DNA from: an uncultured Gemmatimonadaceae bacterium
Lineage (GTDB): Bacteria; Gemmatimonadota; Gemmatimonadetes; Gemmatimonadales; Gemmatimonadaceae
NCBI GenBank assembly: GCA_963740355.1
Contig: CAVUDW010000003.1
Location: 64,001 to 128,000 of the forward strand
Reading direction: 5' to 3'
Length of the DNA stretch: 64,000 nt
Both the position numbers and the translations under genes were made by a program. Below the pieces are notes generated by a model, which saw only the letters and a list, made by a program, of their open reading frames with translations, searched no databases and was not told where the DNA came from. Shown one piece after another: positions 1 through 64,000 of this stretch; the stretch's first letter is position 1, and each line of letters opens with the position of its first letter.

Positions 1-1019
1 GAGTAGAGCGTCGACGCGAGCAGGATCGAGCGCACGGGGACACCGCGCTCGTCGACCTTGGCGATCCATGACGGCAGGAGTCCATCCTGCGCGACGCTGA
101 GCGGGATCCGGGAGTACGCCAGGAGCAGCGAGTTGAACATCGCGATCGCACTCAGCATGGCGAGCCCGATGAGTGCGACGGCCAGGTACGGCCCGATTGG
201 TCCCGCGACTTCGCGCGCGATGTCCGGCCAGCCCCCTTCACGCCAGGTACGCCAATCGCTGGCGGCCAACGCTGGCAGCAGCGGCACGAAATACCCCAGT
301 GCCACGAGCGGCACCGCCAACGCCAGGGCGCGTGGATAGGTGCGACCGGCGTCCTCGATTTCGCCGCAGACGGTGCTGGCGTTGTCCCAGCCGATCCAGT
401 TCCAGAGGGCGAGGCTAAGTCCCGCACCAAGCGACGACCAGCGCACCGGTTCGGGCGCACCGAGCGTCGCCCACGGCGCGTGCGTCATGTTCGGCAGCGC
501 GAAGAGCGCGAGCAGTCCGAAACAGAGCAGCACCAGCGACCCGATGATCACGGACACCTGCCCCACCGGCACGGCCCCGCGAAGGTTGAGCAGCGTCGGC
601 AGCCAGATGACGATCAGCGTCACCAGCACGACCCATCCATGCGCGAGACCCGGCATGAAGGCACTGAGATACTGCACCACGATCGCCGGGTAGAGCGACA
701 TCTCTACCAGCGAGTAGAGCCAGGTACACCAGGCATTGACGAAGCCCCAGCGATCGCCGAAGGCGCGTTGCACCCATCGGTAGTAGCCACCTTCGACCGG
801 CAGCATGCTGGCCAACTCGCCGATCAGCAGCGCTTCGGGCACAGCCCAGAAGAGCGGGATCGCGACCAGCGCCGCCAACGCCAGCACGGGGCCGACGTCG
901 GCGACGAGCGCCTCCAGCGTGAACGCACCACCAGAGACGGTGAAGTAGAGCACGAACACGAGGCCGAGCAACCGAAGACGCGGCGGCGCCCCGGCTCGCA
1001 GCGTCGGTGCCGGCGTCAC
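1..1019 (-). CDS. APC-family amino acid/polyamine permease (partial, 3' end runs off the left edge)
   Basis: Absent from the ORF track because it has no stop in the window. Manual translation from GTG at 1019 (or 1022): MTPAPTLRAGAPPRLRLLGLVFVLYFTVSGGAFTLE...ELASMLPVEGGYYRWVQRAFG. ELASMLP-x-EGG-YxW is typical of APC transporters. Starts 2-5 nt after the hmgA stop. Confidence 0.85.
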   Translation of the reverse strand, partial: MTPAPTLRAGAPPRLRLLGLVFVLYFTVSGGAFTLEALVADVGPVLALAALVAIPLFWAVPEALLIGELASMLPVEGGYYRWVQRAFGDRWGFVNAWCTWLYSLVEMSLYPAIVVQYLSAFMPGLAHGWVVLVTLIVIWLPTLLNLRGAVPVGQVSVIIGSLVLLCFGLLALFALPNMTHAPWATLGAPEPVRWSSLGAGLSLALWNWIGWDNASTVCGEIEDAGRTYPRALALAVPLVALGYFVPLLPALAASDWRTWREGGWPDIAREVAGPIGPYLAVALIGLAMLSAIAMFNSLLLAYSRIPLSVAQDGLLPSWIAKVDERGVPVRSILLASTLY

Positions 1020-1023
1020 CACG

Positions 1024-2214
1024 CTAGCGCGGCGATGCAACCATCGAGTGCTGCGCCTCGATCCAGCTGGTGTGGTACGTCGGATCCTCGATCGGAGCCG
1101 CCTGCTTCGCAATCTTGAGCGGCTTGAACGAGTCCATCATCACGGCCAGCTCCTTCGTTTCCTTCTGCCCGATACTCGCCTCGGCACGTCCCGGATGTGG
1201 GCCGTGCGGAATGCCGTCCGGGTGGTGCGTGATGGCACCGAACTCGATGCCCTTGCGACTCATGAAGTCATCCGACGCGTAGAAGATCACTTCGTCGGAA
1301 TCCACGTTGCTGTGGTTGTATGGCGCAGGAATCGCGTTCGGATCGAAGTCGTAGGGCCGCGGGCAGAAGGAACAGATCACGAATCCATCGCCCTGGAAGG
1401 TCTGGTGAACTGGCGGTGGCTGGTGCACGCGACCGACGATTGGCTCGAAGTCGTGGATGTTGAATGTCCACGGATAGAAGCAACCATCCCATCCGACGAC
1501 ATCGAAAGGGTGGTGATCGAGGATGTATTCCTGCAGCGCGTCGTACTGCTTGACGAGAATGCGGAAATCGCCCATTTCGTCGTACGTCTTCAACTCGCGC
1601 GGCACGCCGAAGTCGCGCTCCGAGTACGGGGCGCCCTCGATCATCTGCCCGAACTCGTTGCGATAGCGCTTGGGCGGACGGATGTGCCCGCGGCTTTCGT
1701 GCACCAGGAGGTTAGTGGGCCCAGCCGCGTTGTCGAGTTTCCACCGATGCATGATGCCGCGATGGATGACGACGTAGTCGCCTTCGCGATAGGGCAGGTC
1801 GCCGAACTGCGTCTCGAGCGTGCCCTGCCCCTTCGCGACGTAGACCACTTCATCGGCCTGCGCGTTGCGATAGAAGTGCGCGTCGGTCTCGTCTGGCGCG
1901 ACGTAGTACATCGCGATGTCGCTGTTGAACACCAGCGGCACGCGATCGAGTGTTGGGCTGCCACCGAGCGGGAGTCGCGACGTGAACCACTTGCGGTGCT
2001 TCAGCGTCTCGTCGGTGTCGGCTTCGAGCGCCATGTCGCGCAGCCGCCGCACACTTTTCACCGTCGTGGGCGGATGGATGTGGTAGAGCAGCGCCGATGT
2101 CCCGGTGAAGCCCTCGTGTCCCATCAGCTGCTCGGAGTAGATCCCTCCGTCAGGTCGACGATGCACGGTGTGACGCTTCTGCGGGACACGGCCGAGCGAG
2201 TGATAGTAGGGCAC
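1024..2214 (-). CDS. hmgA: Homogentisate 1,2-dioxygenase
   Basis: 396 aa; motifs GRVHQPPPVH, FCPRPYDFDP, YNHSNVDSDEV and HPDGIPHGPHPG (Fe ligands); next to hppD. Confidence 0.93.
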   Translation of the reverse strand: MPYYHSLGRVPQKRHTVHRRPDGGIYSEQLMGHEGFTGTSALLYHIHPPTTVKSVRRLRDMALEADTDETLKHRKWFTSRLPLGGSPTLDRVPLVFNSDIAMYYVAPDETDAHFYRNAQADEVVYVAKGQGTLETQFGDLPYREGDYVVIHRGIMHRWKLDNAAGPTNLLVHESRGHIRPPKRYRNEFGQMIEGAPYSERDFGVPRELKTYDEMGDFRILVKQYDALQEYILDHHPFDVVGWDGCFYPWTFNIHDFEPIVGRVHQPPPVHQTFQGDGFVICSFCPRPYDFDPNAIPAPYNHSNVDSDEVIFYASDDFMSRKGIEFGAITHHPDGIPHGPHPGRAEASIGQKETKELAVMMDSFKPLKIAKQAAPIEDPTYHTSWIEAQHSMVASPR

Positions 2215-2271
2215 GGGAACCTCTGGCTTCGAAACGGAATGGTGGTGCGGAACGGCTGCGCGCGAGTCGCG

Positions 2272-3099
2272 CTACTTCACGGCGAGGGAAAGCGTGCCAA
2301 GCCCCGGCGCACTGACTCGCACCCAGGAACCGGCGGGAAGCGGCGCGCCGCTGCCCGCTGACGGTGCGGTGGGAAAGATGGTCAGCAGATCACCGGCCCG
2401 CAGCGTGTGGCTGCGGACGGCGACCCGTGCGAGCGCGTGGAATGCTTCACGGTCCGGTGCCGCCGAGAGTTGCTTGCGTTCCGGCGTCGGGACGAGCGCG
2501 AGCGGTGGCACGAGCGTCAGGACCAGCGACTCCGGGTTGCGGCGTGGAACGGCGACGAACGGCCCCACGGCACCCGGGAGCATGGTGGCCTCACCGGTCG
2601 GCCCTGCTTGCGGCCACCCAAGCACCAGCAACGTGCCGATGAGCGCCTCGTCGAGGAGTTCATCGGTGCACTCGGCGCCCGCGTCGATCGTGGCGCCGAC
2701 GACTGCGGCCAGCCCCGCTGCTGAACCGCCGGCGTCGTCGCGGCCAAGGAGGCTGCCGGGGCCGTGAAGTGTCGTGGGATCAGCAAACCGCACGGCGCCA
2801 GCGGCGTCCAGGACAACGCTGCGCGCGAGTGGAATTGGCGCCACCAGGTGCACGGTGGAGACGGCGAACGCGGTGCGCGCGGCGCCGTGGAGGATGGCGC
2901 CAGCCGCCTGTCGAAGCATGCCAAGCTGCTCGAGTGCCTCGTAGGCATCGGCAATGCCGAGTGGCGCCAGGTCGACGATCTGCTGCGCGTCCTGGGACAA
3001 CAGCCCCACGTGGACGGCATCCCGCTCCGCCGGGATGAACGACACCAGGCGCAACGCGCTCAGCCGCGTGACGACTGGTTCAGTCGCCGTGCTGGTCAC
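2272..3099 (-). CDS. Fumarylacetoacetate-hydrolase (FAH) fold protein with degenerate active site
   Basis: 275 aa. FAH-like scaffold words: LVAPIP, LHGPG, LAAVVG, VGPFV, TLRAGDLL, C-terminal VRVSAPGLGTL. The usual E-x-E, ND, K and GT residues are not recognisable. Lies between hppD and hmgA. Confidence 0.6.
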   Translation of the reverse strand: MTSTATEPVVTRLSALRLVSFIPAERDAVHVGLLSQDAQQIVDLAPLGIADAYEALEQLGMLRQAAGAILHGAARTAFAVSTVHLVAPIPLARSVVLDAAGAVRFADPTTLHGPGSLLGRDDAGGSAAGLAAVVGATIDAGAECTDELLDEALIGTLLVLGWPQAGPTGEATMLPGAVGPFVAVPRRNPESLVLTLVPPLALVPTPERKQLSAAPDREAFHALARVAVRSHTLRAGDLLTIFPTAPSAGSGAPLPAGSWVRVSAPGLGTLSLAVK

Positions 3100-3123
3100 G
3101 CTGCGCCTCCGGTGGCCCTGCCG

Positions 3124-3147
3124 TGTTCAGGAGCATGTTCAGGAGCA
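3124..3147. repeat. Tandem 12-bp duplication TGTTCAGGAGCA x2 in the hppD/FAH-like spacer
   Basis: Read directly at 3124-3135 and 3136-3147. Confidence 0.85.
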
Positions 3148-3175
3148 TTACGGTCGCGGAATTCACCACGAGACG

Positions 3176-4345
<1,170 letters not shown>

Positions 4346-4431
4346 TCACGACCCCGCTTCGTGGTGCGGGGTTCCACCTGACAGGCGTGCGAGCCGCGAG
4401 CCCGGCGTCGCCTGCCCAACCCGCCTCGACG

Positions 4432-5805
4432 ATGCGACTGACGGTCTGGACTGCCCTGCTGCTCGCGCCAGCGCTGTCGGCGCCCCTCTGGAGTCAGACT
4501 ACTCCGCGCCCGTTCTCCACCGAACGACTGCGATTCGGCCCTGACACCTTCGACATCCGGGTCAGCGGCGGAGAGCCGCTACCGGGTGGGCTGGCCGATT
4601 TTTCGGTGCGCTCGCTTTCACGCGGCACCGGTGCCGACCGCGATGCGCTGATCGACGTCACCGTCTTCGAGCAGCGAAGCAGCGCCGCCAGTACCGCGAC
4701 ACGCACGGTCGATACGGTGGTGGTCGGTGCCGCCGACCTTCGCCTGCGGAGAATCAGCGGGGTGCTGCGAAATGCGGATGGCACCCCTGTCGTCGAGTTC
4801 AGGAGCACCCTGCGCGGCACCAGCCTCGAATGGGAGCGGCACGCCGAGCGAAACGACACCACCGCAAGCACGTCCCTCGGTACAAACGGCGCACCGTATG
4901 CGACGCCGTTCCTGCTGCTACGCGCCGCGCCACTGAGCAAGGCGTGGCGAGGCGACTTTCCGATGTATGGCGTTCGGAACGATCGCATCAGCGTCCTCGC
5001 GATCGATTCGGTGCGCGCAGCGGTGGTCTCCGCTCGACCCGTGTGGCTCGTGCACGCACATGTCGAGGGCACGACGCGACTGCTCTATACGGTGGACTCG
5101 ACGACGCGCGACATGATCAGCCTCACCATAGTGACCACGGCCTCGGCACCGGCGATTTCGTATGTGAATCGTCGGTACACGACAGGCGACGCGCCTGTGG
5201 CGACGACCGATGCGGCCGTACGCACTGTCGAACGCAGCGCGGTCGTTGGGCACTACTTCCTCGAAGGGGTGAGAGAGGTCGGCTCGGAATTGCTCCTTCG
5301 CGCGGATGGCACCTTCGAATTCATGCTGGCCTATGGCGCGCTCGACGAGTCGGGGAGTGGCACGTGGCGCGTCGAGGGCACGACCGTCGTGCTGCAAAGC
5401 GCCGGTGTCGCCCATCCGCCGTCGGTCAAATTGCGTTCAGCGACGGGCGTTGCCACGGACTCGATCCGGATCGTCGTCGTCGATACCGCCGCACGTCCCC
5501 TCAGCGGCATCGGCGTGAACGCCGCGCATCCGCGCCGCGGCCGTTCCTCCGCGCAAACCCGACAGGGCCAACACGTGGTCCACTTCGAGAAGGGCGACGC
5601 GCCGACGGAGATCAGCATCGGCGTCGACATGCTCGGCTTCATGGTGCCATTCCCGATCGGGGGAAAGCCGAAAGCACTGTACCAGTTCGTTTTCGACCAG
5701 GGCGACCTGGCCACACGACGATTCGAGCAGCAACGGCTCGACATCAGCGACGAGCAACTCGTGATGACCATGAACGGCCGCCGGCTGACCTACATTCGGC
5801 ACTGA
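4432..5805 (+). CDS. Secreted hypothetical protein with two beta-rich regions
   Basis: ATG at 4432 gives a signal-peptide-like MRLTVWTALLLAPALSAPLWSQ; 457 aa; no recognised family. Confidence 0.7.
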   Translation: MRLTVWTALLLAPALSAPLWSQTTPRPFSTERLRFGPDTFDIRVSGGEPLPGGLADFSVRSLSRGTGADRDALIDVTVFEQRSSAASTATRTVDTVVVGAADLRLRRISGVLRNADGTPVVEFRSTLRGTSLEWERHAERNDTTASTSLGTNGAPYATPFLLLRAAPLSKAWRGDFPMYGVRNDRISVLAIDSVRAAVVSARPVWLVHAHVEGTTRLLYTVDSTTRDMISLTIVTTASAPAISYVNRRYTTGDAPVATTDAAVRTVERSAVVGHYFLEGVREVGSELLLRADGTFEFMLAYGALDESGSGTWRVEGTTVVLQSAGVAHPPSVKLRSATGVATDSIRIVVVDTAARPLSGIGVNAAHPRRGRSSAQTRQGQHVVHFEKGDAPTEISIGVDMLGFMVPFPIGGKPKALYQFVFDQGDLATRRFEQQRLDISDEQLVMTMNGRRLTYIRH

Positions 5806-5854
5806 CCTGTCGCACGCCGACACCCGCCCACTCGCCACGCACCGGTCACCGATC

Positions 5855-7975
5855 ATGTCCCGTCGATCCGCTGCTACCCTCCTGTTGACGCTTCTCGCCT
5901 CCATGCCGCTTTCGTCCCAACGCACCGCGCCACCCATCGCCGCGAAGATTCCCAAGGTCGATACGATCCACGGCACGGCCGTGGTGGACGACTACGCCTG
6001 GTTCCGTGACCGCAACAATCCGGCCGTCATAACGCACCTCACCGCCGAGAACGCGTACACCGAGGCGATGTCGGCCAGCACACAACCGCTGCGTGACGCG
6101 CTCTACGCCGAACTGGTTGGCCGCATCAAGGAAACCGATCTCAGCGTCCCGACCTGGAACGCGCCATACTGGTACTACACCCGCACCGAGCAGGGACAGC
6201 CCTACCCGATCTATTGTCGGAAGCTGACCACGCTCGACGCCGCCGAAGAGATCATCTTCGACCAGAACGCGGAAGCGAAGGGGCGAAAGTTTTTCAGCCT
6301 CGGTGGATTTGAAGTCAGTCCCGATCACCATCTGCTGGCGCTGCTCGTCGATACGACCGGCTACGAAGACTTCACCCTGCGCGTGAAGGACCTCCACACC
6401 GGCAAGTTCCTGCGTGACCGGAAGGAGAAACTGGGCTTCGGGCTCGCTTGGGCGAGTGACAACCGCACCTTGTTCTACATGAGCACCGACAGCGCCAAGC
6501 GGGGCGATCGCGTGTGGCGTCACACCATCGGGACGACCGTCAGCAATGATGTGAGCGTCTTCCACGAGCCGAACGTGCTGTTCAACGTCGGTGTACAGCG
6601 ATTGCGCAGCGGGAAGTTCATCGCCATCAGCGCCGGGAGTTTCACCCAAGGAGACACTCGCGTCATCGATGCGGCCCACCCGACCCGTCCTCCCCGACTG
6701 ATTGCGGCGAGACGAGCCGACGTGGAATACGATGTCGAACATGGCAACGGCTGGTTCTGGATCGTGACCAACGACGGGGCGCCGAACTTCAAGGTGGCCC
6801 GTGTTCGCGACGACGCAGCCGATCTGTCGACGTGGGAGGATTGGCTCGCACCGCGTCCGGCGGTCTTCGTCGAAAGCATCAATGTCTTCGCCAAACACGC
6901 CGTGGTCAGCGAGCGCCGCGAGGGGCTGCGCCACCTGCGCATCACGACCCTCGCCACCGGCGAGACGAATGATGTCAGCTTTCCCGAGGCGGCGTATGGT
7001 GTGTCGCAGGCGGCCAATCCGATGTTCGAGACGACCACCCTTCGCTACAGCTATTCCTCGCTGGTGACGCCGAGCACCGTGATCGACTACGACATGTCGA
7101 CGCGCGAACGGACGGTGAAGAAGCAACAGGAAGTGCTCGGTGGTTACGACCCGACGAAATACGGGGTCGAACGGCGGATGGCGAAAGCCCGCGATGGCGT
7201 ACTGGTGCCGGTGTCGATCGTCTACCGCCTTCCGCTGGTGCGCGACGGCAAGCGGCCGCTGCTCGAGTATGCGTACGGCTCCTATGGCTCCAACACCGAA
7301 GCCACGTTCAACTCGAACCGGATCTCACTGCTGGATCGCGGGGTCATCTACGCCATCGCGCACATCCGTGGCGGGCAGGAGATGGGCCGCAGCTGGTATG
7401 ACGATGGCAAGATGATGAAGAAGAAGAACACCTTCAACGACTTCATCGATGTCGGCGAGTTTCTCGTCGCCGAGGGATACACCTCGTCGGATCGCATGCT
7501 GGCCAATGGCGGAAGTGCCGGCGGCCTGCTGATGGGCGTGGTGGCCAACATGCGTCCGGACCTGTACAAGGCGATCATTGCCGCCGTGCCGTTCGTGGAC
7601 GTGATCAACACCATGTCCGATGCCAGCATCCCCTTGACCGCGCAAGAGTGGGAGCAGTGGGGCAACCCGGCCAAGCCCGAGGAGTACGCGTACATGCGCT
7701 CGTACTCGCCGTACGAGAACGTCGAACGAAAGGCCTATCCGGCGATGCTCGTCACCAGCGGGCTGAATGACAGTCGCGTGGCGTACTGGGAGCCGACCAA
7801 GTGGGTGGCGCGCCTGCGCGAGCTCAAGACGGACACCAATCCCCTGCTCCTGCGCATGAACATGGGCGCCGGTCACGGCGGCAGCAGCGGGCGATATGAG
7901 CGGCTGAAGGAGATTGCGTTCGACTACGGCTTCATGCTCGAACAGGTGGGCCTTGCCGGTGTCGTCGTGCCGTGA
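5855..7975 (+). CDS. ptrB: Oligopeptidase B (S9A prolyl oligopeptidase family), secreted
   Basis: 706 aa; DDYAW, YGSYG, HIRGG, catalytic GGSAGG, DSRV and GAGHGG; signal peptide. Confidence 0.92.
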   Translation: MSRRSAATLLLTLLASMPLSSQRTAPPIAAKIPKVDTIHGTAVVDDYAWFRDRNNPAVITHLTAENAYTEAMSASTQPLRDALYAELVGRIKETDLSVPTWNAPYWYYTRTEQGQPYPIYCRKLTTLDAAEEIIFDQNAEAKGRKFFSLGGFEVSPDHHLLALLVDTTGYEDFTLRVKDLHTGKFLRDRKEKLGFGLAWASDNRTLFYMSTDSAKRGDRVWRHTIGTTVSNDVSVFHEPNVLFNVGVQRLRSGKFIAISAGSFTQGDTRVIDAAHPTRPPRLIAARRADVEYDVEHGNGWFWIVTNDGAPNFKVARVRDDAADLSTWEDWLAPRPAVFVESINVFAKHAVVSERREGLRHLRITTLATGETNDVSFPEAAYGVSQAANPMFETTTLRYSYSSLVTPSTVIDYDMSTRERTVKKQQEVLGGYDPTKYGVERRMAKARDGVLVPVSIVYRLPLVRDGKRPLLEYAYGSYGSNTEATFNSNRISLLDRGVIYAIAHIRGGQEMGRSWYDDGKMMKKKNTFNDFIDVGEFLVAEGYTSSDRMLANGGSAGGLLMGVVANMRPDLYKAIIAAVPFVDVINTMSDASIPLTAQEWEQWGNPAKPEEYAYMRSYSPYENVERKAYPAMLVTSGLNDSRVAYWEPTKWVARLRELKTDTNPLLLRMNMGAGHGGSSGRYERLKEIAFDYGFMLEQVGLAGVVVP

Positions 7976-7994
7976 CACGCGTGCCCCCCGGATT

Positions 7995-8033
7995 GGCGGC
8001 GGGTGCGGGAGAAAAACTCCGAGACCCGCCGCC
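7995..8033. terminator. Hairpin between convergent ptrB and acetoacetate-CoA ligase (probable bidirectional terminator)
   Basis: 10-bp stem GGCGGCGGGT/ACCCGCCGCC enclosing GGAG-AAAAA-CTCC; no clear U-tract. Confidence 0.55.
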
Positions 8034-8042
8034 GCGCGCGGC

Positions 8043-10064
8043 CTACGCGGGCGGCACGCGCAGTTCCGGTTGCGTGGCGAGAACACGGAAGAAGTCGAGT
8101 GACTCCGGATTGGCCAGTGCGTCGGTGTTGTTCACAGCCCGGCCATGAATCACGTCGCGGACCGCGAGCTCCGTGATCTTGCCACTCACGGTGCGTGGCA
8201 AGTCGGGCACCGCAACGATCACCTTCGGCACGTGATGCGGGCTGGCCTCGTTGCGAATGCGGGTTCGAATCACCTGGCGCAACGTGTCGTCGAGCACGAC
8301 GCCCTCGCGCAAACGCACGAAAAGCACGATGCGAACATCGGGCGTACCATCGGCCACCACTTCCTGCCCGATCACCAGGCTTTCCAGTACCTCGGGCACC
8401 TGTTCCACCTGACGATAGATCTCGGCTGTGCCAATTCGCACGCCACCGGGATTGAGCGTGGCATCGCTGCGGCCAAGGATCATGAGACCATGGTTGGCAG
8501 TGCGTTGCGCCCAGTCACCGTGCCGCCAGACGCCGTCGAAGAACTCGAAGTACGCTGCGCGATACTTGCGGCCATCGGGATCATTCCAGAAACCAACCGG
8601 CATGCTGGGAAATGGTCGCGTGCACACCAGTTCGCCGGGCTTGCCGATGGTCGGATTGCCATCCGCGTCCCAGACCTCGACGGCCATGCCGAGGCCCAGA
8701 CACTGCAACTCTCCGCGAAACACGGGGAGTGTCGGTGCGCCGAGCGCGAAGCAGGAGATCAGATCGGTGCCACCACTGATGCTGCTCAGTCGCACTCTTG
8801 GTGACACGGCCTCCGCAACCCAGTCGTACGAGTGCTCGGCCAACGGACTGCCTGTGCTGTAGATCACTTCCAGCGATTGCAGGTCGAACCGACTGGCGGG
8901 CTCGTGACCAATCTTCTCCGCCATCGCGAGATACTTGGCGCTCGTGCCGAAGTGCGTGAGTTTCTCCTCCGCCGCCAGCCGCCAGAGGATGTTGGTCTCA
9001 CCCGGTGGAATCGGTGAGCCGTCGTAGAGCACCACGGTGCTGCCAACCGCCAGAGCGCTGACCAACCAGTTCCACATCATCCAACCGCAGGTCGTGTAGT
9101 AGAAGATCCTGCTGTCGCGTCGCAGGTCGCCGTGCAACACGTGTTCCTTGAAGTGTTGCAACAGCGTACCGCCGTGGCCATGGACGAGGCACTTCGGCAG
9201 CCCAGTGGTACCCGACGAATACATGATGAAGAGCGGGTGGTCGAATGCCACGCGGGTGACGGGCAATACGTCCTCCGGCTCATCGCGACCGAGGTCGCGC
9301 CATGCAATTGCATTGTCGATGCCGCGCAGTGACGGCTCGGCCTTGATGCAGGGTACGACGACCAGGTGTTGAACCGACGGCAGTTCGGCACAGAGTGCGC
9401 GGGCACGGTCCAGCGTCTCGATTGCGCGACCACCATAGCGGTAGCCATCGGTGGTAAAGAGCACCGTGGGCTCCACCTGCCCGAACCGATCGAGGACACC
9501 CTTGTGCCCGAAATCCGGTGAACAAGACGTCCACACTGCGCCAAGGACGGCCGTCGCGATCATCGCGATCACGGTCTCCGCGACGTTCGGCATGAAGGCG
9601 GCTACGCGATCGCCCTTCTTCACACCGATCGCCTTCAACCCCTGCGAGACTCGGGAGACCTCGGCGTAGAGCTCGGCATAGGTCCAGTTCCTGGTCCACC
9701 CGCGCTCGGTCCACGCCACGAGGGCGATTCGGTCGTCGCGGTGCTTGACGAGGTGTTCGCCGTAGTTGAGCCGCGCGTTCGGAAACCAGCGGGGGCCGGT
9801 CTCGGTGCCGGGCGGTTCCATGCGGTCCAGCGCCACACCAGCGGGCGACGACGGGTCGCCGCCGTCAATGGCCGAGGCCGATACGTCGCAGACGCGCCAC
9901 AGTTCGCGCCAGAAGGTGGCGCGCTCGCGCACCGACCAGGTGTGCAGGTGCGTGTAGTCGTCGCCCACCGAGGCGGCGCCGTGCGCGGCGCGCATCAGGT
10001 GGTGGAATCGCGCCAGCTGACTGTGCGCGGCGTGCCGCGGCTCCGGGGTCCAGACGGCCGTCAC
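8043..10064 (-). CDS. Acetoacetate--CoA ligase
   Basis: 673 aa; AMP-binding YSSGTTGLPKC, YYTTCGWMMWNW, SISGGTD, GRSDATLNPGGVRIGTAE. Confidence 0.92.
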   Translation of the reverse strand: MTAVWTPEPRHAAHSQLARFHHLMRAAHGAASVGDDYTHLHTWSVRERATFWRELWRVCDVSASAIDGGDPSSPAGVALDRMEPPGTETGPRWFPNARLNYGEHLVKHRDDRIALVAWTERGWTRNWTYAELYAEVSRVSQGLKAIGVKKGDRVAAFMPNVAETVIAMIATAVLGAVWTSCSPDFGHKGVLDRFGQVEPTVLFTTDGYRYGGRAIETLDRARALCAELPSVQHLVVVPCIKAEPSLRGIDNAIAWRDLGRDEPEDVLPVTRVAFDHPLFIMYSSGTTGLPKCLVHGHGGTLLQHFKEHVLHGDLRRDSRIFYYTTCGWMMWNWLVSALAVGSTVVLYDGSPIPPGETNILWRLAAEEKLTHFGTSAKYLAMAEKIGHEPASRFDLQSLEVIYSTGSPLAEHSYDWVAEAVSPRVRLSSISGGTDLISCFALGAPTLPVFRGELQCLGLGMAVEVWDADGNPTIGKPGELVCTRPFPSMPVGFWNDPDGRKYRAAYFEFFDGVWRHGDWAQRTANHGLMILGRSDATLNPGGVRIGTAEIYRQVEQVPEVLESLVIGQEVVADGTPDVRIVLFVRLREGVVLDDTLRQVIRTRIRNEASPHHVPKVIVAVPDLPRTVSGKITELAVRDVIHGRAVNNTDALANPESLDFFRVLATQPELRVPPA

Positions 10065-10167
10065 GGTGCCACCGAATGTGCGCCGACGCCACAGTCAGGG
10101 GAGCCAGACGACCTCTTCCATACCAATCCGAGGGTTGTGACTCGGGACAGTGTGGGATTCATACCGC

Positions 10168-10269
10168 ACTCATCCATTCAGATGAGTACGATCCAATAAT
10201 CGTATGTCGCTGTGTTGCAACCATTTAACCACCCAATGGATGAGCTTGAACTTTTGTTACGCCCAATGG
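10168..10269. promoter_or_regulatory. AT-enriched divergent intergenic region with clustered inverted repeats
   Basis: ACTCATC-N6-GATGAGT (10168-10187); TACGAT-N6-ATCGTA (10187-10204); GTTGCAAC (10214-10221); CTCATCCATT/AATGGATGAG (10169-10178 and 10235-10244). Confidence 0.5.
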
Positions 10270-10342
10270 TCGGGCTCGTCAATACCGCGTTGAGAGGCAC
10301 CCCTGCGCCACCGCGCGAAGACGCGCCCTGCGGCAAGGTTTC

Positions 10343-11167
10343 ATGCATCAATCCCGTTCGCTGCTGCTGTCCATCATGTGCACTCTCGGTGTCAGTTTGC
10401 CGTCAGTGCTCGAGGCACAAGAAGCAGCCGCTGCGTATTCCCTGCGCGGCATCCACTTCGCCACGCCGTTCATTCCGCCGTCGCTGGCGGCATCGAACGC
10501 AACGACGGTGCGCCTGCCGCTGGGCTACGACCTCGATTTCGATGTCGGCTCACGGACGCAAAACTACCTGCCGGAACTGCTCGTCGTGCGCGACTCCGTC
10601 GTTCGCCGCTGGGCCGATCGAATCGATGACCCGATTCGTGTCTGGATTCAGAAGCCGCAGGCACTCAACGCATGGGATGACGCATTCCCGGAGATGGCGA
10701 TGGAGGCGGTCGACGAGTGGTCGACCGTCGGCCTGCCACTGCGATTCAGCTTCGTGCGCGATTCCGCGGCTGCGGAGTTGGTCGTGCTGTGGACCGACCG
10801 ACTGGGCCAGGACGAAAGTGGCCGGACTGTGTGGTGGAGCACTTCCAAGGGCTGGATCACACGGGCACGGGTGACGCTCAGCACGCACGCCAGCGATGGC
10901 CTGCCGCAGACGCCTCGGGCACTGCGCGCTGTCGCGCTTCACGAGCTTGGCCATGCGCTGGGGCTCAGCCACACGGCAGACGCGCGCAACATCATGGCGC
11001 CGTGGGTCGAGGTTGCCGAGTTGAGCGATGCCGATCGCAACACCGCCACCCTGCTCTATCGGATGCCTGTCGGACGCGTGTCGGCCGGCGTCGAGGAAGC
11101 GGCACGAAGCGATGCGGGCGGCATGCAACGCCAAACGAGGGTGTCGCGAAGCGCGAATCCCGAGTAA
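10343..11167 (+). CDS. Matrixin (M10-like) zinc metalloprotease, secreted
   Basis: 274 aa; HELGHALGLSH zinc motif followed by Met-turn IMAP; signal peptide. Confidence 0.88.
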   Translation: MHQSRSLLLSIMCTLGVSLPSVLEAQEAAAAYSLRGIHFATPFIPPSLAASNATTVRLPLGYDLDFDVGSRTQNYLPELLVVRDSVVRRWADRIDDPIRVWIQKPQALNAWDDAFPEMAMEAVDEWSTVGLPLRFSFVRDSAAAELVVLWTDRLGQDESGRTVWWSTSKGWITRARVTLSTHASDGLPQTPRALRAVALHELGHALGLSHTADARNIMAPWVEVAELSDADRNTATLLYRMPVGRVSAGVEEAARSDAGGMQRQTRVSRSANPE

Positions 11168-11328
11168 TTCGCGTCTTCGTTGCAGGATCACGATGCCCGC
11201 CAGAGCGGGCATCGTGCGTTTCGGGCGGTACGCGCACGATGTCGCGGCACACGTCACGAGTCGGCCACACTCGGAGACAGCGCAATTCGGGACTCGCGCG
11301 CGACCGCGCACACTGCGAGCGTTCCCGT

Positions 11329-12360
11329 ATGTCAATCACTCGATTTGTGGTCGTTGCGGCGGCGCTGGCCCTTTTTCCCCAGCCACGCCGCGCGCCGGTC
11401 GACGCGCCGACGCGAGGGCGCCTGCCGGTCATCATCGGCCACCGCGGCGCGAGCGGCGACCGACCGGAGCACACGCTCGCCAGCTATTCGCTCGCGATTT
11501 CTGTCGGTGCCGACTACATCGAGCCGGACCTGGTCAGCACCAAGGACGGTATCCTCGTGGCACGCCACGAGAACGAGATTGGCGGCACGACCGACGTGGC
11601 GACGAAGTTTCCGGACCGGAAACGCACGCAGGTGATCGATGGCGATACGATCACCGGTTGGTGGACGGAGGACTTCACGCTTGCGGAGCTGAAGACCCTT
11701 CGTGCCCGGGAGCGTATCGCGTCTCGTGGGCACAGCTACGACGGGCAGTTCGAGATTGCCACGTTCGATGAGATCCTCGACCTGGCCGTGCGCCTCGGTC
11801 GAGAGCGTGGACGACCGGTGGGTGTGTACCCGGAGACGAAACACGCAGCGCATTTCCGGAAGCTTGGCCTGCCGATCGAGGAGAAGATGCTAGCCTCGCT
11901 GACGCGCGTGGGGTGGAACCGGCGCACGGCGCCCGTCTTCGTGCAGAGCTTCGAGATCAAGAGCCTGATTCGCCTGCGCCCCCTGACCTCCGTCCGATTG
12001 ATCCAGCTGGTGAACGTGACGAACCACCCGCCGGATTCTGCCGAGGTGACGTTTGCCTCGATGCAGACGCCGGCTGGGTTGCGTCGCCTGCGCCGCTACG
12101 CCGATGGCATCGGCGTGGCGAAGGAACTGATCCTCGACGCTGGGCCCGACGGGCAGCTGGTCGGGCCGACACCGCTGGTGCGGAACGCCCATGCCGCGGG
12201 CTTGCTGGTTCACATCTGGACCATCCGGCGCGATAGCCCGTTCCTCCCTGCGATGTGGAAGGGCGACGCGGATGCCGAACTGCGGGCCTTTGCGAAGGCA
12301 GGCGTGGACGGGTTCTTCACCGACTTTCCGGCCTACGCCGTGCGTGCCCTCCGGCCGTAA
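11329..12360 (+). CDS. glpQ: Glycerophosphodiester phosphodiesterase (GlpQ-like)
   Basis: IIGHRGASGDRPEHT, IEPDLV, ETKH, VQSFE, FFTDFP; start moved to ATG 11329 (signal-like MSITRFVVVAAALAL). Confidence 0.88.
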   Translation: MSITRFVVVAAALALFPQPRRAPVDAPTRGRLPVIIGHRGASGDRPEHTLASYSLAISVGADYIEPDLVSTKDGILVARHENEIGGTTDVATKFPDRKRTQVIDGDTITGWWTEDFTLAELKTLRARERIASRGHSYDGQFEIATFDEILDLAVRLGRERGRPVGVYPETKHAAHFRKLGLPIEEKMLASLTRVGWNRRTAPVFVQSFEIKSLIRLRPLTSVRLIQLVNVTNHPPDSAEVTFASMQTPAGLRRLRRYADGIGVAKELILDAGPDGQLVGPTPLVRNAHAAGLLVHIWTIRRDSPFLPAMWKGDADAELRAFAKAGVDGFFTDFPAYAVRALRP

Positions 12361-12419
12361 GGGCGATTGCGGCTGGAAGGCTGGCGCGGACCGCCGCACC
12401 AACTGATACAATTGCCAGC

Positions 12420-14273
12420 ATGTGGATCCTCATTCTCCCAATGCTGGCGCAGGTCCCCGAGGCCCGAATGGTCCTCGAGGCGGAGCAGGCGCGCGCGATC
12501 GGTGTGCCCTCGCTCCTCGCCGCGGCCGGCAGCCGCACCGTCACATCGCAGCGGCTCGCAGCCCGAGCGCTCGGCCGGCTCGAAAACCCCGCGCATCGCG
12601 ATGCCTTGGTGCCCCTGCTCTCGTCGCCGTCGGTACCGGTGAGAATTGCGGCGGTCGGTGCGCTGGCACAGATGCGCGTGCCATACGACTATGCCGCGCT
12701 CCTCGGCAGCGAGAAGGACCCTGCCGTCCGCGCCGTCATTCACGAAGCGATCGGGCGCGCAACGCCAGTCAACGACAGTACCGAGCTGCTCCTCGCCCGA
12801 GGCCTCACCGATCCTGATGCGGCAGTGCGCACGGGTGCGGCGCGCGGCCTCGAGTCACTGGTGCGGCTCAATGCGAGAACGCGTCAGGTCTCCGCCGGCA
12901 CCGTTGCGGCGCTCCGGCGCGCATTCGCCGCCAACTCTGGCGAAGAGATCCGGGAGCTGACACTGCTGGCGCTCAATGGGGCCGGCGATCGGGACTCGAC
13001 CACGCTTTCCCTCGCACTGGTGGATCCGAGTCCGCTGGTCAAGCGATTGGGCGTGATCGGCTCGAAGCGCTGGATCAACGACACCTCCGCCATCGTCCGC
13101 TACCAGTCGCTGGTTGCATCGGGTAGTTGTGAACGTGCGGTTCGCGCAGTGAGTGACGAGAGCGATCATGTGTCACTGGCGGCGATCGACATGCTCGGTG
13201 CAAGGAAGTGCGACGCCGCACCGATCGTGGCGCAGTTGCAGTCTGGCCGCAGCTGGCGACACAGGGCGCACGCAATCGTCGCGCTGACGGCGGTGGACCT
13301 GGCGCAGGCGCAGCGTGCACTCGGCGGCATGCGCAGTGACACGATCTGGCAGGTGCGTGCCTATGTCGCACAGGCAGCCAGGGTGGTGCGCGACTCCGCC
13401 GTCCTGGCCGTGCTTTCGCGCGATCCGAATCCGAATGTGGCGATCGCCGCGATGACCACGCTCGACGATGCCATGTTCGCGCTTCGGAGCGATCACGCCG
13501 GCCTGCTGCTCGCGGCCGCTGAGCGCCTGAAGGGCGCCGCCGACCTGAAGGAGCGGCTGCCGCGCCTGGTGGGGACGTTCAACCGGCTGACGGCGAATGG
13601 CAGCATGACGATGCGCGACCCTCGCGTGGCGTTGCTGACGCGCATCGGTGAAGCACCCGACACGACCACGAATGTCTTCCTCCGTGATGTGCTCTACGAT
13701 CGTGATCCAGCGGTGGCGGCACTTGCGTCGTCGATCCTGACCTCGCGCACGAAGCGGAACGAGCCACCGACCACGCTGTCGCTCCCGATCCCACCGATCC
13801 CATCAGCCGACTACATCCGCGGCCTGTCAGGCGCCACGGCGCGCATCACGATGAAGGGCCTCGGCACGATGACGGTCGAATTGCTGACGGACGACGCGCC
13901 GGTGACCGTTGGCGTCTTCGCACAGCTGGCCGAAGCCGGCCAATACAATGGCCTCACCTTCCATCGGATCGTGCCCAACTTCGTGATTCAGGGCGGCAGC
14001 CCCGGCGCCGACGAATACGATGGCCGCACCCGCGAATTCATGCGCGACGAGGTCGGCATGCCGCGCAATCTTCGCGGCACGATCGGTATCTCGACCCGCG
14101 GACGCGACACCGGTGACGGACAGATCTACTTCAACCTCGTCGACAACTTCCGACTCGATCGCGACTACACGGTGATGGCCCGGATGGTCACGGGCCTCAG
14201 CGTGATGGATCGCGTCCAGGAAGGCGACGTGATCGAGCGGATCGAGATCATCAGGACGTCACGACCGCGGTAG
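12420..14273 (+). CDS. HEAT-repeat protein with C-terminal cyclophilin-type peptidyl-prolyl isomerase
   Basis: HEAT-like repeats (VRIAAVGAL, VRTGAARGL); cyclophilin motif FHRIVPNFVIQGG; start at ATG 12420. Confidence 0.85.
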   Translation: MWILILPMLAQVPEARMVLEAEQARAIGVPSLLAAAGSRTVTSQRLAARALGRLENPAHRDALVPLLSSPSVPVRIAAVGALAQMRVPYDYAALLGSEKDPAVRAVIHEAIGRATPVNDSTELLLARGLTDPDAAVRTGAARGLESLVRLNARTRQVSAGTVAALRRAFAANSGEEIRELTLLALNGAGDRDSTTLSLALVDPSPLVKRLGVIGSKRWINDTSAIVRYQSLVASGSCERAVRAVSDESDHVSLAAIDMLGARKCDAAPIVAQLQSGRSWRHRAHAIVALTAVDLAQAQRALGGMRSDTIWQVRAYVAQAARVVRDSAVLAVLSRDPNPNVAIAAMTTLDDAMFALRSDHAGLLLAAAERLKGAADLKERLPRLVGTFNRLTANGSMTMRDPRVALLTRIGEAPDTTTNVFLRDVLYDRDPAVAALASSILTSRTKRNEPPTTLSLPIPPIPSADYIRGLSGATARITMKGLGTMTVELLTDDAPVTVGVFAQLAEAGQYNGLTFHRIVPNFVIQGGSPGADEYDGRTREFMRDEVGMPRNLRGTIGISTRGRDTGDGQIYFNLVDNFRLDRDYTVMARMVTGLSVMDRVQEGDVIERIEIIRTSRPR

Positions 14274-15617
14274 TCATTTCACGCGCTTGCCGCCCTGAAT
14301 GACCACCTTCACGTCACGCATGACGGTCATGTCGGTCAGCGGGTCGCCGCGCACGAGGATGATGTCGGCAAATCGCCCCGGCGCGAGCACACCGAAGTTG
14401 GCTTCGTTCCGGAGGAAGCGTGCAGGCCAGAGTGTGGCGCTCTGGATCGTTTCCATCGGCGAGACACCCAGCTCGACCCACTTGGCCATCTCGCGCCAGG
14501 TGGCGTCGTTGTGGAACATGCTTGGAATGCCGGCGTCGGTGCCGATCATCATGCGGACGCCCGACTGACGGAGCTGCGCAAACTTCGTCGAGAGCAGCGG
14601 AATGCGTGACGGGAACAGCGCGTAGTAACCGAGGTGTGGAATCTGGTCGAGCGATTTCCGGATTTCGCGCCACATGTCATCCGGCATGAACTCGTGCCAC
14701 GCCGGATCGTCGATGCGTTCGGGGAAGATGCTGCCGGTGAAATACATCGTGTACAGCGGCGAGATCGTCGGCGTCCAGTACAGCCCTGAATTCCGCTCCC
14801 GCATCTTCTGGAGAATGTCCTCGGGATAACCCGGTGCCGTGCCCAGCCCAGTGTGCTCGAAGTTGTCGACATTGAACTTCAGCCCGACGCGGATCTCTTC
14901 CATGCGGTGCGCGTGCGCGACCACCTGCTTGCCACGCTTGTGCGCCGTCTCGACGACGGCCTGCACCTCTGCCTCGGTCATCTGGTCCTGGTCGATCAGC
15001 TTGATCATGTCGACACCGGCATCGAGCAGCTGCGTGACCCGACGACGCGCATCATCCGCACCATTCACGCCCCAGCGGAATGGCTTCTCGTACTCTTCGT
15101 AGGCTTCGTGCTGGATGAACGGCCCGGTCACGAACAGGCGCGGGCCAGGAATTTCACCCGATGCAATCCGACGCTTGACGCTGATGATGTCGTCGAGACG
15201 CGCTCCAAGGTCGCGCGCCGTGGTGACGCCAGCGCTGAGCAGCTGTCGCGCCGCAATCGGCATCACGACCGACGCGTCGCGAGTCCCGTACAACTCGTCC
15301 CAGCGCTTGTAGTCGCCGTGCCCAAGGATGTGCAGATGCACATGCATGTCGATCAGGCCTGGCATTACGGTGTGGCCGTTGGCGTCGATCACCGTCGCAC
15401 CTTGCGGCACGGCGAGGATGCCTTCGCGGCCAACGGCCACGATCTTTTCGCCGGCGATGAGAATTACACCATTCTCGATCACCGGCCCGCCGTAGCCGTC
15501 AATGATGCGCCCACCGACGATGGCCATGGTGACGCGCGGTGCGGCCTGCGCCGCCATGGTGCCGTGCGCGCCGAGCAGCGAGCACAGTATCGCAACTGCT
15601 CGACGCGCGACACGCAT
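14274..15617 (-). CDS. Metal-dependent amidohydrolase (Xaa-Pro dipeptidase-like), secreted
   Basis: MPGLIDMHVH, IKL, AHAH, EHT, GTDAG; ATG 15617 overlaps the upstream TGA. Confidence 0.88.
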   Translation of the reverse strand: MRVARRAVAILCSLLGAHGTMAAQAAPRVTMAIVGGRIIDGYGGPVIENGVILIAGEKIVAVGREGILAVPQGATVIDANGHTVMPGLIDMHVHLHILGHGDYKRWDELYGTRDASVVMPIAARQLLSAGVTTARDLGARLDDIISVKRRIASGEIPGPRLFVTGPFIQHEAYEEYEKPFRWGVNGADDARRRVTQLLDAGVDMIKLIDQDQMTEAEVQAVVETAHKRGKQVVAHAHRMEEIRVGLKFNVDNFEHTGLGTAPGYPEDILQKMRERNSGLYWTPTISPLYTMYFTGSIFPERIDDPAWHEFMPDDMWREIRKSLDQIPHLGYYALFPSRIPLLSTKFAQLRQSGVRMMIGTDAGIPSMFHNDATWREMAKWVELGVSPMETIQSATLWPARFLRNEANFGVLAPGRFADIILVRGDPLTDMTVMRDVKVVIQGGKRVK

Positions 15618-18475
15618 CAGCGATTGCCTCGCGTGCCCGGGCGCGCAGCGGTGGCAGCCGTCGGCGCCTTGCCGAGGGCATTCCAGTTCGCGATCGCGTT
15701 GAACGCCAGCGCCATCGCGCCCTGGTTCTGCCAGCGGTACCACGGTCGCGTTCCCATCAGGATCACGTGGCCGGCGCCAACCGGCGCGTCGATCACGGCG
15801 GCCCGACCCGCCATTTCACCACCGGCTGCGATGAGACCGGAAAGCAGCAGCGAATCGGCATTCTGCGCCCACCGCACCACGACCTTGGCGCGCGCACGCT
15901 CGGTCTCGGCCAGCACCGCCGCATCCACCGGCTTGCCCCCGATACCCATCGCGGGACCGGCCGGCGCTGCTGGCGCGGCACCACCGCCGCCACCGCCACC
16001 ACCGAATCCACCACCACCAACCTGCAACACCGGCGCCTGCGAGAAGAAGAGGGGGAAGTTCTTCTTGTCGTAGCCATACAGCATCGGGTGTGTCGCCGTC
16101 ACGACTTCACCGCGGAACACGCCACCACGGGCGCGCAGGTTCGGCGTGTCGACCGCGGAGACCTGCGAATGGAAGCCCATGTCGGCGATGAACTTGGCCG
16201 TGCCGCCCTCCGTCACCAGCAGGCCACCGCGTTCGACGAATCGACGCAGCGCGAGCAGGCCATCGAAGCCCATCCCCGGACGCACATCATCCGTCTCGTC
16301 GACGCTGCCAAGCTGCGGCGTTTCCGCTGACTTCTTCCACGGCACCGCCGGGCCAGCCATCGAGCGCCCGTTGAGCAGCGTGGCGGCGTTCGCGCCGACG
16401 TGCGGATAGATCACGACATCGAACCTGTCGAGCACACCAGCGGTGTGAATTTCCTGCTCCGAGATACCGGTGTACGGCACGCCAAGGCGCTCGAAGGCAT
16501 AGCGCACCCACCCTTCGTCCTGCGTCGAGGTCCAGGAGTGCATGATCGCGACACGCGGCAGCGTGAGCGCGTGTGTTGCGACAGTCGGTTCCGCAGCCGC
16601 AATCGCTCCCATGCCGAGTGACGCGACGGCAGCACGCACCGCCGGCGCATCGGTCATGATGAAGGTGCCGGCCGGGTACGACGTCCCGCCCACGGTGAAG
16701 CTGCTGTCGGCGACGCGCACGCGTGCGCCGGCAACCTTCCACGGCAGGATCGACGACCGCCAGTCACCGAGATGTGGCACGACCAGCGAGCCGCCGGCAC
16801 CAGCGATCGTGCCAGTCACCACGGCATCGGTCGTCAACAGCCGCATCGGCTTCGAGAAGATCGTCGAGTCGGCGATCTTGAGCGTGCTCACATGGCGCAA
16901 GAGATCCATGGTCCAGCCGGTGTCGTCGTACGGCTGTGGATCGGAGGGCTTGAAGCTCTGCACACCGAGGACGGTGCGCGGGAACTGCGTGTACGGCTGG
17001 TCGAGGCGCACGATCCAGTCGCCAGCGGCAACCTTCACCGAGTCCTTGCCAGCCGTGAGCGTGAACGCCTCGCTCGCCTCGTGCACTTCGGTGCCCTGCG
17101 TTCGGAACAGGTTGACCATGTCAGCCGCTTCGGCCGCATGGCGCTGGCCGCGTGGCACCACGAATGCATACGGCGCCTCGCGCTTTCCGCGCGCGATGGC
17201 GCGCTCGGCCTTCGTCACTGCATTCTCGAGATAGTTCGCACGATTCTCGGCCACCGAGCGGAGGGCGATCAACACACCCGACTGCTGGTAGTTGATGTTC
17301 GATCGAATGCACCACTTGATCCCGTTGACTGGCGGGTTGGGGCGGTACCACTGCACCGACGTCGCGGTGGCCGGCAGCTGCACGTTGTTGATGCAGTCGG
17401 CACCGCTGGAGGTGTACGTCTCGTAGAAGCGGCCGATCGAGTTGTGCAGGTTCGCGATCGAGAGACCATAGTTCGGCGCCCACCCATCGTAGAACTGATA
17501 GGTGAACACGCCTGGCAATCCGCGCCGCGTCAGCTCGGTGATCTCGGTGTAGGAGAGCTGGAACCACTCATCGATCTGGATCGCGTCGTATTCGGTGTTG
17601 TAGGGGCCGGTGCCGGTGCTGGTGTAGAGGAACGGCACCGACTCGTGCAAGTCGTGCGTGACCGTCGGGCGCCACTCGAGGAAGTTCTTGAGGAACGAAC
17701 GCGTCAGCTCGAGTGTCAGGGCCATGCCATCGCGGTTGTTATCGTGCGCGACGTACTTGCCCCAATACGGCAGTCCGACACCGGCCGTCGCCGGCAGGTT
17801 CAGCTTGCGGTTCTGCTGGTAGAAGTCGATGTAGTGATCACGGCCATCCACTTCCCAGACCGGAATGATCATGGTGATCACATTCTCGCGAATCTTCTTG
17901 ATCTGCTCCCCTTCGTCGACCGCCAGGCGATAGAGCATCTCGATCATCGCTTCCGGGCTGCCGGTCTCGGTGGAGTGCAGCGAGCCGCTGAGCAGATAGA
18001 TCGGCTTGCCCCTCTTGATCAAGTCGGCCCGGTCAGCGGCGGAAAGCCCGCGCGGATCGGTGAGCTTGCGCAGGATCGCCTTGTAGTCGTCGAGGTGCGC
18101 GATGGTGTTTTCATCGGCGATGATGGCCGCCACCATCTCGCGCCCCTCTTCCGACTTGCCGAGGCTGATGACCTGGACTCGATCACTGGCGGCATCGACG
18201 GCGCGATAATACTTCGCAGCCTCGGTGCTGTAGGCGAGCCGGCCGATCGTGCCGGGCACGTAGCCGAGAAACTGCAGTGGTGTCGGCACCTTGGACGAGG
18301 ATGGCAGGTAGTCCACCATCTCGGTGCTGAACTTGTACTGCGGATGCGTCGGGGTGAGTTCGAGGATTCGCGCGGTGTAGGCGGAGTCGATCGCCTGGCT
18401 GCCGCGTTGTGCCGACAGTGGAGCGAGAGGTGCAGCCGCGATGGCCGCGATGACGAGGCCGAGCAGACGTCGCAT
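15617..18475 (-). CDS. M14 family zinc carboxypeptidase, secreted, long form
   Basis: 952 aa; HSTE (HxxE), HDNNRD, DLHES; poly-Gly loop near the C-terminus. Confidence 0.85.
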   Translation of the reverse strand: MRRLLGLVIAAIAAAPLAPLSAQRGSQAIDSAYTARILELTPTHPQYKFSTEMVDYLPSSSKVPTPLQFLGYVPGTIGRLAYSTEAAKYYRAVDAASDRVQVISLGKSEEGREMVAAIIADENTIAHLDDYKAILRKLTDPRGLSAADRADLIKRGKPIYLLSGSLHSTETGSPEAMIEMLYRLAVDEGEQIKKIRENVITMIIPVWEVDGRDHYIDFYQQNRKLNLPATAGVGLPYWGKYVAHDNNRDGMALTLELTRSFLKNFLEWRPTVTHDLHESVPFLYTSTGTGPYNTEYDAIQIDEWFQLSYTEITELTRRGLPGVFTYQFYDGWAPNYGLSIANLHNSIGRFYETYTSSGADCINNVQLPATATSVQWYRPNPPVNGIKWCIRSNINYQQSGVLIALRSVAENRANYLENAVTKAERAIARGKREAPYAFVVPRGQRHAAEAADMVNLFRTQGTEVHEASEAFTLTAGKDSVKVAAGDWIVRLDQPYTQFPRTVLGVQSFKPSDPQPYDDTGWTMDLLRHVSTLKIADSTIFSKPMRLLTTDAVVTGTIAGAGGSLVVPHLGDWRSSILPWKVAGARVRVADSSFTVGGTSYPAGTFIMTDAPAVRAAVASLGMGAIAAAEPTVATHALTLPRVAIMHSWTSTQDEGWVRYAFERLGVPYTGISEQEIHTAGVLDRFDVVIYPHVGANAATLLNGRSMAGPAVPWKKSAETPQLGSVDETDDVRPGMGFDGLLALRRFVERGGLLVTEGGTAKFIADMGFHSQVSAVDTPNLRARGGVFRGEVVTATHPMLYGYDKKNFPLFFSQAPVLQVGGGGFGGGGGGGGAAPAAPAGPAMGIGGKPVDAAVLAETERARAKVVVRWAQNADSLLLSGLIAAGGEMAGRAAVIDAPVGAGHVILMGTRPWYRWQNQGAMALAFNAIANWNALGKAPTAATAARPGTRGNR

Positions 18476-18533
18476 TGGGGAGATGGGCAGGAGTTGCGGA
18501 GACTACGCCGCGTGAGGGGAAGTCGCTGAAGTT

Positions 18534-19787
18534 TCAGCGTGGCGCGATGCGGAGAGCAGCCAGTTGCACGGCGCTTTGCACGCCGGGTACCGTCCAGGCG
18601 AGCACGATGTCGTTGCGGCGCCGAACCATCCGCGGGAAGCCGCTTGCGCGCCCACCGTTGACGGCGACGAGTGTGACCGGGGATTCGGCGGTGCCGTCAG
18701 CGCGCACCAGACGGGCACGGATCTCCGAGCGTTTCTCGCCCACCTGCTCGATCCAGGTGACGAGCGCGTCGCCGTTGTCGAGCAGTTCGACATCCACGCG
18801 TCCGGCCGGCGCACCGCCGTCGATGCGGACGGGCTTACCGAACGTCGCGCCCGCGTCCGACGAGAAGACGAGTTGCACCTTCGCTGTATCGCGGGCGCCC
18901 GTGAACCAGACGGCGGCGACCGTATTGCCGATGGCGGAGATGGCGGGGCCATTCACCGGACAGGCGTTGATGGTCCAGCCATCCGCATGCAGCGGCGTCG
19001 CGGGTGTCCACGTGCCGTCGACGAGGCGCTGGACACTGATGTCGCGATTTTCCGCCTCGCTGCGGTCGCGATAGAGAATCACGGGCCCCTGTGCGGTCTG
19101 GGCGGCGGCCGTCTGGCAGCAGTCGCAGGTGCGCTGGTCGAGAATTGCTTCCGGCCCAGCCATCGCACCGGACTTGTCGTACCGCGCAAACGCGAGGCGC
19201 ATGGCGGGTCCGTGTTCGCCATGTCCGTCACCCGCGGCCGGTGCCGGACTGCCGTTGAGGAACACGACGTCGGCCGAGGAGTCAGCGCGGGGCAGCAATG
19301 TCACGAAGCCGTGCTCGGCAGGGATGCCTTCGCCGTGCGGGGTGATGCTTTTCGACCAGGTGGCCCCGCCGTCGCTGGACTCGGCGAGGCGGATATCGTA
19401 GGAGTAGCGGCCGCTACCATTCTTCTGGAGCCAATGGGCGAGCAGCTTGCCGCTGGCGAGCGGGACCACAGACGGGAAATCTGCCCAATTGACGAAGAGG
19501 TTCGTCGCCCTGACGACCTCGGCAGGCGCGGTCCAGTGGTTCGATGAATCCATCGAGGCCACACGCATCGTAACCGAACTCGAGTCGGCGTCGCGCTGCA
19601 GCCAGCTCAAGATTAGAGTATTCTTATCCGAGTAGCTGACGAACGGTTCGGCGGCGTTTGGCCCGGTCGGAGACGGGAGAGCGACGACGGTGATCCGCTG
19701 CTCGGAGGCAGGTTCGCGTCCCGCGCAGGCGATGAGGCCAAGCGAGAGCGTAACGATTTGCAGCAGTTGAGAGGCGGGCAGTCTCAT
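18534..19787 (-). CDS. BNR/Asp-box beta-propeller (sialidase-like) lipoprotein
   Basis: Lipobox LIAC; Asp-boxes SSDGGATW and SSDAGATF; CDCCQT and CPVNGP motifs; start at ATG 19787. Confidence 0.8.
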   Translation of the reverse strand: MRLPASQLLQIVTLSLGLIACAGREPASEQRITVVALPSPTGPNAAEPFVSYSDKNTLILSWLQRDADSSSVTMRVASMDSSNHWTAPAEVVRATNLFVNWADFPSVVPLASGKLLAHWLQKNGSGRYSYDIRLAESSDGGATWSKSITPHGEGIPAEHGFVTLLPRADSSADVVFLNGSPAPAAGDGHGEHGPAMRLAFARYDKSGAMAGPEAILDQRTCDCCQTAAAQTAQGPVILYRDRSEAENRDISVQRLVDGTWTPATPLHADGWTINACPVNGPAISAIGNTVAAVWFTGARDTAKVQLVFSSDAGATFGKPVRIDGGAPAGRVDVELLDNGDALVTWIEQVGEKRSEIRARLVRADGTAESPVTLVAVNGGRASGFPRMVRRRNDIVLAWTVPGVQSAVQLAALRIAPR

Positions 19788-19949
19788 CGGCGTCGCTAGT
19801 GGTGGGGGGTGGCAGCTAAGCTGCCCCTTGCCACTGGTGGGGTCAACGCGAGGCGATTCGCCGGTCACCCGTTCGGGCTCTGGTGCCGGACCCTGCAGCA
19901 TGCGTTCGTTCAGTCTGGTCAGATTTCTTTCGCCTTCGATCCTGCCCCG

Positions 19950-20657
19950 ATGCCGTCCTCGACGCCCGACTCCTCGCTCGCTCGTCGTTCCTTCATGGCT
20001 CGGCTCGGTGCCGGGCTGGCAGCCTTCGGTGGTGCGATGGCGGGCGTGCCGAACTCAGCAGCCGCGCAGTCCAGCGCGGCTCCCTGGCAGCCGACGCGGC
20101 ACCCGCAGGACGACTGGTTCGATGCCATCCCCGGTCAGCACCGGTTCTTCTTCGACGCCATCTCTGCGACGGGTGTCGGTGATGCGATCACGTTCGCGTC
20201 GAATTTCTACAGCACGAGCAAATCGGGATACGGCCTTAACGAAGGGGACAACGCGGTCGTCATCTGTCTGCGCCACTTTGCCACGCCCTTCGCGTTTTCG
20301 GACGCGATCTGGGCGAAGTACGGTGCCGTGTTCGCTGATCGCATCAAGTTCAGCGACCCGAAGACGCAGCAGGCGCCGGTCATCAACGTCTACCAGACCA
20401 CTGGCTATGGCACGCAGTTGACGAACCGCGAAACGACGCTGGCGATGATGGTGCAGCGCGGGACGCACTTCGCGGTCTGCGATGCGGCCACGCGCGCGTT
20501 TGCCGGCATGGTGGCGACGAAGATGAATTCGAAGGCCGCCGACGTGTACGACGAGATGAAGGCGGCGGTGTTGCCGAACGCACATTTCGTCGCATCCGGG
20601 ATCGTTGGGGTCTGCCGCGCGCAGGAGCGCGGCTACGCCATTCAGTACATCGGCTGA
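19950..20657 (+). CDS. Tat-exported hypothetical protein (possibly DsrE-like fold)
   Basis: Twin-arginine signal RRSFMARLG...AAAQ; 235 aa; HFAVCDAAT and AQERGY segments. Confidence 0.72.
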   Translation: MPSSTPDSSLARRSFMARLGAGLAAFGGAMAGVPNSAAAQSSAAPWQPTRHPQDDWFDAIPGQHRFFFDAISATGVGDAITFASNFYSTSKSGYGLNEGDNAVVICLRHFATPFAFSDAIWAKYGAVFADRIKFSDPKTQQAPVINVYQTTGYGTQLTNRETTLAMMVQRGTHFAVCDAATRAFAGMVATKMNSKAADVYDEMKAAVLPNAHFVASGIVGVCRAQERGYAIQYIG

Positions 20658-20658
20658 C

Positions 20659-22158
20659 ATGGTCGCCGCGCCACCCGTGAACGAGATCCCGTCAGCGACG
20701 GTGGCTCAACCAGAACTCAACCGGTACTGGTTGATTCTGGCGGTGGCAGCGGGCTATCTGGCGACGGCGCTGGGCGGTCTCGCGATCAGTCGACAGGCCG
20801 GCAACATCGCGACGCTCTGGCCGCCCAACGGCATGCTGGTGGCGGCACTGTTGCTCTCTGCACCGCGGCGCTGGAAGGACGTGCTGATCGCCGGCGCGAT
20901 CGGCAGTCTGGCTGCCAACCTGTTCAACGGCAGCACGATGATCGCCGCCAGCTCCATCACGGTGGCCAACCTGGTCGAGGCGCTGGTGGCCGCGTCGATC
21001 ATTCGCTGGCAGACGGGACGTCGAGTGCTCTTCCAGCATTCGACCGACGTGGTGGTGCTGATCGTGGCATCGATCACGGCGGCCTTGATCGCCGGCGCGC
21101 TCAGTGCCACGTCCGCCAAGCTGCTGTCGCACGCACCATTCACGACGATCTTCATCAAGTGGGTGCTTGGCGACGTCCTCGGCCTGCTGGTGGTGATGCC
21201 GATCGCGGTGATCGCGCATGATCTCGTGAAGCATGGGCCAGACCGAATGCTGTCGCTGCGCACGCAAGGTGAGGCCGCGCTACTGCTTGGCGCCGTGTGC
21301 GGGGTGAGCTTCGCGGTGTTCGCGCCGAACGTGCCGCCGATCCAGTTCCTGGTCATGCCGACAGTGCTGCTCGCATCGTTCCGGCTTGGCCCACTCGGTG
21401 CCGCGTTGTCGACATCGATCGTAGCCATCATCGGGTCGCTGGGCACCGTGCTGGCCGCGAAGGCCGGCGCCAACACACCGGATGAAGTCACGCTGCGCGT
21501 GTTCAACTTTCAGCTGAACCTTGCGGTGCTGTTCCTCACCGCGCTGCCGATCGGATCGGCAATGGCGCAGCGCGTCACGCTTGAGCACGACCTGATGGAA
21601 GAGAAGGAGCGCGCCGATCGCTTTGCGAAGGACATGGCATCGCTGGCCAACATCGACGACCTGACCGGCCTGGCGACGCGGCGCTTCTTCCTCGATCAGC
21701 TCGACATGATGGCAGCGACGGCGCGACGGCAGAAGCAGCCGCTGACGCTGGCGATGATCGACATCGACCACTTCAAGCCGATCAACGACAAGTTCGGCCA
21801 TGCGGTCGGCGACGCAGTGCTGATGGCGATCGGTGCAGCGTGCCGGAGTGCGGTGCGCTCCGAGGATGTGATCGGACGCCTGGGTGGCGAGGAGTTCGCG
21901 ATGCTGATGCCACTGACCGACCAGGAAGCCGCCTTCCGGATCGTCGATCGACTGCGCGAAGCCGTTGCCGCCATTGCGATCCCCACCAATGAAGGCCGCA
22001 CCGTATCGGTGACGATCAGCATTGGCATGGCGATGTTCGCCGATCAGCAGATCGACCGACTGCTGCTCGACGCCGACCGTGCGCTGTACCTGGCCAAGGA
22101 GCGCGGGCGCAATCGCATCGTGCTGGCGGAACGGTCGGTGGTGACGTCGCTGTTCTGA
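20659..22158 (+). CDS. Diguanylate cyclase with MASE1 membrane sensor
   Basis: Multi-TM N-terminus (LWPPNG, WVLGDVLG); DDLTGL, IDIDHFK, GHAVGD; I-site RSED; active site GGEEF. Confidence 0.92.
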   Translation: MVAAPPVNEIPSATVAQPELNRYWLILAVAAGYLATALGGLAISRQAGNIATLWPPNGMLVAALLLSAPRRWKDVLIAGAIGSLAANLFNGSTMIAASSITVANLVEALVAASIIRWQTGRRVLFQHSTDVVVLIVASITAALIAGALSATSAKLLSHAPFTTIFIKWVLGDVLGLLVVMPIAVIAHDLVKHGPDRMLSLRTQGEAALLLGAVCGVSFAVFAPNVPPIQFLVMPTVLLASFRLGPLGAALSTSIVAIIGSLGTVLAAKAGANTPDEVTLRVFNFQLNLAVLFLTALPIGSAMAQRVTLEHDLMEEKERADRFAKDMASLANIDDLTGLATRRFFLDQLDMMAATARRQKQPLTLAMIDIDHFKPINDKFGHAVGDAVLMAIGAACRSAVRSEDVIGRLGGEEFAMLMPLTDQEAAFRIVDRLREAVAAIAIPTNEGRTVSVTISIGMAMFADQQIDRLLLDADRALYLAKERGRNRIVLAERSVVTSLF

Positions 22159-22207
22159 GGGACGTCGGGCACCACGATCGGTTCACACACAGTGGAGAGT
22201 CGCGCGA

Positions 22208-22774
22208 ATGTCGTCAGCCCTTCTGATCATTGACGTCCAGCAGGCGATCTGCGTCGGAGAGTGGGCGGCGTTCGACGTGGACGCGATGGTCGATCGCATC
22301 AATGCCGTTACAGCCACCGCGCGCGAAGCGGGTGCACCGGTGATCCTGATCCAGCATCAGGAGGCTGACGGTCCGATGCAAGCGGAGACGCCAGGCTGGC
22401 AACTCTACGATCGGCTGCAGACGCATCCCAGCGACCTGCACCTCCGCAAGACCGCCACCGATTCCTTCCACCGCACCGGGCTGCAGGAGTTGCTGCAGTC
22501 GCGAGGGGTGAATCGCCTCGTCGTGTGCGGGCTGCAGAGCGAATTCTGCGTCGACTCGACGGTGCGCGGTGCGCTGGCCCATGGATATCCGGTGACGCTG
22601 ATCGCCGATGGGCACTCCACGATCGGCAATGGGGTGCTGACCGCGACACAGATTTCGGCGCATCACAACGAGACGCTGGCGAATGTGGGCAGTTACGGGC
22701 CGCGGGTGGAGACGGTTCCGGCGGCGGAGTTGTGCGACGTGTCTTCCCCTCTGTGGGCCGCTCGACACGCCTGA
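22208..22774 (+). CDS. Isochorismatase-family cysteine hydrolase
   Basis: IIDVQ, LRKTATDSF, SEFCVDST (D-K-C triad). Confidence 0.9.
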   Translation: MSSALLIIDVQQAICVGEWAAFDVDAMVDRINAVTATAREAGAPVILIQHQEADGPMQAETPGWQLYDRLQTHPSDLHLRKTATDSFHRTGLQELLQSRGVNRLVVCGLQSEFCVDSTVRGALAHGYPVTLIADGHSTIGNGVLTATQISAHHNETLANVGSYGPRVETVPAAELCDVSSPLWAARHA

Positions 22775-22906
22775 CCCGCGCGGCGCCGTGGCCCTTTTTA
22801 CGACCGCTTCGCGCACTCCGTGTAAGGCCGTGAGTGCTGGCGCCCATACCGAGCGTTGCTCCTTGGCCGGACTGAAGGCAGTCCACCACACTCAGGAGCT
22901 CATGTC

Positions 22907-24613
22907 GTGCAGCAGCAATCCAGCTTTCGACGATTCGCGCAACTCACACCGAGGCACAGCCTGCCCGAGTGGAGCTTCTCGCGCCACCTGATTTCCCTGA
23001 GCGCGCTGCTCGTCACCGCATGCGGCGGCGGAGGCGCGCCCCCCGCCCCACTGCCGCCGGCGCCAACTCCACCCAGCATCACGGCGCAGCCGGTGCCAGT
23101 GAGCGTCACCACCGGGCAACCAGCGGCATTCACCGTGACTGCCACCGGCTCTGCACCGCTGACGTACCAGTGGCAGCGCAACGCCGTCGACATCGCTGGC
23201 GCCTCATCGGCGACCTACACGATTGCGGCGACGGCGCTGGCGGACAATGGCGTTTCGTTTCGCGTGATCGTCAGCAATGCCGCGACCAGCGTCACCAGCA
23301 CGGCAGTCGCATTGACGGTCGCCGCGCCGACGGTCGCGCCATCGATCGCATCGCCGCCGCTGGATGTGCGGGTGACGGCACCGGCTACCGCGACGTTCAA
23401 CGTCGTCGTGGCGGGGATCCCTGCGCCCACGATTCAGTGGCAGGCCAGCGCCGACAACGGGGTGACGTGGACCAACATCGCGGGAGCGACGGCAGCGAGT
23501 TACACGACACCAGCGACCACGACGGCGGACTCCTTCAAGCGATATCGCGCCGTTGCCACGAACACCGTCAGCAGCGTGAACAGTCCGCTCGCGACGCTGA
23601 TCGTCGATCCGCCGGTGGCCGCAGATCGGTTGGTGCTCTTCGCGGGCAACGCAGGCGTTCGTGGCAACGTGGACGCCACCGGAACCGCCGCGCGCTTCGA
23701 TGGCCCTGTGGGCATGGCCATCGATGGCGCGGGCAACATCTACACCGCCGATTGGCGCAACCATACGGTTCGCAAGATCACGTCCGCTGGTGTCGTGACG
23801 ACGATTGCTGGAAGCGCCGGAGTCGAGGGGTCGGTGGATGGCACAGGCAGCGCTGCGCTCTTCCGTTTCCCGCGCGGTGTTGCAGTCGATGGCACCGGGA
23901 ACGTGTACGTCACCGATCAAGGCAATCACACCATTCGCAAGATCACACCAGCCGGTGTGGTGACGACGATCGCGGGCCAGGTCGGGCTGATTGGCAACTT
24001 GAAGGACAACAAGTTGAATTCTCCAACCGGCATTTCCGTCGATGCGGCTGGGAACATCTACGTCGCGAACACGAACGACTGCACGATCGGCGTGATCACC
24101 GCCGCTGGCGTCCGCTACAGCCTTGCCGGGTTCACTGGCCGGCCAGGCAGCGCCAACGGCAGCGACACGACGGCGCGATTCAACTATCCGTCCGACGTGA
24201 AGCCCGATGGAAATGGCAATCTCTATGTCGCCGACAAGGCCAACCACACGATTCGCAAGATCGTGATTGCCTCCGCCAGCGTCACGACGTACGCGGGCAC
24301 GCCGCTGGTGTCCGGCTTCGCCGACGGGACGGGCTCCGGTGCAGGCTTCGCTGACCCGACGTCAATCGTTCTCGACGCAGGTGGCTCGCTCTATGTCGCA
24401 GACACCTACAACAACGTGATCCGAAAGATCACCACCGGTGGTGTGGTGACGACCGTTCTCGGTGTCTTGCGCTCCGATCCCGGCTTCGAGTTCCGCACCG
24501 GACCGAACCCGCGGCTCGGTGGACCGCTCTACATGGCGATGATCGACAACACACACATCGTACTTGGGATGGAGACGTTCAACTCCGGCTTGTACATCGC
24601 GACGGTGCCGTAG
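22907..24613 (+). CDS. Lipoprotein with two Ig-like domains and an NHL-repeat beta-propeller
   Basis: GTG 22907 lies 8 nt after AGGAG; lipobox LVTAC; PSITAQP...YQWQ Ig repeats; repeated (F)xxPxG(V/I)AVDxxGNxYVxD..NHTIRKI. Confidence 0.85.
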   Translation: MQQQSSFRRFAQLTPRHSLPEWSFSRHLISLSALLVTACGGGGAPPAPLPPAPTPPSITAQPVPVSVTTGQPAAFTVTATGSAPLTYQWQRNAVDIAGASSATYTIAATALADNGVSFRVIVSNAATSVTSTAVALTVAAPTVAPSIASPPLDVRVTAPATATFNVVVAGIPAPTIQWQASADNGVTWTNIAGATAASYTTPATTTADSFKRYRAVATNTVSSVNSPLATLIVDPPVAADRLVLFAGNAGVRGNVDATGTAARFDGPVGMAIDGAGNIYTADWRNHTVRKITSAGVVTTIAGSAGVEGSVDGTGSAALFRFPRGVAVDGTGNVYVTDQGNHTIRKITPAGVVTTIAGQVGLIGNLKDNKLNSPTGISVDAAGNIYVANTNDCTIGVITAAGVRYSLAGFTGRPGSANGSDTTARFNYPSDVKPDGNGNLYVADKANHTIRKIVIASASVTTYAGTPLVSGFADGTGSGAGFADPTSIVLDAGGSLYVADTYNNVIRKITTGGVVTTVLGVLRSDPGFEFRTGPNPRLGGPLYMAMIDNTHIVLGMETFNSGLYIATVP

Positions 24614-24634
24614 GAGCCCCCCGCGTGCGGCGCC

Positions 24635-24660
24635 CCCCTCCGCTGCTGTCGGCGGAGGGG
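24635..24660 (+). terminator. GC-rich hairpin after the NHL lipoprotein gene
   Basis: CCCCTCCGC-TGCTGTCG-GCGGAGGGG; no U-tract. Confidence 0.4.
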
Positions 24661-24726
24661 CGACTGGTGGGAGTAGCGCGCGGCACCCTATCTTCGGAGT
24701 TTGGCACCTACCACCGGAGACGATTG

Positions 24727-25077
24727 ATGCCTGCGCTCCACCCGAGGGTTCGCCGCTGGTGCACTGCGCCGGCCTGGGCGATTGCGGTCTTGGCGATCGC
24801 GGCCTGCCACAACGTCAACCTGAGTCCGGAAGCGAAAGCGGTGCGCGTGATTCGCGACGCGTCACAGGTGCGCTCGTGCCGATTTGTCAGTGACGTCGAG
24901 TCGTCGGATCGGCTCAGCGGCGGCTTGGTGAATCGGGACAAGGCGGAGGAAAACGCCTACAAGATCCTGAAGGAGAAGACGGCGAAGCTGGGCGCGAACA
25001 CGGTCTTGATCAGCAGCGCAACGTCGAATTATCGCGGTGCCGGCATGCAGGGCAAGGCATACGCCTGCGCCACCTAG
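24727..25077 (+). CDS. Small lipoprotein (DUF4156-like)
   Basis: Lipobox IAAC; AKAVRV...CRFV...AKLGANTV...GKAYAC; 116 aa. Confidence 0.72.
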   Translation: MPALHPRVRRWCTAPAWAIAVLAIAACHNVNLSPEAKAVRVIRDASQVRSCRFVSDVESSDRLSGGLVNRDKAEENAYKILKEKTAKLGANTVLISSATSNYRGAGMQGKAYACAT

Positions 25078-25144
25078 CAGCCCCTCTTGCCCGCGTCGCG
25101 ACGCGCACCACATCGGGCGCGCGTCGCTCGGCCGAGAACGCCTG

Positions 25145-26722
25145 CTACTTCGACCAGAAACGATCAAGAAACAGGTACCGCGCCCGTGGTTCCGGCTCGG
25201 CCCGCGTGGTGACATCGATCACCTGACGCATCGCCTCACCTGACGAACTGACGGCGCCCTTCGGCCACGACGGCAAGCCCGATCCGTTGGGATTCCCGGT
25301 GCGAATGAAGTTCGCGAAGTAGCCCTGCAGTGATGCGGAAACGGCGTTGTCCTGGGCCGTCCAGGCAAATTCGGGATTCAGTCGCAGGTTGCCCATCGCA
25401 TACTCGATTTCCGCCGAGTGCGAGGCACCGACCGCCGGCGTCGACCCATCCGGCGTTGTCGACGCTGGTCGCGGCCGCGCGTACAAGTAGCGGTAGACGT
25501 CACGTCCGCCGGTCTTGGCGTGAAGCTCCAACCACCGCCATGTCCCGTGTGCAATGAACTGGTCGCCAGCGAGGGCGTTCGCCGACGCCTGCAGTTCCTC
25601 TGGCGTCGATGAGGGGAAGATTCGTGCGGCTTCGTCAGCCTTGTCGCCGAACAGGCGCTGCAGGACGGCAGCAAACGCCGCTGGCGTCTGCTCCTTCGGC
25701 AGTAACGCGCGGCCATCCATCTCGAGCGAATTCCAGCCGGCCAGCAGCGGGACATGTGCCTGCTCGCCGGCAAGGAAGATCTCGGCTGGTGCCTTGGGCA
25801 GGAAGCGACCGTCGAGTGTCGGGCCGAAGGATGGCAGGCCAGGCCGCGACGTTCGATCCTGCAACCAACTGGCTGAAACCGCACGCAGTGCCGCCAGTGA
25901 CGTCGCACCGATCTTCTCACCGAGCAACGTGCCCTGCGTTTCGAGATAGGCGTGATTGGCCGCCGTCAGGCCACGCGAGATGGCTGAACCGCTCTCGCCA
26001 ATGGCACCAGCGAAGAGCGTGCGCGACATCGGCGATGCCATCAGGGCGCTGACGGACATCGACCCCGCAGACTCACCGGCAATCGTGATACGCTTCGGAT
26101 CACCACCGAAGGCGGCGATGTTCGCCTGTACCCAACGCAATGCTGCGGCCTGATCCATCAGGCCATAGTTCCCGGATGCCGCCGGCGTGGATTCCTTCGT
26201 CAGCTCAGGGTGCACGAAGAATCCGAAGACACCGAGGCGGTAGTTCACGGTCACCGTGACGATGCCCTTCTCCGCCATGCTTTCACCATCGTACCGCAGT
26301 TCCGACCCGTCGCCGGCAACGAAGCCGCCGCCGTAGAAGTAGACCAGCACCGGAAGCGAACCGGCGGCTGCCGTCTTCGGCGCCCAGACATTGAGGTAGA
26401 GACAGTCTTCACTGGTGCCTTCGCTGCGAAACCGCATGTCGGAGAACGGGCGCCCTTGCATGCACTGGGGCCCGAACCGATCAGCGCGTCGGACGCCACT
26501 CCAGTTGGCGGCCGGCTGCGGTGGCTTCCATCGCAGGTCGCGCACAGGTGGCGCGCCGAACGGCAAACCGCGGAATGCGCGAACACCGCTCGCGAGCGTC
26601 ACGCCGTCGACGACGCCGTTGATGGTCCGCGCGCGCGGCGCCGTTTGCGCCTCGCTGAGCGTGGGCCCGACGGCTGCGAGCAGCAGGGACGCAGAGAGCG
26701 CCGCAAAACGAGCAGGAAGCAT
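25145..26722 (-). CDS. Type-B carboxylesterase (PnbA-like), secreted
   Basis: SEDCLYLNVW, YGGGF, catalytic GESAG, HSAEI. Confidence 0.92.
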   Translation of the reverse strand: MLPARFAALSASLLLAAVGPTLSEAQTAPRARTINGVVDGVTLASGVRAFRGLPFGAPPVRDLRWKPPQPAANWSGVRRADRFGPQCMQGRPFSDMRFRSEGTSEDCLYLNVWAPKTAAAGSLPVLVYFYGGGFVAGDGSELRYDGESMAEKGIVTVTVNYRLGVFGFFVHPELTKESTPAASGNYGLMDQAAALRWVQANIAAFGGDPKRITIAGESAGSMSVSALMASPMSRTLFAGAIGESGSAISRGLTAANHAYLETQGTLLGEKIGATSLAALRAVSASWLQDRTSRPGLPSFGPTLDGRFLPKAPAEIFLAGEQAHVPLLAGWNSLEMDGRALLPKEQTPAAFAAVLQRLFGDKADEAARIFPSSTPEELQASANALAGDQFIAHGTWRWLELHAKTGGRDVYRYLYARPRPASTTPDGSTPAVGASHSAEIEYAMGNLRLNPEFAWTAQDNAVSASLQGYFANFIRTGNPNGSGLPSWPKGAVSSSGEAMRQVIDVTTRAEPEPRARYLFLDRFWSK

Positions 26723-26862
26723 CTGATGAGTGGGTCGAGTGTCTAGCCACGCCGGACGTGTGGCCGAGGCTGAGCAGAGCGGAATCGATCAGGCTGCACG
26801 GCGATAATCAAGCACGACGTGCGCCAGCATCCGTGGCGGCGAGTGACAGCTGCTGTGTTACA

Positions 26863-28182
26863 TCATCCACGCGTGCGCAAGTCGATGACCCGCTTGGCTT
26901 TCCCTGCCGGCGTACGTTCCAGTGTGGCATGTGGCAGGACCGACACCGCCACGGTCACGCCGACCCGCACCTTGATGCGATCCTGCACTTCACCCGCGAT
27001 GCGACGCAGCGTCTCGAGCGGCAGTTCACCCATGCCCTGATGCAGTTCGCACCGGACATCCATCTGATCCAGCAGTCCGTCGCGGGTCACGTGTATGAGA
27101 TACTGTCCCGAAAGGTCGGCGTGTTCGAGCACGACTTCCTCGATCTGCGTCGGAAAGACATTCACGCCACGAATGATGAGCATGTCATCACTGCGCCCCG
27201 TGATCTTGGCCATGCGACGAAACGCGCGGGAGGTCGGCGGCAGCAGCCGCGTGAGATCACGCGTGCGGTACCGAATGACAGGCAACGCTTCCTTGGTGAG
27301 CGAGGTGAAGACGAGTTCCCCTTCGTCGCCGTCGGGCACCGGCGCACCGGTCTCAGGGTCCACGATCTCCGGGTAGAAATGATCCTCCCAGATCACCGGG
27401 CCATCCTTCGACTCGATGCACTCACTCGCCACGCCGGGCCCCATGACTTCCGACAAGCCATAGATGTCCACCGCATCGATGCCGGCCCTGCGCTCGATGT
27501 CGCTGCGCATTGCGTTCGTCCACGGTTCCGCACCGAAGATCCCGACCTTGAGCGAGCTGGCCACGGGGTCGAGGCCCATCCGTTCGAACTGTTCGATGAT
27601 CACCTGCATGTAGCTGGGGGTGACCATGATGATGTCGGGCCTGAAGTCCTGGATCAGCTGCACCTGCTTTTCGGTCTGGCCGCCAGACATCGGAATCACG
27701 GTGCACCCAAGCGCCTCGGCGCCGTAGTGCGCCCCGAGGCCGCCGGTGAACAAGCCATAGCCGTACGCGATGTGCACGATGTCGCCGGCACGACCGCCGG
27801 CCGCACGTATGGAGCGGGCCACCAGGTGGGCCCAGTTGGCGATATCCGTCTTCGTATACCCGACGACGGTTGGCTTCCCGGTGGTACCGGACGAGGCATG
27901 CACACGCACCACCTGTTCACGCGGCACGGCGAACATGCCGAATGGATAGTTGTCGCGCAGGTCTGCCTTGGTCGTGAACGGGAAGCGCGAGAGATCGCTC
28001 AACTGCCGCAGATCCTCTGGATGCACACCCGCAGCACTGAACGCATTCCGATAGTGCGGCACATGGTCGTACGCGCGCTGCAGCGTGGACCGTAGTCGGT
28101 CCAGCTGCAGCGCAGTGATCTCATCGCGGCTGGCGGTCTCGATCGGCTCGAGGTCGCCCGGGGCAGGTCGTCGCACAGGCAT
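26863..28182 (-). CDS. paaK: Phenylacetate--CoA ligase
   Basis: HASSGTTGKP, YGYGLFTGGLG, DIYGLSEVMGPGV, GRSDDMLIIRGVNVFP. Confidence 0.95.
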   Translation of the reverse strand: MPVRRPAPGDLEPIETASRDEITALQLDRLRSTLQRAYDHVPHYRNAFSAAGVHPEDLRQLSDLSRFPFTTKADLRDNYPFGMFAVPREQVVRVHASSGTTGKPTVVGYTKTDIANWAHLVARSIRAAGGRAGDIVHIAYGYGLFTGGLGAHYGAEALGCTVIPMSGGQTEKQVQLIQDFRPDIIMVTPSYMQVIIEQFERMGLDPVASSLKVGIFGAEPWTNAMRSDIERRAGIDAVDIYGLSEVMGPGVASECIESKDGPVIWEDHFYPEIVDPETGAPVPDGDEGELVFTSLTKEALPVIRYRTRDLTRLLPPTSRAFRRMAKITGRSDDMLIIRGVNVFPTQIEEVVLEHADLSGQYLIHVTRDGLLDQMDVRCELHQGMGELPLETLRRIAGEVQDRIKVRVGVTVAVSVLPHATLERTPAGKAKRVIDLRTRG

Positions 28183-28224
28183 CACTCGCTCCGATTCATC
28201 TGGTCACCGCCTTGCGCCACCCGG

Positions 28225-30279
28225 CTACGCTGCGGCCTCGACGTCGCGCTGCACCAACGTAAGGATGGTGTAGATCGCCACGGCCTCACCATCCTGGTTC
28301 ATGACTTCCACGTCCCAGTGCACCACGCCCTGCGGGATCTGGTCCGCGCGATCTTCCTTGGCCGTCTTCTGCTTGCAGGTGAGGCGAGCATGGATCGTGT
28401 CACCGATGTACACCGGCTTCACGAAACGCAGCCCCTCGAGCCCGTAGTTGGCCAACACGGGGCCCGGCGCCGGATCGACGAACAGGCCGGCTGCAGCCGA
28501 GAGCACGAAATACCCATGCGCCACCCGCTTGCCGAACAACGACGACTGGGCCGACACCTCGTCCATGTGCGCGTAAAAGAAATCGCCGGAGACACCTGCA
28601 AAATTCACCACATCCGCCTCGGTCACCGTGCGGCGATGCGTGATGAACGTCTCGCCGATGCGCAGCTCACCGAAGTATTTCCGGAACGGGTGGATGCGAT
28701 CGATCTTCTCGTCGGCTCCCTTGCTCCACTCACGTGTGACTGCCGCCACCGTTTGCGGCGAACCCTGAATCGCGGTGCGCTGCATGTAGTGCATCACGCC
28801 ACGTACACCGCCCAACTCCTCGCCCCCGCCCGCGCGGCCAGGCCCGCCGTGCACCATGCCAGGCATCGGTGAGCCATGACCCGTGGATTCCTTCGCGCTG
28901 TGGCGATTGACCAGCATCAACCGGCCATGGTAGGCCGCCGTGCCAAGCACCATGCTGCGGGCCACGTCGTCCTGCGCCGTGAACACGGAACCCACCAGGC
29001 TGCCCTTGCCCAGCCGCGCCAGTGCAATCGCTTCATCCACCGTGCGATACGGCATGATCGTATTCACCGGACCGAAGGCTTCCACATCGTGCGACTGCGT
29101 GCCCTCGAACGGGGTGTTGGCGTACAGCAGCATCGGCGCGTAGAACGCCCCCTGCTCGGCATCCGCACCCGTGACTTGCAGCGTACCCGGGCCACCGAAC
29201 ACGAGCTCGGCCCCATCGCGAAGCTTTGAGACACTACGCTCCACTTCCTTGACCTGGCCTTTCCCTGCCAGTGGACCCATGCGCACGCCATCGACGGCAG
29301 GATCGCCGATCTTCACACCTGCGAGTCGCTTCGACAGTGCGGCAGTGACGGCATCCACGACGCTTTCGTGAACGAAGGTGCGACGGATCGCGGTGCACTT
29401 CTGGCCCGCCTTCACCGTCATCTCCTTCGCCACCTCCTTGACGAAGAGATCGAACTCCTCGGTGCCCGGAACCGCATCAGGCCCGAGCATCGAAAAGTTC
29501 AGCGAGTCAGCTTCCTGGTTGAAGCGAACGCTGTTCGCGAGGATCGCCTTGCTGCTCTTGAGCATCAATCCGGTTGACGCCGAGCCGGTGAACGCTACGG
29601 AGTCCTGGCAGGTGAGATGGTCGAGCAGGTCACCGGAGCTGCCGCAGATCAGCTGGAAACTGCCCACGGGTAGCAGTCCCGACTCGACCATCGCCCGCGC
29701 CACCGCTTCGGTGAGATAGCTCGTGACAGTCGCCGGCTTCACGATGCTCGGCACACCGGCAAGGAACGACGTCGCAAACTTCTCCAGCATTCCCCACACG
29801 GGAAAGTTGAAGGCATTGATCTGCACCGCCACACCTTCCATTGGCACACAGATGTGCCGGCCGACGAAGGTGCCGCCCTTGCTCAGTCCTTCCACTGGAC
29901 CATCCACGAACACCGTTTCATCGGGGAACTCGCGACGCCCGCGGCTGCCGTAGGCGAAGAGTGTGCCGAAGCCGCCATCGATATCGATCCACGAGTCAGC
30001 CTTGGTGGCACCACTCCACGCCGATACGGCGTAGAACTCGTCCTTCCTCGCGGTGAGGTATTGCGCGAGCGCCTTCAGGATCCGGGCGCGCTGGTGAAAG
30101 GTCATGGCGCGCAGCGTCGGACCGCCCACCGTGCGACCGTAGACCAGCATGTCGTTGAAGTTCAGGCCTTCACTCGACGCGGTGCCGATCTCGGCGCCAG
30201 TCACGGCGTGATAGAGCGCGGCGCCCGTCCCGGTGCCGGTGACCCACTCACCGTACGCATAGTTCTGCAAACGCATCAT
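28225..30279 (-). CDS. paaZ: Bifunctional oxepin-CoA hydrolase / aldehyde dehydrogenase
   Basis: 684 aa; INAFNFP, EADSLN, KAGQKCTAIRR; C-terminal MaoC-like domain (GDFFYAHMD, VAHGYF). Confidence 0.95.
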   Translation of the reverse strand: MMRLQNYAYGEWVTGTGTGAALYHAVTGAEIGTASSEGLNFNDMLVYGRTVGGPTLRAMTFHQRARILKALAQYLTARKDEFYAVSAWSGATKADSWIDIDGGFGTLFAYGSRGRREFPDETVFVDGPVEGLSKGGTFVGRHICVPMEGVAVQINAFNFPVWGMLEKFATSFLAGVPSIVKPATVTSYLTEAVARAMVESGLLPVGSFQLICGSSGDLLDHLTCQDSVAFTGSASTGLMLKSSKAILANSVRFNQEADSLNFSMLGPDAVPGTEEFDLFVKEVAKEMTVKAGQKCTAIRRTFVHESVVDAVTAALSKRLAGVKIGDPAVDGVRMGPLAGKGQVKEVERSVSKLRDGAELVFGGPGTLQVTGADAEQGAFYAPMLLYANTPFEGTQSHDVEAFGPVNTIMPYRTVDEAIALARLGKGSLVGSVFTAQDDVARSMVLGTAAYHGRLMLVNRHSAKESTGHGSPMPGMVHGGPGRAGGGEELGGVRGVMHYMQRTAIQGSPQTVAAVTREWSKGADEKIDRIHPFRKYFGELRIGETFITHRRTVTEADVVNFAGVSGDFFYAHMDEVSAQSSLFGKRVAHGYFVLSAAAGLFVDPAPGPVLANYGLEGLRFVKPVYIGDTIHARLTCKQKTAKEDRADQIPQGVVHWDVEVMNQDGEAVAIYTILTLVQRDVEAAA

Positions 30280-30875
30280 GACTTCGTTTCTCCCCAGGTT
30301 TTATACGTGGACACCTGCGTCGCACGATCGGCGGGCACTTCGCGCAGCGGTTCACATGCCACCAGCGTGGCGTGCAACTGCGCAGGCAGTGCCTGATAGA
30401 GCGCGGTGCCTTCGGTCTTCCAGTTCAGCATTTCGTCACTGACATCCTTCACGATCTTGGCGGGATTTCCGACAGCGACCTTTCGCTCGGGAATCACCAT
30501 GCCGGCCGGCACGAAGCAGAGCGCTCCAACGACGCAACCAGCACCGACGACAGCATTGTCCATCACCACGGCATTCATCCCAACCAGCGCGTTCGCGCCG
30601 ATGCGCGCGCCGTGAATGATCGCGCCGTGACCGATGTGGGCCCCGGGCTCGAGCACCACCGTGACACCAGGAAACATGTGGACGGTGCAATTCTCCTGTA
30701 CGTTGCACCCATCACCGATCACGATCCCGCCCCAGTCGCCCCGAATGGCGGCACCAGGTCCGATGTACACATCGCGACCGATGACCACATTGCCGGTGAC
30801 CGTTGCGTTGGGGTGCACATACGCCGACTCGTGCACCACGGGCACGAAGCCGTCGAAGGCGAAGATATTGGCCAC
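30276..30875 (-). CDS. paaY: PaaY-like hexapeptide-repeat (gamma-carbonic-anhydrase-like) protein
   Basis: PVVHESAYVHP, IRGDWG, NVQENC, HIGHGAIIHG; GTG start overlaps the paaJ stop. Confidence 0.88.
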   Translation of the reverse strand: MANIFAFDGFVPVVHESAYVHPNATVTGNVVIGRDVYIGPGAAIRGDWGGIVIGDGCNVQENCTVHMFPGVTVVLEPGAHIGHGAIIHGARIGANALVGMNAVVMDNAVVGAGCVVGALCFVPAGMVIPERKVAVGNPAKIVKDVSDEMLNWKTEGTALYQALPAQLHATLVACEPLREVPADRATQVSTYKTWGETKS

Positions 30876-32086
30876 TACACGCGCTCCAGGATCGTGGCCA
30901 TGCCTTGCCCGACACCGATGCACATCGTGGCCAACGCGTACCTGCCGCCGCTGCGCTGCAACTGGTGCGCTGCCGAGAGCAGGATCCGCGCGCCGCTCAT
31001 CCCCAGCGGATGCCCAAGGGCGATCGCGCCGCCGTTCGGGTTCACGCGCGCGTCGTCATCCGGGAGCCCGAGTTCACGCAGGCAGCCGAGCGACTGCGCC
31101 GCGAAGGCTTCGTTGAGCTCGATCACATCCATGTCAGCGAGTGTCAGCCCCGCCTTCTTCAGCGCGAGGTGCGTGGCGGGCACCGGGCCAAGGCCCATGA
31201 CACGTGGCTCGACGCCGGCCACGGCGCTGGTGACGAAACGTGCGAGTGGCGTCGCGCCCATGGCGGCCGCGCCGCGTGCCGAGCCGATCAACAAGGCGGC
31301 AGCCCCATCGTTGAGACCCGAGGCATTGCCTGCGGTCACCGAGCCCTTGCCATCGGTTCGGAATGCCGGCTTGAGTTTGGCGAGGATTTCGAGCGTGGTG
31401 TCCGCGCGGATGAATTCGTCGGTGTCGACGATTCGTGGGTCGCCCTTCTTCTGCGGTATCTCGACCGGCGTGATCTCCACGACGAATCTCCCCGCTGCGC
31501 GCGCGGCGGCGGCCTTCTGCTGCGATCGCAGCGCAAAGGCATCCTGGTCGGCGCGCGTGATGCCGAGCTGCTCCGCCACGTTCTCAGCCGTCTGCCCCAT
31601 GGAGTCGGTGCCGTATCGTAACTTCATCGCCGGGTTGACGAACCGCCATCCGAGGCTGGTATCGAACATCTCGATGTCGCGCGCGAACGGCTTGCTCGCC
31701 TTGCCCATCACGTACGGCGCGCGCGTCATGTTCTCGACACCGCCGGCGATATAGAGCTCGCCATCGCCACACTGCACTCCACGCGCTGCGTTCGCGACCG
31801 CGCTCATCCCCGATGCGCAGAGCCGGTTCACGGTTTCGCCAGGCACGGTGACTGGCAGGCCAGCCAGCAGCGCGGCCATCCGCGCCACGTTCCGGTTGTC
31901 GTCGCCCGACTGATTGGCGCACCCAAGGATCACATCGGTGAGCGCGGACGGATCGAGTGCCGGATGTCGCGCGACGACTCGCGCAATCACCTGTGCAGCG
32001 AGGTCGTCGGCGCGCACCTCGCTCAATTGGCCGCCAAGACTTCCAATGGCAGTGCGGAGGCCGTCAATGATGAAAGCGTCTGTCAT
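30875..32086 (-). CDS. paaJ: 3-oxoadipyl-CoA / 3-oxo-5,6-dehydrosuberyl-CoA thiolase (PaaJ/PcaF)
   Basis: [32 protein letters not shown]. Confidence 0.9.
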
Positions 32087-32571
32087 GATGCTGAGGCTGG
32101 GTCAGGTGCGACGGGATGCGCCTTGCGGGTGCGATACACCGTGCCGCGAAAGAGTGCGACGACGGTACCATGCTGATTGCACACCGTCACGCGATAGAAG
32201 CCGAGCCGGCCGCTGGAGGCGTCTTCCTCGGCAGTGGCGGTGAGATCGTCGTTCACATGAATCGGCGCCGGATACGCGATCTGGTTGTCCACTGCCACGG
32301 TCACGAACTCGCCGCTGTTGCAGGCGAAGGCCATCGCACTGTCGGCAAAGGCAAACACGATGCCGCCATGCGAGGCACCGAAGCCATTCACCATGTCGGG
32401 GCGCACGTGCATCTGCAGGACGCAGTGCCCTGGCCGCACGGATACCAGAGTGACGCCGAGCCAGCGGCTGAAGGCGTCGGTTGCAAGCATCTGCTCGGTG
32501 ATTTCGCGCGCACGTGTCACAGCTGGCGCAGCCACGTCGGTGGACGCCTGCTCCTTCGCGCCACCTGTCAT
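32083..32571 (-). CDS. paaI: PaaI hotdog-fold thioesterase
   Basis: [24 protein letters not shown]. Confidence 0.9.
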
Positions 32572-33752
32572 GCGAGCAGTCGCTCGCCAGTGATGACGCG
32601 GCGGCGCAGTAGTACACTGGCCCGATACCGATCCTCACCATATTCGCTGTGCAGCTCATCCAACCGTCGGAGCACGACGCTGGCGCCGATCTCGTCACCC
32701 CAGGCCAGCAATCCACGTGGGTAGTTGACGCCCTTGGTCATCGACAGTTCGATGTCGGCGGCAGACGCGATCCTGAGGTACAGCGCCTCGACCGCCTCGT
32801 TCACCAGCATCGCAAGCACACGATCCACGACCTGCGCGCCGAGTACCGGATCGCGCGTTGGTTCCGGCTTGGCGGCACCGTCGCGATAGTCGTAGAAGCC
32901 TCGCTGGCGCTTGCGTCCCCAGAAGCCTGCGTCAACCAATCGCTGCTGGGTAATCGACGGCCGGTACCGCGGATCCTGGAAAAAGCCTGCGTAGACGCTT
33001 TGCGTGACGGCGAAGTTGATGTCGTGGCCGATGAAGTCCATCAGCTCGAACGGCCCCATGCGGAAGCCGGCGAGTTCGCGCAGGGCCCAGTCAATGGTCG
33101 GTACGTCAGCGATGCCTTCTTCGAGAATGCGCAACGACTCACCATAAAATGGTCGGGCGATGCGATTGACGATGAAACCCGGTGTGTCGCGCGCCACGAC
33201 CGTCACCTTCTTCCACGAATCGACGAGCGAGCGGGCGCGCACGAGCACATCCTCGGCGGTCGTGATCGAGGGAATGATCTCCACCAGCGGCATGGCGACA
33301 GCCGGGTTGAAGAAGTGAATCCCGATCACACGCTCCTGTCGGCGACACTTGCCAGCGATTGCCGCGACGGGCAGCGACGACGTGTTGGTGGCGAGGATGC
33401 AGTGATCGTCCACTTCGCCTTCGAGGGCCGCGAAGAGCGTCGTCTTGACCGCGAGGACTTCTGCCACCGCCTCGATCACCAATCCACACGCGGCGAACGC
33501 GGCATATCCCGCGCCGAGCTCGCCCGCATCGGAGATTCGCGCGAGGGTTGCGTCAGCGGTCGCCTGATCGATCCGACCCTTCGCGACGTCATTCGCAAGG
33601 CCGGCAGCAATACCGGCACGTGCACGCGCCACCGCGTCAGCCGCGACGTCCCCCAGAATAACGGTGTGCCCCGACGCCGCCGCGACCTGTGCAATGCCGC
33701 TCCCCATTGCACCAGCGCCGATCACACCGACGATCATGCGTTCCTCTACCAT
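32568..33752 (-). CDS. paaH: 3-hydroxyadipyl-CoA dehydrogenase
   Basis: GAGAMGSGIA, ATNTSSL, HFFNP, PGFIVNR, MGPFELMDFIG; ATG 33752 overlaps the paaG stop; 394 aa. Confidence 0.88.
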   Translation of the reverse strand: MVEERMIVGVIGAGAMGSGIAQVAAASGHTVILGDVAADAVARARAGIAAGLANDVAKGRIDQATADATLARISDAGELGAGYAAFAACGLVIEAVAEVLAVKTTLFAALEGEVDDHCILATNTSSLPVAAIAGKCRRQERVIGIHFFNPAVAMPLVEIIPSITTAEDVLVRARSLVDSWKKVTVVARDTPGFIVNRIARPFYGESLRILEEGIADVPTIDWALRELAGFRMGPFELMDFIGHDINFAVTQSVYAGFFQDPRYRPSITQQRLVDAGFWGRKRQRGFYDYRDGAAKPEPTRDPVLGAQVVDRVLAMLVNEAVEALYLRIASAADIELSMTKGVNYPRGLLAWGDEIGASVVLRRLDELHSEYGEDRYRASVLLRRRVITGERLLA

Positions 33753-34543
33753 CAGCGCCCCTCGAACGTCGGCTTCCGCTTCTCGACGAAGGCGCGCACA
33801 CCCTCGGCGTAGTCGGCCGTGCGTCCGGCTTCGCGCTGCAACCCCTCCTCGAGATCGAGCTGCTCGTCGAGCGAGTTGGCGAATGACGCGTTCAAGCCGC
33901 GCTTCGAGAGCGCAATACCGCGCGTCGGCATCGTGGCGAGACGTTGCGCGAGCGCAAAGGTTCGCTCGTGCAGCTCGGCGTCTGGCACCACGTCGACGAC
34001 CAATCCCCATGCCTTCGCGTCGGACGCGAGCAGCTTGTCGCCCAGCATGGTGAGGAACGCCGCTCGCTGCAGGCCGACGATGCGGGGCAGGATGAACGTG
34101 CCGCCCCCGTCAGGAATGAGGCCGATCTTGGCGAAGCTCTGGATGAACGAGGCACTTTCACCTGCGATCGTGATGTCGCAGGCGAATGCGAGATTGGCAC
34201 CGGCGCCGGCCGCAACACCATTCACCGCGCACACGACAGGCTTGTCGAGTGTTCGGATGGCGCGGATGATCGGGTTGTAGTAGCGACGGATGATGTCGCC
34301 GAGGTCGGGCATCACACCGTCGTCGCCCGGCAATACGGCCGCGAGGTCCTGTCCCGCACAGAACGCGCGACCAGAGGCGGCGATCAGGACGGCGCGCACC
34401 GTCGCATCTGTCGCAGCCTGTTGCAACGCGTCGATCAACGCATCGGCCATTTCGCCGTTGAAGCTGTTGAGGACTTGCGGGCGGTTGAGCGTGATGGTGA
34501 GGACGCCATCGCGTTGCTGCAGCAGAATCGGGGCAGATTCCAT
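33752..34543 (-). CDS. paaG: 2-(1,2-epoxy-1,2-dihydrophenyl)acetyl-CoA isomerase
   Basis: FCAGQDL, GAGANLAFACD, IGLIPDGGGT (PaaG-type catalytic Asp); start at ATG 34543. Confidence 0.9.
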   Translation of the reverse strand: MESAPILLQQRDGVLTITLNRPQVLNSFNGEMADALIDALQQAATDATVRAVLIAASGRAFCAGQDLAAVLPGDDGVMPDLGDIIRRYYNPIIRAIRTLDKPVVCAVNGVAAGAGANLAFACDITIAGESASFIQSFAKIGLIPDGGGTFILPRIVGLQRAAFLTMLGDKLLASDAKAWGLVVDVVPDAELHERTFALAQRLATMPTRGIALSKRGLNASFANSLDEQLDLEEGLQREAGRTADYAEGVRAFVEKRKPTFEGR

Positions 34544-34723
34544 CGGGTGGCCGACTGGACGTGAAGCAGGGGCAGCGTGCGCCAGGATCTCGAGACAGGC
34601 AGAACGCTGCGGCAGCGTGGAATATACCGATGTGCAACGGGGGCGACCGATGCCTCCCATTCGGCTCTGCGGGGCACCACATTTGAGGCGCTTGCAGTCC
34701 GGCCGCCCCCTTCCCGCTCAGTG

Positions 34724-36853
34724 ATGCACGACGCTAACTCGCACGACCACTTCGAACCCGTTGGGTGGCCGGTCGACACACGCTTCGACTGGCGGCGGAT
34801 TGCGTATCACGCCCTGGCATCGCGTGCGCTCGACGACCTCGAGGAGACCACCAACCGCAACCGCACCTCCGTGCCGCGGGAGCATCTGGTGCTCTACCAG
34901 TTCTCGGCGCGTGGGCACGATGTCGGCCAGAGCATCCTCGGATCGCTGCTTGGGCATCCGCACGACGGTGTCGGCGCCTACTATCGATCGCGCCCGCTGT
35001 TGCTCTCCCTTGGTCTGTCGATCGACGACGCGCATGGCAGCCCACTCGGCCGCGCCGGCGGCTTCAGCGATGGCCGCGACATTGGAGTGGTCTGCAATCG
35101 ACCGGGATGGAACGGCGCCACGGTGCTGCCGATGGCAGGTGATGTCGGGGCACAGTTCACGCCCGCGATCGGCTGGGCGCAGGCGATCGCGTATCGTCGC
35201 CACGAATTGGCTGACGAGTCGTACACCGGCGCACTGGCAGTCGCTCTCGGGGGTGATGCGAGTGTCGCCACGAGCGGTTTCTGGTCGGCGCTGACGATCG
35301 CAACCACGCTTCGCCTGCCGATGCTGTTCTACATCGAGGACAATGGACTCGGTATCTCGGTGCGCAGCGACATGCAGACACCGGGTGGGGACATTGCGTC
35401 CAATCTGGCGTCGTTCGGCAACCTCTTCCTGCGCAACGGCGACGGCTGCAATCCGGCCGAAGCCGCCGAGTGCATTGCCGATTGTGTGACACATGTGCGG
35501 AATGGCCTCGGTCCGGCCCTCGTCCGGCTGACGGTGCCTCGCCTGAGCAGTCATTCCGGGCCAGACAATCAGCGTGGGTATCGGACGGATGAGGAGATCG
35601 AGGCCGACACGGCGCGCGATCCGCTGCCGCGTTTGAAGGCGCATCTGGTCCCAGCGTTCATGTCCGTCGACGAATGGACCGCGCTGGAACACGAAGTGGC
35701 GACCGCCGTGGAATCCGGGGTGGCGGGTGCGCGGGCGCGCGGTGCTCCAGATGCTGCCGATGTGCGCCGGTTCGTGTACGAGGAGGCGCCACGGGCGGGT
35801 GACGCACCAACCTTCGGTGGCCTCACCCGCGAGGAACGCGGAACCCTGCCGTCGACGGAGCACGCCTCCAGCGACGGCGACGTGATGCGGCTGGCCGAGG
35901 CAATTCGCCGAACCCTGGCGACGGAGCTGGCACTCAATCCGAAGGTGGTCGTGTTCGGCGAAGACGTCGGCCGCAAAGGCGGCGTGCATCTGGTGACCGA
36001 AGGGTTGCAGAAGCGGTTCGGCGGCGAGCGAGTGTTCGACACCAGCCTGTCGGAAGAAGGAATCATTGGACGCGCAGTGGGCATGGCCGTGAATGGGCTG
36101 ATGCCTGTCGCCGAAATCCAGTTCCGGAAGTATGCCGATCCGGCGCACGAGCAGTTGAACAACTGCGGCACCATGCGCTGGCGCACGGCGAATCAGTTTG
36201 CAGCGCCGATCGTGGTCCGCATGCCCGGTGGTTTCGGCAAGGATGTCGGGGACCCGTGGCACTCGCTCTCTGGCGAAGTGACGTGGGCGCATGCAGTCGG
36301 GTGGCAGGTCGCCATGCCTTCGAATGCAGCCGACGCGGTGGGGCTGCTGCGGGCGGCGATGCGCAGCGGCAATCCGACGATCTTCTTCGAGCACCGGTCG
36401 CTGCTCATGACCAGCGACGGCAGTGCGCGGTACCCGGGTGACGAATACGTCCTGCCATTCGGTCGCGCGAACCGGCTGCGCGAGGGTAGCGACCTGACCG
36501 TCGTGACATGGGGGGCGATGGTGCACCGCTGCACCGACGCCGCGGATCGTTTCGACGGGCGAATCGATCTGCTCGACCTTCGTACCATTGCGCCGTGGGA
36601 CAGGACGGCGGTGCTGGAGTCTGTCTCACGCACGGGAAAGTGCCTGATCGTGCATGAAGACACGCTGACCGCAGGCTTCGGTGCGGAGATCGCCGCAGTA
36701 CTGTCGCAGGAGGCGTTCTGGATGCTCGACGCTCCGGTGGAGCGGCTGGCTGTGCAGGACGTGCCGATGCCGTACCACGAGAATCTGTTGAGCGCGGTGC
36801 TGCCGGATGCCGATCGCATTGCGCATCGTATCGACGTGCTGCTGAAGACCTGA
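34724..36853 (+). CDS. Fused E1 alpha/beta ThDP-dependent 2-oxoacid dehydrogenase (branched-chain-type family)
   Basis: 709 aa. Alpha part: YYRSRP, GDAS...EDNG (ThDP motif), RLSSHS. Beta part: FGEDVG, FDTSLSE, AEIQF, HED. Confidence 0.88.
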   Translation: MHDANSHDHFEPVGWPVDTRFDWRRIAYHALASRALDDLEETTNRNRTSVPREHLVLYQFSARGHDVGQSILGSLLGHPHDGVGAYYRSRPLLLSLGLSIDDAHGSPLGRAGGFSDGRDIGVVCNRPGWNGATVLPMAGDVGAQFTPAIGWAQAIAYRRHELADESYTGALAVALGGDASVATSGFWSALTIATTLRLPMLFYIEDNGLGISVRSDMQTPGGDIASNLASFGNLFLRNGDGCNPAEAAECIADCVTHVRNGLGPALVRLTVPRLSSHSGPDNQRGYRTDEEIEADTARDPLPRLKAHLVPAFMSVDEWTALEHEVATAVESGVAGARARGAPDAADVRRFVYEEAPRAGDAPTFGGLTREERGTLPSTEHASSDGDVMRLAEAIRRTLATELALNPKVVVFGEDVGRKGGVHLVTEGLQKRFGGERVFDTSLSEEGIIGRAVGMAVNGLMPVAEIQFRKYADPAHEQLNNCGTMRWRTANQFAAPIVVRMPGGFGKDVGDPWHSLSGEVTWAHAVGWQVAMPSNAADAVGLLRAAMRSGNPTIFFEHRSLLMTSDGSARYPGDEYVLPFGRANRLREGSDLTVVTWGAMVHRCTDAADRFDGRIDLLDLRTIAPWDRTAVLESVSRTGKCLIVHEDTLTAGFGAEIAAVLSQEAFWMLDAPVERLAVQDVPMPYHENLLSAVLPDADRIAHRIDVLLKT

Positions 36854-36882
36854 TGCGCCGCTGACAGACTTCTGATCGCACG

Positions 36883-36908
36883 CTGCAACCGTACACTGCA
36901 ACCGTACA
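36883..36908. repeat. Tandem 13-bp duplication CTGCAACCGTACA x2 in the convergent spacer between E1 and paaD
   Basis: Read directly; GTTGCAG at 36928-36934 is complementary to the start of the unit. Confidence 0.85.
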
Positions 36909-36950
36909 CGCGTCGATCTGCCTGTGTGTTGCAGACGCCGCAGGGCGCGA

Positions 36951-37466
36951 TCAGATCGCCTTGAACTCCTCGAACGGCTGCCGACAGCTTCGGCACCAGC
37001 AGAGCGACTTGCAGGCGGTGCTGCCGAATTCGCTGCGGATCTCCGTTTCGAAGGAGTCGCAGAAGGGGCACTGCACCGAAGGTCGAGCGCGCATCAACTG
37101 CACCAGGCCGCCGGACTCGGCGCGGCCTGGCGGTGCGATGCCATACGCTTTCAATCGGGCGCGCGCGTCGGGGCTGATCCAGTCGGTCGTCCAGGGCGGC
37201 GAAAACGTCGTCTTCACCGACACCGGCGAAATCCCCGCCGCGTCGAGGGCGGCCGTGATGTCATTCTCGATCACGAGAATCGCAGGGCAACCAGAATACG
37301 TCGGTGTCACTGTGACCGTGACGCCACCATCAGCATCCACCTCGACCTCGCGTACGATGCCGAGGTCGCGGACGCTGAGCACCGGCACCTCGGGATCCTT
37401 CACTGTATCGAGGATCGAGAGGACCTCGTCGCGCGTCGGCACCGCCGGTCGCGGACCCGCTACCAC
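36951..37466 (-). CDS. paaD: Phenylacetyl-CoA epoxidase subunit D
   Basis: VKDPEVPVLSV, TPTYSGCP, WTTDW, CPFC...FGSTACK...CRSC; GTG start at 37466. Confidence 0.92.
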   Translation of the reverse strand: MVAGPRPAVPTRDEVLSILDTVKDPEVPVLSVRDLGIVREVEVDADGGVTVTVTPTYSGCPAILVIENDITAALDAAGISPVSVKTTFSPPWTTDWISPDARARLKAYGIAPPGRAESGGLVQLMRARPSVQCPFCDSFETEIRSEFGSTACKSLCWCRSCRQPFEEFKAI

Positions 37467-38260
37467 TTCGCGCCCGGATGCGAGCGGGCCACGATCTGCA
37501 TCTCGGCGAGCAGGTGGCCGAGGTGCTCGGAATGTGCACCCTGTCGTGCGGTGCGACCGGCGCGCAGCGGCACATCGGCCGGCACTGTGAGCGTGGCGCG
37601 TTCGCAGACATCGCGAACGATTGCGCTCCATTGCACGTGCAGCGCCAGCGGTTCCGGTGCAAGCCCATCGGCAATCGCGAGACGATCGATCTCGTCGGTG
37701 GCGAACAGTTCCGGCGTGAAGCGCCACAGACCATCGAGTGCGCGCTGCATCCGCTGGTGACTCTCCTCGGTGCCATCACCGAGCTTGAGCATCCAGTCAC
37801 CGCTATGGCGCACATGATACTTCGCTTCCTTCAGCGACTTGGCCGCGATCGCGGCCAGCTCCGGATGTGTGCTGCGGGTGAGCGCATCGAGCGCAACCAC
37901 CGCATACACATCGTAGAGGAACTGCCGGACGATGGTGACGGCGAAATCGCCGTTCGGCTGCTCGACCAGCAGGCAGTTGCGGAACTGCGTTTCATCGCGG
38001 AAATAGGCGAGCGCATCCTCATCACGCCCCTTCCCTTCGGCCTCGCCCGCCAGGCGAAGGAACATCGTGGCCTGGCCGATCAGGTCGAGTGCGACATTCG
38101 CGAGCGCGATGTCTTCCTCGAGAATCGGGCCATGGCCACACCACTCACTGACACGATGGCCGAGCACGAGGCGATCGTCGCCGAGGCGCAGGAGCACCTC
38201 GAACAGCACGTTGGGGGGCGTCGGTGGTGCCGGGACGACTGAGAACTGTGGAGCGGTCAT
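37460..38260 (-). CDS. paaC: Phenylacetyl-CoA epoxidase subunit C
   Basis: GDDRLVLGHRVSEWCGHGPILEEDIA, LAYFRDE, KEAKYH. Confidence 0.95.
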   Translation of the reverse strand: MTAPQFSVVPAPPTPPNVLFEVLLRLGDDRLVLGHRVSEWCGHGPILEEDIALANVALDLIGQATMFLRLAGEAEGKGRDEDALAYFRDETQFRNCLLVEQPNGDFAVTIVRQFLYDVYAVVALDALTRSTHPELAAIAAKSLKEAKYHVRHSGDWMLKLGDGTEESHQRMQRALDGLWRFTPELFATDEIDRLAIADGLAPEPLALHVQWSAIVRDVCERATLTVPADVPLRAGRTARQGAHSEHLGHLLAEMQIVARSHPGAKW

Positions 38261-38586
38261 AGGACTCGAACGCCGCGAGGCACCTTGTAGAACTGCGGGT
38301 GTCGATAGGCCTTGTCGGCCCCCGGATCGAAGAACGGTCCGTTGTCACCGGGGCTGGAGGCCGTGATGGCCGCCGCGGGCACGACCCAGAGTGAAATCAC
38401 GCCACCGCGGCGCGCGTAGACGTCGCGCGCATTCTGCAGCGCCTGCTCGTGATCGACCGCGTGCAACGATCCCGCATGTTCGTGCGGCGCTCCCTGCTCC
38501 GTCTGCGTAAACACTTCCCACAAAGGCCACTGGCCGTCAGCGGGAATCGCCTGCGCCTGTGCACCCAGATCCGAGTTGCTGCTCAT
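38257..38586 (-). CDS. paaB: Phenylacetyl-CoA epoxidase subunit B
   Basis: WPLWEVF, HAGSLHA, ARDVYARR, DKAYRHP. Confidence 0.94.
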   Translation of the reverse strand: MSSNSDLGAQAQAIPADGQWPLWEVFTQTEQGAPHEHAGSLHAVDHEQALQNARDVYARRGGVISLWVVPAAAITASSPGDNGPFFDPGADKAYRHPQFYKVPRGVRVL

Positions 38587-38605
38587 GCCTGCTCCCCGGC
38601 GAGGT

Positions 38606-39583
38606 TCACGCCGCCACCGATGATCCGCTGTCGCGCTTCTTGCTGGCGTACGCCATGGCTGCTTCACGCACCCACGCGCCGTCACGCTCGGCCGCGCGCC
38701 GCTTCTCGAGCCGTTCCAGGTTGCACTGTCCATTGCCGCGCACGACTTGATGGAACTCATCCCAGTCGATGGCGCCGAACTCCCAGTTCTCGGTCTCCTC
38801 GTTGTAGCGGAGATCGGGATCGGGCAACGTCAAGCCGACAGCGGCAGCCTGTGGCACCGTGAGGTTGATGAAGCGCTGGCGCAGCTCGTCGTTCGACTTC
38901 TTCTTCACGCCCCAGCGCATCAACTCCGCAGAGTTCGGCGAGTCCTTGTCGCTTGGGCCGAACATCATCAAGGCCGGCCACCAGAAGCGATTCACCGCAT
39001 CCTGCACCATCGCCTTCTGCGCTGGCGTGCCGGCGGCGAGCACCGACACCATCTCGTAGCCCTGGCGCTTGTGGAAATTTTCTTCCTTGCAGATGCGAAT
39101 CATCGCGCGCGCGTACGGGCCGTACGACGCCTTCGCGAGAATGGTCTGGTTCACGATCGCTGCGCCATCCACCAGCCACCCGATGACACCCATGTCCGCC
39201 CAGGAGAGCGTCGGATAGTTGAAGATGCTCGAGTACTTGGCGCGGCCATCGAGCAGCTGTGCCAGAATCTCCGTGCGATCGACGCCAAGCGTCTCGACAC
39301 CGCAGTAGATGTAGAGGCCATGGCCCGCTTCATCCTGCACCTTGGCGAGTAGGCCGACCTTTCGGCGCAGCGACGGCGCGCGGGTGATCCAGTTGCCTTC
39401 GGGGAGCATGCCGACGATCTCGGAGTGCGCGTGCTGCGACATCATCCGGATCAATTGCTTGCGATACCGCTCCGGCATCCAGTCTTTCGGCTCGATGCTT
39501 TCACCGTTGGCGATCCGGTCTTCGAAGGCGGCGATCGCCGCCGGATCCTCGGCCGTTGTGTCGATGGCGCGTGTCTGAGTCAT
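38606..39583 (-). CDS. paaA: Phenylacetyl-CoA epoxidase catalytic subunit A
   Basis: [21 protein letters not shown]; diiron ligands KVQDEAGH and KEENFH; start at ATG 39583. Confidence 0.96.
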
Positions 39584-39652
39584 GCCTGAATCTACCGGAG
39601 GTGCACAGGTGGACAATGGACGCCCCGGTGGGCCGGGGTGTAGTTTCGCCGC

Positions 39653-40441
39653 ATGGAAAATAGGACTCTGGTACGAACTGAAGCCGTGGCCGGTGGCGAA
39701 GTCTCGGTTGCGTTTGCGAACGGCGTGGCGACCATCCGTTTTTCGCATCCCAAGGGCAACTCTCTGCCGGGTGCACTGCTGCAGCACCTCGCCCGGACGA
39801 TTACCGACGTCGGGCAACACCCGGACGTCACCGTGATCGTGCTGGGCAGCGGCGGCACAGGTCCCTTCTGCGCCGGCGCCTCCTTCGAGGAACTGGTGAA
39901 GATTGCAACGCCCGAGGAAGGCGAAGAGTTCTTCAGCGGCTTTTCGCAGGTCATCCTGGCCATGATCCGGACCCCGCAATTCGTCATCGTGCGCGTCCAT
40001 GGGCGGACCGCAGGTGGCGGGATCGGCATCGCGGCTGCTGGGGACTACACCATGGCGAGCCGGAACGTTTCGGTGAAGTTGAGCGAATTGGCGGTCGGGA
40101 TCGGGCCGTTCGTCGTTGGGCCAGTCATTGCGCGTCGTGTCGGCATGGGGCCGTTCATGGCGATGTCGGTGGACGCAGACTGGCGTGACGCATCGTGGTG
40201 CGAACACCATGGCCTCTTTGCGCGCGTGTTTGACGACGTCGCTTCGCTGGACGCGGGCATCGACGCGCTTTCGCGCACGCTCTCGACCTCGAATCCGGAA
40301 GCGATGCGGCTCATGAAGGGGGTCGCGTGGCAGGGCACGGAAGACTGGGATTCGCTGCTTGCCGAACGCGCGCGCATGAGCGGCACCCTGGTGCTGTCCG
40401 ACTTCACGCGACAGGCGATCGCGAAGTTCAACGCCAAGTAG
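39653..40441 (+). CDS. Enoyl-CoA hydratase/isomerase (crotonase) with methylglutaconyl-CoA-hydratase-like signature
   Basis: FCAGA, GGGIG (first catalytic Glu absent), [10 protein letters not shown]; divergent from paaA. Confidence 0.82.
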
Positions 40442-40492
40442 TCCGCGTCGGCCCGGTGTTTAACACGACATCGGGCCGACGGTCGCTCGCGG

Positions 40493-41686
40493 TCACACGT
40501 TCTGTGCGACCGACCGCAACGAATCAGCGAAGCTGGTGGCGTATCCGTGCGCTCGCAGGTGCTGCATGGCTGCGTACACCGGCGCCTCGAGCTGCTCGGC
40601 GGCCTCCACCATCGTGCCGATGTCGAAGGGCACATCAGCGACACGCGCGAGATATTCCTCGGCGGCGGTGAGATACCCCATCATCCCGCCCAGCTCCGTC
40701 GGTGCGTACGCCTTCCGAGCCTGCCGCAGGAGTTCCGTACCGGCAGCCTCGTCGGGCATGGCGAGGTTTTCCGAGCCGCAGACGATGCGGAGGCGCGGAT
40801 TGGCCGCGATGACGCCGATCGACGCCATGTCCAGGGAACCACCAGCAGCGTTCACCACCAGCGCATCGATCGGGCTGGCGAGCAGGGCGGCCTTGGCCTC
40901 GGGCGCGAACACCTCGACACCCATCGCGGCCAGTTCCGCGCGCCGCTTGTCACTGGCATCGAGAGCGAGGATGTGCGTGCCCTGTGCGCGCAACCGCTCG
41001 AGGACTCGCGACCCAACGTTGCCGCAGCCAATCAGTCCAACCGTTGCATCCGGCAAGGCGATGTCACGCGCGCGAAGCATCGCCGCGAGCACGTGAAAGT
41101 TGCCCTGACCGGTGGGCTGTGACGTGTCCGAGACGACGCAACCGCGGAAGCGTGCATTGAGGTAGTCGAGCGATCGGGTCGTGCCATCCGACATCAGGCC
41201 ATGGCCAAGATCCTGGCCGGTGGTGATGAAGAATCCGCCGCGATCTTCCGCGTCGTGCAGACAGTCGATTGCGAAATCGAGCAGCGCCTGATCGTGCGGC
41301 TGTCCAACACGGGCATCGGCACTGGGGTGCAGCACACACTTGCCACCGACGATGCGGTTGGTGTCGCGGCGTGCGAGGGGGCCCGCGATCCCGAGCAGGC
41401 GCGACCACCCCACCTTCTCTTCCATCCCCACGGCGAGCCCAGCGGCCTCATGATCGGTATCGAAGCCGGCGGATTCCGTGCGTTCAAGCGGCGCAATCCG
41501 AAAGCCGCCCAGCGACAGCCGTCCGGAGCCCGGCGCGGCGCAGGTCGCGATGCTCAGCCGCCACCCGTGGGTCGGGTCGACGTAGCGGTAGATCCACACG
41601 TCAGGCGGCTCGCCGGCGTGACCTGTCGGGATCAGGGCGGCGGTGTCCGGCGGACAAAGCACCGTCGGGACGGGAGCGCGTGACAT
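40493..41686 (-). CDS. Divergent Glu/Leu/Phe/Val (amino-acid) dehydrogenase-like protein
   Basis: Colinear family-like motifs: LGGFR, LAVGMEEK, VGGK, FITTGQDLG, TSQPTGQG, Rossmann GCGNVG, NAAGG, IVCGSEN, YAP; start at ATG 41686. Confidence 0.7.
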   Translation of the reverse strand: MSRAPVPTVLCPPDTAALIPTGHAGEPPDVWIYRYVDPTHGWRLSIATCAAPGSGRLSLGGFRIAPLERTESAGFDTDHEAAGLAVGMEEKVGWSRLLGIAGPLARRDTNRIVGGKCVLHPSADARVGQPHDQALLDFAIDCLHDAEDRGGFFITTGQDLGHGLMSDGTTRSLDYLNARFRGCVVSDTSQPTGQGNFHVLAAMLRARDIALPDATVGLIGCGNVGSRVLERLRAQGTHILALDASDKRRAELAAMGVEVFAPEAKAALLASPIDALVVNAAGGSLDMASIGVIAANPRLRIVCGSENLAMPDEAAGTELLRQARKAYAPTELGGMMGYLTAAEEYLARVADVPFDIGTMVEAAEQLEAPVYAAMQHLRAHGYATSFADSLRSVAQNV

Positions 41687-41861
41687 ACGAAGAATGGCGG
41701 ACTCGGGTGTGGACGGCGGCAGGCGAGAGGCCGGAACGCTAACGGAACACGCCGTGCGGACCCAGTGAGTCCGCACGGCGCGCAAGAAAGACGGACCAGT
41801 CTGACTTCACGTCACAGTACGCCGAAGCACCACGATCTGTTGCATCGGCGCACGGACCTCC

Positions 41862-42494
41862 CTACACGCTCCGGCGGCGCCGACTCACGAGCGCAAGGCC
41901 GCCGAGGCCCGTCAGCATGAGCAGGTAAGTCGACGGTTCCGGTACGACACCAGGCGGCGCGTTGGGGGCGTTCAGGGTGAAGCTGTCGATGGAGACGAGG
42001 ACGCCGTCGGTAATTCCGTCACCAGTCCAGCGCACTTCGATGGTGTTGAGGCCGGCGATGAAGTTCGTGAACGTCTGTGGCGTCGCGAGCTGGTAGGTGT
42101 TCGCCGGTCCGCAGGCTGCCGACGTGCCCGCCTGCACGCCGTTGATCCAGATGCCAAGCGGCGTATTGTCCGCCGTACAACGCATGGTGACCGACAGCTG
42201 GTCGGTCGCGCCGAGCTCGAACGTCGTGCGCGCGGCGTAGGTGGTGAACAACCCCGTGATCGTGCCACTCGGCGTCGCGCCAGTCCACTGGTAGTTGCCC
42301 GGCGAATTCGGCGTACCCGGGCGCGAAGGCAGGACGAAACCCTGTGAGAAGGCGCCGTCCAGGGCGGCGATGTACCAGCGTGTGTCTCGCCCATCGGCGA
42401 GTGTGACGCCAGTGCCGACCAATAGTTGCGCGTGGCCCAGCGACGGTGCCAACAACAGTGCTGCCGCAGTGATCAACTGTCTGTGGAGCTTCAT
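41862..42494 (-). CDS. PEP-CTERM sorting-domain surface protein
   Basis: Signal peptide; C-terminal VPEPSTYLLMLTGLGGLALVSRRRRSV. Confidence 0.92.
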   Translation of the reverse strand: MKLHRQLITAAALLLAPSLGHAQLLVGTGVTLADGRDTRWYIAALDGAFSQGFVLPSRPGTPNSPGNYQWTGATPSGTITGLFTTYAARTTFELGATDQLSVTMRCTADNTPLGIWINGVQAGTSAACGPANTYQLATPQTFTNFIAGLNTIEVRWTGDGITDGVLVSIDSFTLNAPNAPPGVVPEPSTYLLMLTGLGGLALVSRRRRSV

Positions 42495-42784
42495 GAATGA
42501 CGCGCCTCGTGCCGATGGTGATCCGTGTCGGGGCGCAGTCGGCGCGACCCCTCACCAAAGCAGACGCTGCCATGCCTTCCCGATTCTCACGGACCTCCAG
42601 CTGCGAGCCCGTCACCAGCAAAGCCTGCACCTTGGAGGCAGGCCGCACGCCTGACGGCACTGATTGCCCCCAGATCGATCGCGAACCGGGGCTGCACGCG
42701 AATCACCCTCGGGCGCTGGCAACGCCCTGCCCGACGCACCAGTCACCCTCGGGATCATCGCGGCAGTCGTGCCACGGCAGAGCG

Positions 42785-44348
<1,564 letters not shown>

Positions 44349-44364
44349 AATCGATTGTTCGTGC

Positions 44365-44394
44365 AGACTAGTGGCGACTGGCCGCGTACGTCAA
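44365..44394 (-). promoter_or_regulatory. Sigma70-type promoter of the riboswitch-metY transcript
   Basis: Minus strand TTGACG (44394-44389), 18-nt spacer, TAGTCT (44370-44365), just upstream of the aptamer. Confidence 0.65.
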
Positions 44395-44424
44395 GTGTTC
44401 GGCAGCCTGAACCACGCGGGCTCG

Positions 44425-46704
44425 TCAGATCAGGTCCTCGAGCCCGGCAACTCGCATCAGTCGTGTGTAGCGCGGATCCACCGCAAAGCCGCGAAAGTCC
44501 ACCGGCATGTCGGCGAGCATGCGGCGCAAGCGTCCCGGTCGGTTCTCGAACGCCTTCAGCACCCAATCCATCGCGCTGTGCCAGTCGCCGAGTTCAGCGT
44601 ATCCGGAGGCCAGGCGGTCGCCGACCGTGCGACGGAAATAGTCGTAGAACGGATCACTGCGCTCAGCGTCGAGGAGCAACCCATCAACTTCGCGACGCAC
44701 GTCATTCTGGATCGCGGCTGCAGGACCGACCGTGAGGACATCGGCATCGAGCAGTTCCGCGCGATCGCGCTGATTGGCCGACCGCAGACGCGCGCTGCGC
44801 AATTCGGCCGCGAGATCGAGCTCGCCGTGCGCACGGCGCGCCCGTTCGAGTCGTTCAAGCGCCGGACCATAGTTCGGCACGAGGGCAATCGCCTTCCGTA
44901 ACGCGTCGATCGCATCGGAGTTGCGACCGGCGGCAAGCAACACGTCGCCCAAGGTATTCCAGAACGGTCCGATCTCCGGCGCCATGACGCACGCATTGCG
45001 TGCGGCATCGATCGCTTCGTCGAGACGCCCCATGATCTTGCAGACGATGCTCCAGAAGCGCAGCACCTCCGGATTTGAGGGATCCAGTTCCATCGACCGG
45101 CGCGCATGCCGAAGGGCCAGGTGAATGTCGTCATCGTTGTAGAGCGCAATCTTTGCCAACGACGAGTGCACTTCGGCGCATTGATCGTCCGCAGCCAGCG
45201 CTTCATACATCAGCCGTCGGCCTTCGATCAGCGATTCCTCGCGCGGCAGCAAGCCATAGTTACCCTCGACCGACACGAGATTCCCCATCGCGCTCAACGC
45301 CCGGGGATTCTTCGGCTCCAGCGCGAGTGCGCGCATAAGGTATGTGCGCGCCTCCCGCATGTACGACACCGAGGCCGCACCGCCGCTTGGGCCGAACTGA
45401 TTGAAGGCGTTGACGCCCTTGATGACGAACTGCTCGGCTTCGCTGAGGCGCGCGCTGGACTGCGGGCGATGCGGGTGTGCAGCGGTCGTGACCGAGACGG
45501 TGCGCGCAAACCATGCGGCGACCCGTTCCGTCACCGCATCCTCGAGCGCAAACAGATCGTCGAGTGCGCCGTCGGCGTTCTCGGACCAGCGCAATGCCCC
45601 ATCCGCACCCACGACGCGCATCGAGACCCGCACACGCTGCCCAGATCGCCGCACATTTCCTTCGACCAGCAGTGTCGCCTGCATCCGATCGGTGAGGTGC
45701 ACCCGCACACCGGGCACGCCGGCCAGTGAAGACGCAATTGCCGCAGTCACGGCGGTGGCGACCGGCGCGCACTCCGCATCGTCGCTCGCATACGTGAGCG
45801 CGCCGACAGCGACGGTCTCGATGGTCACGACGGGCAAGAGCGCCGCACTCGTCTGAGGCGGCTGCACTTGCGACGCGGCACGCAGGCGACGCGACACGTC
45901 GGCCGCGGTGGCGGGCCGCCGCGCGGGATCTTTCTCCAGCAGTTGCATCACGATCTGCTGAAGCTCGGCGGGCGCGGTGGTGCCGCGTTCGCCGAGTGGC
46001 TGCGGTGGTTCTGACAGATGTTTGCCAAGCACAGCCAGCGCGGTGGCAGCAACAAAGGGCGGCTCCCCACAGAGCAGCTCGTAGAGAAGACAGCCAAGGC
46101 TGTAGAGGTCTGACCGGCCGTCGAGGTTCGGTTCGCCAAGCCCCTGCTCCGGGCTCATGTACGCCAGCGTACCGAGCACCATGCCGCCCGTCGTGAGATC
46201 GCGACCGCTGCCGGCGCCTTGGCCGATCAGTCGCGCGATGCCGAAGTCCGCGAGCACCGCGCGTCCGGCGACAGTGAACACATTCTCCGGCTTCACGTCA
46301 CGATGCACGATGCCGGTTCCGTGTGCAATGGCGAGCGCTTCAGCGACATCGGCTCCCAGCGACGCCGCCTCCTGCGGCGTCAGGCGTCGTTCGCGAGACA
46401 GACGTGCCCGCAGCGTTTCGCCGGCCACGAATGGCATCACGTAATACAGCCGACCGTCTGCCACGCCGGAATCGAAGAGCGCAACGATGCCTGGATGCAC
46501 CAGCTTCGCCATGAGGGCGATCTCGCGCTGAAATCGCTCCGCGCCAACACTGCTGGAGAGGTCGCCGGACAGCACCTTGATCGCGACGTACCGGCCGAGG
46601 TGGTTGTCGTGCGCCCGATAGACGACGGCCATGCCGCCACGCCCGATCTCGCGGTCGAGCTCAAAACGAGGCGGCAAGGAAAGGCTGGCGACTTCGGTAG
46701 TCAT
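44425..46704 (-). CDS. Hanks-type Ser/Thr protein kinase with TPR region (no obvious TM)
   Basis: IGRGGMAVVY, VAIKV, HRDVKPEN, DFG, YMSPEQ; C-terminal TPR-like helices; start at ATG 46704. Confidence 0.92.
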   Translation of the reverse strand: MTTEVASLSLPPRFELDREIGRGGMAVVYRAHDNHLGRYVAIKVLSGDLSSSVGAERFQREIALMAKLVHPGIVALFDSGVADGRLYYVMPFVAGETLRARLSRERRLTPQEAASLGADVAEALAIAHGTGIVHRDVKPENVFTVAGRAVLADFGIARLIGQGAGSGRDLTTGGMVLGTLAYMSPEQGLGEPNLDGRSDLYSLGCLLYELLCGEPPFVAATALAVLGKHLSEPPQPLGERGTTAPAELQQIVMQLLEKDPARRPATAADVSRRLRAASQVQPPQTSAALLPVVTIETVAVGALTYASDDAECAPVATAVTAAIASSLAGVPGVRVHLTDRMQATLLVEGNVRRSGQRVRVSMRVVGADGALRWSENADGALDDLFALEDAVTERVAAWFARTVSVTTAAHPHRPQSSARLSEAEQFVIKGVNAFNQFGPSGGAASVSYMREARTYLMRALALEPKNPRALSAMGNLVSVEGNYGLLPREESLIEGRRLMYEALAADDQCAEVHSSLAKIALYNDDDIHLALRHARRSMELDPSNPEVLRFWSIVCKIMGRLDEAIDAARNACVMAPEIGPFWNTLGDVLLAAGRNSDAIDALRKAIALVPNYGPALERLERARRAHGELDLAAELRSARLRSANQRDRAELLDADVLTVGPAAAIQNDVRREVDGLLLDAERSDPFYDYFRRTVGDRLASGYAELGDWHSAMDWVLKAFENRPGRLRRMLADMPVDFRGFAVDPRYTRLMRVAGLEDLI

Positions 46705-46919
46705 GGGCGGGGCACGAAGCAGTTGGCGACGGAACGTGACATCGTCGGAGATATAGCAGCCGGTGCTGTGGTGTGCGGACCGATTCGCTTGACTGTTGCC
46801 CGACCAGGTGCTGCTGAGCATGCCCGAACCGGTCGCGAGGGTTAACCTCGTCTCTGTCCGGCGCGCCGAACACCGTGGGCGCACGCTTCAGGCCGGACAC
46901 ACTCCGGAGCGAGCCGCGC

Positions 46920-47480
46920 GTGACCCTGATCAGCACCGAGCGCACTCTCCTGCGCGAGATGACCGTGGAGGATGCGCCATTCATCCTCAACCTTCTCAAC
47001 CAGCCGTCATTCGTCCGCTACATCGGCGATCGACAGGTGCGGACGGTTGATGACGCCGCGACCTTCATCGAAACACGCTACCGGCAGAGTTACCGCGAGC
47101 ACGGCTATGGGCTCTACGTGGTGGCGCATCGGGAGTCGGCTGCCCCGATGGGGATGTGTGGCTTCGTGCGGCGGGCCGGCCTGCCCTGCGCCGACATCGG
47201 CTTTGCATTTCTTCCCCAGTACGAAGGCTGTGGCTACGCCTTCGAGGCCGCAGCGGCGGTGCTCGAGTTCGGGCGCACGACGCTCCGTCTTCCCCGTGTG
47301 CTGGCAATCGCCCAGCCGGACAACGTGCGATCTCATCAACTACTGATTCGCCTCGGCTTCGAACGGACCTCGCTCATGACGATGCCCGGTGATGTAACAC
47401 CCGTGGTCGTCTTCGCCCTCGATCTGACGTCGGACGACGTACGTCTTCCCCAAAGGGATGACGCGACCGGGTACGCATGA
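46920..47480 (+). CDS. GNAT N-acetyltransferase (RimJ/RimL family)
   Basis: TERTLLRE, DIGFAFLPQYEGCGYAFEAA, NVRS..LGF; likely GTG start at 46920. Confidence 0.88.
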   Translation: MTLISTERTLLREMTVEDAPFILNLLNQPSFVRYIGDRQVRTVDDAATFIETRYRQSYREHGYGLYVVAHRESAAPMGMCGFVRRAGLPCADIGFAFLPQYEGCGYAFEAAAAVLEFGRTTLRLPRVLAIAQPDNVRSHQLLIRLGFERTSLMTMPGDVTPVVVFALDLTSDDVRLPQRDDATGYA

Positions 47481-47662
47481 TCGTTGGCCGTGGAGCGGCG
47501 CGGGAAATGGCACCGCCGACTACATTTGTTTTCGCACATACGGCCTTTCCTGATCACCGGCTGGGCGCGCCATTCAGGGTGTCGGCGGACGCGCCGTTAC
47601 TCGTGTCTGGGTCGTGTTGACGAGTGGGACGAGTGCCTGGAAATGAGCGTTCCTTGGTCACC

Positions 47663-47917
47663 ATGGCGGTAACCAAGACGACCTCTGGGTCGTCTGTCGC
47701 TGCGGGGCAGCCGACGGTGTCGGAGGCCTCTCTCGACGCCGCGGAGCCAGGCTCTTCGGGCGTCGATCAGTGCGCGGCCCACCCAGCCACCTTTTCTCCT
47801 GCTCGGACCAGCGTGATCACAGAAGATGCGGGACGGCATGCCCCACCCGGCCTGCAATCCCAGCCCGACCTCGTCACGCCCATGCTTGCATGGGGCGCTG
47901 ATCGGTGCGTGGCATGA
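47663..47917 (+). CDS. Possible small hypothetical protein translationally coupled to the flippase
   Basis: 84-aa ORF whose TGA overlaps the flippase ATG (ATGA at 47914-47917); no recognisable family. Confidence 0.3.
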   Translation: MAVTKTTSGSSVAAGQPTVSEASLDAAEPGSSGVDQCAAHPATFSPARTSVITEDAGRHAPPGLQSQPDLVTPMLAWGADRCVA

Positions 47918-49524
47918 GCAGTCTTCCTGAGGCCCCTGCGCCGGATTCACTCGTTTCCGCAGCGCCGAGCGCCGCGGAACCGGGTCCGAAAGCGAAGGCT
48001 CCGCTGCGTCCCGACACCATGACGCCGCGCTCTGGCGCAGCGCTGCGGTCCGACGTCTCCAACTCGATCGGGAACGCGCTCAAGCTCGGCGTCTCGCTGC
48101 TTGGGACCTGGGCCGTCGCCCTGTTGATCCGGATGGCGCTCCCGCGCTTCCTCGGTCCGGCGGCGTTCGGCGAGCTGCAATTTGCGGATGCGTTCTCGAT
48201 AGTGGCGATGGTGGTGACTTGGCTGGGCGTCGAGACCTACATCCGAAAGGAAGTCCCAACGCGACCGGACCATGCGTCGGATTTCATCGGCGGCACCATG
48301 ACGGTCGGCGTGTCGCTCGGCGTGCTGGCCATCCTGATCGCGATTCCAGCACTGCAAGCGGCCGGCAAGTCGGCGCCCGTGCTGATCCTGGTAGCGATCC
48401 TGAGTTGCGGCCAGATTCTCGCCAACCAGAACAACACACTCTCCGCGGTCCTGCACGCCACCGGCAAGATCGACGGACTGGCGGTGCTCAACATCGGTGC
48501 GAAGGTGGCATGGGGCGGCGGTATCGCGCTCAGCTTCTTCCTCGGGTTCGGCGTGCGCGGCGTCGCGTTCTCGATGCTGGCGTCGGAAGTGCTGCGGTTG
48601 GCCTGCCTGATCTACCTCACGCAGCAGCACGCCGGGCTGCGGTTCAAGTTCGATCGCAAGGCGACGACCGCCGTGCTGGTGTCGAGCGCCCCGTACTACC
48701 TGCTGGGCCTCGCGCAGTCGATCTACTCGCGCATCGACGTCAGCATCCTGTCGTTCCTCTCGAACTACACCGAGGTCGGCTGGTACGGCGCGGCATCCAC
48801 GATCGCAGGCATGTCCCTCCTTCTCTCACCTCTCATTTCGTGGGTGATCCTGCCGCTGACGCAGCGAGCGGCGGCCCGATCGCATGACGAACTGATGATG
48901 GTCTCGCGGCGTGCGCTGGAACTGATCCTTGTCTCTGCGTTCCCGGTGACGCTGGCGTTCTTCGTCTCGGCGCCGATCATCGTACCGCTGGCGTTCGGGC
49001 CGGAGTTTGCCGTCGCCTCACACGCGCTGCGGATCCTCGCGCCGACATTCGTGCTCACGTACGCGGCCATCGTCTGCGGCTCGCTGCTGATCCGCATGGG
49101 CAAGGGATGGGTTGCGACTGGCATTTCAGTGGCCGGCATGTTGCTGGCGCCAGTGCTCAACCTGCTCATCGTGCCGATCTTCCAGCGGAACTTCGGTCCC
49201 GGTGGCGCCGGCATGGGCGCGGCGACCTGTCTCAGCCTGACGGAGTTGTTTGCGGCCAGCATGATGATGTATGCGCTTGGCCGCGAGATCATCGATCGGC
49301 GCACGATCACGGTCCTCTCGAAGACGGTGCTGGTAGGCCTCGGCGTGATCGCGCTGGACTATGTGTTGACGCCGCTGATCGGCGTCTGGCGCTTGCCGGT
49401 GGATGGCCTGGCCTACGTTGGCGTCGGTGTCCTCATCGGTGCGATTGACGTGAAGGGGCTGTCGTCGATCGTGAAGAACGCGCTGGCGGAACGTCGCAAG
49501 CAGAAGTCGGAGGTGGCGGCATGA
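47914..49524 (+). CDS. Wzx-like oligosaccharide flippase (polysaccharide biosynthesis protein)
   Basis: 536 aa, many TM segments; RFLGPAAFG, YSRIDVSIL, VGWYGAA, FGPEF, LNLLIVP..G..GAGMGAA. Confidence 0.85.
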   Translation: MSSLPEAPAPDSLVSAAPSAAEPGPKAKAPLRPDTMTPRSGAALRSDVSNSIGNALKLGVSLLGTWAVALLIRMALPRFLGPAAFGELQFADAFSIVAMVVTWLGVETYIRKEVPTRPDHASDFIGGTMTVGVSLGVLAILIAIPALQAAGKSAPVLILVAILSCGQILANQNNTLSAVLHATGKIDGLAVLNIGAKVAWGGGIALSFFLGFGVRGVAFSMLASEVLRLACLIYLTQQHAGLRFKFDRKATTAVLVSSAPYYLLGLAQSIYSRIDVSILSFLSNYTEVGWYGAASTIAGMSLLLSPLISWVILPLTQRAAARSHDELMMVSRRALELILVSAFPVTLAFFVSAPIIVPLAFGPEFAVASHALRILAPTFVLTYAAIVCGSLLIRMGKGWVATGISVAGMLLAPVLNLLIVPIFQRNFGPGGAGMGAATCLSLTELFAASMMMYALGREIIDRRTITVLSKTVLVGLGVIALDYVLTPLIGVWRLPVDGLAYVGVGVLIGAIDVKGLSSIVKNALAERRKQKSEVAA

Positions 49525-50603
49525 GTTCGAACGATGCAATCGCGCCGTCGGCGCCGGACATCAGCGTCGTCATCGCGACCTACAATCGCACCGAGTCGTT
49601 GGTGCGACTGCTGAAGTTGCTCGCCGTGCAGACCATCGACGCGACGCGTTTCGAGGTGGTGGTGGTGGATGATGGCTCTCGTGTGCCGGCCGAGCCGGTG
49701 CTCCGCGAACTCGCGCCGTCATTGCCGTATCGTCTACATCCGATCACGCAGGTGAATGGTGGTCCGGGCGCGGCGCGCAACACAGGCATTCAGGCTGCGA
49801 ACGGGACGTTGATCGTGATCGTGGACGACGACATGCGCGTCAGTCCCACCTTTCTCGAGTCGCACCTGAAGGGCCATCCGGCGGGTACGCGTCGCGTGGT
49901 GCTGGGCGTGCTGCTTCCCGACCCCGAAGCCACGCTGCCGTTGTTCGAGCGTTACCAGATGGCGATGCTCGACCGACTGTACACGAATGTGCGCACCGGC
50001 CGGGAGCAGATGCGCGGCTGGGATCTCTACACTGGCAATGTGTCGTTCCGCCGTGCCGACTATCTCGCCGTTGGCGGCTTCGACCGGTCACTGCGCCTGT
50101 CGGAGGACGCTGAACTGGGCATGCGGCTCGAGGAGGATGGCGTGTCGTTCACTCTGTCCGATGATGCCGCCTCGGTGAACGCGTCGGACCATGTGTCGGT
50201 GCGGGCCTGGATGCGGCGTTCCCTGCTCTATGGCAAGTCGGACACGCGCATTTCCGAGAAACATCCGGAACTGCCGGCGGCAAATCCGTGGCGATTCCTC
50301 TTCATGGTCAACCGAGTCTCGCGGCCGTTCATGCTGGGCTGCGTGGTGGTGCCGCGGCTGATGCGGCCCGTGGCATGGCTGGCGATGGGCACATCCCTCG
50401 CGCTCGGTCGGCTGGGCTTCGAGAAGGTGGCCATCGCCGGCACGACGTTCGCGTACGGGCTGCAATACTTTCGTGGCATCCGGGCGCACTGCGGCACGAT
50501 GAGTGACGCTCTTGCGTCGCTAGACAAGTACAAGGCACAGCGGCCCACCGATCGCGTGGGGCCGGTGAGTGGCATCGGCAACCCGTCCGTCAACGCACAC
50601 TGA
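49521..50603 (+). CDS. Family 2 glycosyltransferase
   Basis: ISVVIATYNR, VVDDGS, GPGAARN, VDDD, GGFD, EDAELG; ATGA overlap with the flippase. Confidence 0.92.
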   Translation: MSSNDAIAPSAPDISVVIATYNRTESLVRLLKLLAVQTIDATRFEVVVVDDGSRVPAEPVLRELAPSLPYRLHPITQVNGGPGAARNTGIQAANGTLIVIVDDDMRVSPTFLESHLKGHPAGTRRVVLGVLLPDPEATLPLFERYQMAMLDRLYTNVRTGREQMRGWDLYTGNVSFRRADYLAVGGFDRSLRLSEDAELGMRLEEDGVSFTLSDDAASVNASDHVSVRAWMRRSLLYGKSDTRISEKHPELPAANPWRFLFMVNRVSRPFMLGCVVVPRLMRPVAWLAMGTSLALGRLGFEKVAIAGTTFAYGLQYFRGIRAHCGTMSDALASLDKYKAQRPTDRVGPVSGIGNPSVNAH

Positions 50604-50662
50604 CAGGCGTCCAGCAAATCCGCGCCACGAGGCACGAGAGGCGTTGGATGCCGTTCGTCGCC

Positions 50663-53542
50663 TTACCGCGTCCGTGATGCCGCCGACAGTCGCGCGCGCA
50701 GTTCTGCCTTCCAGTTCAACACCACGATCGTTTCCGGTGACGCATCCTGCATGGGCGCGATCATCACGAAGTGTCGCCCATCGGGCGTGACGTCGAAGTT
50801 GCGGTGCGGCATGGGCATGTCGCCATCGAAGGTGTCGACGAACACCATGTGCCGCGACGTCACGGCGCGCGACGGGGCACGGGAGATCGTGGCGGACATC
50901 ATCTTCCGGTCACCCCGGTAGAACACGCGGTTGCCATCGGCCGACCAGACGGGTTCGGTGCCGCCGGAGTCCGAGACCTGAATCGGCGCGCCGGGGCCCG
51001 GAAATGGTCGCATGTAGATCTCATAGCGCCCCGATTCGCTGGCGGCGTAGACGAGCCACCTGCCGTCCGGTGACAGGTCGGGCATGAAGGCATCGTACGG
51101 GCCGACCACCACCGGGCTCGGCGTGCCGCTCGGGGCGGCGGCAGCCTGCCAGATGCTCCAGACACCGTTGATGCGCCGCTGAAAGAGCAGGACGTCGCCA
51201 CTTCGCGTCGGGCTGGCCGCAAACGCACCGGACGCTGCCAGCAGGCGAGCGCCATCACCGCCACCGACAATCGAGCCTTCCCACAACGCATCCTGCGAAC
51301 CGCGAGTGGACGCGTACACGAAGTGCTGGCCAGCGCGTGTGAACGCGGGCCCGACGATCGTGCCGGACCTGGTGAGGCGCGTCGCCGTCCCCGTCGCGAG
51401 ATCGTAGAGCAGCGCGTCATTGCCTTCCGCAGTCAGCGCCTGCACGATCACCTGCCTGCCGTCCGGCGAAACGCGCGGGTTCATATACCCGCCACTGCGG
51501 CCCGCGCTCACCGGCGTCACACGACCGGTGGTATCGACCAGCACCGGAGCATTGCCTGGTCGCGCACGCCGCGTGTACAGCAGGGTGCCATTGCTGGCGA
51601 GGTTCGCGCTGCCGATGCCGCCCCCCTCCTGCTCCAGCACAACGATCGGCGTCCCCGTGACGAGACCCTGCTCCAGATCGAGCGGCGCCGCCATCAGCGC
51701 GCGACCATCCTCGCTGATGTAGAGCAGCCATCCTTCCACGAAGGCAAACGCTTGCGCCCCCCGGATTCCAAGCGGGACATACCGGGAAGGCCGCGAGACG
51801 TCCTTGTCGAAGCGCGCCAGCGACAACTCGCCAAGGTGCGCGCCGGGCCCCGATCGATTCTGTGCCGCCGTGAACACAATCGTGCGACCGTCGCCCAGCG
51901 ACAGCGGCACCTGATGCATCGTGTCATGCCGCAGCGTATCGAGCCACGTCAGCATCTGGGACGCACCGCCCGAGACGGGAATCCACGTCAGCCCCTGCTG
52001 CCCATAGCTGTCCACGATCAACACACTGTCACCCATCCATCCCACGTCGCTGTAGCGAAACACGCCCGCGACGTCGCGCAGCCCGCTGCCATCGATGCCA
52101 ATGATGCGGATGCGATCGTCGGCGGTGGTGAATGCGATCTTCGTACCGTCCGGCGATACCCATGTGCTGAGCACACCTTTCGTTCCGGGAAGGGCGTGTG
52201 CCTCGAGCTCATTCACACGACGCACGAACAGTCGCCGACCGGTGGCCGCAGAGCCGGCGTATACGATCGCGGATCCATCGGGAGTGAGGGTCGGCGCACG
52301 TCCAATGGCGGCATCGGCGATCGGCGTCACGACGAATCGTGTTGCCGTCGTGCCGGCCGCTCGCACCTCGTCACGGTGGGTTGAAATGAGCAGCGCCGCG
52401 ATCACGACCAGAGCGGCTGCGGCGAATCCGAGTACGGCCGGACGTGGCATGACCACACGCGGCGGCGCTGCCGACCCGGGGGCGCGCCCGGCGTCGTCCA
52501 GCGCCTCGACGAGGGCACGGGCGGATGGATGCCGATCGACGGCGTGCTTCGCGAGCGCACGATCGATGACCTGCGACACGGCGAGCGGGATCGTGGCGCG
52601 AAGCAGGCTCACCGACGTCGGGGGTTCGGCGCGAACCTTCGCCAGGACACCCTGTGCCGTGCTGGCGACATGCGGCGGATCACCAACCAGCATCTCATAG
52701 AGAATCGCAGCCAGCGCATACACATCGGTGCGGGCGTCGATCACCTTCGCCCCCGAGGCCTGTTCCGGCGACATGTACTGCGGAGTGCCGATCACCACGC
52801 CTTGCTCGGTGCGCCGCGTGCCGTCGATGGCCGCCGTTGCGAGGGCGATGCCGAAATCGCACACCAGCGGCTGCCCCTCGCGCATGAGGATGTTTTCCGG
52901 CTTCAGGTCGCGGTGCACGATTCCGTGGCCGTGCGCATGCTCGAGCGCCGCAGCAACGCCGCGCAGGATCTCCATCGCGTCATCGAGCGACAGCGGGCCG
53001 GTACGTCGCAGGCGTTGACGGAGCGTCTCGCCGTCCACGAACGGCATGACGTAGTAGAACAGGCCATCAGCCGCCCCCGAGTCGAACAGCGGCATCACAT
53101 TCGGGTGCTGTAGTCTGGCCGTGACGCGAACTTCGTCGAGGAAGCGTTCGGCGGTCGCAGCGGATCGCGCATTGGCCTCGTCGACCAGCAGCACCTTGAT
53201 CGCGACGGGTCGACCGTGTCGCACGTCGTCCGCGCGGTACACCGACGCCATCCCGCCGGTCGCGATCCGGTCTCGCACGGCGTAGCGCTCGCCGAGGATC
53301 GCCTGCAGCTGGCGCCTGACCGGGTCGGGCGCCGCCGTCAGTTCGAGAAAACCGTCGAGTCGATCATGCGCCGCCAAGAGGGAACGCACATCTGCAATCA
53401 GCGCGTCATCGCCGACGGTCGCGCCGATGATGAACGCGTCGCGCTCCGAGGCCCGCAGGTCGAGTGCCGCATCGAAGAGTGCCGAGGCGCGTTCATATCG
53501 TTCACGTGCCGCCGTCGTCTCGGCATCGCGCGCGTCACTCAT
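50663..53542 (-). CDS. Membrane Ser/Thr kinase with extracytoplasmic PD40/TolB-like beta-propeller
   Basis: 959 aa; HRDLKPEN, DFG, YMSPEQ; TM AVLGFAAAALVVIAALLI; repeated SPDG motifs; ATGA overlap with the ECF gene. Confidence 0.92.
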   Translation of the reverse strand: MSDARDAETTAARERYERASALFDAALDLRASERDAFIIGATVGDDALIADVRSLLAAHDRLDGFLELTAAPDPVRRQLQAILGERYAVRDRIATGGMASVYRADDVRHGRPVAIKVLLVDEANARSAATAERFLDEVRVTARLQHPNVMPLFDSGAADGLFYYVMPFVDGETLRQRLRRTGPLSLDDAMEILRGVAAALEHAHGHGIVHRDLKPENILMREGQPLVCDFGIALATAAIDGTRRTEQGVVIGTPQYMSPEQASGAKVIDARTDVYALAAILYEMLVGDPPHVASTAQGVLAKVRAEPPTSVSLLRATIPLAVSQVIDRALAKHAVDRHPSARALVEALDDAGRAPGSAAPPRVVMPRPAVLGFAAAALVVIAALLISTHRDEVRAAGTTATRFVVTPIADAAIGRAPTLTPDGSAIVYAGSAATGRRLFVRRVNELEAHALPGTKGVLSTWVSPDGTKIAFTTADDRIRIIGIDGSGLRDVAGVFRYSDVGWMGDSVLIVDSYGQQGLTWIPVSGGASQMLTWLDTLRHDTMHQVPLSLGDGRTIVFTAAQNRSGPGAHLGELSLARFDKDVSRPSRYVPLGIRGAQAFAFVEGWLLYISEDGRALMAAPLDLEQGLVTGTPIVVLEQEGGGIGSANLASNGTLLYTRRARPGNAPVLVDTTGRVTPVSAGRSGGYMNPRVSPDGRQVIVQALTAEGNDALLYDLATGTATRLTRSGTIVGPAFTRAGQHFVYASTRGSQDALWEGSIVGGGDGARLLAASGAFAASPTRSGDVLLFQRRINGVWSIWQAAAAPSGTPSPVVVGPYDAFMPDLSPDGRWLVYAASESGRYEIYMRPFPGPGAPIQVSDSGGTEPVWSADGNRVFYRGDRKMMSATISRAPSRAVTSRHMVFVDTFDGDMPMPHRNFDVTPDGRHFVMIAPMQDASPETIVVLNWKAELRARLSAASRTR

Positions 53543-54123
53543 CGCGTGCCCTCATCGTGCAGTTCGCGGAAGAGCCAACTGCGCGCCTTCGCCCAGTCCC
53601 GCTTGACGGTGCGCAGGCCGACACCAAGCGCCACCGCGGTCTCCTCCTCGTTCAAACCACCGAAAAAGCGACACTCGACCACTTTCGCCTGCCGCTGATC
53701 GAGGACCGCCAGCCGCGCGAGGGCTTCGTCGAGGTCGACCAGCGAGGTGGCCTGATCATCGAGGATCACGGCTCGGTTCAGGTCCGACGCTTCCAGGGAC
53801 AGCGGCACCGCGGCACCACCTCGCTTGGCTGCGTTCGTCCGGCGCGCGTACTCGACGAGGATGCGTCGCATCGCAGTCGCGGCAATGGCAAGGAAATGCG
53901 ATCGATCCTCGAATGCGCCGCGTGCACCATCGCTCAGGCGCAGGTAGGCCTCATGCACCAGGGCGCCCGTTTCGAGGGTGTGACCCACCGCCTCACGCCG
54001 CAACTGCGCGCGGGCAAGGCTTCGCAGTTCGTCATAGACGAGGGCGAACGCGGCATCGAAGGCGAGGGCATCCCCGTCTGCCGCGCGTCGCAGCCACTCC
54101 GTGACGGCACCAGCCTCAGTCAT
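53539..54123 (-). CDS. ECF sigma factor, kinase-associated (TIGR02999-like)
   Basis: VYDELRSLA, HTLETGALVHEAYLRL, AMRRILVEYAR, KRGG, VVECRFFGGL, TVKRDW; start at ATG 54123. Confidence 0.92.
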   Translation of the reverse strand: MTEAGAVTEWLRRAADGDALAFDAAFALVYDELRSLARAQLRREAVGHTLETGALVHEAYLRLSDGARGAFEDRSHFLAIAATAMRRILVEYARRTNAAKRGGAAVPLSLEASDLNRAVILDDQATSLVDLDEALARLAVLDQRQAKVVECRFFGGLNEEETAVALGVGLRTVKRDWAKARSWLFRELHDEGTR

Positions 54124-54131
54124 CGGTTCGA

Positions 54132-54164
54132 TGGCTCGATTGCCGTGCGCTTCGCGCAGGGGAA
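54132..54164 (+). promoter_or_regulatory. Candidate ECF-dependent promoter, copy 1 (facing the haloperoxidase)
   Basis: TGGCTC-N17-CGCA-GGGGAA; same spacing as copy 2. Confidence 0.4.
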
Positions 54165-54269
54165 CAGGAAGGCAGCTGGGGCGGATTCGACCGGGGCTGC
54201 AAACCCGGCAGCCGAATTCCCCTCGCACCCACCGTCGCCAACGTCGTCCCGCCACTGCTGAGTCATCCC

Positions 54270-55472
54270 ATGCATAACCGAATCGTACTCCTTGTGACCT
54301 CGCTTGTCCTGATCGCGGGCTGCAGCGACAGTCCTGCCGATCCTTCCAACGCCGCCGAGGGTCGCACGCTCTCGCCAGGGGAAGTGACGGCCACCGACCG
54401 CTGGATGCGAGTGACCCGTGCCATCACTGGCCGACGGGAGATCGGGAGCCCCCTGTTCATTTCGCGCAACTTTGCGCTCGTCGCGGTGGCAGAATACAAC
54501 GCCGCCGTCACGGCTGGTGGTACATCAGCTGTTGGTGGGAAGCGGCCGTCTGAGGCTGGCGCGGTCGCCGGTGCATCGGCGGCAGTCCTCCGGGCGCTGT
54601 ATGCGGCGGAGGACACGGCGGTGACGGCGCAGTTGGCGTCGGACCGGACCTATTTCGCGAGCATCGTCGGCGAATCGACCTACGACTTTGCGGCTGGTGA
54701 AGCGATCGGCCAGCAGATTGCGGCGCAGGTGCTGGCGCGCGCCAGCACCGACCGGACCAACGCGGTGTGGACCGGATCGATCCCGACAGGTCCCGGGAAC
54801 TGGTTGAATGCGGCGGCACCCGCGCAGCCAGTGGCACCGCTCTGGGGCCAGTCGAAGGCATGGTTTCTTGCAGCGGGCAACCAGTTCCGGCCCGCCGCGC
54901 CGCCATCGATCACCTCACCAGAGTACGCGACTGCCCTCGCCGAGGTGAAAACGCTGGCGGCCGGGCGAACAGCCGAGCAGCTGACGCTGGCGCAGTTCTG
55001 GCAATTTGCGTCAGGTCCCGCGGGGCCGATCGGCCACTTCACCGAGGTGGCTGGTGGCCTCACCGCCGCCGCACAGTACAACGAGCGCCGGACGGCACGC
55101 GTGTACGCACTGCTGCACATGGCAATGCTCGATGCCACGATCAGCTGCTGGGATGCCAAGTACGCGTACTGGTTCATCCGTCCATTTCAGGCGGACGCCG
55201 CAATCTCGACGCCAGTGGGCCGTCCGAACTTTCCGTCGTATCCATCGGCGCACAGCTGCATTACTGGTGCTGCAGCTGGCGTACTGACCGGTTTGTTCCC
55301 GACGGCCAAGCCCGCGCTCGATGCGAAGCTCGTCGACGCGGGCGTGTCGCGAATCTACGCGGGGCTGCACTTCCGGTTCGACATCACCGCCGGCAATGAC
55401 ATCGGCGCCAAGGTGTCGGCGCTCGCGTTGACGCACATCCCTGCCTCGAACTCGGCGATCCCGCTGCAGTAG
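54270..55472 (+). CDS. Vanadium haloperoxidase / PAP2-superfamily lipoprotein
   Basis: Lipobox IAGC; KYAYWFIRP (KxxxxxxRP), PSYPSAH, SRIYAGLHFRFD. Confidence 0.85.
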   Translation: MHNRIVLLVTSLVLIAGCSDSPADPSNAAEGRTLSPGEVTATDRWMRVTRAITGRREIGSPLFISRNFALVAVAEYNAAVTAGGTSAVGGKRPSEAGAVAGASAAVLRALYAAEDTAVTAQLASDRTYFASIVGESTYDFAAGEAIGQQIAAQVLARASTDRTNAVWTGSIPTGPGNWLNAAAPAQPVAPLWGQSKAWFLAAGNQFRPAAPPSITSPEYATALAEVKTLAAGRTAEQLTLAQFWQFASGPAGPIGHFTEVAGGLTAAAQYNERRTARVYALLHMAMLDATISCWDAKYAYWFIRPFQADAAISTPVGRPNFPSYPSAHSCITGAAAGVLTGLFPTAKPALDAKLVDAGVSRIYAGLHFRFDITAGNDIGAKVSALALTHIPASNSAIPLQ

Positions 55473-55488
55473 CTCGCACGCGGGCAGC

Positions 55489-56133
55489 TCATTTCGCGGT
55501 ACTCGCCCACGAGGCGTCTATGAGTTGCAATGTGATACGAATGTTCGACGCTGCGCCCTGGCTGCGGTTCGGCAGGTCGTCGTCCGTCTGGTAGAAGGCG
55601 GTGAGCGCGGTCCGAGGTCCGCCCTGGTCATAGGCAAGCGCCGGTGCAACGGCGGGCCCCCAGCCAAGCGCGTACGGTGCGGTGGATTTCGCGTCGCTGG
55701 CCGGGCCGTAGCGCCGGATCATGATCGTCCGAAACGTTTCCCCATCGATGTACGGGAAGACCCGTTCGATCCGGATCTCGCGCACGACGTCGTCGACATC
55801 GAGAAAGGCTGTCACGCAGACGTTGCCCGCTTCGCCGCCGGTCCGCCGCCCCGGGACAGTGGCGCAGCCCTTCGCGTTGACCTCGAGGGCCGCAGCGTAG
55901 CCGGGATACCAATCCTGCCGTCGGCTCACCCGATCGGCCTTGCCGAAGAGCCGCATCAGGGTGGTTGCGAAGTGCCGGGCCGAGCCACCAACCCGCAAGC
56001 CGGCGACACTCAGGCGGCGCGCATCGAACGACGCCGGCGCCACCACTGTGTCCACCGGAACGACTGGCTGGGCGCCGAGGCGCGCTGCCGCTGCGAAGAT
56101 CATCAGGCACGCGGTCGTCGCGCGGTTTCTCAC
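55489..56133 (-). CDS. Secreted hypothetical protein
   Basis: 214 aa; signal-like N-terminus; GTGA overlap with the upstream lipoprotein gene. Confidence 0.7.
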   Translation of the reverse strand: MRNRATTACLMIFAAAARLGAQPVVPVDTVVAPASFDARRLSVAGLRVGGSARHFATTLMRLFGKADRVSRRQDWYPGYAAALEVNAKGCATVPGRRTGGEAGNVCVTAFLDVDDVVREIRIERVFPYIDGETFRTIMIRRYGPASDAKSTAPYALGWGPAVAPALAYDQGGPRTALTAFYQTDDDLPNRSQGAASNIRITLQLIDASWASTAK

Positions 56134-56558
56134 CGAATTTTCTCGTCGCGTCGCTTGCGCAATGGCATCGTTTCGCCGGACGCGAACTTGAGCCGCATGG
56201 CGTTGCCGGACGGGGCCAACGTCGCGTCGATCCCGCCGGAGAGGGTCAGCGGCTGCCCACCATCGGGGGCCTTGCCGCCGTGCGTGACCTGCATGCCGGC
56301 GAAGGTTTCGTCTCCGTCCACGACCAGCACATGCGTGCCACTGACGAAGGCCAGCAGCGCCGCCGAGGCTGCGGACTGGCTACCGGCGCTGTCGAGGACC
56401 CAGACATCTCCAGATCGTGACGGCACTCCCGTAGCCTCGTTCGAGTCGCCGCCCGCCTCGGAACAGGCTGCGAGGGCCATCAGACCACACGCCGCCAGCG
56501 CGCCGTGCACCGGGAAGGTCGGGTACCGGCTCGCTGCGCGGAGTTGGCGCTGTGCCAT
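56130..56558 (-). CDS. Hypothetical lipoprotein
   Basis: 142 aa; lipobox LAAC-S; beta-rich mature part. Confidence 0.68.
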   Translation of the reverse strand: MAQRQLRAASRYPTFPVHGALAACGLMALAACSEAGGDSNEATGVPSRSGDVWVLDSAGSQSAASAALLAFVSGTHVLVVDGDETFAGMQVTHGGKAPDGGQPLTLSGGIDATLAPSGNAMRLKFASGETMPLRKRRDEKIR

Positions 56559-56629
56559 GAGCCCTTGTAGCCTTGGGTGGAGGTGGCCTGGGTCTGCGTC
56601 CGCCCGATTGGGCGACCTGTCTCATTCAC

Positions 56630-56664
56630 TTCCCCATTGCGCCGGACTGCGGAGAAAACCGTCA
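56630..56664 (-). promoter_or_regulatory. Candidate ECF-dependent promoter, copy 2 (facing the two secreted hypotheticals)
   Basis: Minus strand TGACGG-N17-CGCA-AT-GGGGAA, overlapping the ECF start codon. Confidence 0.4.
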
Positions 56665-57239
56665 TGGGGTCGACAGACGCTGAAGGCGCACAGCAGCCTA
56701 CACATTCCGCCGGCAGTGTCGACGCGGATCGTGCGGCGCTCGATGCGGTTTTCAGTCTGGCATACGAAGAGCTGCGTCGCCTGGCATCGCTGGTGCGACG
56801 CGACGATCCCAACGCCTCGCTCAGTCCAACGACGCTCGTCAACGAAGCATGGCTCCGGCTGGCCGCCACACCCTCGATAGCGCATACATCGCCGTTGCAC
56901 TTTCGGCGGATCGCGGCGCGAGCGATGCGACAGGTGCTGGTGGATGTGGCGCGTCGGCGGCACGCCGAAAAGCGCGGTGGACCGGAGGCGATGGCGATCA
57001 CGCTCGAGGACGAACTCTTCGCCCCTGCAGGCAGCGCGGAGCTGCTCGCCCTCGACTCGGCCCTCGATCACCTGGCGCGACTCAATCCGCGCCAGGCGCA
57101 GATGGTGGAGTGCCGGTTCTTTGGCGGGCTGGATGTCGCGGAGACGGCGCAGCTGCTCGGCATTTCGGAGGCCACCGTGCTGCGCGACTGGCGTGCAGCA
57201 CGTGCCTGGCTCGCCACGGAATTGCGCGACACCGGCTGA
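56664..57239 (+). CDS. ECF sigma factor, kinase-associated (TIGR02999-like)
   Basis: AYEELRRLA, SLSPTTLVNEAWLRL, AMRQVLVDVAR, KRGG, VECRFFGGL, TVLRDW; start at ATG 56664. Confidence 0.92.
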   Translation: MGSTDAEGAQQPTHSAGSVDADRAALDAVFSLAYEELRRLASLVRRDDPNASLSPTTLVNEAWLRLAATPSIAHTSPLHFRRIAARAMRQVLVDVARRRHAEKRGGPEAMAITLEDELFAPAGSAELLALDSALDHLARLNPRQAQMVECRFFGGLDVAETAQLLGISEATVLRDWRAARAWLATELRDTG

Positions 57240-57337
57240 CCGCGCGCACGTGCGCTACTCTCGACTGACGCGCGACACTCGACGCAGACGATCCGCCCCA
57301 GCCACACGACGCCCCGGGAGCACAGGTTGACGGAGCC

Positions 57338-60001
57338 ATGATGGATAGCGAGCCGCGAGCCGAGATGGATGCCGAGCGTTGGTCGCTCGTGCAGCAGCTC
57401 TTCCATGACGCCAGCGAGCAGCCGTTGGCGGAGCGCGACGCGTTCCTGCAGACGGCCACCGCCGGCGACGCCGAGCTGGCGGCACAGGTGCTGGCGATGC
57501 TCCGGGCCGATGCAGACAGCGATTCGATGCTGGATCTCGGTCTCGCGCCAACGGCCCGGAGAATTCTCGAAACCGAACGTGGCGCGCTGCCACCGGAAAC
57601 GATGTTCGGCCCCTACCGGCTGGTGCGACAGATCGGCGAAGGCGGCATGGCGGTGGTCTATCTCGCCTCGCGCGAGGACCTCGGCAGCACCGCCGCCGTG
57701 AAGCTGCTGCATCATGCGTGGCTCTCTCCCGCGCGACGCGACCGATTTGCCAGCGAGCAGCGGACACTGGCACGACTGAACCATCCGGGCATCGCGCACC
57801 TCTACGACGCCGGTGCGCTGGGCGATGGCACGCCGTGGATTGCGATGGAGTACGTGGATGGCGAGACGTTGACCGCATACTGCCAGACACGCGCGTTGTC
57901 GATCGACGACCGGCTTCGGCTCTTCCGTGATGTCTGCGACGCGGTGCAGCACGCGCATGCACACCTCGTCATCCATCGTGACCTGAAGCCGTCGAACATC
58001 CTGGTGACACCGGAAGGACGAGTGAAGCTGCTCGACTTCGGCATCGCCAAGCAGCTCGAGGCAAGTGACGCCGACGCGTCACGGACGCGCACCGGCCTGC
58101 AATTGATGACGCCAGCCTACGCCGCCCCGGAGCAGGTGCGAGGTGAGCTGACGGGCGTGTACACCGACGTGTACGCGTTGGGCGTGGTGCTGTACGAACT
58201 CCTTGCCGGCAAGCTGCCGTTCGACCTCACAGGTCGCACTCCTGGCGAAGCGGAAGCGTTGATCCTTGGCACGCCGCCTGACCGGCCGTCCATCGCCGCG
58301 CGAGCCTCGACGGGTGGCAGCGATGCCGGCACCGCCGCGTGGGCGGATCTCGATGTGCTCTGCCTGACCGCCATGCACCATGAGCCAGCGCGGCGGTATC
58401 GCAGCGTGGATGCATTGGTGCGGGACGTCGATCATTACCTGCGCAAGGAACCACTCGAGGCGCGCCCGGACTCAGCTGGATATCGGCTGGGCAAGTTCGC
58501 ACGACGGCATCGCAGCACCGTTGCCGCAGGTGCGGTGGTGCTGGCCGTGGTGATCGGTCTCAGCACGCTGTACGCCATTCGCATCAGTGCAGCGCGCGAC
58601 ACGGCGGTCACCGAGGCGGATCGGGCGCAGCGCATCCAGCGATTCACGCTGAGCCTGTTCGAAGGCGGTGAGCAGAGCAGCGAGCCTGGTGACTCACTTC
58701 GCGCGGTGACGTTGGTGGAGCGCGGCGTCGTGGAGGCCGCGACCCTCGCAGCGGACCCAGTGGTGCAAGCAGAACTGTACCAGACGCTGGGCGGGATCTT
58801 CCAGAAGCTTGGTCGCCTCGATCGCGCCGATACGCTGCTGCAGCGCTCACTGGTGTCGCGGCGAATGCTGTCACCGAACCATCCGGATGTGGCGCGGTCG
58901 CTGGTGGCACTTGGCCTGCTGCGAGTGGAACAGGCGCGCCTGCCGGAAGGCGAACAATTGGTGCGTGAGGGACTGGCCCTCAGCAGAAGAGTACGCGAAC
59001 CGGGGCACCGTGATATCGCGGTCGCGACCAGTGCGCTTGGACGTGTGTTGGAGGAACGCGCGACTTACGCCGATGCGATCACCGTGATGCGCGAGGCATT
59101 GAAGCTCCACGCGGCCATCGCGCCAGTCTCGCCCGATGTTGCCGCGGCCGCGACGCAACTCGGCAACGACTATTTCTATGCCGGTGACTACGTCGGGGCC
59201 GACTCACTCTTCCGGCGCAGCCTGGCAGTGGCACGCGACCTCTACGGCGACCGGCATCCACTGGTCGCCGACGCCCTGGTGAACCTGGGCGCTGTTCGAT
59301 TCCAGCGGGGTGACTACGCCGAGGCGGAGCGATTGGACCGCGAAGGCCTCGAGATCATCCAACGGGTGTACGGGCCAGATCATCCGCGCACTGCGGCTGC
59401 CCTGACGATGCTCGGCCGCTCACTGGTGGCCGAGAGTCGGTTCAATGATGCCGTGCCGCTGGTGAAGCAGGCGCTCGCAATCCAGGAGCGGGTCTATGGC
59501 CCGGTCAGCCCGAAGGTCGCCTCGACCGTCAACGAACTCGGGATCATTGCGCTGCGCGAGAAAAAATACGACGACGCCGACGCCTACTTCGCGCGCAATG
59601 CCGACATCTATCGCTTGGTGTACAAGGAGCCACACAACCTGCTCGGCACGGCGCTCGCGAATCGTGGCAGCGTCTATTCCGCGCGCGGTGACAACGTGAT
59701 GGCGGAACGCTACTTCAGGCAGGCGTACGACGTGTTCGTGAAGACGGTCGGTGCCACCCACCTCGATGCCGGCATCGTGCAGGTAAAGCTGGGACGCGTG
59801 CTGCTGCGGCAGCAGCGGTTCGCCGACGGTGCACGGGAGAGCGGTGCCGGGCTCGCCATCCTGCTCGAGCGAACCAGCCCAACGACGAGCTGGGTGAAGA
59901 ATGCGCGCGGCGACCTGGCCCTCATGTACGACTCACTCGGCCAACCGGCCAAGGCCAACGCGATGCGTGCGGCGCTCGCCGACACACTGGCACGCAAGTG
60001 A
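57338..60001 (+). CDS. Membrane Ser/Thr kinase with extracytoplasmic TPR repeats
   Basis: 887 aa; IGEGGMAVVY, HRDLKPSN, DFG, YAAPEQ; TM VAAGAVVLAVVIGL; TPR repeats (HPxVAxxLxxLG). Confidence 0.93.
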   Translation: MMDSEPRAEMDAERWSLVQQLFHDASEQPLAERDAFLQTATAGDAELAAQVLAMLRADADSDSMLDLGLAPTARRILETERGALPPETMFGPYRLVRQIGEGGMAVVYLASREDLGSTAAVKLLHHAWLSPARRDRFASEQRTLARLNHPGIAHLYDAGALGDGTPWIAMEYVDGETLTAYCQTRALSIDDRLRLFRDVCDAVQHAHAHLVIHRDLKPSNILVTPEGRVKLLDFGIAKQLEASDADASRTRTGLQLMTPAYAAPEQVRGELTGVYTDVYALGVVLYELLAGKLPFDLTGRTPGEAEALILGTPPDRPSIAARASTGGSDAGTAAWADLDVLCLTAMHHEPARRYRSVDALVRDVDHYLRKEPLEARPDSAGYRLGKFARRHRSTVAAGAVVLAVVIGLSTLYAIRISAARDTAVTEADRAQRIQRFTLSLFEGGEQSSEPGDSLRAVTLVERGVVEAATLAADPVVQAELYQTLGGIFQKLGRLDRADTLLQRSLVSRRMLSPNHPDVARSLVALGLLRVEQARLPEGEQLVREGLALSRRVREPGHRDIAVATSALGRVLEERATYADAITVMREALKLHAAIAPVSPDVAAAATQLGNDYFYAGDYVGADSLFRRSLAVARDLYGDRHPLVADALVNLGAVRFQRGDYAEAERLDREGLEIIQRVYGPDHPRTAAALTMLGRSLVAESRFNDAVPLVKQALAIQERVYGPVSPKVASTVNELGIIALREKKYDDADAYFARNADIYRLVYKEPHNLLGTALANRGSVYSARGDNVMAERYFRQAYDVFVKTVGATHLDAGIVQVKLGRVLLRQQRFADGARESGAGLAILLERTSPTTSWVKNARGDLALMYDSLGQPAKANAMRAALADTLARK

Positions 60002-60016
60002 CGCCCGATCGACGCG

Positions 60017-60451
60017 TCAGGGCCGGACGATGACAGCGATCACGATCACGAACAGCAGCAACGTCGGCACTTCATTGATGTAACGGCAGGCGGTCTCGCT
60101 GAACACGTAGTCGCCCGCGGCGAATCGCTTGCGCACCCAGGCGGCGAGACCGTGGTAGCCAAGCAGGAAGGCAACGGCCCCCAGCTTTGCGTGCATCCAG
60201 GGCATTTTCAGCAACGACGGATTCTGGTAGAGCATGCCCGCACCGAGTGCCAGTGCGACCACCATCGCGGGGGTCATGATCGCCCGCATCAGCCGTCGTT
60301 CCATGACCTCGAGCGTCGCCGTGACCGTTGGGTCCTCGCGATGCTGCACATGATAGACGTACAGCCGGAAGATGTAGAACAGACCGGCGTACCACGCGAT
60401 CACTGCGATCACATGCCAGGCCTTGAGCCAGAGATAACTGGAGCCCGTCAC
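60017..60451 (-). CDS. hemJ: Protoporphyrinogen IX oxidase HemJ
   Basis: WLKAWHVIAVIAWYAGLFY..RLYVYH, MERRL, WMHAKL, INEVP; GTGA overlap with bchJ. Confidence 0.9.
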   Translation of the reverse strand: MTGSSYLWLKAWHVIAVIAWYAGLFYIFRLYVYHVQHREDPTVTATLEVMERRLMRAIMTPAMVVALALGAGMLYQNPSLLKMPWMHAKLGAVAFLLGYHGLAAWVRKRFAAGDYVFSETACRYINEVPTLLLFVIVIAVIVRP

Positions 60452-61062
60452 ACGTTGAGCAGCTGGAACCGGCAGGTGGCCCCACCCTGCGCGATACACT
60501 CGACTTCAACCACGCGAACATTCGCCGCGACCAGCTCGGCGATCAATCGCTCGAAGGTGCCCGCGTAGAAGTCGCACATCGGTTGCTCCTCACGCAGGTC
60601 GCGACACATGGCGCAGTGGTCGAAGACGAGTTCAGGTGCGGTACGACCAGCCACGACATGGAACTGCCCACTGCCCGCAAATGTCCAGGCATTCGCGGAC
60701 ATGGCCTTCAGCAGAATCTTCAACCCGATCCGTCGGGGCGCCAGCCGGATCAGCAGTTGCGCGAACTGCGGAATACGATTGGCCAGCAGGTAGGTCGCCG
60801 TTCGCTGGCCTGCCTCGCGAAGCACCGGCGTGGCATGACTGGCCCCGACACGGCGCACCAGCGCATGGACCATGGCCTGCGTCTCCCGCTCATCGACCAT
60901 CGCCGTTGGCATGTGGTCCAGCGTGTACGGCGTCGCGTCGCGCAGCACAGCCTCGGCAAACGCGGGACTGAGCCGATCACGCAGCACGCCGACCAGCTGA
61001 ATGATCGCGTTGGGCCCGATCCGAGGAATGTCGTGATCGTCAGGAACTGCCAGGCTGCTCAT
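60448..61062 (-). CDS. bchJ: Bacteriochlorophyll biosynthesis protein BchJ (V4R domain)
   Basis: RIGPNAIIQ, AGQRTATYLLANRIP, AWTFAGSG, CDFYAGTFERL, VECIAQGGATCRF. Confidence 0.88.
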   Translation of the reverse strand: MSSLAVPDDHDIPRIGPNAIIQLVGVLRDRLSPAFAEAVLRDATPYTLDHMPTAMVDERETQAMVHALVRRVGASHATPVLREAGQRTATYLLANRIPQFAQLLIRLAPRRIGLKILLKAMSANAWTFAGSGQFHVVAGRTAPELVFDHCAMCRDLREEQPMCDFYAGTFERLIAELVAANVRVVEVECIAQGGATCRFQLLNV

Positions 61063-61069
61063 ACCGACC

Positions 61070-62437
61070 TCATACCGCGCGTGAGAAGCGGCGAGGCGCG
61101 TCCGAGCCGAAGCGGTAGGCGTCCAGCGTTGCGCAGAGATTGCGCAGGAAGAAGCGTCCCAGTGGCGTGACCTGCACTCGGTCGGTGTCGAACTCCACCA
61201 GCCCATCTGCAGCGTATGCCTCGAAACGATCCACGAGTTCGTACATGTCGCCGAGGAACAGGTCGTATGGCAGCTCGGCGTTGCACATCAGGTGCGTGAT
61301 GGCAGCGGCGCGATCGTCATCGTCCGGCGAGCGAACATGTCCCTTGGCGATCGAGAGCACGCCGGTGTCCAGGTCCCGTTGCCAGCTCCCCAGCTCCGGC
61401 GTGTTCTGCACGTACCAGCCATTGACCTCGGAGATGGCGCTGGTGCCGATGCCAAGCAGGTTTTCGCCGACGCGAGTCGTGTACCCCATGAAGTTGCGGT
61501 GCAGACGACCGGCGTGTGCCGCCAGCGAGAGCGGATCGTCGGGCAACGCGAAGTGATCGATGCCGAGCCACTCGTACCCTGCATCGACGAAGGACTCCAC
61601 CGCGTCACGAAAGAGTTCGAATCGCTCCGTGTTCCGGGGCAACGTGGTCTCGTCGATGCGCTTCTGGTGCGCGCGCATCCATGGGACGTGTGCATATCCG
61701 AAACAGGCCACACGATCCGGCGAGAGCGCCAGCGACTCTTCAACCGTGCGGCCAAAGCTCTCCGACGTTTGCTCCGGGAGGCCGTAGATCAGGTCGAGGT
61801 TGATGCCGCTGAAGCCGACTTCACGCGCCTGCGTCACGACCTGTCGAACCATCCACTCCGGCTGCACGCGTCCGATCGCACGCTGCACCAATGGATCGAG
61901 GTCCTGCACCCCGAAGCTGATGCGTGTGAACCCCAACTGCCGCAACTGCTCCAGCTGCGACTGGGTGACCAGCCTCGGATCCGCTTCGACAGAGCATTCG
62001 GTGCGTGCATCGATCGGGAAGGCATTGCGCAGCATGGCGGACAGCCGCCGCAGTTGCGCATCGTCGAGAAAGTTGGGCGTTCCCCCTCCCCAATGCATCT
62101 CGGCCACGCGTGGCGCGGTACCTACCGCGTCGGCCAGGATCTCGATCTCCTTCTCCAGCCGGTCCAGATAGCGGTCGACGACGGCGGTGCGAGTGGTCAC
62201 TGTCGCATTGCAGCCGCAGTACAGGCAGCGCGACGCGCAGAACGGCAGGTGCACGTAGAGGGCCAGGGGCTCGGTGCTGCCATTGAGCGTGCCGAGTTGC
62301 TGCCGCCAGGCATCGCGCGTGAACGCGCCTGTCCAATCCGGTACTGCCGGGTAGCTGGTGTACCGCGGGACGGATACATCGTAGCGCGTCAGGAGCGATG
62401 GCTCGACTCGCGGTACCGTCAATCGACTCGTCGCCAA
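61070..62437 (-). CDS. hemN: Oxygen-independent coproporphyrinogen III oxidase
   Basis: PRYTSYP, YVHLPFCASRCLYCGC (radical SAM), GGGTP, DLIYGLP, RNFMGY; TTG start at 62437 is a best guess. Confidence 0.93.
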   Translation of the reverse strand: MATSRLTVPRVEPSLLTRYDVSVPRYTSYPAVPDWTGAFTRDAWRQQLGTLNGSTEPLALYVHLPFCASRCLYCGCNATVTTRTAVVDRYLDRLEKEIEILADAVGTAPRVAEMHWGGGTPNFLDDAQLRRLSAMLRNAFPIDARTECSVEADPRLVTQSQLEQLRQLGFTRISFGVQDLDPLVQRAIGRVQPEWMVRQVVTQAREVGFSGINLDLIYGLPEQTSESFGRTVEESLALSPDRVACFGYAHVPWMRAHQKRIDETTLPRNTERFELFRDAVESFVDAGYEWLGIDHFALPDDPLSLAAHAGRLHRNFMGYTTRVGENLLGIGTSAISEVNGWYVQNTPELGSWQRDLDTGVLSIAKGHVRSPDDDDRAAAITHLMCNAELPYDLFLGDMYELVDRFEAYAADGLVEFDTDRVQVTPLGRFFLRNLCATLDAYRFGSDAPRRFSRAV

Positions 62438-62459
62438 CCGTGGCCTGTCGGAAGGAAGT

Positions 62460-64000
62460 TCAGCACGCACGGATACTCTCCTCGTGATGCTCCTGTGGAC
62501 GTGGCGTCGCATGTCCCAGCACCGGGACGGAACCCGAGAAATCCACGTCTGCCGCCAGCTCCGGACGTGCCTCGGCGATGGTGTGCAGCTGTTCCTTCGT
62601 GAAGACCTTCGACTCGTCGAACCCGAAGTCCACCTCGGCGCCGGTGGCCGTGAAGTTGATGCGGCCGAGGTCGTAGAACTTCTTGTTGAACGTCGTCTTG
62701 GCGAAGGCGCGGAGGCAGCCCATCAGGTACTTCCGCTTGAACGCATCCCGCTGGAAGGGATAGGAGAAGAACGTCTTCTTCATGTAGAACCGTGCATAGT
62801 TGCGCAGTACGCCCTTCAGGACCTGATCCCGCGTCATGTTGTCCGGCTGGATGATCGGCGTGACGAAGTTGTACTTCGCGTAATCACGCACTTCGACACG
62901 GTCGCCCAGCTCCTGGAAGAGCTCTGCGAAGGGCCACGGCGTGTACATGTTCCAGTTCGCCATGTCCGGCTTCCAGTCCTGCGAGTACTTGTACGTCTCC
63001 TCGATCGTCTCAGGGGTTTCGTTCTCCAGCCCAATGATGAACTGCGCCTCGGCGACCATGCCGGCGGCCTGGATCATCTTGATCGCCTTCTTGTTCTGTT
63101 CGCAGGTGGTCTGCTTTCGGAACCGGTCGAGCTTGAGCTGGGCGGCGGCCTCCGTCCCGAGCGAGATGTGCACCAGGCCCGCCTTGCGATAGAACGGCAG
63201 CTCGGCTTCATCGCGGAGGATGTCCGTGACGCGGGTATTGATGCCCCACTTCACGCCCAGGTCACGATCGATGAGCTCCTGGCAGAGCGCCATGAACTTT
63301 TTCTTGTTGATCGTCGGCTCCTCATCGGCGAGGATGAAGAAGCCCACGTTGAATTGCTTGACGAGGATTTCGATCTCGTCAACGAACTTCTTCGGGTCAC
63401 GCGTCCGGTACTTGCGCCAGAACTTCCACTGCGAGCAGAAGCGGCAGGTGAAGGGGCAGCCACGCGCAAAGTTCGGCACGGCCACACGGCAGTTGAGCGG
63501 GATGTAGATGTACTTGTCCCACTCCAGCAGCGACCAGTCGGGCGTCAGTGCATCGAGGTCGGCGATCGGTGGACGCGCCGTGGTCGCGACGACATTGCCA
63601 TTCTCGAGGAAGGCGATGCCGCGGATGTTGTGCTTGTTGGTCCGGTCGGTCCCATCGCGCATGGCAGATAGGAGCTCGACGGCGATCTCCTCCCCTTCTC
63701 CGCGAACGATGTACTCGATCCAGGGTGCCTCGCTGAAGACCTGCTGATACATGAACGTCGGGTGGATCCCACCGAGGACCGTCCGCACATCGGGATTCAC
63801 CTCACGGGCAATCTGCAGTGTTCGCTGCGCCTGATAGATCATCGGCGTGATTGCCGTGGCCAGCACCGCGTCCGGCTTCAACTCGATGAGTCGACGGCGA
63901 AGCGATTCGTCGTCGATGTGATTCGTCATCGCGTCGACGAACGTGATGTCCGTGAACCCGGCCGACTTGAGCGCGCCGCCGATGTACGCCACCCAGCCCG
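62460..64000 (-). CDS. bchE: Anaerobic Mg-protoporphyrin IX monomethyl ester cyclase (B12-dependent radical SAM); 5' end outside the window
   Basis: GWVAYIGGALK, GGIHPTF, RGEGEE, ARGCPFTCRFCSQWKFW, ILADEEPT, GTEAAAQ, NWNMYTPWPF. Confidence 0.93.
   Translation of the reverse strand, partial: GWVAYIGGALKSAGFTDITFVDAMTNHIDDESLRRRLIELKPDAVLATAITPMIYQAQRTLQIAREVNPDVRTVLGGIHPTFMYQQVFSEAPWIEYIVRGEGEEIAVELLSAMRDGTDRTNKHNIRGIAFLENGNVVATTARPPIADLDALTPDWSLLEWDKYIYIPLNCRVAVPNFARGCPFTCRFCSQWKFWRKYRTRDPKKFVDEIEILVKQFNVGFFILADEEPTINKKKFMALCQELIDRDLGVKWGINTRVTDILRDEAELPFYRKAGLVHISLGTEAAAQLKLDRFRKQTTCEQNKKAIKMIQAAGMVAEAQFIIGLENETPETIEETYKYSQDWKPDMANWNMYTPWPFAELFQELGDRVEVRDYAKYNFVTPIIQPDNMTRDQVLKGVLRNYARFYMKKTFFSYPFQRDAFKRKYLMGCLRAFAKTTFNKKFYDLGRINFTATGAEVDFGFDESKVFTKEQLHTIAEARPELAADVDFSGSVPVLGHATPRPQEHHEESIRAC

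Follow-up and report, generated by a model that had tools for sequence, protein, structure and literature searches.

A candidate phenylpyruvate dehydrogenase E1 encoded within the paa gene cluster of Gemmatimonadota

The substrate with which the paa pathway begins is phenylacetyl-CoA, and a 2-oxoacid dehydrogenase gene embedded among paa genes raises the question of whether this thioester could be formed directly from a 2-oxoacid. In the window analyzed here, the whole 64,000-nucleotide stretch of DNA from a soil bacterium of the Gemmatimonadaceae, a gene for a fused E1 alpha/beta 2-oxoacid dehydrogenase component of 709 amino acids (34724..36853, plus strand) is sandwiched between paaK-Z-Y-J-I-H-G and paaD-C-B-A, all on the minus strand. 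The first group consists of the phenylacetate-CoA ligase gene paaK (26863..28185; TIGR02155, 709.2 bits vs. cut-off 646.3), paaZ, encoding a bifunctional aldehyde dehydrogenase/MaoC hydratase (28225..30279; TIGR02278, 980.9 vs. 562.8), a paaY-like hexapeptide-repeat gene (30276..30923; Pfam Hexapep), the thiolase gene paaJ (30875..32086; Thiolase_N, Thiolase_C), a paaI-like thioesterase gene (32083..32571; 4HBT), a paaH-like 3-hydroxyacyl-CoA dehydrogenase gene (32568..33746; 3HCDH_N, 3HCDH) and paaG, for 1,2-epoxyphenylacetyl-CoA isomerase (33752..34543; TIGR02280, 347.6 vs. 345.15). The start of the paaH-like gene is approximate (the ORF extends to 34010, with domains from about residue 89), and its product scores below the equivalog cut-off (TIGR02279, 449.1 vs. 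669.4). The second group consists of paaD (36951..37440, start approximate; TIGR02159, 198.6 vs. 108.15, and Zn_ribbon_PaaD), paaC (37460..38260; PaaA_PaaC, 320.7 bits), paaB (38257..38540, start approximate; PaaB, 128.2 bits) and paaA (38606..39560, start approximate, the model beginning at residue 229 of a long ORF; TIGR02156, 504.7 vs. 280). The placement of E1 between paaABCD and paaGHIJYZK and on the opposite strand, as given in the preliminary description, is thus borne out by the ORF, Pfam and NCBIfam evidence. In the 180 bp divergent intergenic region between the starts of paaG and E1 (34544..34723, read from the sequence), no sigma-70-like site and no terminator were found, nor was there a conserved motif or a shared operator or promoter motif across 33 loci.

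The E1 ORF spans 34577-36853, and the first Met, at 34724, yields the 709-residue protein, with an alpha part of approximately residues 1-384 and a beta part of residues 385-709. The E1_dh match (residues 126-391 of the long ORF) occurs together with Transket_pyr and Transketolase_C in one ORF, which identifies the protein as a fused E1 alpha/beta; its scores fall under the cut-offs of the NCBIfam PDH E1 models. The Gly/Asp of the ThDP motif, E-x-N, Arg273, His277 and Asp281 are in columns invariant with respect to the PDH and BCKDH-like E1 alpha subunits of the same genome, and GEDVG and His513 are invariant across the protein's own family; all these columns are taken to have catalytic roles. 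In a FastTree phylogeny of 103 rows, the paa-type E1s form a clade of 76 rows (support 97); a stem of 0.66 with support 100 sets this clade apart from a second fused E1 paralogue and from the split E1s. The closest solved relatives of the alpha part are branched-chain-type E1 alpha subunits (1um9_A, 79.7 bits; 1qs0_A, 53.8), and the public (JGI) annotation of the family is '2-oxoisovalerate dehydrogenase E1'.

Across 151 Gemmatimonadota genomes, an E1 orthologue, defined by a score of at least 725 bits (a gap in the score list) or by a split pair in genome G124, was identified in 32. PaaA was above the cut-off in 31 genomes, all of which carry the E1 orthologue, compared with 1 of the 120 PaaA-negative genomes and none of the other 119, although the surveyed genomes are related and not independent. 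The single exception (G097) is the weakest match (52% identity) and has an unrelated gene context. Outside the phylum, all five genomes with an unlinked orthologue have PaaA above the cut-off elsewhere in the genome. Physical linkage to paa genes is the rule among the orthologues; an island inherited or lost as a unit would leave the same phyletic pattern even if its genes had no function in common.

This linkage had been set beforehand as a test on which the proposed association could fail, and it was found in most cases: two or more paa genes flank E1 in 52 of the 56 loci labelled Gemmatimonadota and in 14 of the 24 from other phyla. Among the 31 PaaA-positive genomes, the coordinates place E1 no more than 10 kb from paaA in 21; of the remaining ten, six were inspected, and paaG, paaH or paaI adjoins E1 in all six, with E1 directly 3' of paaGHI on the same strand in three (G031, G146 and G125). 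E1 keeps with paa genes across three gene orders and also where the cluster is split. Orthologue arrays in Steroidobacteraceae have the order Lrp/AsnC, E1-E2, paaX, paaABCDE; among the 24 non-Gemmatimonadota loci, a divergent upstream Lrp/AsnC regulator is present in 17, and paaX follows in 11. The Lrp/AsnC-E1-E2 layout in Gammaproteobacteria resembles the bkdR-bkd arrangement of a bkd operon. In Balneolaceae (L075 and L079), a class I/II aminotransferase gene is directly upstream, and in L080 the gene after the orthologue encodes a pyridoxal-dependent decarboxylase (family PF00282).

The same genome also encodes PDH E1 alpha, E1 beta and E2 with Lpd, BCKDH-like E1 alpha, E1 beta and E2, SucA, SucB with Lpd, and the second fused E1. 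Paralogues of this second type (35-41% identity among the listed matches) recur in most of the 151 genomes of the phylum, 140 of which have some match at E ≤ 1e-50. The paa-cluster E1 is therefore not the general branched-chain or housekeeping E1 of the genome, and the concern that it might be the only BCKDH E1 is answered by the PDH, BCKDH-like and SucA/SucB sets together with the second fused E1. The three E2 (2-oxoacid_dh) matches are on contigs C1 and C2, and both Lpd genes are on C2, whereas the window is part of contig C3, which confirms the earlier remark that the window lacks E2 and E3 genes.

No dedicated E2 or E3 gene was found beside E1 in the 56 Gemmatimonadota-labelled loci, nor a dedicated one in the window genome. 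In contrast, the gene immediately 3' of E1 encodes an E2 in 20 of the 24 loci outside the phylum, and two Gemmatimonadota genomes (G031 and G124) likewise have E2 after E1. Pfam assigns lipoyl, E3_binding and catalytic domains to four of the E2 proteins from other phyla (L069, L081, L071 and L084); in a fifth (L076), truncated by a contig end, the catalytic domain alone is seen. When two copies of the E1 beta part were modelled with residues 125-180 of the genome's own BCKDH-like E2, the predicted docking score was 0.77, compared with 0.22 for the best of three controls; at least 90% of contacts are common to the runs, and the partner pLDDT is at least 83. Among solved complexes, 116 of 157 attain the docking mark, as against 2 of 215 mismatched pairs; because the model was built on a custom alignment, these counts apply to it only approximately. 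Given that complexes of E1 with the binding domain have already been solved, the pass may stem from the predictor's memory of them, so that the model shows a predicted likeness to such complexes rather than binding by this copy. The suggestion that E2 and E3 are shared with another complex fits the dedicated E2 in relatives, the lack of one in the window genome and the predicted docking to the host E2 binding domain.

If E1 leads directly to phenylacetyl-CoA, PaaK would be bypassed. A PaaK-like gene (TIGR02155, E ≤ 1e-60) was detected in 8 of the 31 PaaA-positive genomes, and none was found at this threshold in the other 23; a further search of five of these 23 at E ≤ 1e-5 (three are single-contig, at 99% completeness) gave no match in any. 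IorA was not above the cut-off in any of five genomes searched. The bypass envisaged in the preliminary description gains support from the 23 genomes, although these may have an unrecognised ligase or CoA-transferase that activates phenylacetate. The PaaK of the window genome, adjoining paaZ, is bona fide, so the bypass is not needed there.

The second enzyme invoked at this locus is a divergent amino-acid dehydrogenase of the ELFV superfamily (397 amino acids, minus strand; ORF 40493-41785, with the first Met giving 40493-41686), which had been described as flanking paaA. A crotonase-family gene (39653..40441, plus strand), absent from that description, intervenes: it is divergent from paaA, and the dehydrogenase gene, on the same strand as paaA, converges on it. 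Pfam ELFV_dehydrog scores below the cut-off (20.4 vs. 23.4 bits) and covers only the Rossmann loop. The AlphaFold2 model (pLDDT 90.8), however, has full-length Foldseek matches to phenylalanine and leucine dehydrogenases, the best being the phenylalanine dehydrogenase 1bw9_B (E = 3.7e-18, TM 0.66/0.75), with leucine dehydrogenase next; the predicted fold does not separate the two by a meaningful margin. An hhalign comparison with canonical short ELFV enzymes (probability 95.95%, E = 5e-9, 316 columns) aligns Lys91, Lys116 and Asp159 to the catalytic Lys68, Lys80 and Asp115, and the GCGNVG loop is identical. The dehydrogenase is present in 8 of the 151 genomes, all PaaA-positive (8 of 31), and within 4 kb of paaA in seven of the eight; in four related loci (L015, L021, L023 and L058) it is directly beside genes for 4-hydroxyphenylpyruvate dioxygenase (HPPD) and an HgmA-like protein, so that its substrate may be Tyr and not Phe. 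Hence, of the proposed amino-acid step, the fold and catalytic residues hold up, whereas the restriction to 8 of 31 genomes and the tyrosine-pathway neighbours weaken it; we propose, from sequence and context, aromatic amino acids, Phe and/or Tyr, as its putative substrates. A canonical short ELFV dehydrogenase elsewhere in the genome, beside an acyl-CoA-dehydrogenase-like ORF (assigned by sequence motif alone), could serve branched-chain amino acids.

Taken together, these observations suggest that the E1 at 34724-36853 is probably the E1 of an NAD-linked phenylpyruvate dehydrogenase that borrows E2 and E3 and yields phenylacetyl-CoA without PaaK; its substrate and product and the identity of the E2 are those we infer. 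Under this scheme, phenylpyruvate would be decarboxylated by E1 in a ThDP-dependent reaction and the lipoyl arm of E2 reductively phenylacetylated; the phenylacetyl group would then pass to CoA, and the lipoamide would be reoxidised with NAD+ by E3, each of the two Lpd proteins being a candidate for this role. With no dedicated E2 in the window genome, E1 would attach to a host E2 through the latter's peripheral subunit-binding domain, the candidates being the BCKDH-like E2 (C1) and that of PDH (C2). The product would be the substrate of the PaaABCD encoded next to it. Phenylpyruvate would come from L-Phe via ordinary transaminases and, in the window genome and a few relatives, additionally from the dehydrogenase, converting L-Phe or L-Tyr with NAD(P)+ to the arylpyruvate and NH4+. 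The route from Phe through phenylpyruvate to phenylacetyl-CoA put forward in the preliminary description is thereby supported on both points open to computation, paa linkage and the presence of other BCKDH-type genes. If true, this would be a new catabolic variant of the already proposed routes (PglB/C, IorAB).

That E1 acts on branched-chain 2-oxoacids or on a broad range of 2-oxoacids, unconnected with phenylpyruvate in particular, and belongs to a general amino-acid catabolic island with paa genes as co-inherited neighbours, appears unlikely. This reading is favoured by the BCKDH-type nearest solved alpha subunits, the JGI family name, the bkdR-bkd-like Lrp/AsnC-E1-E2 layout in Gammaproteobacteria, and the peptidases, amino-acid permease and homogentisate-route genes of the window. 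However, the genome already has the BCKDH-like E1 alpha, E1 beta and E2, the widespread fused paralogue and the canonical short ELFV dehydrogenase, and the clade is absent from 119 of 120 PaaA-negative genomes, although branched-chain catabolism should be general in the phylum. Moreover, E1 stays with paa through three gene orders and split clusters, and all five unlinked cases in other phyla co-occur with PaaA. Quite unlikely as well is an E1 for another aryl or related 2-oxoacid (4-hydroxyphenylpyruvate, indolepyruvate or phenylglyoxylate), or a general arylpyruvate dehydrogenase with phenylacetyl-CoA among several products. The HPPD and HgmA-like genes beside the dehydrogenase and paa cluster in relatives and the PF00282 decarboxylase in L080 are compatible with such a role, and the known ferredoxin-dependent analogue is reported to accept several arylpyruvates (PMC5109826). 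Nevertheless, the one pathway showing both co-occurrence and linkage throughout the 31 genomes is paa, which starts from phenylacetyl-CoA. Benzoyl-CoA and 4-hydroxyphenylacetyl-CoA are not known to enter PaaABCD.

The lack of an adjacent E2 in the 56 Gemmatimonadota-labelled loci and of a dedicated one in the window genome, together with the PaaK of the latter, would be in line with an E1 that needs no E2 and instead decarboxylates phenylpyruvate non-oxidatively, or acts as a carboligase, in a ThDP-dependent reaction leading via phenylacetaldehyde to phenylacetate and its subsequent activation. This is highly improbable given that the search gave no PaaK-like gene for activating the acid in 23 of the 31 carriers, that relatives encode a dedicated lipoyl E2 after the orthologue (20 of 24 loci in other phyla, as well as G031 and G124), and that a predicted E2-docking site is kept on the beta part (with the reservation on memory made above). 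PaaE (TIGR02160) was not found in the window genome, G135 or G016, nor by tblastn, and the E1 gene occupies the paaE position of other clusters; still, there is only a negligible chance that E1 replaces this missing reductase or otherwise gives electrons to the PaaABCD oxygenase, considering that 14 of the 24 loci outside Gemmatimonadota, and also genome G066, have PaaE as well as the orthologue. We know of no route from E1 enzymes of this type to a di-iron oxygenase.

Genes for peptidases, for an amino-acid permease and for the homogentisate route also lie in the window; as context, on the minus strand, there are genes for a distant homogentisate-dioxygenase-like cupin (1024..2214; Pfam HgmA_N, 43 bits; TIGR01015, 48.3 vs. 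510.75), 4-hydroxyphenylpyruvate dioxygenase (3176..4300; TIGR01263, 461.4 vs. 277) and, for the end of the homogentisate route, acetoacetate-CoA ligase (8043..10064; TIGR01217, 836.9 vs. 520.9). The crotonase-family gene next to paaA (262 amino acids; Pfam ECH_1, 83 bits) may encode the PaaF-type hydratase for which no other gene is seen, and such a gene recurs beside paaA in half (28) of the 56 loci labelled Gemmatimonadota.

The fused E1 alpha/beta gene (34724–36853, + strand), proposed in the preliminary description to convert phenylpyruvate directly to phenylacetyl-CoA with a borrowed E2 and E3, was searched for in a sample of 151 Gemmatimonadota genomes (G-numbers), its own genome (G000) included. 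The line between orthologues and other relatives was drawn at a gap in the E1 score list that was fixed before any comparison. Orthologues were found in 32 of the 151 genomes, i.e. 31 with matches of at least 725.7 bits (52–100% identity) and G124 with a split pair of matches (487.5 and 419.9 bits); the next matches reach at most 416.8 bits (about 35–41% identity) and are of the same type as a second fused E1 of the source genome. This second type is widespread in the phylum, and some E1 match at E ≤ 1e-50 was present in 140 of the 151 genomes. PaaA was detected above the curated cut-off in 31 genomes, all 31 of which carry an E1 orthologue, compared with only one of the 120 PaaA-negative genomes (G097); the other 119, including two flagged as unpublished (G056 and G096), on which none of the positive findings depends, have neither. 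As the genomes are related, this co-occurrence is to be read as a pattern rather than as a statistical test. Presence of E1 is scattered: one of three genomes of one genus (g5), three of 11 in another (g23) and nine of 72 in one family (f2). The homologue in G097, the weakest match (52% identity), adjoins asparagine synthase and glycosyltransferase genes in a genome without PaaA, and was rejected as an orthologue.

By coordinates, E1 lies no more than 10 kb from paaA in 21 of the 31 PaaA-positive genomes. Six of the other ten were inspected (G143, G051, G109 and G147 were left out), and in all six, which have split clusters, paa genes stand beside E1. Thus, E1 is divergent from paaG-H-I-J-Y-Z in G066 and G102, with paaA 0.9–1.6 Mb away; G146 and G125 have paaG-H-I-E1 on one strand, with few bases between paaI and E1; G031 has a one-strand paaG-H-I-E1-E2 arrangement; and in G124, E1 occupies two reading frames, with E2 about 2.4 kb further on. 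The two pieces in G124 (contig C5, locus L122, ~9137–11200) match residues 21–362 and 365–707, and may represent a real alpha/beta gene split, a frameshift or an assembly error.

In species genomes, 599 matched stretches included 594 relatives of E1; the best 80 of these were kept and their flanks searched by tblastn with the window proteins (E ≤ 1e-10). Within these best 80 of 594, two or more paa genes were found in the flanks of 52 of the 56 Gemmatimonadota-labelled loci, the remaining four being three contigs of at most 3.5 kb and one contig that ends 540 bp upstream of E1. The other 24 loci come from Steroidobacteraceae, other Gammaproteobacteria, Balneolaceae, a Sulfomarinibacteraceae metagenome-assembled genome and unclassified sources; two or more paa genes are present in 14, a single one in one and none in nine, six of these nine having ample flank. 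In all five genomes examined with an unlinked E1 (loci L075, L079, L080, L071 and L084), PaaA was detected above the cut-off elsewhere. Linkage of E1 orthologues to paa genes in other genomes, on which the proposal depended, is thus confirmed. Among the same 24 loci of the best 80, an Lrp/AsnC regulator is divergently upstream of E1 in 17, paaX is present in 11, and paaE follows paaABCD in 14; in both Balneolaceae loci, E1 is immediately preceded by a class I/II aminotransferase gene. In a FastTree phylogeny of 103 rows, a quick tree with several long outgroup branches, all these paa-type E1s form a clade (support 97); the stem that sets it apart from the split PDH- and BCKDH-like E1s and the second fused E1 measures 0.66 (support 100).

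By domain content, the window E1 is a member of the alpha/beta (heterotetramer-type) class of 2-oxoacid dehydrogenase E1s, with Pfam matches to E1_dh (72.7 bits), Transket_pyr (107.8 bits) and Transketolase_C (112.6 bits), all above the cut-offs. The alpha part was aligned with those of two orthologues and the second fused E1 and with the PDH and BCKDH-like alpha subunits of the source genome; G177, E205, N207, R273, H277 and D281 are invariant with respect to the PDH and BCKDH-like E1 alpha subunits, and in the beta part the GEDVG motif (E413) and H513 are invariant within the family alignment. From work on BCKDH and PDH, we take these residues to be the ThDP/Mg motif and the active-site His and Asp of the alpha part, and the ThDP-activating Glu and His of the beta part. 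The protein falls under the NCBIfam PDH E1 cut-offs (TIGR03181, 98.4 vs. 411.35; TIGR03182, 82.6 vs. 393.85; NF006667, 233.6 vs. 321), which the true PDH subunits of the same genome do pass. Among solved structures, the beta half has unremarkable matches (255.1 bits to 1ik6_A, 243.7 bits to 1um9_B), and the alpha half, on the substrate side, is very divergent (79.7 bits to 1um9_A, the branched-chain-type enzyme of Thermus, and 45.9 bits to human PDH alpha). Judged by sequence, the protein looks like a working but unusual E1. Family members are 78–88% identical across many metagenomic Gemmatimonadota and are currently labelled '2-oxoisovalerate dehydrogenase E1' or 'transketolase C-terminal domain-containing protein'.

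The source genome (5.45 Mb, five contigs, 94.5% complete) has five E1_dh matches above the cut-off and three E2 genes. Contig C2 holds a PDH set (E1 alpha, E1 beta and E2, above the NCBIfam cut-off) with Lpd, LipA and LipB, as well as SucA and SucB with a second Lpd; an E1 alpha/E1 beta/E2 set on C1, under both the PDH and the SucB cut-offs, is named BCKDH-like by exclusion. The second fused E1 (698 aa, 36% identical to the window E1) is also an orphan (C3, 1793620–1795713, corresponding to L092:8621–10717), and its neighbours are an OmpA-like gene and unassigned open reading frames. A canonical ELFV dehydrogenase of 359 aa follows, on C2, an open reading frame that is acyl-CoA-dehydrogenase-like as judged by a sequence motif only. 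The separate E1 alpha/E1 beta/E2 set and this canonical dehydrogenase indicate that the usual branched-chain equipment sits elsewhere in the genome. The window E1 is thus not the only BCKDH-type E1, given the BCKDH-like set and the second fused E1, and the earlier interpretation withstands both refutations open to computation: that E1 would be the sole BCKDH E1, and that paa linkage would be missing elsewhere.

The preliminary description found no E2 or E3 gene in the window, and none is present on the whole contig either. In the 24 loci outside Gemmatimonadota (best 80 of 594), an E2 gene directly follows E1 in 20. In Pfam searches, four such E2 proteins have lipoyl, E3_binding and catalytic domains, and a fifth, cut by the contig end, has the catalytic domain only. 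The E2 of G031 likewise has all three domains, and that of G124 has lipoyl and catalytic domains, with no E3_binding match at the threshold used; both are 47–57% identical to the gammaproteobacterial E2s. An E2 of this orthologue-accompanying type was not found in the source genome, where the best tblastn matches are the C1 and SucB E2s (34–39% identity). The BCKDH-like and PDH E2s of this genome both carry an E3_binding domain. When two copies of the E1 beta half were modelled with residues 125–180 of the BCKDH-like E2 from C1, the predicted docking score was 0.77, compared with 0.22 for the best of three controls, a pass that may reflect memorised structures, since complexes of this kind have already been solved. 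Of 157 solved complexes, 116 pass the docking mark, and of 215 mismatched pairs, 2 do; these counts apply only roughly, because our own alignment was used. Contacts are at least 90% the same from run to run, the partner pLDDT is at least 83, and the modelled E2 binding domain spans both beta copies (residues 638, 665–670 and 708–709). In these models the docking surface of E1 looks canonical; that the BCKDH-like E2 is the actual partner does not follow.

When the PaaK family was searched at E ≤ 1e-60, matches were found in 19 of the 151 genomes, eight of them among the 31 paa-positive genomes (G000, G083, G125, G146 and G147 above the cut-off; G091, G031 and G124 below it), leaving 23 of the 31 with no match at this threshold. 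Five of these 23 were searched again at E ≤ 1e-5, again with no match; three of the five are single contigs with 99% completeness. The flanks of the 56 Gemmatimonadota-labelled loci (best 80 of 594) yielded no PaaK either. As PaaK was not found in most carriers, E1 is the only conserved candidate for making phenylacetyl-CoA seen there, and this absence, which was not part of the original evidence, is the strongest argument for the proposed bypass of PaaK. It is possible that carriers without a PaaK match use another ligase or a CoA-transferase to make phenylacetyl-CoA. PaaK-like ligases below the cut-off (545–554 bits) occur about 10 kb or less from E1 in G031 (L121:3657–5441, a long open reading frame of 594 aa with an N-terminal extension) and in G124 (C5, 32500–33759). 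The ferredoxin-dependent IorAB route was rejected for these genomes, with no IorA above the cut-off in the five genomes searched.

We consider it fairly probable that the window E1 is a phenylpyruvate (arylpyruvate) dehydrogenase E1 that feeds phenylacetyl-CoA to PaaABCD via a borrowed E2 and E3, an interpretation that gains two new supports from the failure to find PaaK in most carriers and from the dedicated E2 in relatives. The rest of the probability is shared by three other readings and some smaller options. The family could have branched-chain or broad specificity and have travelled with the island, in line with its present label and with the Thermus match; general presence, an E2 of its own and linkage to Leu/Val or acyl-CoA dehydrogenase genes, which would be expected of a branched-chain E1, were not found for the window E1. 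It could alternatively be an E1 for another aryl 2-oxoacid, or a non-oxidative decarboxylase. A further role, that of a stand-in for the reductase PaaE, was rejected: PaaE (TIGR02160) was not found at E ≤ 1e-5 in G000, G135 and G016 despite complete paaABCD, but orthologues of E1 coexist with PaaE in other lineages. PaaE adjoins paaABCD in G066, and G102 has only a weak match with an internal stop.

The gene map of the window, obtained from an open reading frame listing with Pfam and NCBIfam scans, places E1 on the + strand between two blocks of paa genes on the − strand. The first block comprises paaK (26863–28185), paaZ (28225–30279), a paaY-like gene (30276–30923), paaJ (30875–32086), a paaI-like gene (32083–32571), a paaH-like gene (32568–~33746) and paaG (33752–34543), and is separated from E1 by a 180-bp gap (34544–34723). 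The second consists of paaD (36951–~37440), paaC (37460–38260), paaB (38257–~38540) and paaA (38606–~39560). A crotonase-family gene (39653–40441, +), divergent from paaA, is followed on the − strand by a dehydrogenase gene (40493–41686, 397 aa), a PEP-CTERM protein gene (41862–42494) and an O-acetylhomoserine sulfhydrylase gene (42785–44263). The coordinates and gene order in the preliminary description were right, except that the crotonase-family gene between paaA and the dehydrogenase had been missed. The G+C content of the window DNA is 62–68%, and the nearest relatives of its proteins carry Gemmatimonadaceae or Gemmatimonadota labels. A consensus scan of 34300–37100 gave no promoter-like and no terminator-like sites, and the k-mers common to 33 paaG–E1 intergenic regions, delimited by approximate boundaries, were GC-rich strings only, with no shared operator or promoter.

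The crotonase-family gene may fill the step of a PaaF-type hydratase, since the cluster otherwise has none. It is present in 28 of the 56 Gemmatimonadota-labelled loci (best 80 of 594), and all its best NCBIfam matches are far under the cut-off. A carboxylesterase gene (25145–26722, −; Pfam COesterase, 374 bits) directly follows paaK on the same strand and was not found in the flanks of any of the 80 related loci (best 80 of 594).

The dehydrogenase, which was proposed to produce phenylpyruvate from Phe, has relatives of about 400 aa that are mostly labelled 'hypothetical protein' (60–95% identity in Gemmatimonadota-like sources). It falls under the Pfam gathering score for ELFV dehydrogenases (PF00208, 20.4 vs. 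23.4, residues 221–276 only), and a search of the genome with PF02812 (E ≤ 1e-5) returned three other genes and not this one; the matches of a 30-member family profile to LeuDH, TrpDH and PheDH (E = 3.6e-5 to 2e-3) are confined to the C-terminal half. The AlphaFold2 model (pLDDT 90.8, pTM 0.89) has the two-domain ELFV fold, with Rhodococcus PheDH (1bw9_B) as the top Foldseek match (E = 3.7e-18, 381 columns, TM 0.66/0.75), followed by LeuDH, TrpDH and GluDH; the margin of PheDH over LeuDH is small. Alignment by hhalign with canonical short ELFV enzymes (probability 95.95%, E = 5e-9, 316 columns) pairs Lys91 with Lys68, Gly114-Gly115-Lys116 with Gly78-Gly79-Lys80 and Asp159 with Asp115, and the GCGNVG loop is identical; the Lys, GGxK, Asp and loop residues are invariant in the 30 family members. 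These are presumably the carboxylate-binding Lys, the catalytic Lys, the catalytic Asp and the dinucleotide-binding loop, as in LeuDH and PheDH. Relative to Rhodococcus PheDH (1bw9, 1c1d) and LeuDH, which are the best structural matches, with the catalytic Lys/Lys/Asp and GCGNVG aligned over ~380 columns, identity is only 15–22%, and there is an insertion of ~13 residues between the two lysines. Gly157 pairs with Ala113 of the canonical enzyme; we take PheDH to have Gly here. The top of the fold list, Gly157 and the aromatic-pathway neighbours hint at a preference for L-Phe, as far as sequence and model can tell.

This dehydrogenase is present in eight of the 151 genomes, all paa-positive, and lies at most 4 kb from paaA in seven of the eight; it occurs in nine of the best 80 of the 594 loci. 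In four loci (L015, L021, L023 and L058), it is directly beside an HgmA-like gene and a 4-hydroxyphenylpyruvate dioxygenase gene; in L050, both of these genes are in the locus and not adjacent to the dehydrogenase. In the window, the segment 3–10064 on the − strand holds an HgmA-like cupin (1024–2214, far under the hmgA cut-off), 4-hydroxyphenylpyruvate dioxygenase (3176–4300) and acetoacetate-CoA ligase (8043–10064), and looks like a tyrosine/homogentisate-type set; it further contains an amino-acid permease gene cut at the window edge, an unassigned 275-aa open reading frame and a prolyl oligopeptidase gene. As this set is directly adjacent in related loci, about 30 kb has apparently come to lie between it and the paa/dehydrogenase genes in the window. 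Given the predicted fold, the alignment of catalytic residues and the paa and tyrosine-gene neighbours, the preferred reading of the protein is an aromatic amino-acid dehydrogenase with Tyr as a possible substrate besides Phe, and an accessory source of 2-oxoacid rather than a fixed part of the route.

A lipoyl-type precedent has been proposed for the L-phenylglycine operon of Streptomyces pristinaespiralis, where, in the available portion of the source, a 'pyruvate dehydrogenase-like complex' formed by PglB and PglC is 'suggested' to convert phenylpyruvate to phenylacetyl-CoA (PMC7089894). Like the window E1, PglB/PglC represent E1 alpha and beta with the same proposed reaction, and the operon as listed there (pglA–E) has no E2 or E3; however, they are two separate proteins, encoded in an actinomycete operon for the biosynthesis of an antibiotic precursor (PMC7089894, in part), whereas the window E1, compared here by description only, is fused, and the catabolic paa clusters that carry it span four phyla. 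For Phaeobacter inhibens, the accessible text of PMC7497051 describes a direct step from phenylpyruvate to phenylacetyl-CoA that bypasses phenylacetate, and IorAB is named in a pathway figure legend for this organism (PMC6122490, legend); an excerpt of PMC5109826, with Desulfococcus and Pyrococcus as examples, names indolepyruvate:ferredoxin oxidoreductase as the enzyme that turns arylpyruvates into arylacetyl-CoA. Like the proposed E1 route, IorAB performs direct oxidative decarboxylation without free phenylacetate or PaaK and feeds PaaABC-type enzymes, but it belongs to an unrelated, ferredoxin-dependent family, whereas the E1 route would be NAD-linked and lipoyl-dependent; Pfam finds E1-type domains and no 2-oxoacid:ferredoxin oxidoreductase domains in the window E1, so that the likeness is one of function and not of membership. 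PaaK, the canonical entry, likewise supplies phenylacetyl-CoA to PaaABC(D)E, but is ATP-dependent and starts from free phenylacetate.

The solved BCKDH E1s (Thermus thermophilus 1um9, Pseudomonas putida 1qs0 and 2bp7, human 1dtw) share the fold family and ThDP chemistry with the window E1 and rank among the best solved matches to both its halves, but their subunits, in contrast to it, are not fused; the very divergent alpha half and the confinement of the clade to paa-positive genomes also set the window E1 apart. DHTKD1 is an E1 of the OGDH-type single-chain class. According to the part of the literature at hand, this human 2-oxoadipate dehydrogenase E1a is an extra E1 of distinct specificity that uses the E2 and E3 of another complex; it acts in a different pathway, and for the window E1 such borrowing is only inferred. 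The E1 route thus builds on the PglB/PglC proposal, the IorAB route and the E2-borrowing E1s, and is no new category. Annotation of the paa pathway is usually anchored on PaaK. Among the papers found, some available in part, none describes an E1/E2/E3-type enzyme in a catabolic paa cluster, and none was found that joins 'phenylpyruvate dehydrogenase' with 'phenylacetyl-CoA'; PMC9239090, in the portion available, describes a different route to phenylacetyl-CoA. A 2026 survey of the pathway picks genomic contexts around paaK, and its main text does not contain 'phenylpyruvate', 'oxoacid', 'E1 component' or 'Gemmatimon' (PMC13186573).

A wider claim, to which we would give about an even chance, is that free phenylacetate is never an intermediate of the 'phenylacetate' pathway of Gemmatimonadota, nor probably of that of Steroidobacteraceae, Balneolaceae and some Acidobacteriota, and that the pathway serves phenylalanine instead. 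Its regular entry would be a dedicated, oxygen-tolerant, NAD-linked phenylpyruvate dehydrogenase complex, in which the fused E1 clade works, depending on the lineage, with an E2 of its own or with a borrowed one; PaaK would be optional, and some of the genomes would obtain the 2-oxoacid from a previously unrecognised ELFV-type family of aromatic amino-acid dehydrogenases. If entry is through this E1 clade, phenylalanine is degraded via paa genes, with no ligase, in many soil and marine genomes, and carriers without PaaK are predicted to grow on Phe or phenylpyruvate and not on phenylacetate. The family that now goes by the '2-oxoisovalerate dehydrogenase E1' and 'transketolase C-terminal domain-containing protein' labels would gain a specific function, representing a fourth natural specificity among lipoyl-dependent 2-oxoacid dehydrogenase complexes and a bacterial example of E2/E3 borrowing. 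The value of the proposal lies in this testable reassignment of a widespread, mis-labelled family and of the paa pathway entry in these bacteria; an oxygen-tolerant enzyme converting phenylpyruvate to phenylacetyl-CoA could also be of use in engineering tropone, phenylglycine and penicillin-G precursors.

Several further features of these loci were observed. Related paa clusters repeatedly carry a MATE-family transporter gene, next to E1 or following paaZ (L011:12394–13821, L020:12265–13827, L061:3935–5386, L039:2312–3718, L053:1601–3124 and L119:17969–19372); it is absent from the paa cluster of the window, and the best tblastn match in the genome lies elsewhere on C3. Downstream of the cluster, the window has three large Ser/Thr protein kinase genes (44425–46884, 50663–53542 and 57338–60001) with TPR or PD40 repeats, and kinase genes are also found near the paa clusters of L039, L045, L119 and L122. 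Among the distant relatives of E1, one protein (P0293) joins E1 alpha/beta to a lipoyl and an E2 catalytic domain in a single chain, and in two others (P0298 and P0343) E1 alpha/beta is fused with a lipoyl and a KAS III (FabH-like) domain, P0343 additionally having KR and carrier-protein domains; fusions of this type look like starter-unit loaders for fatty-acid or polyketide synthesis.
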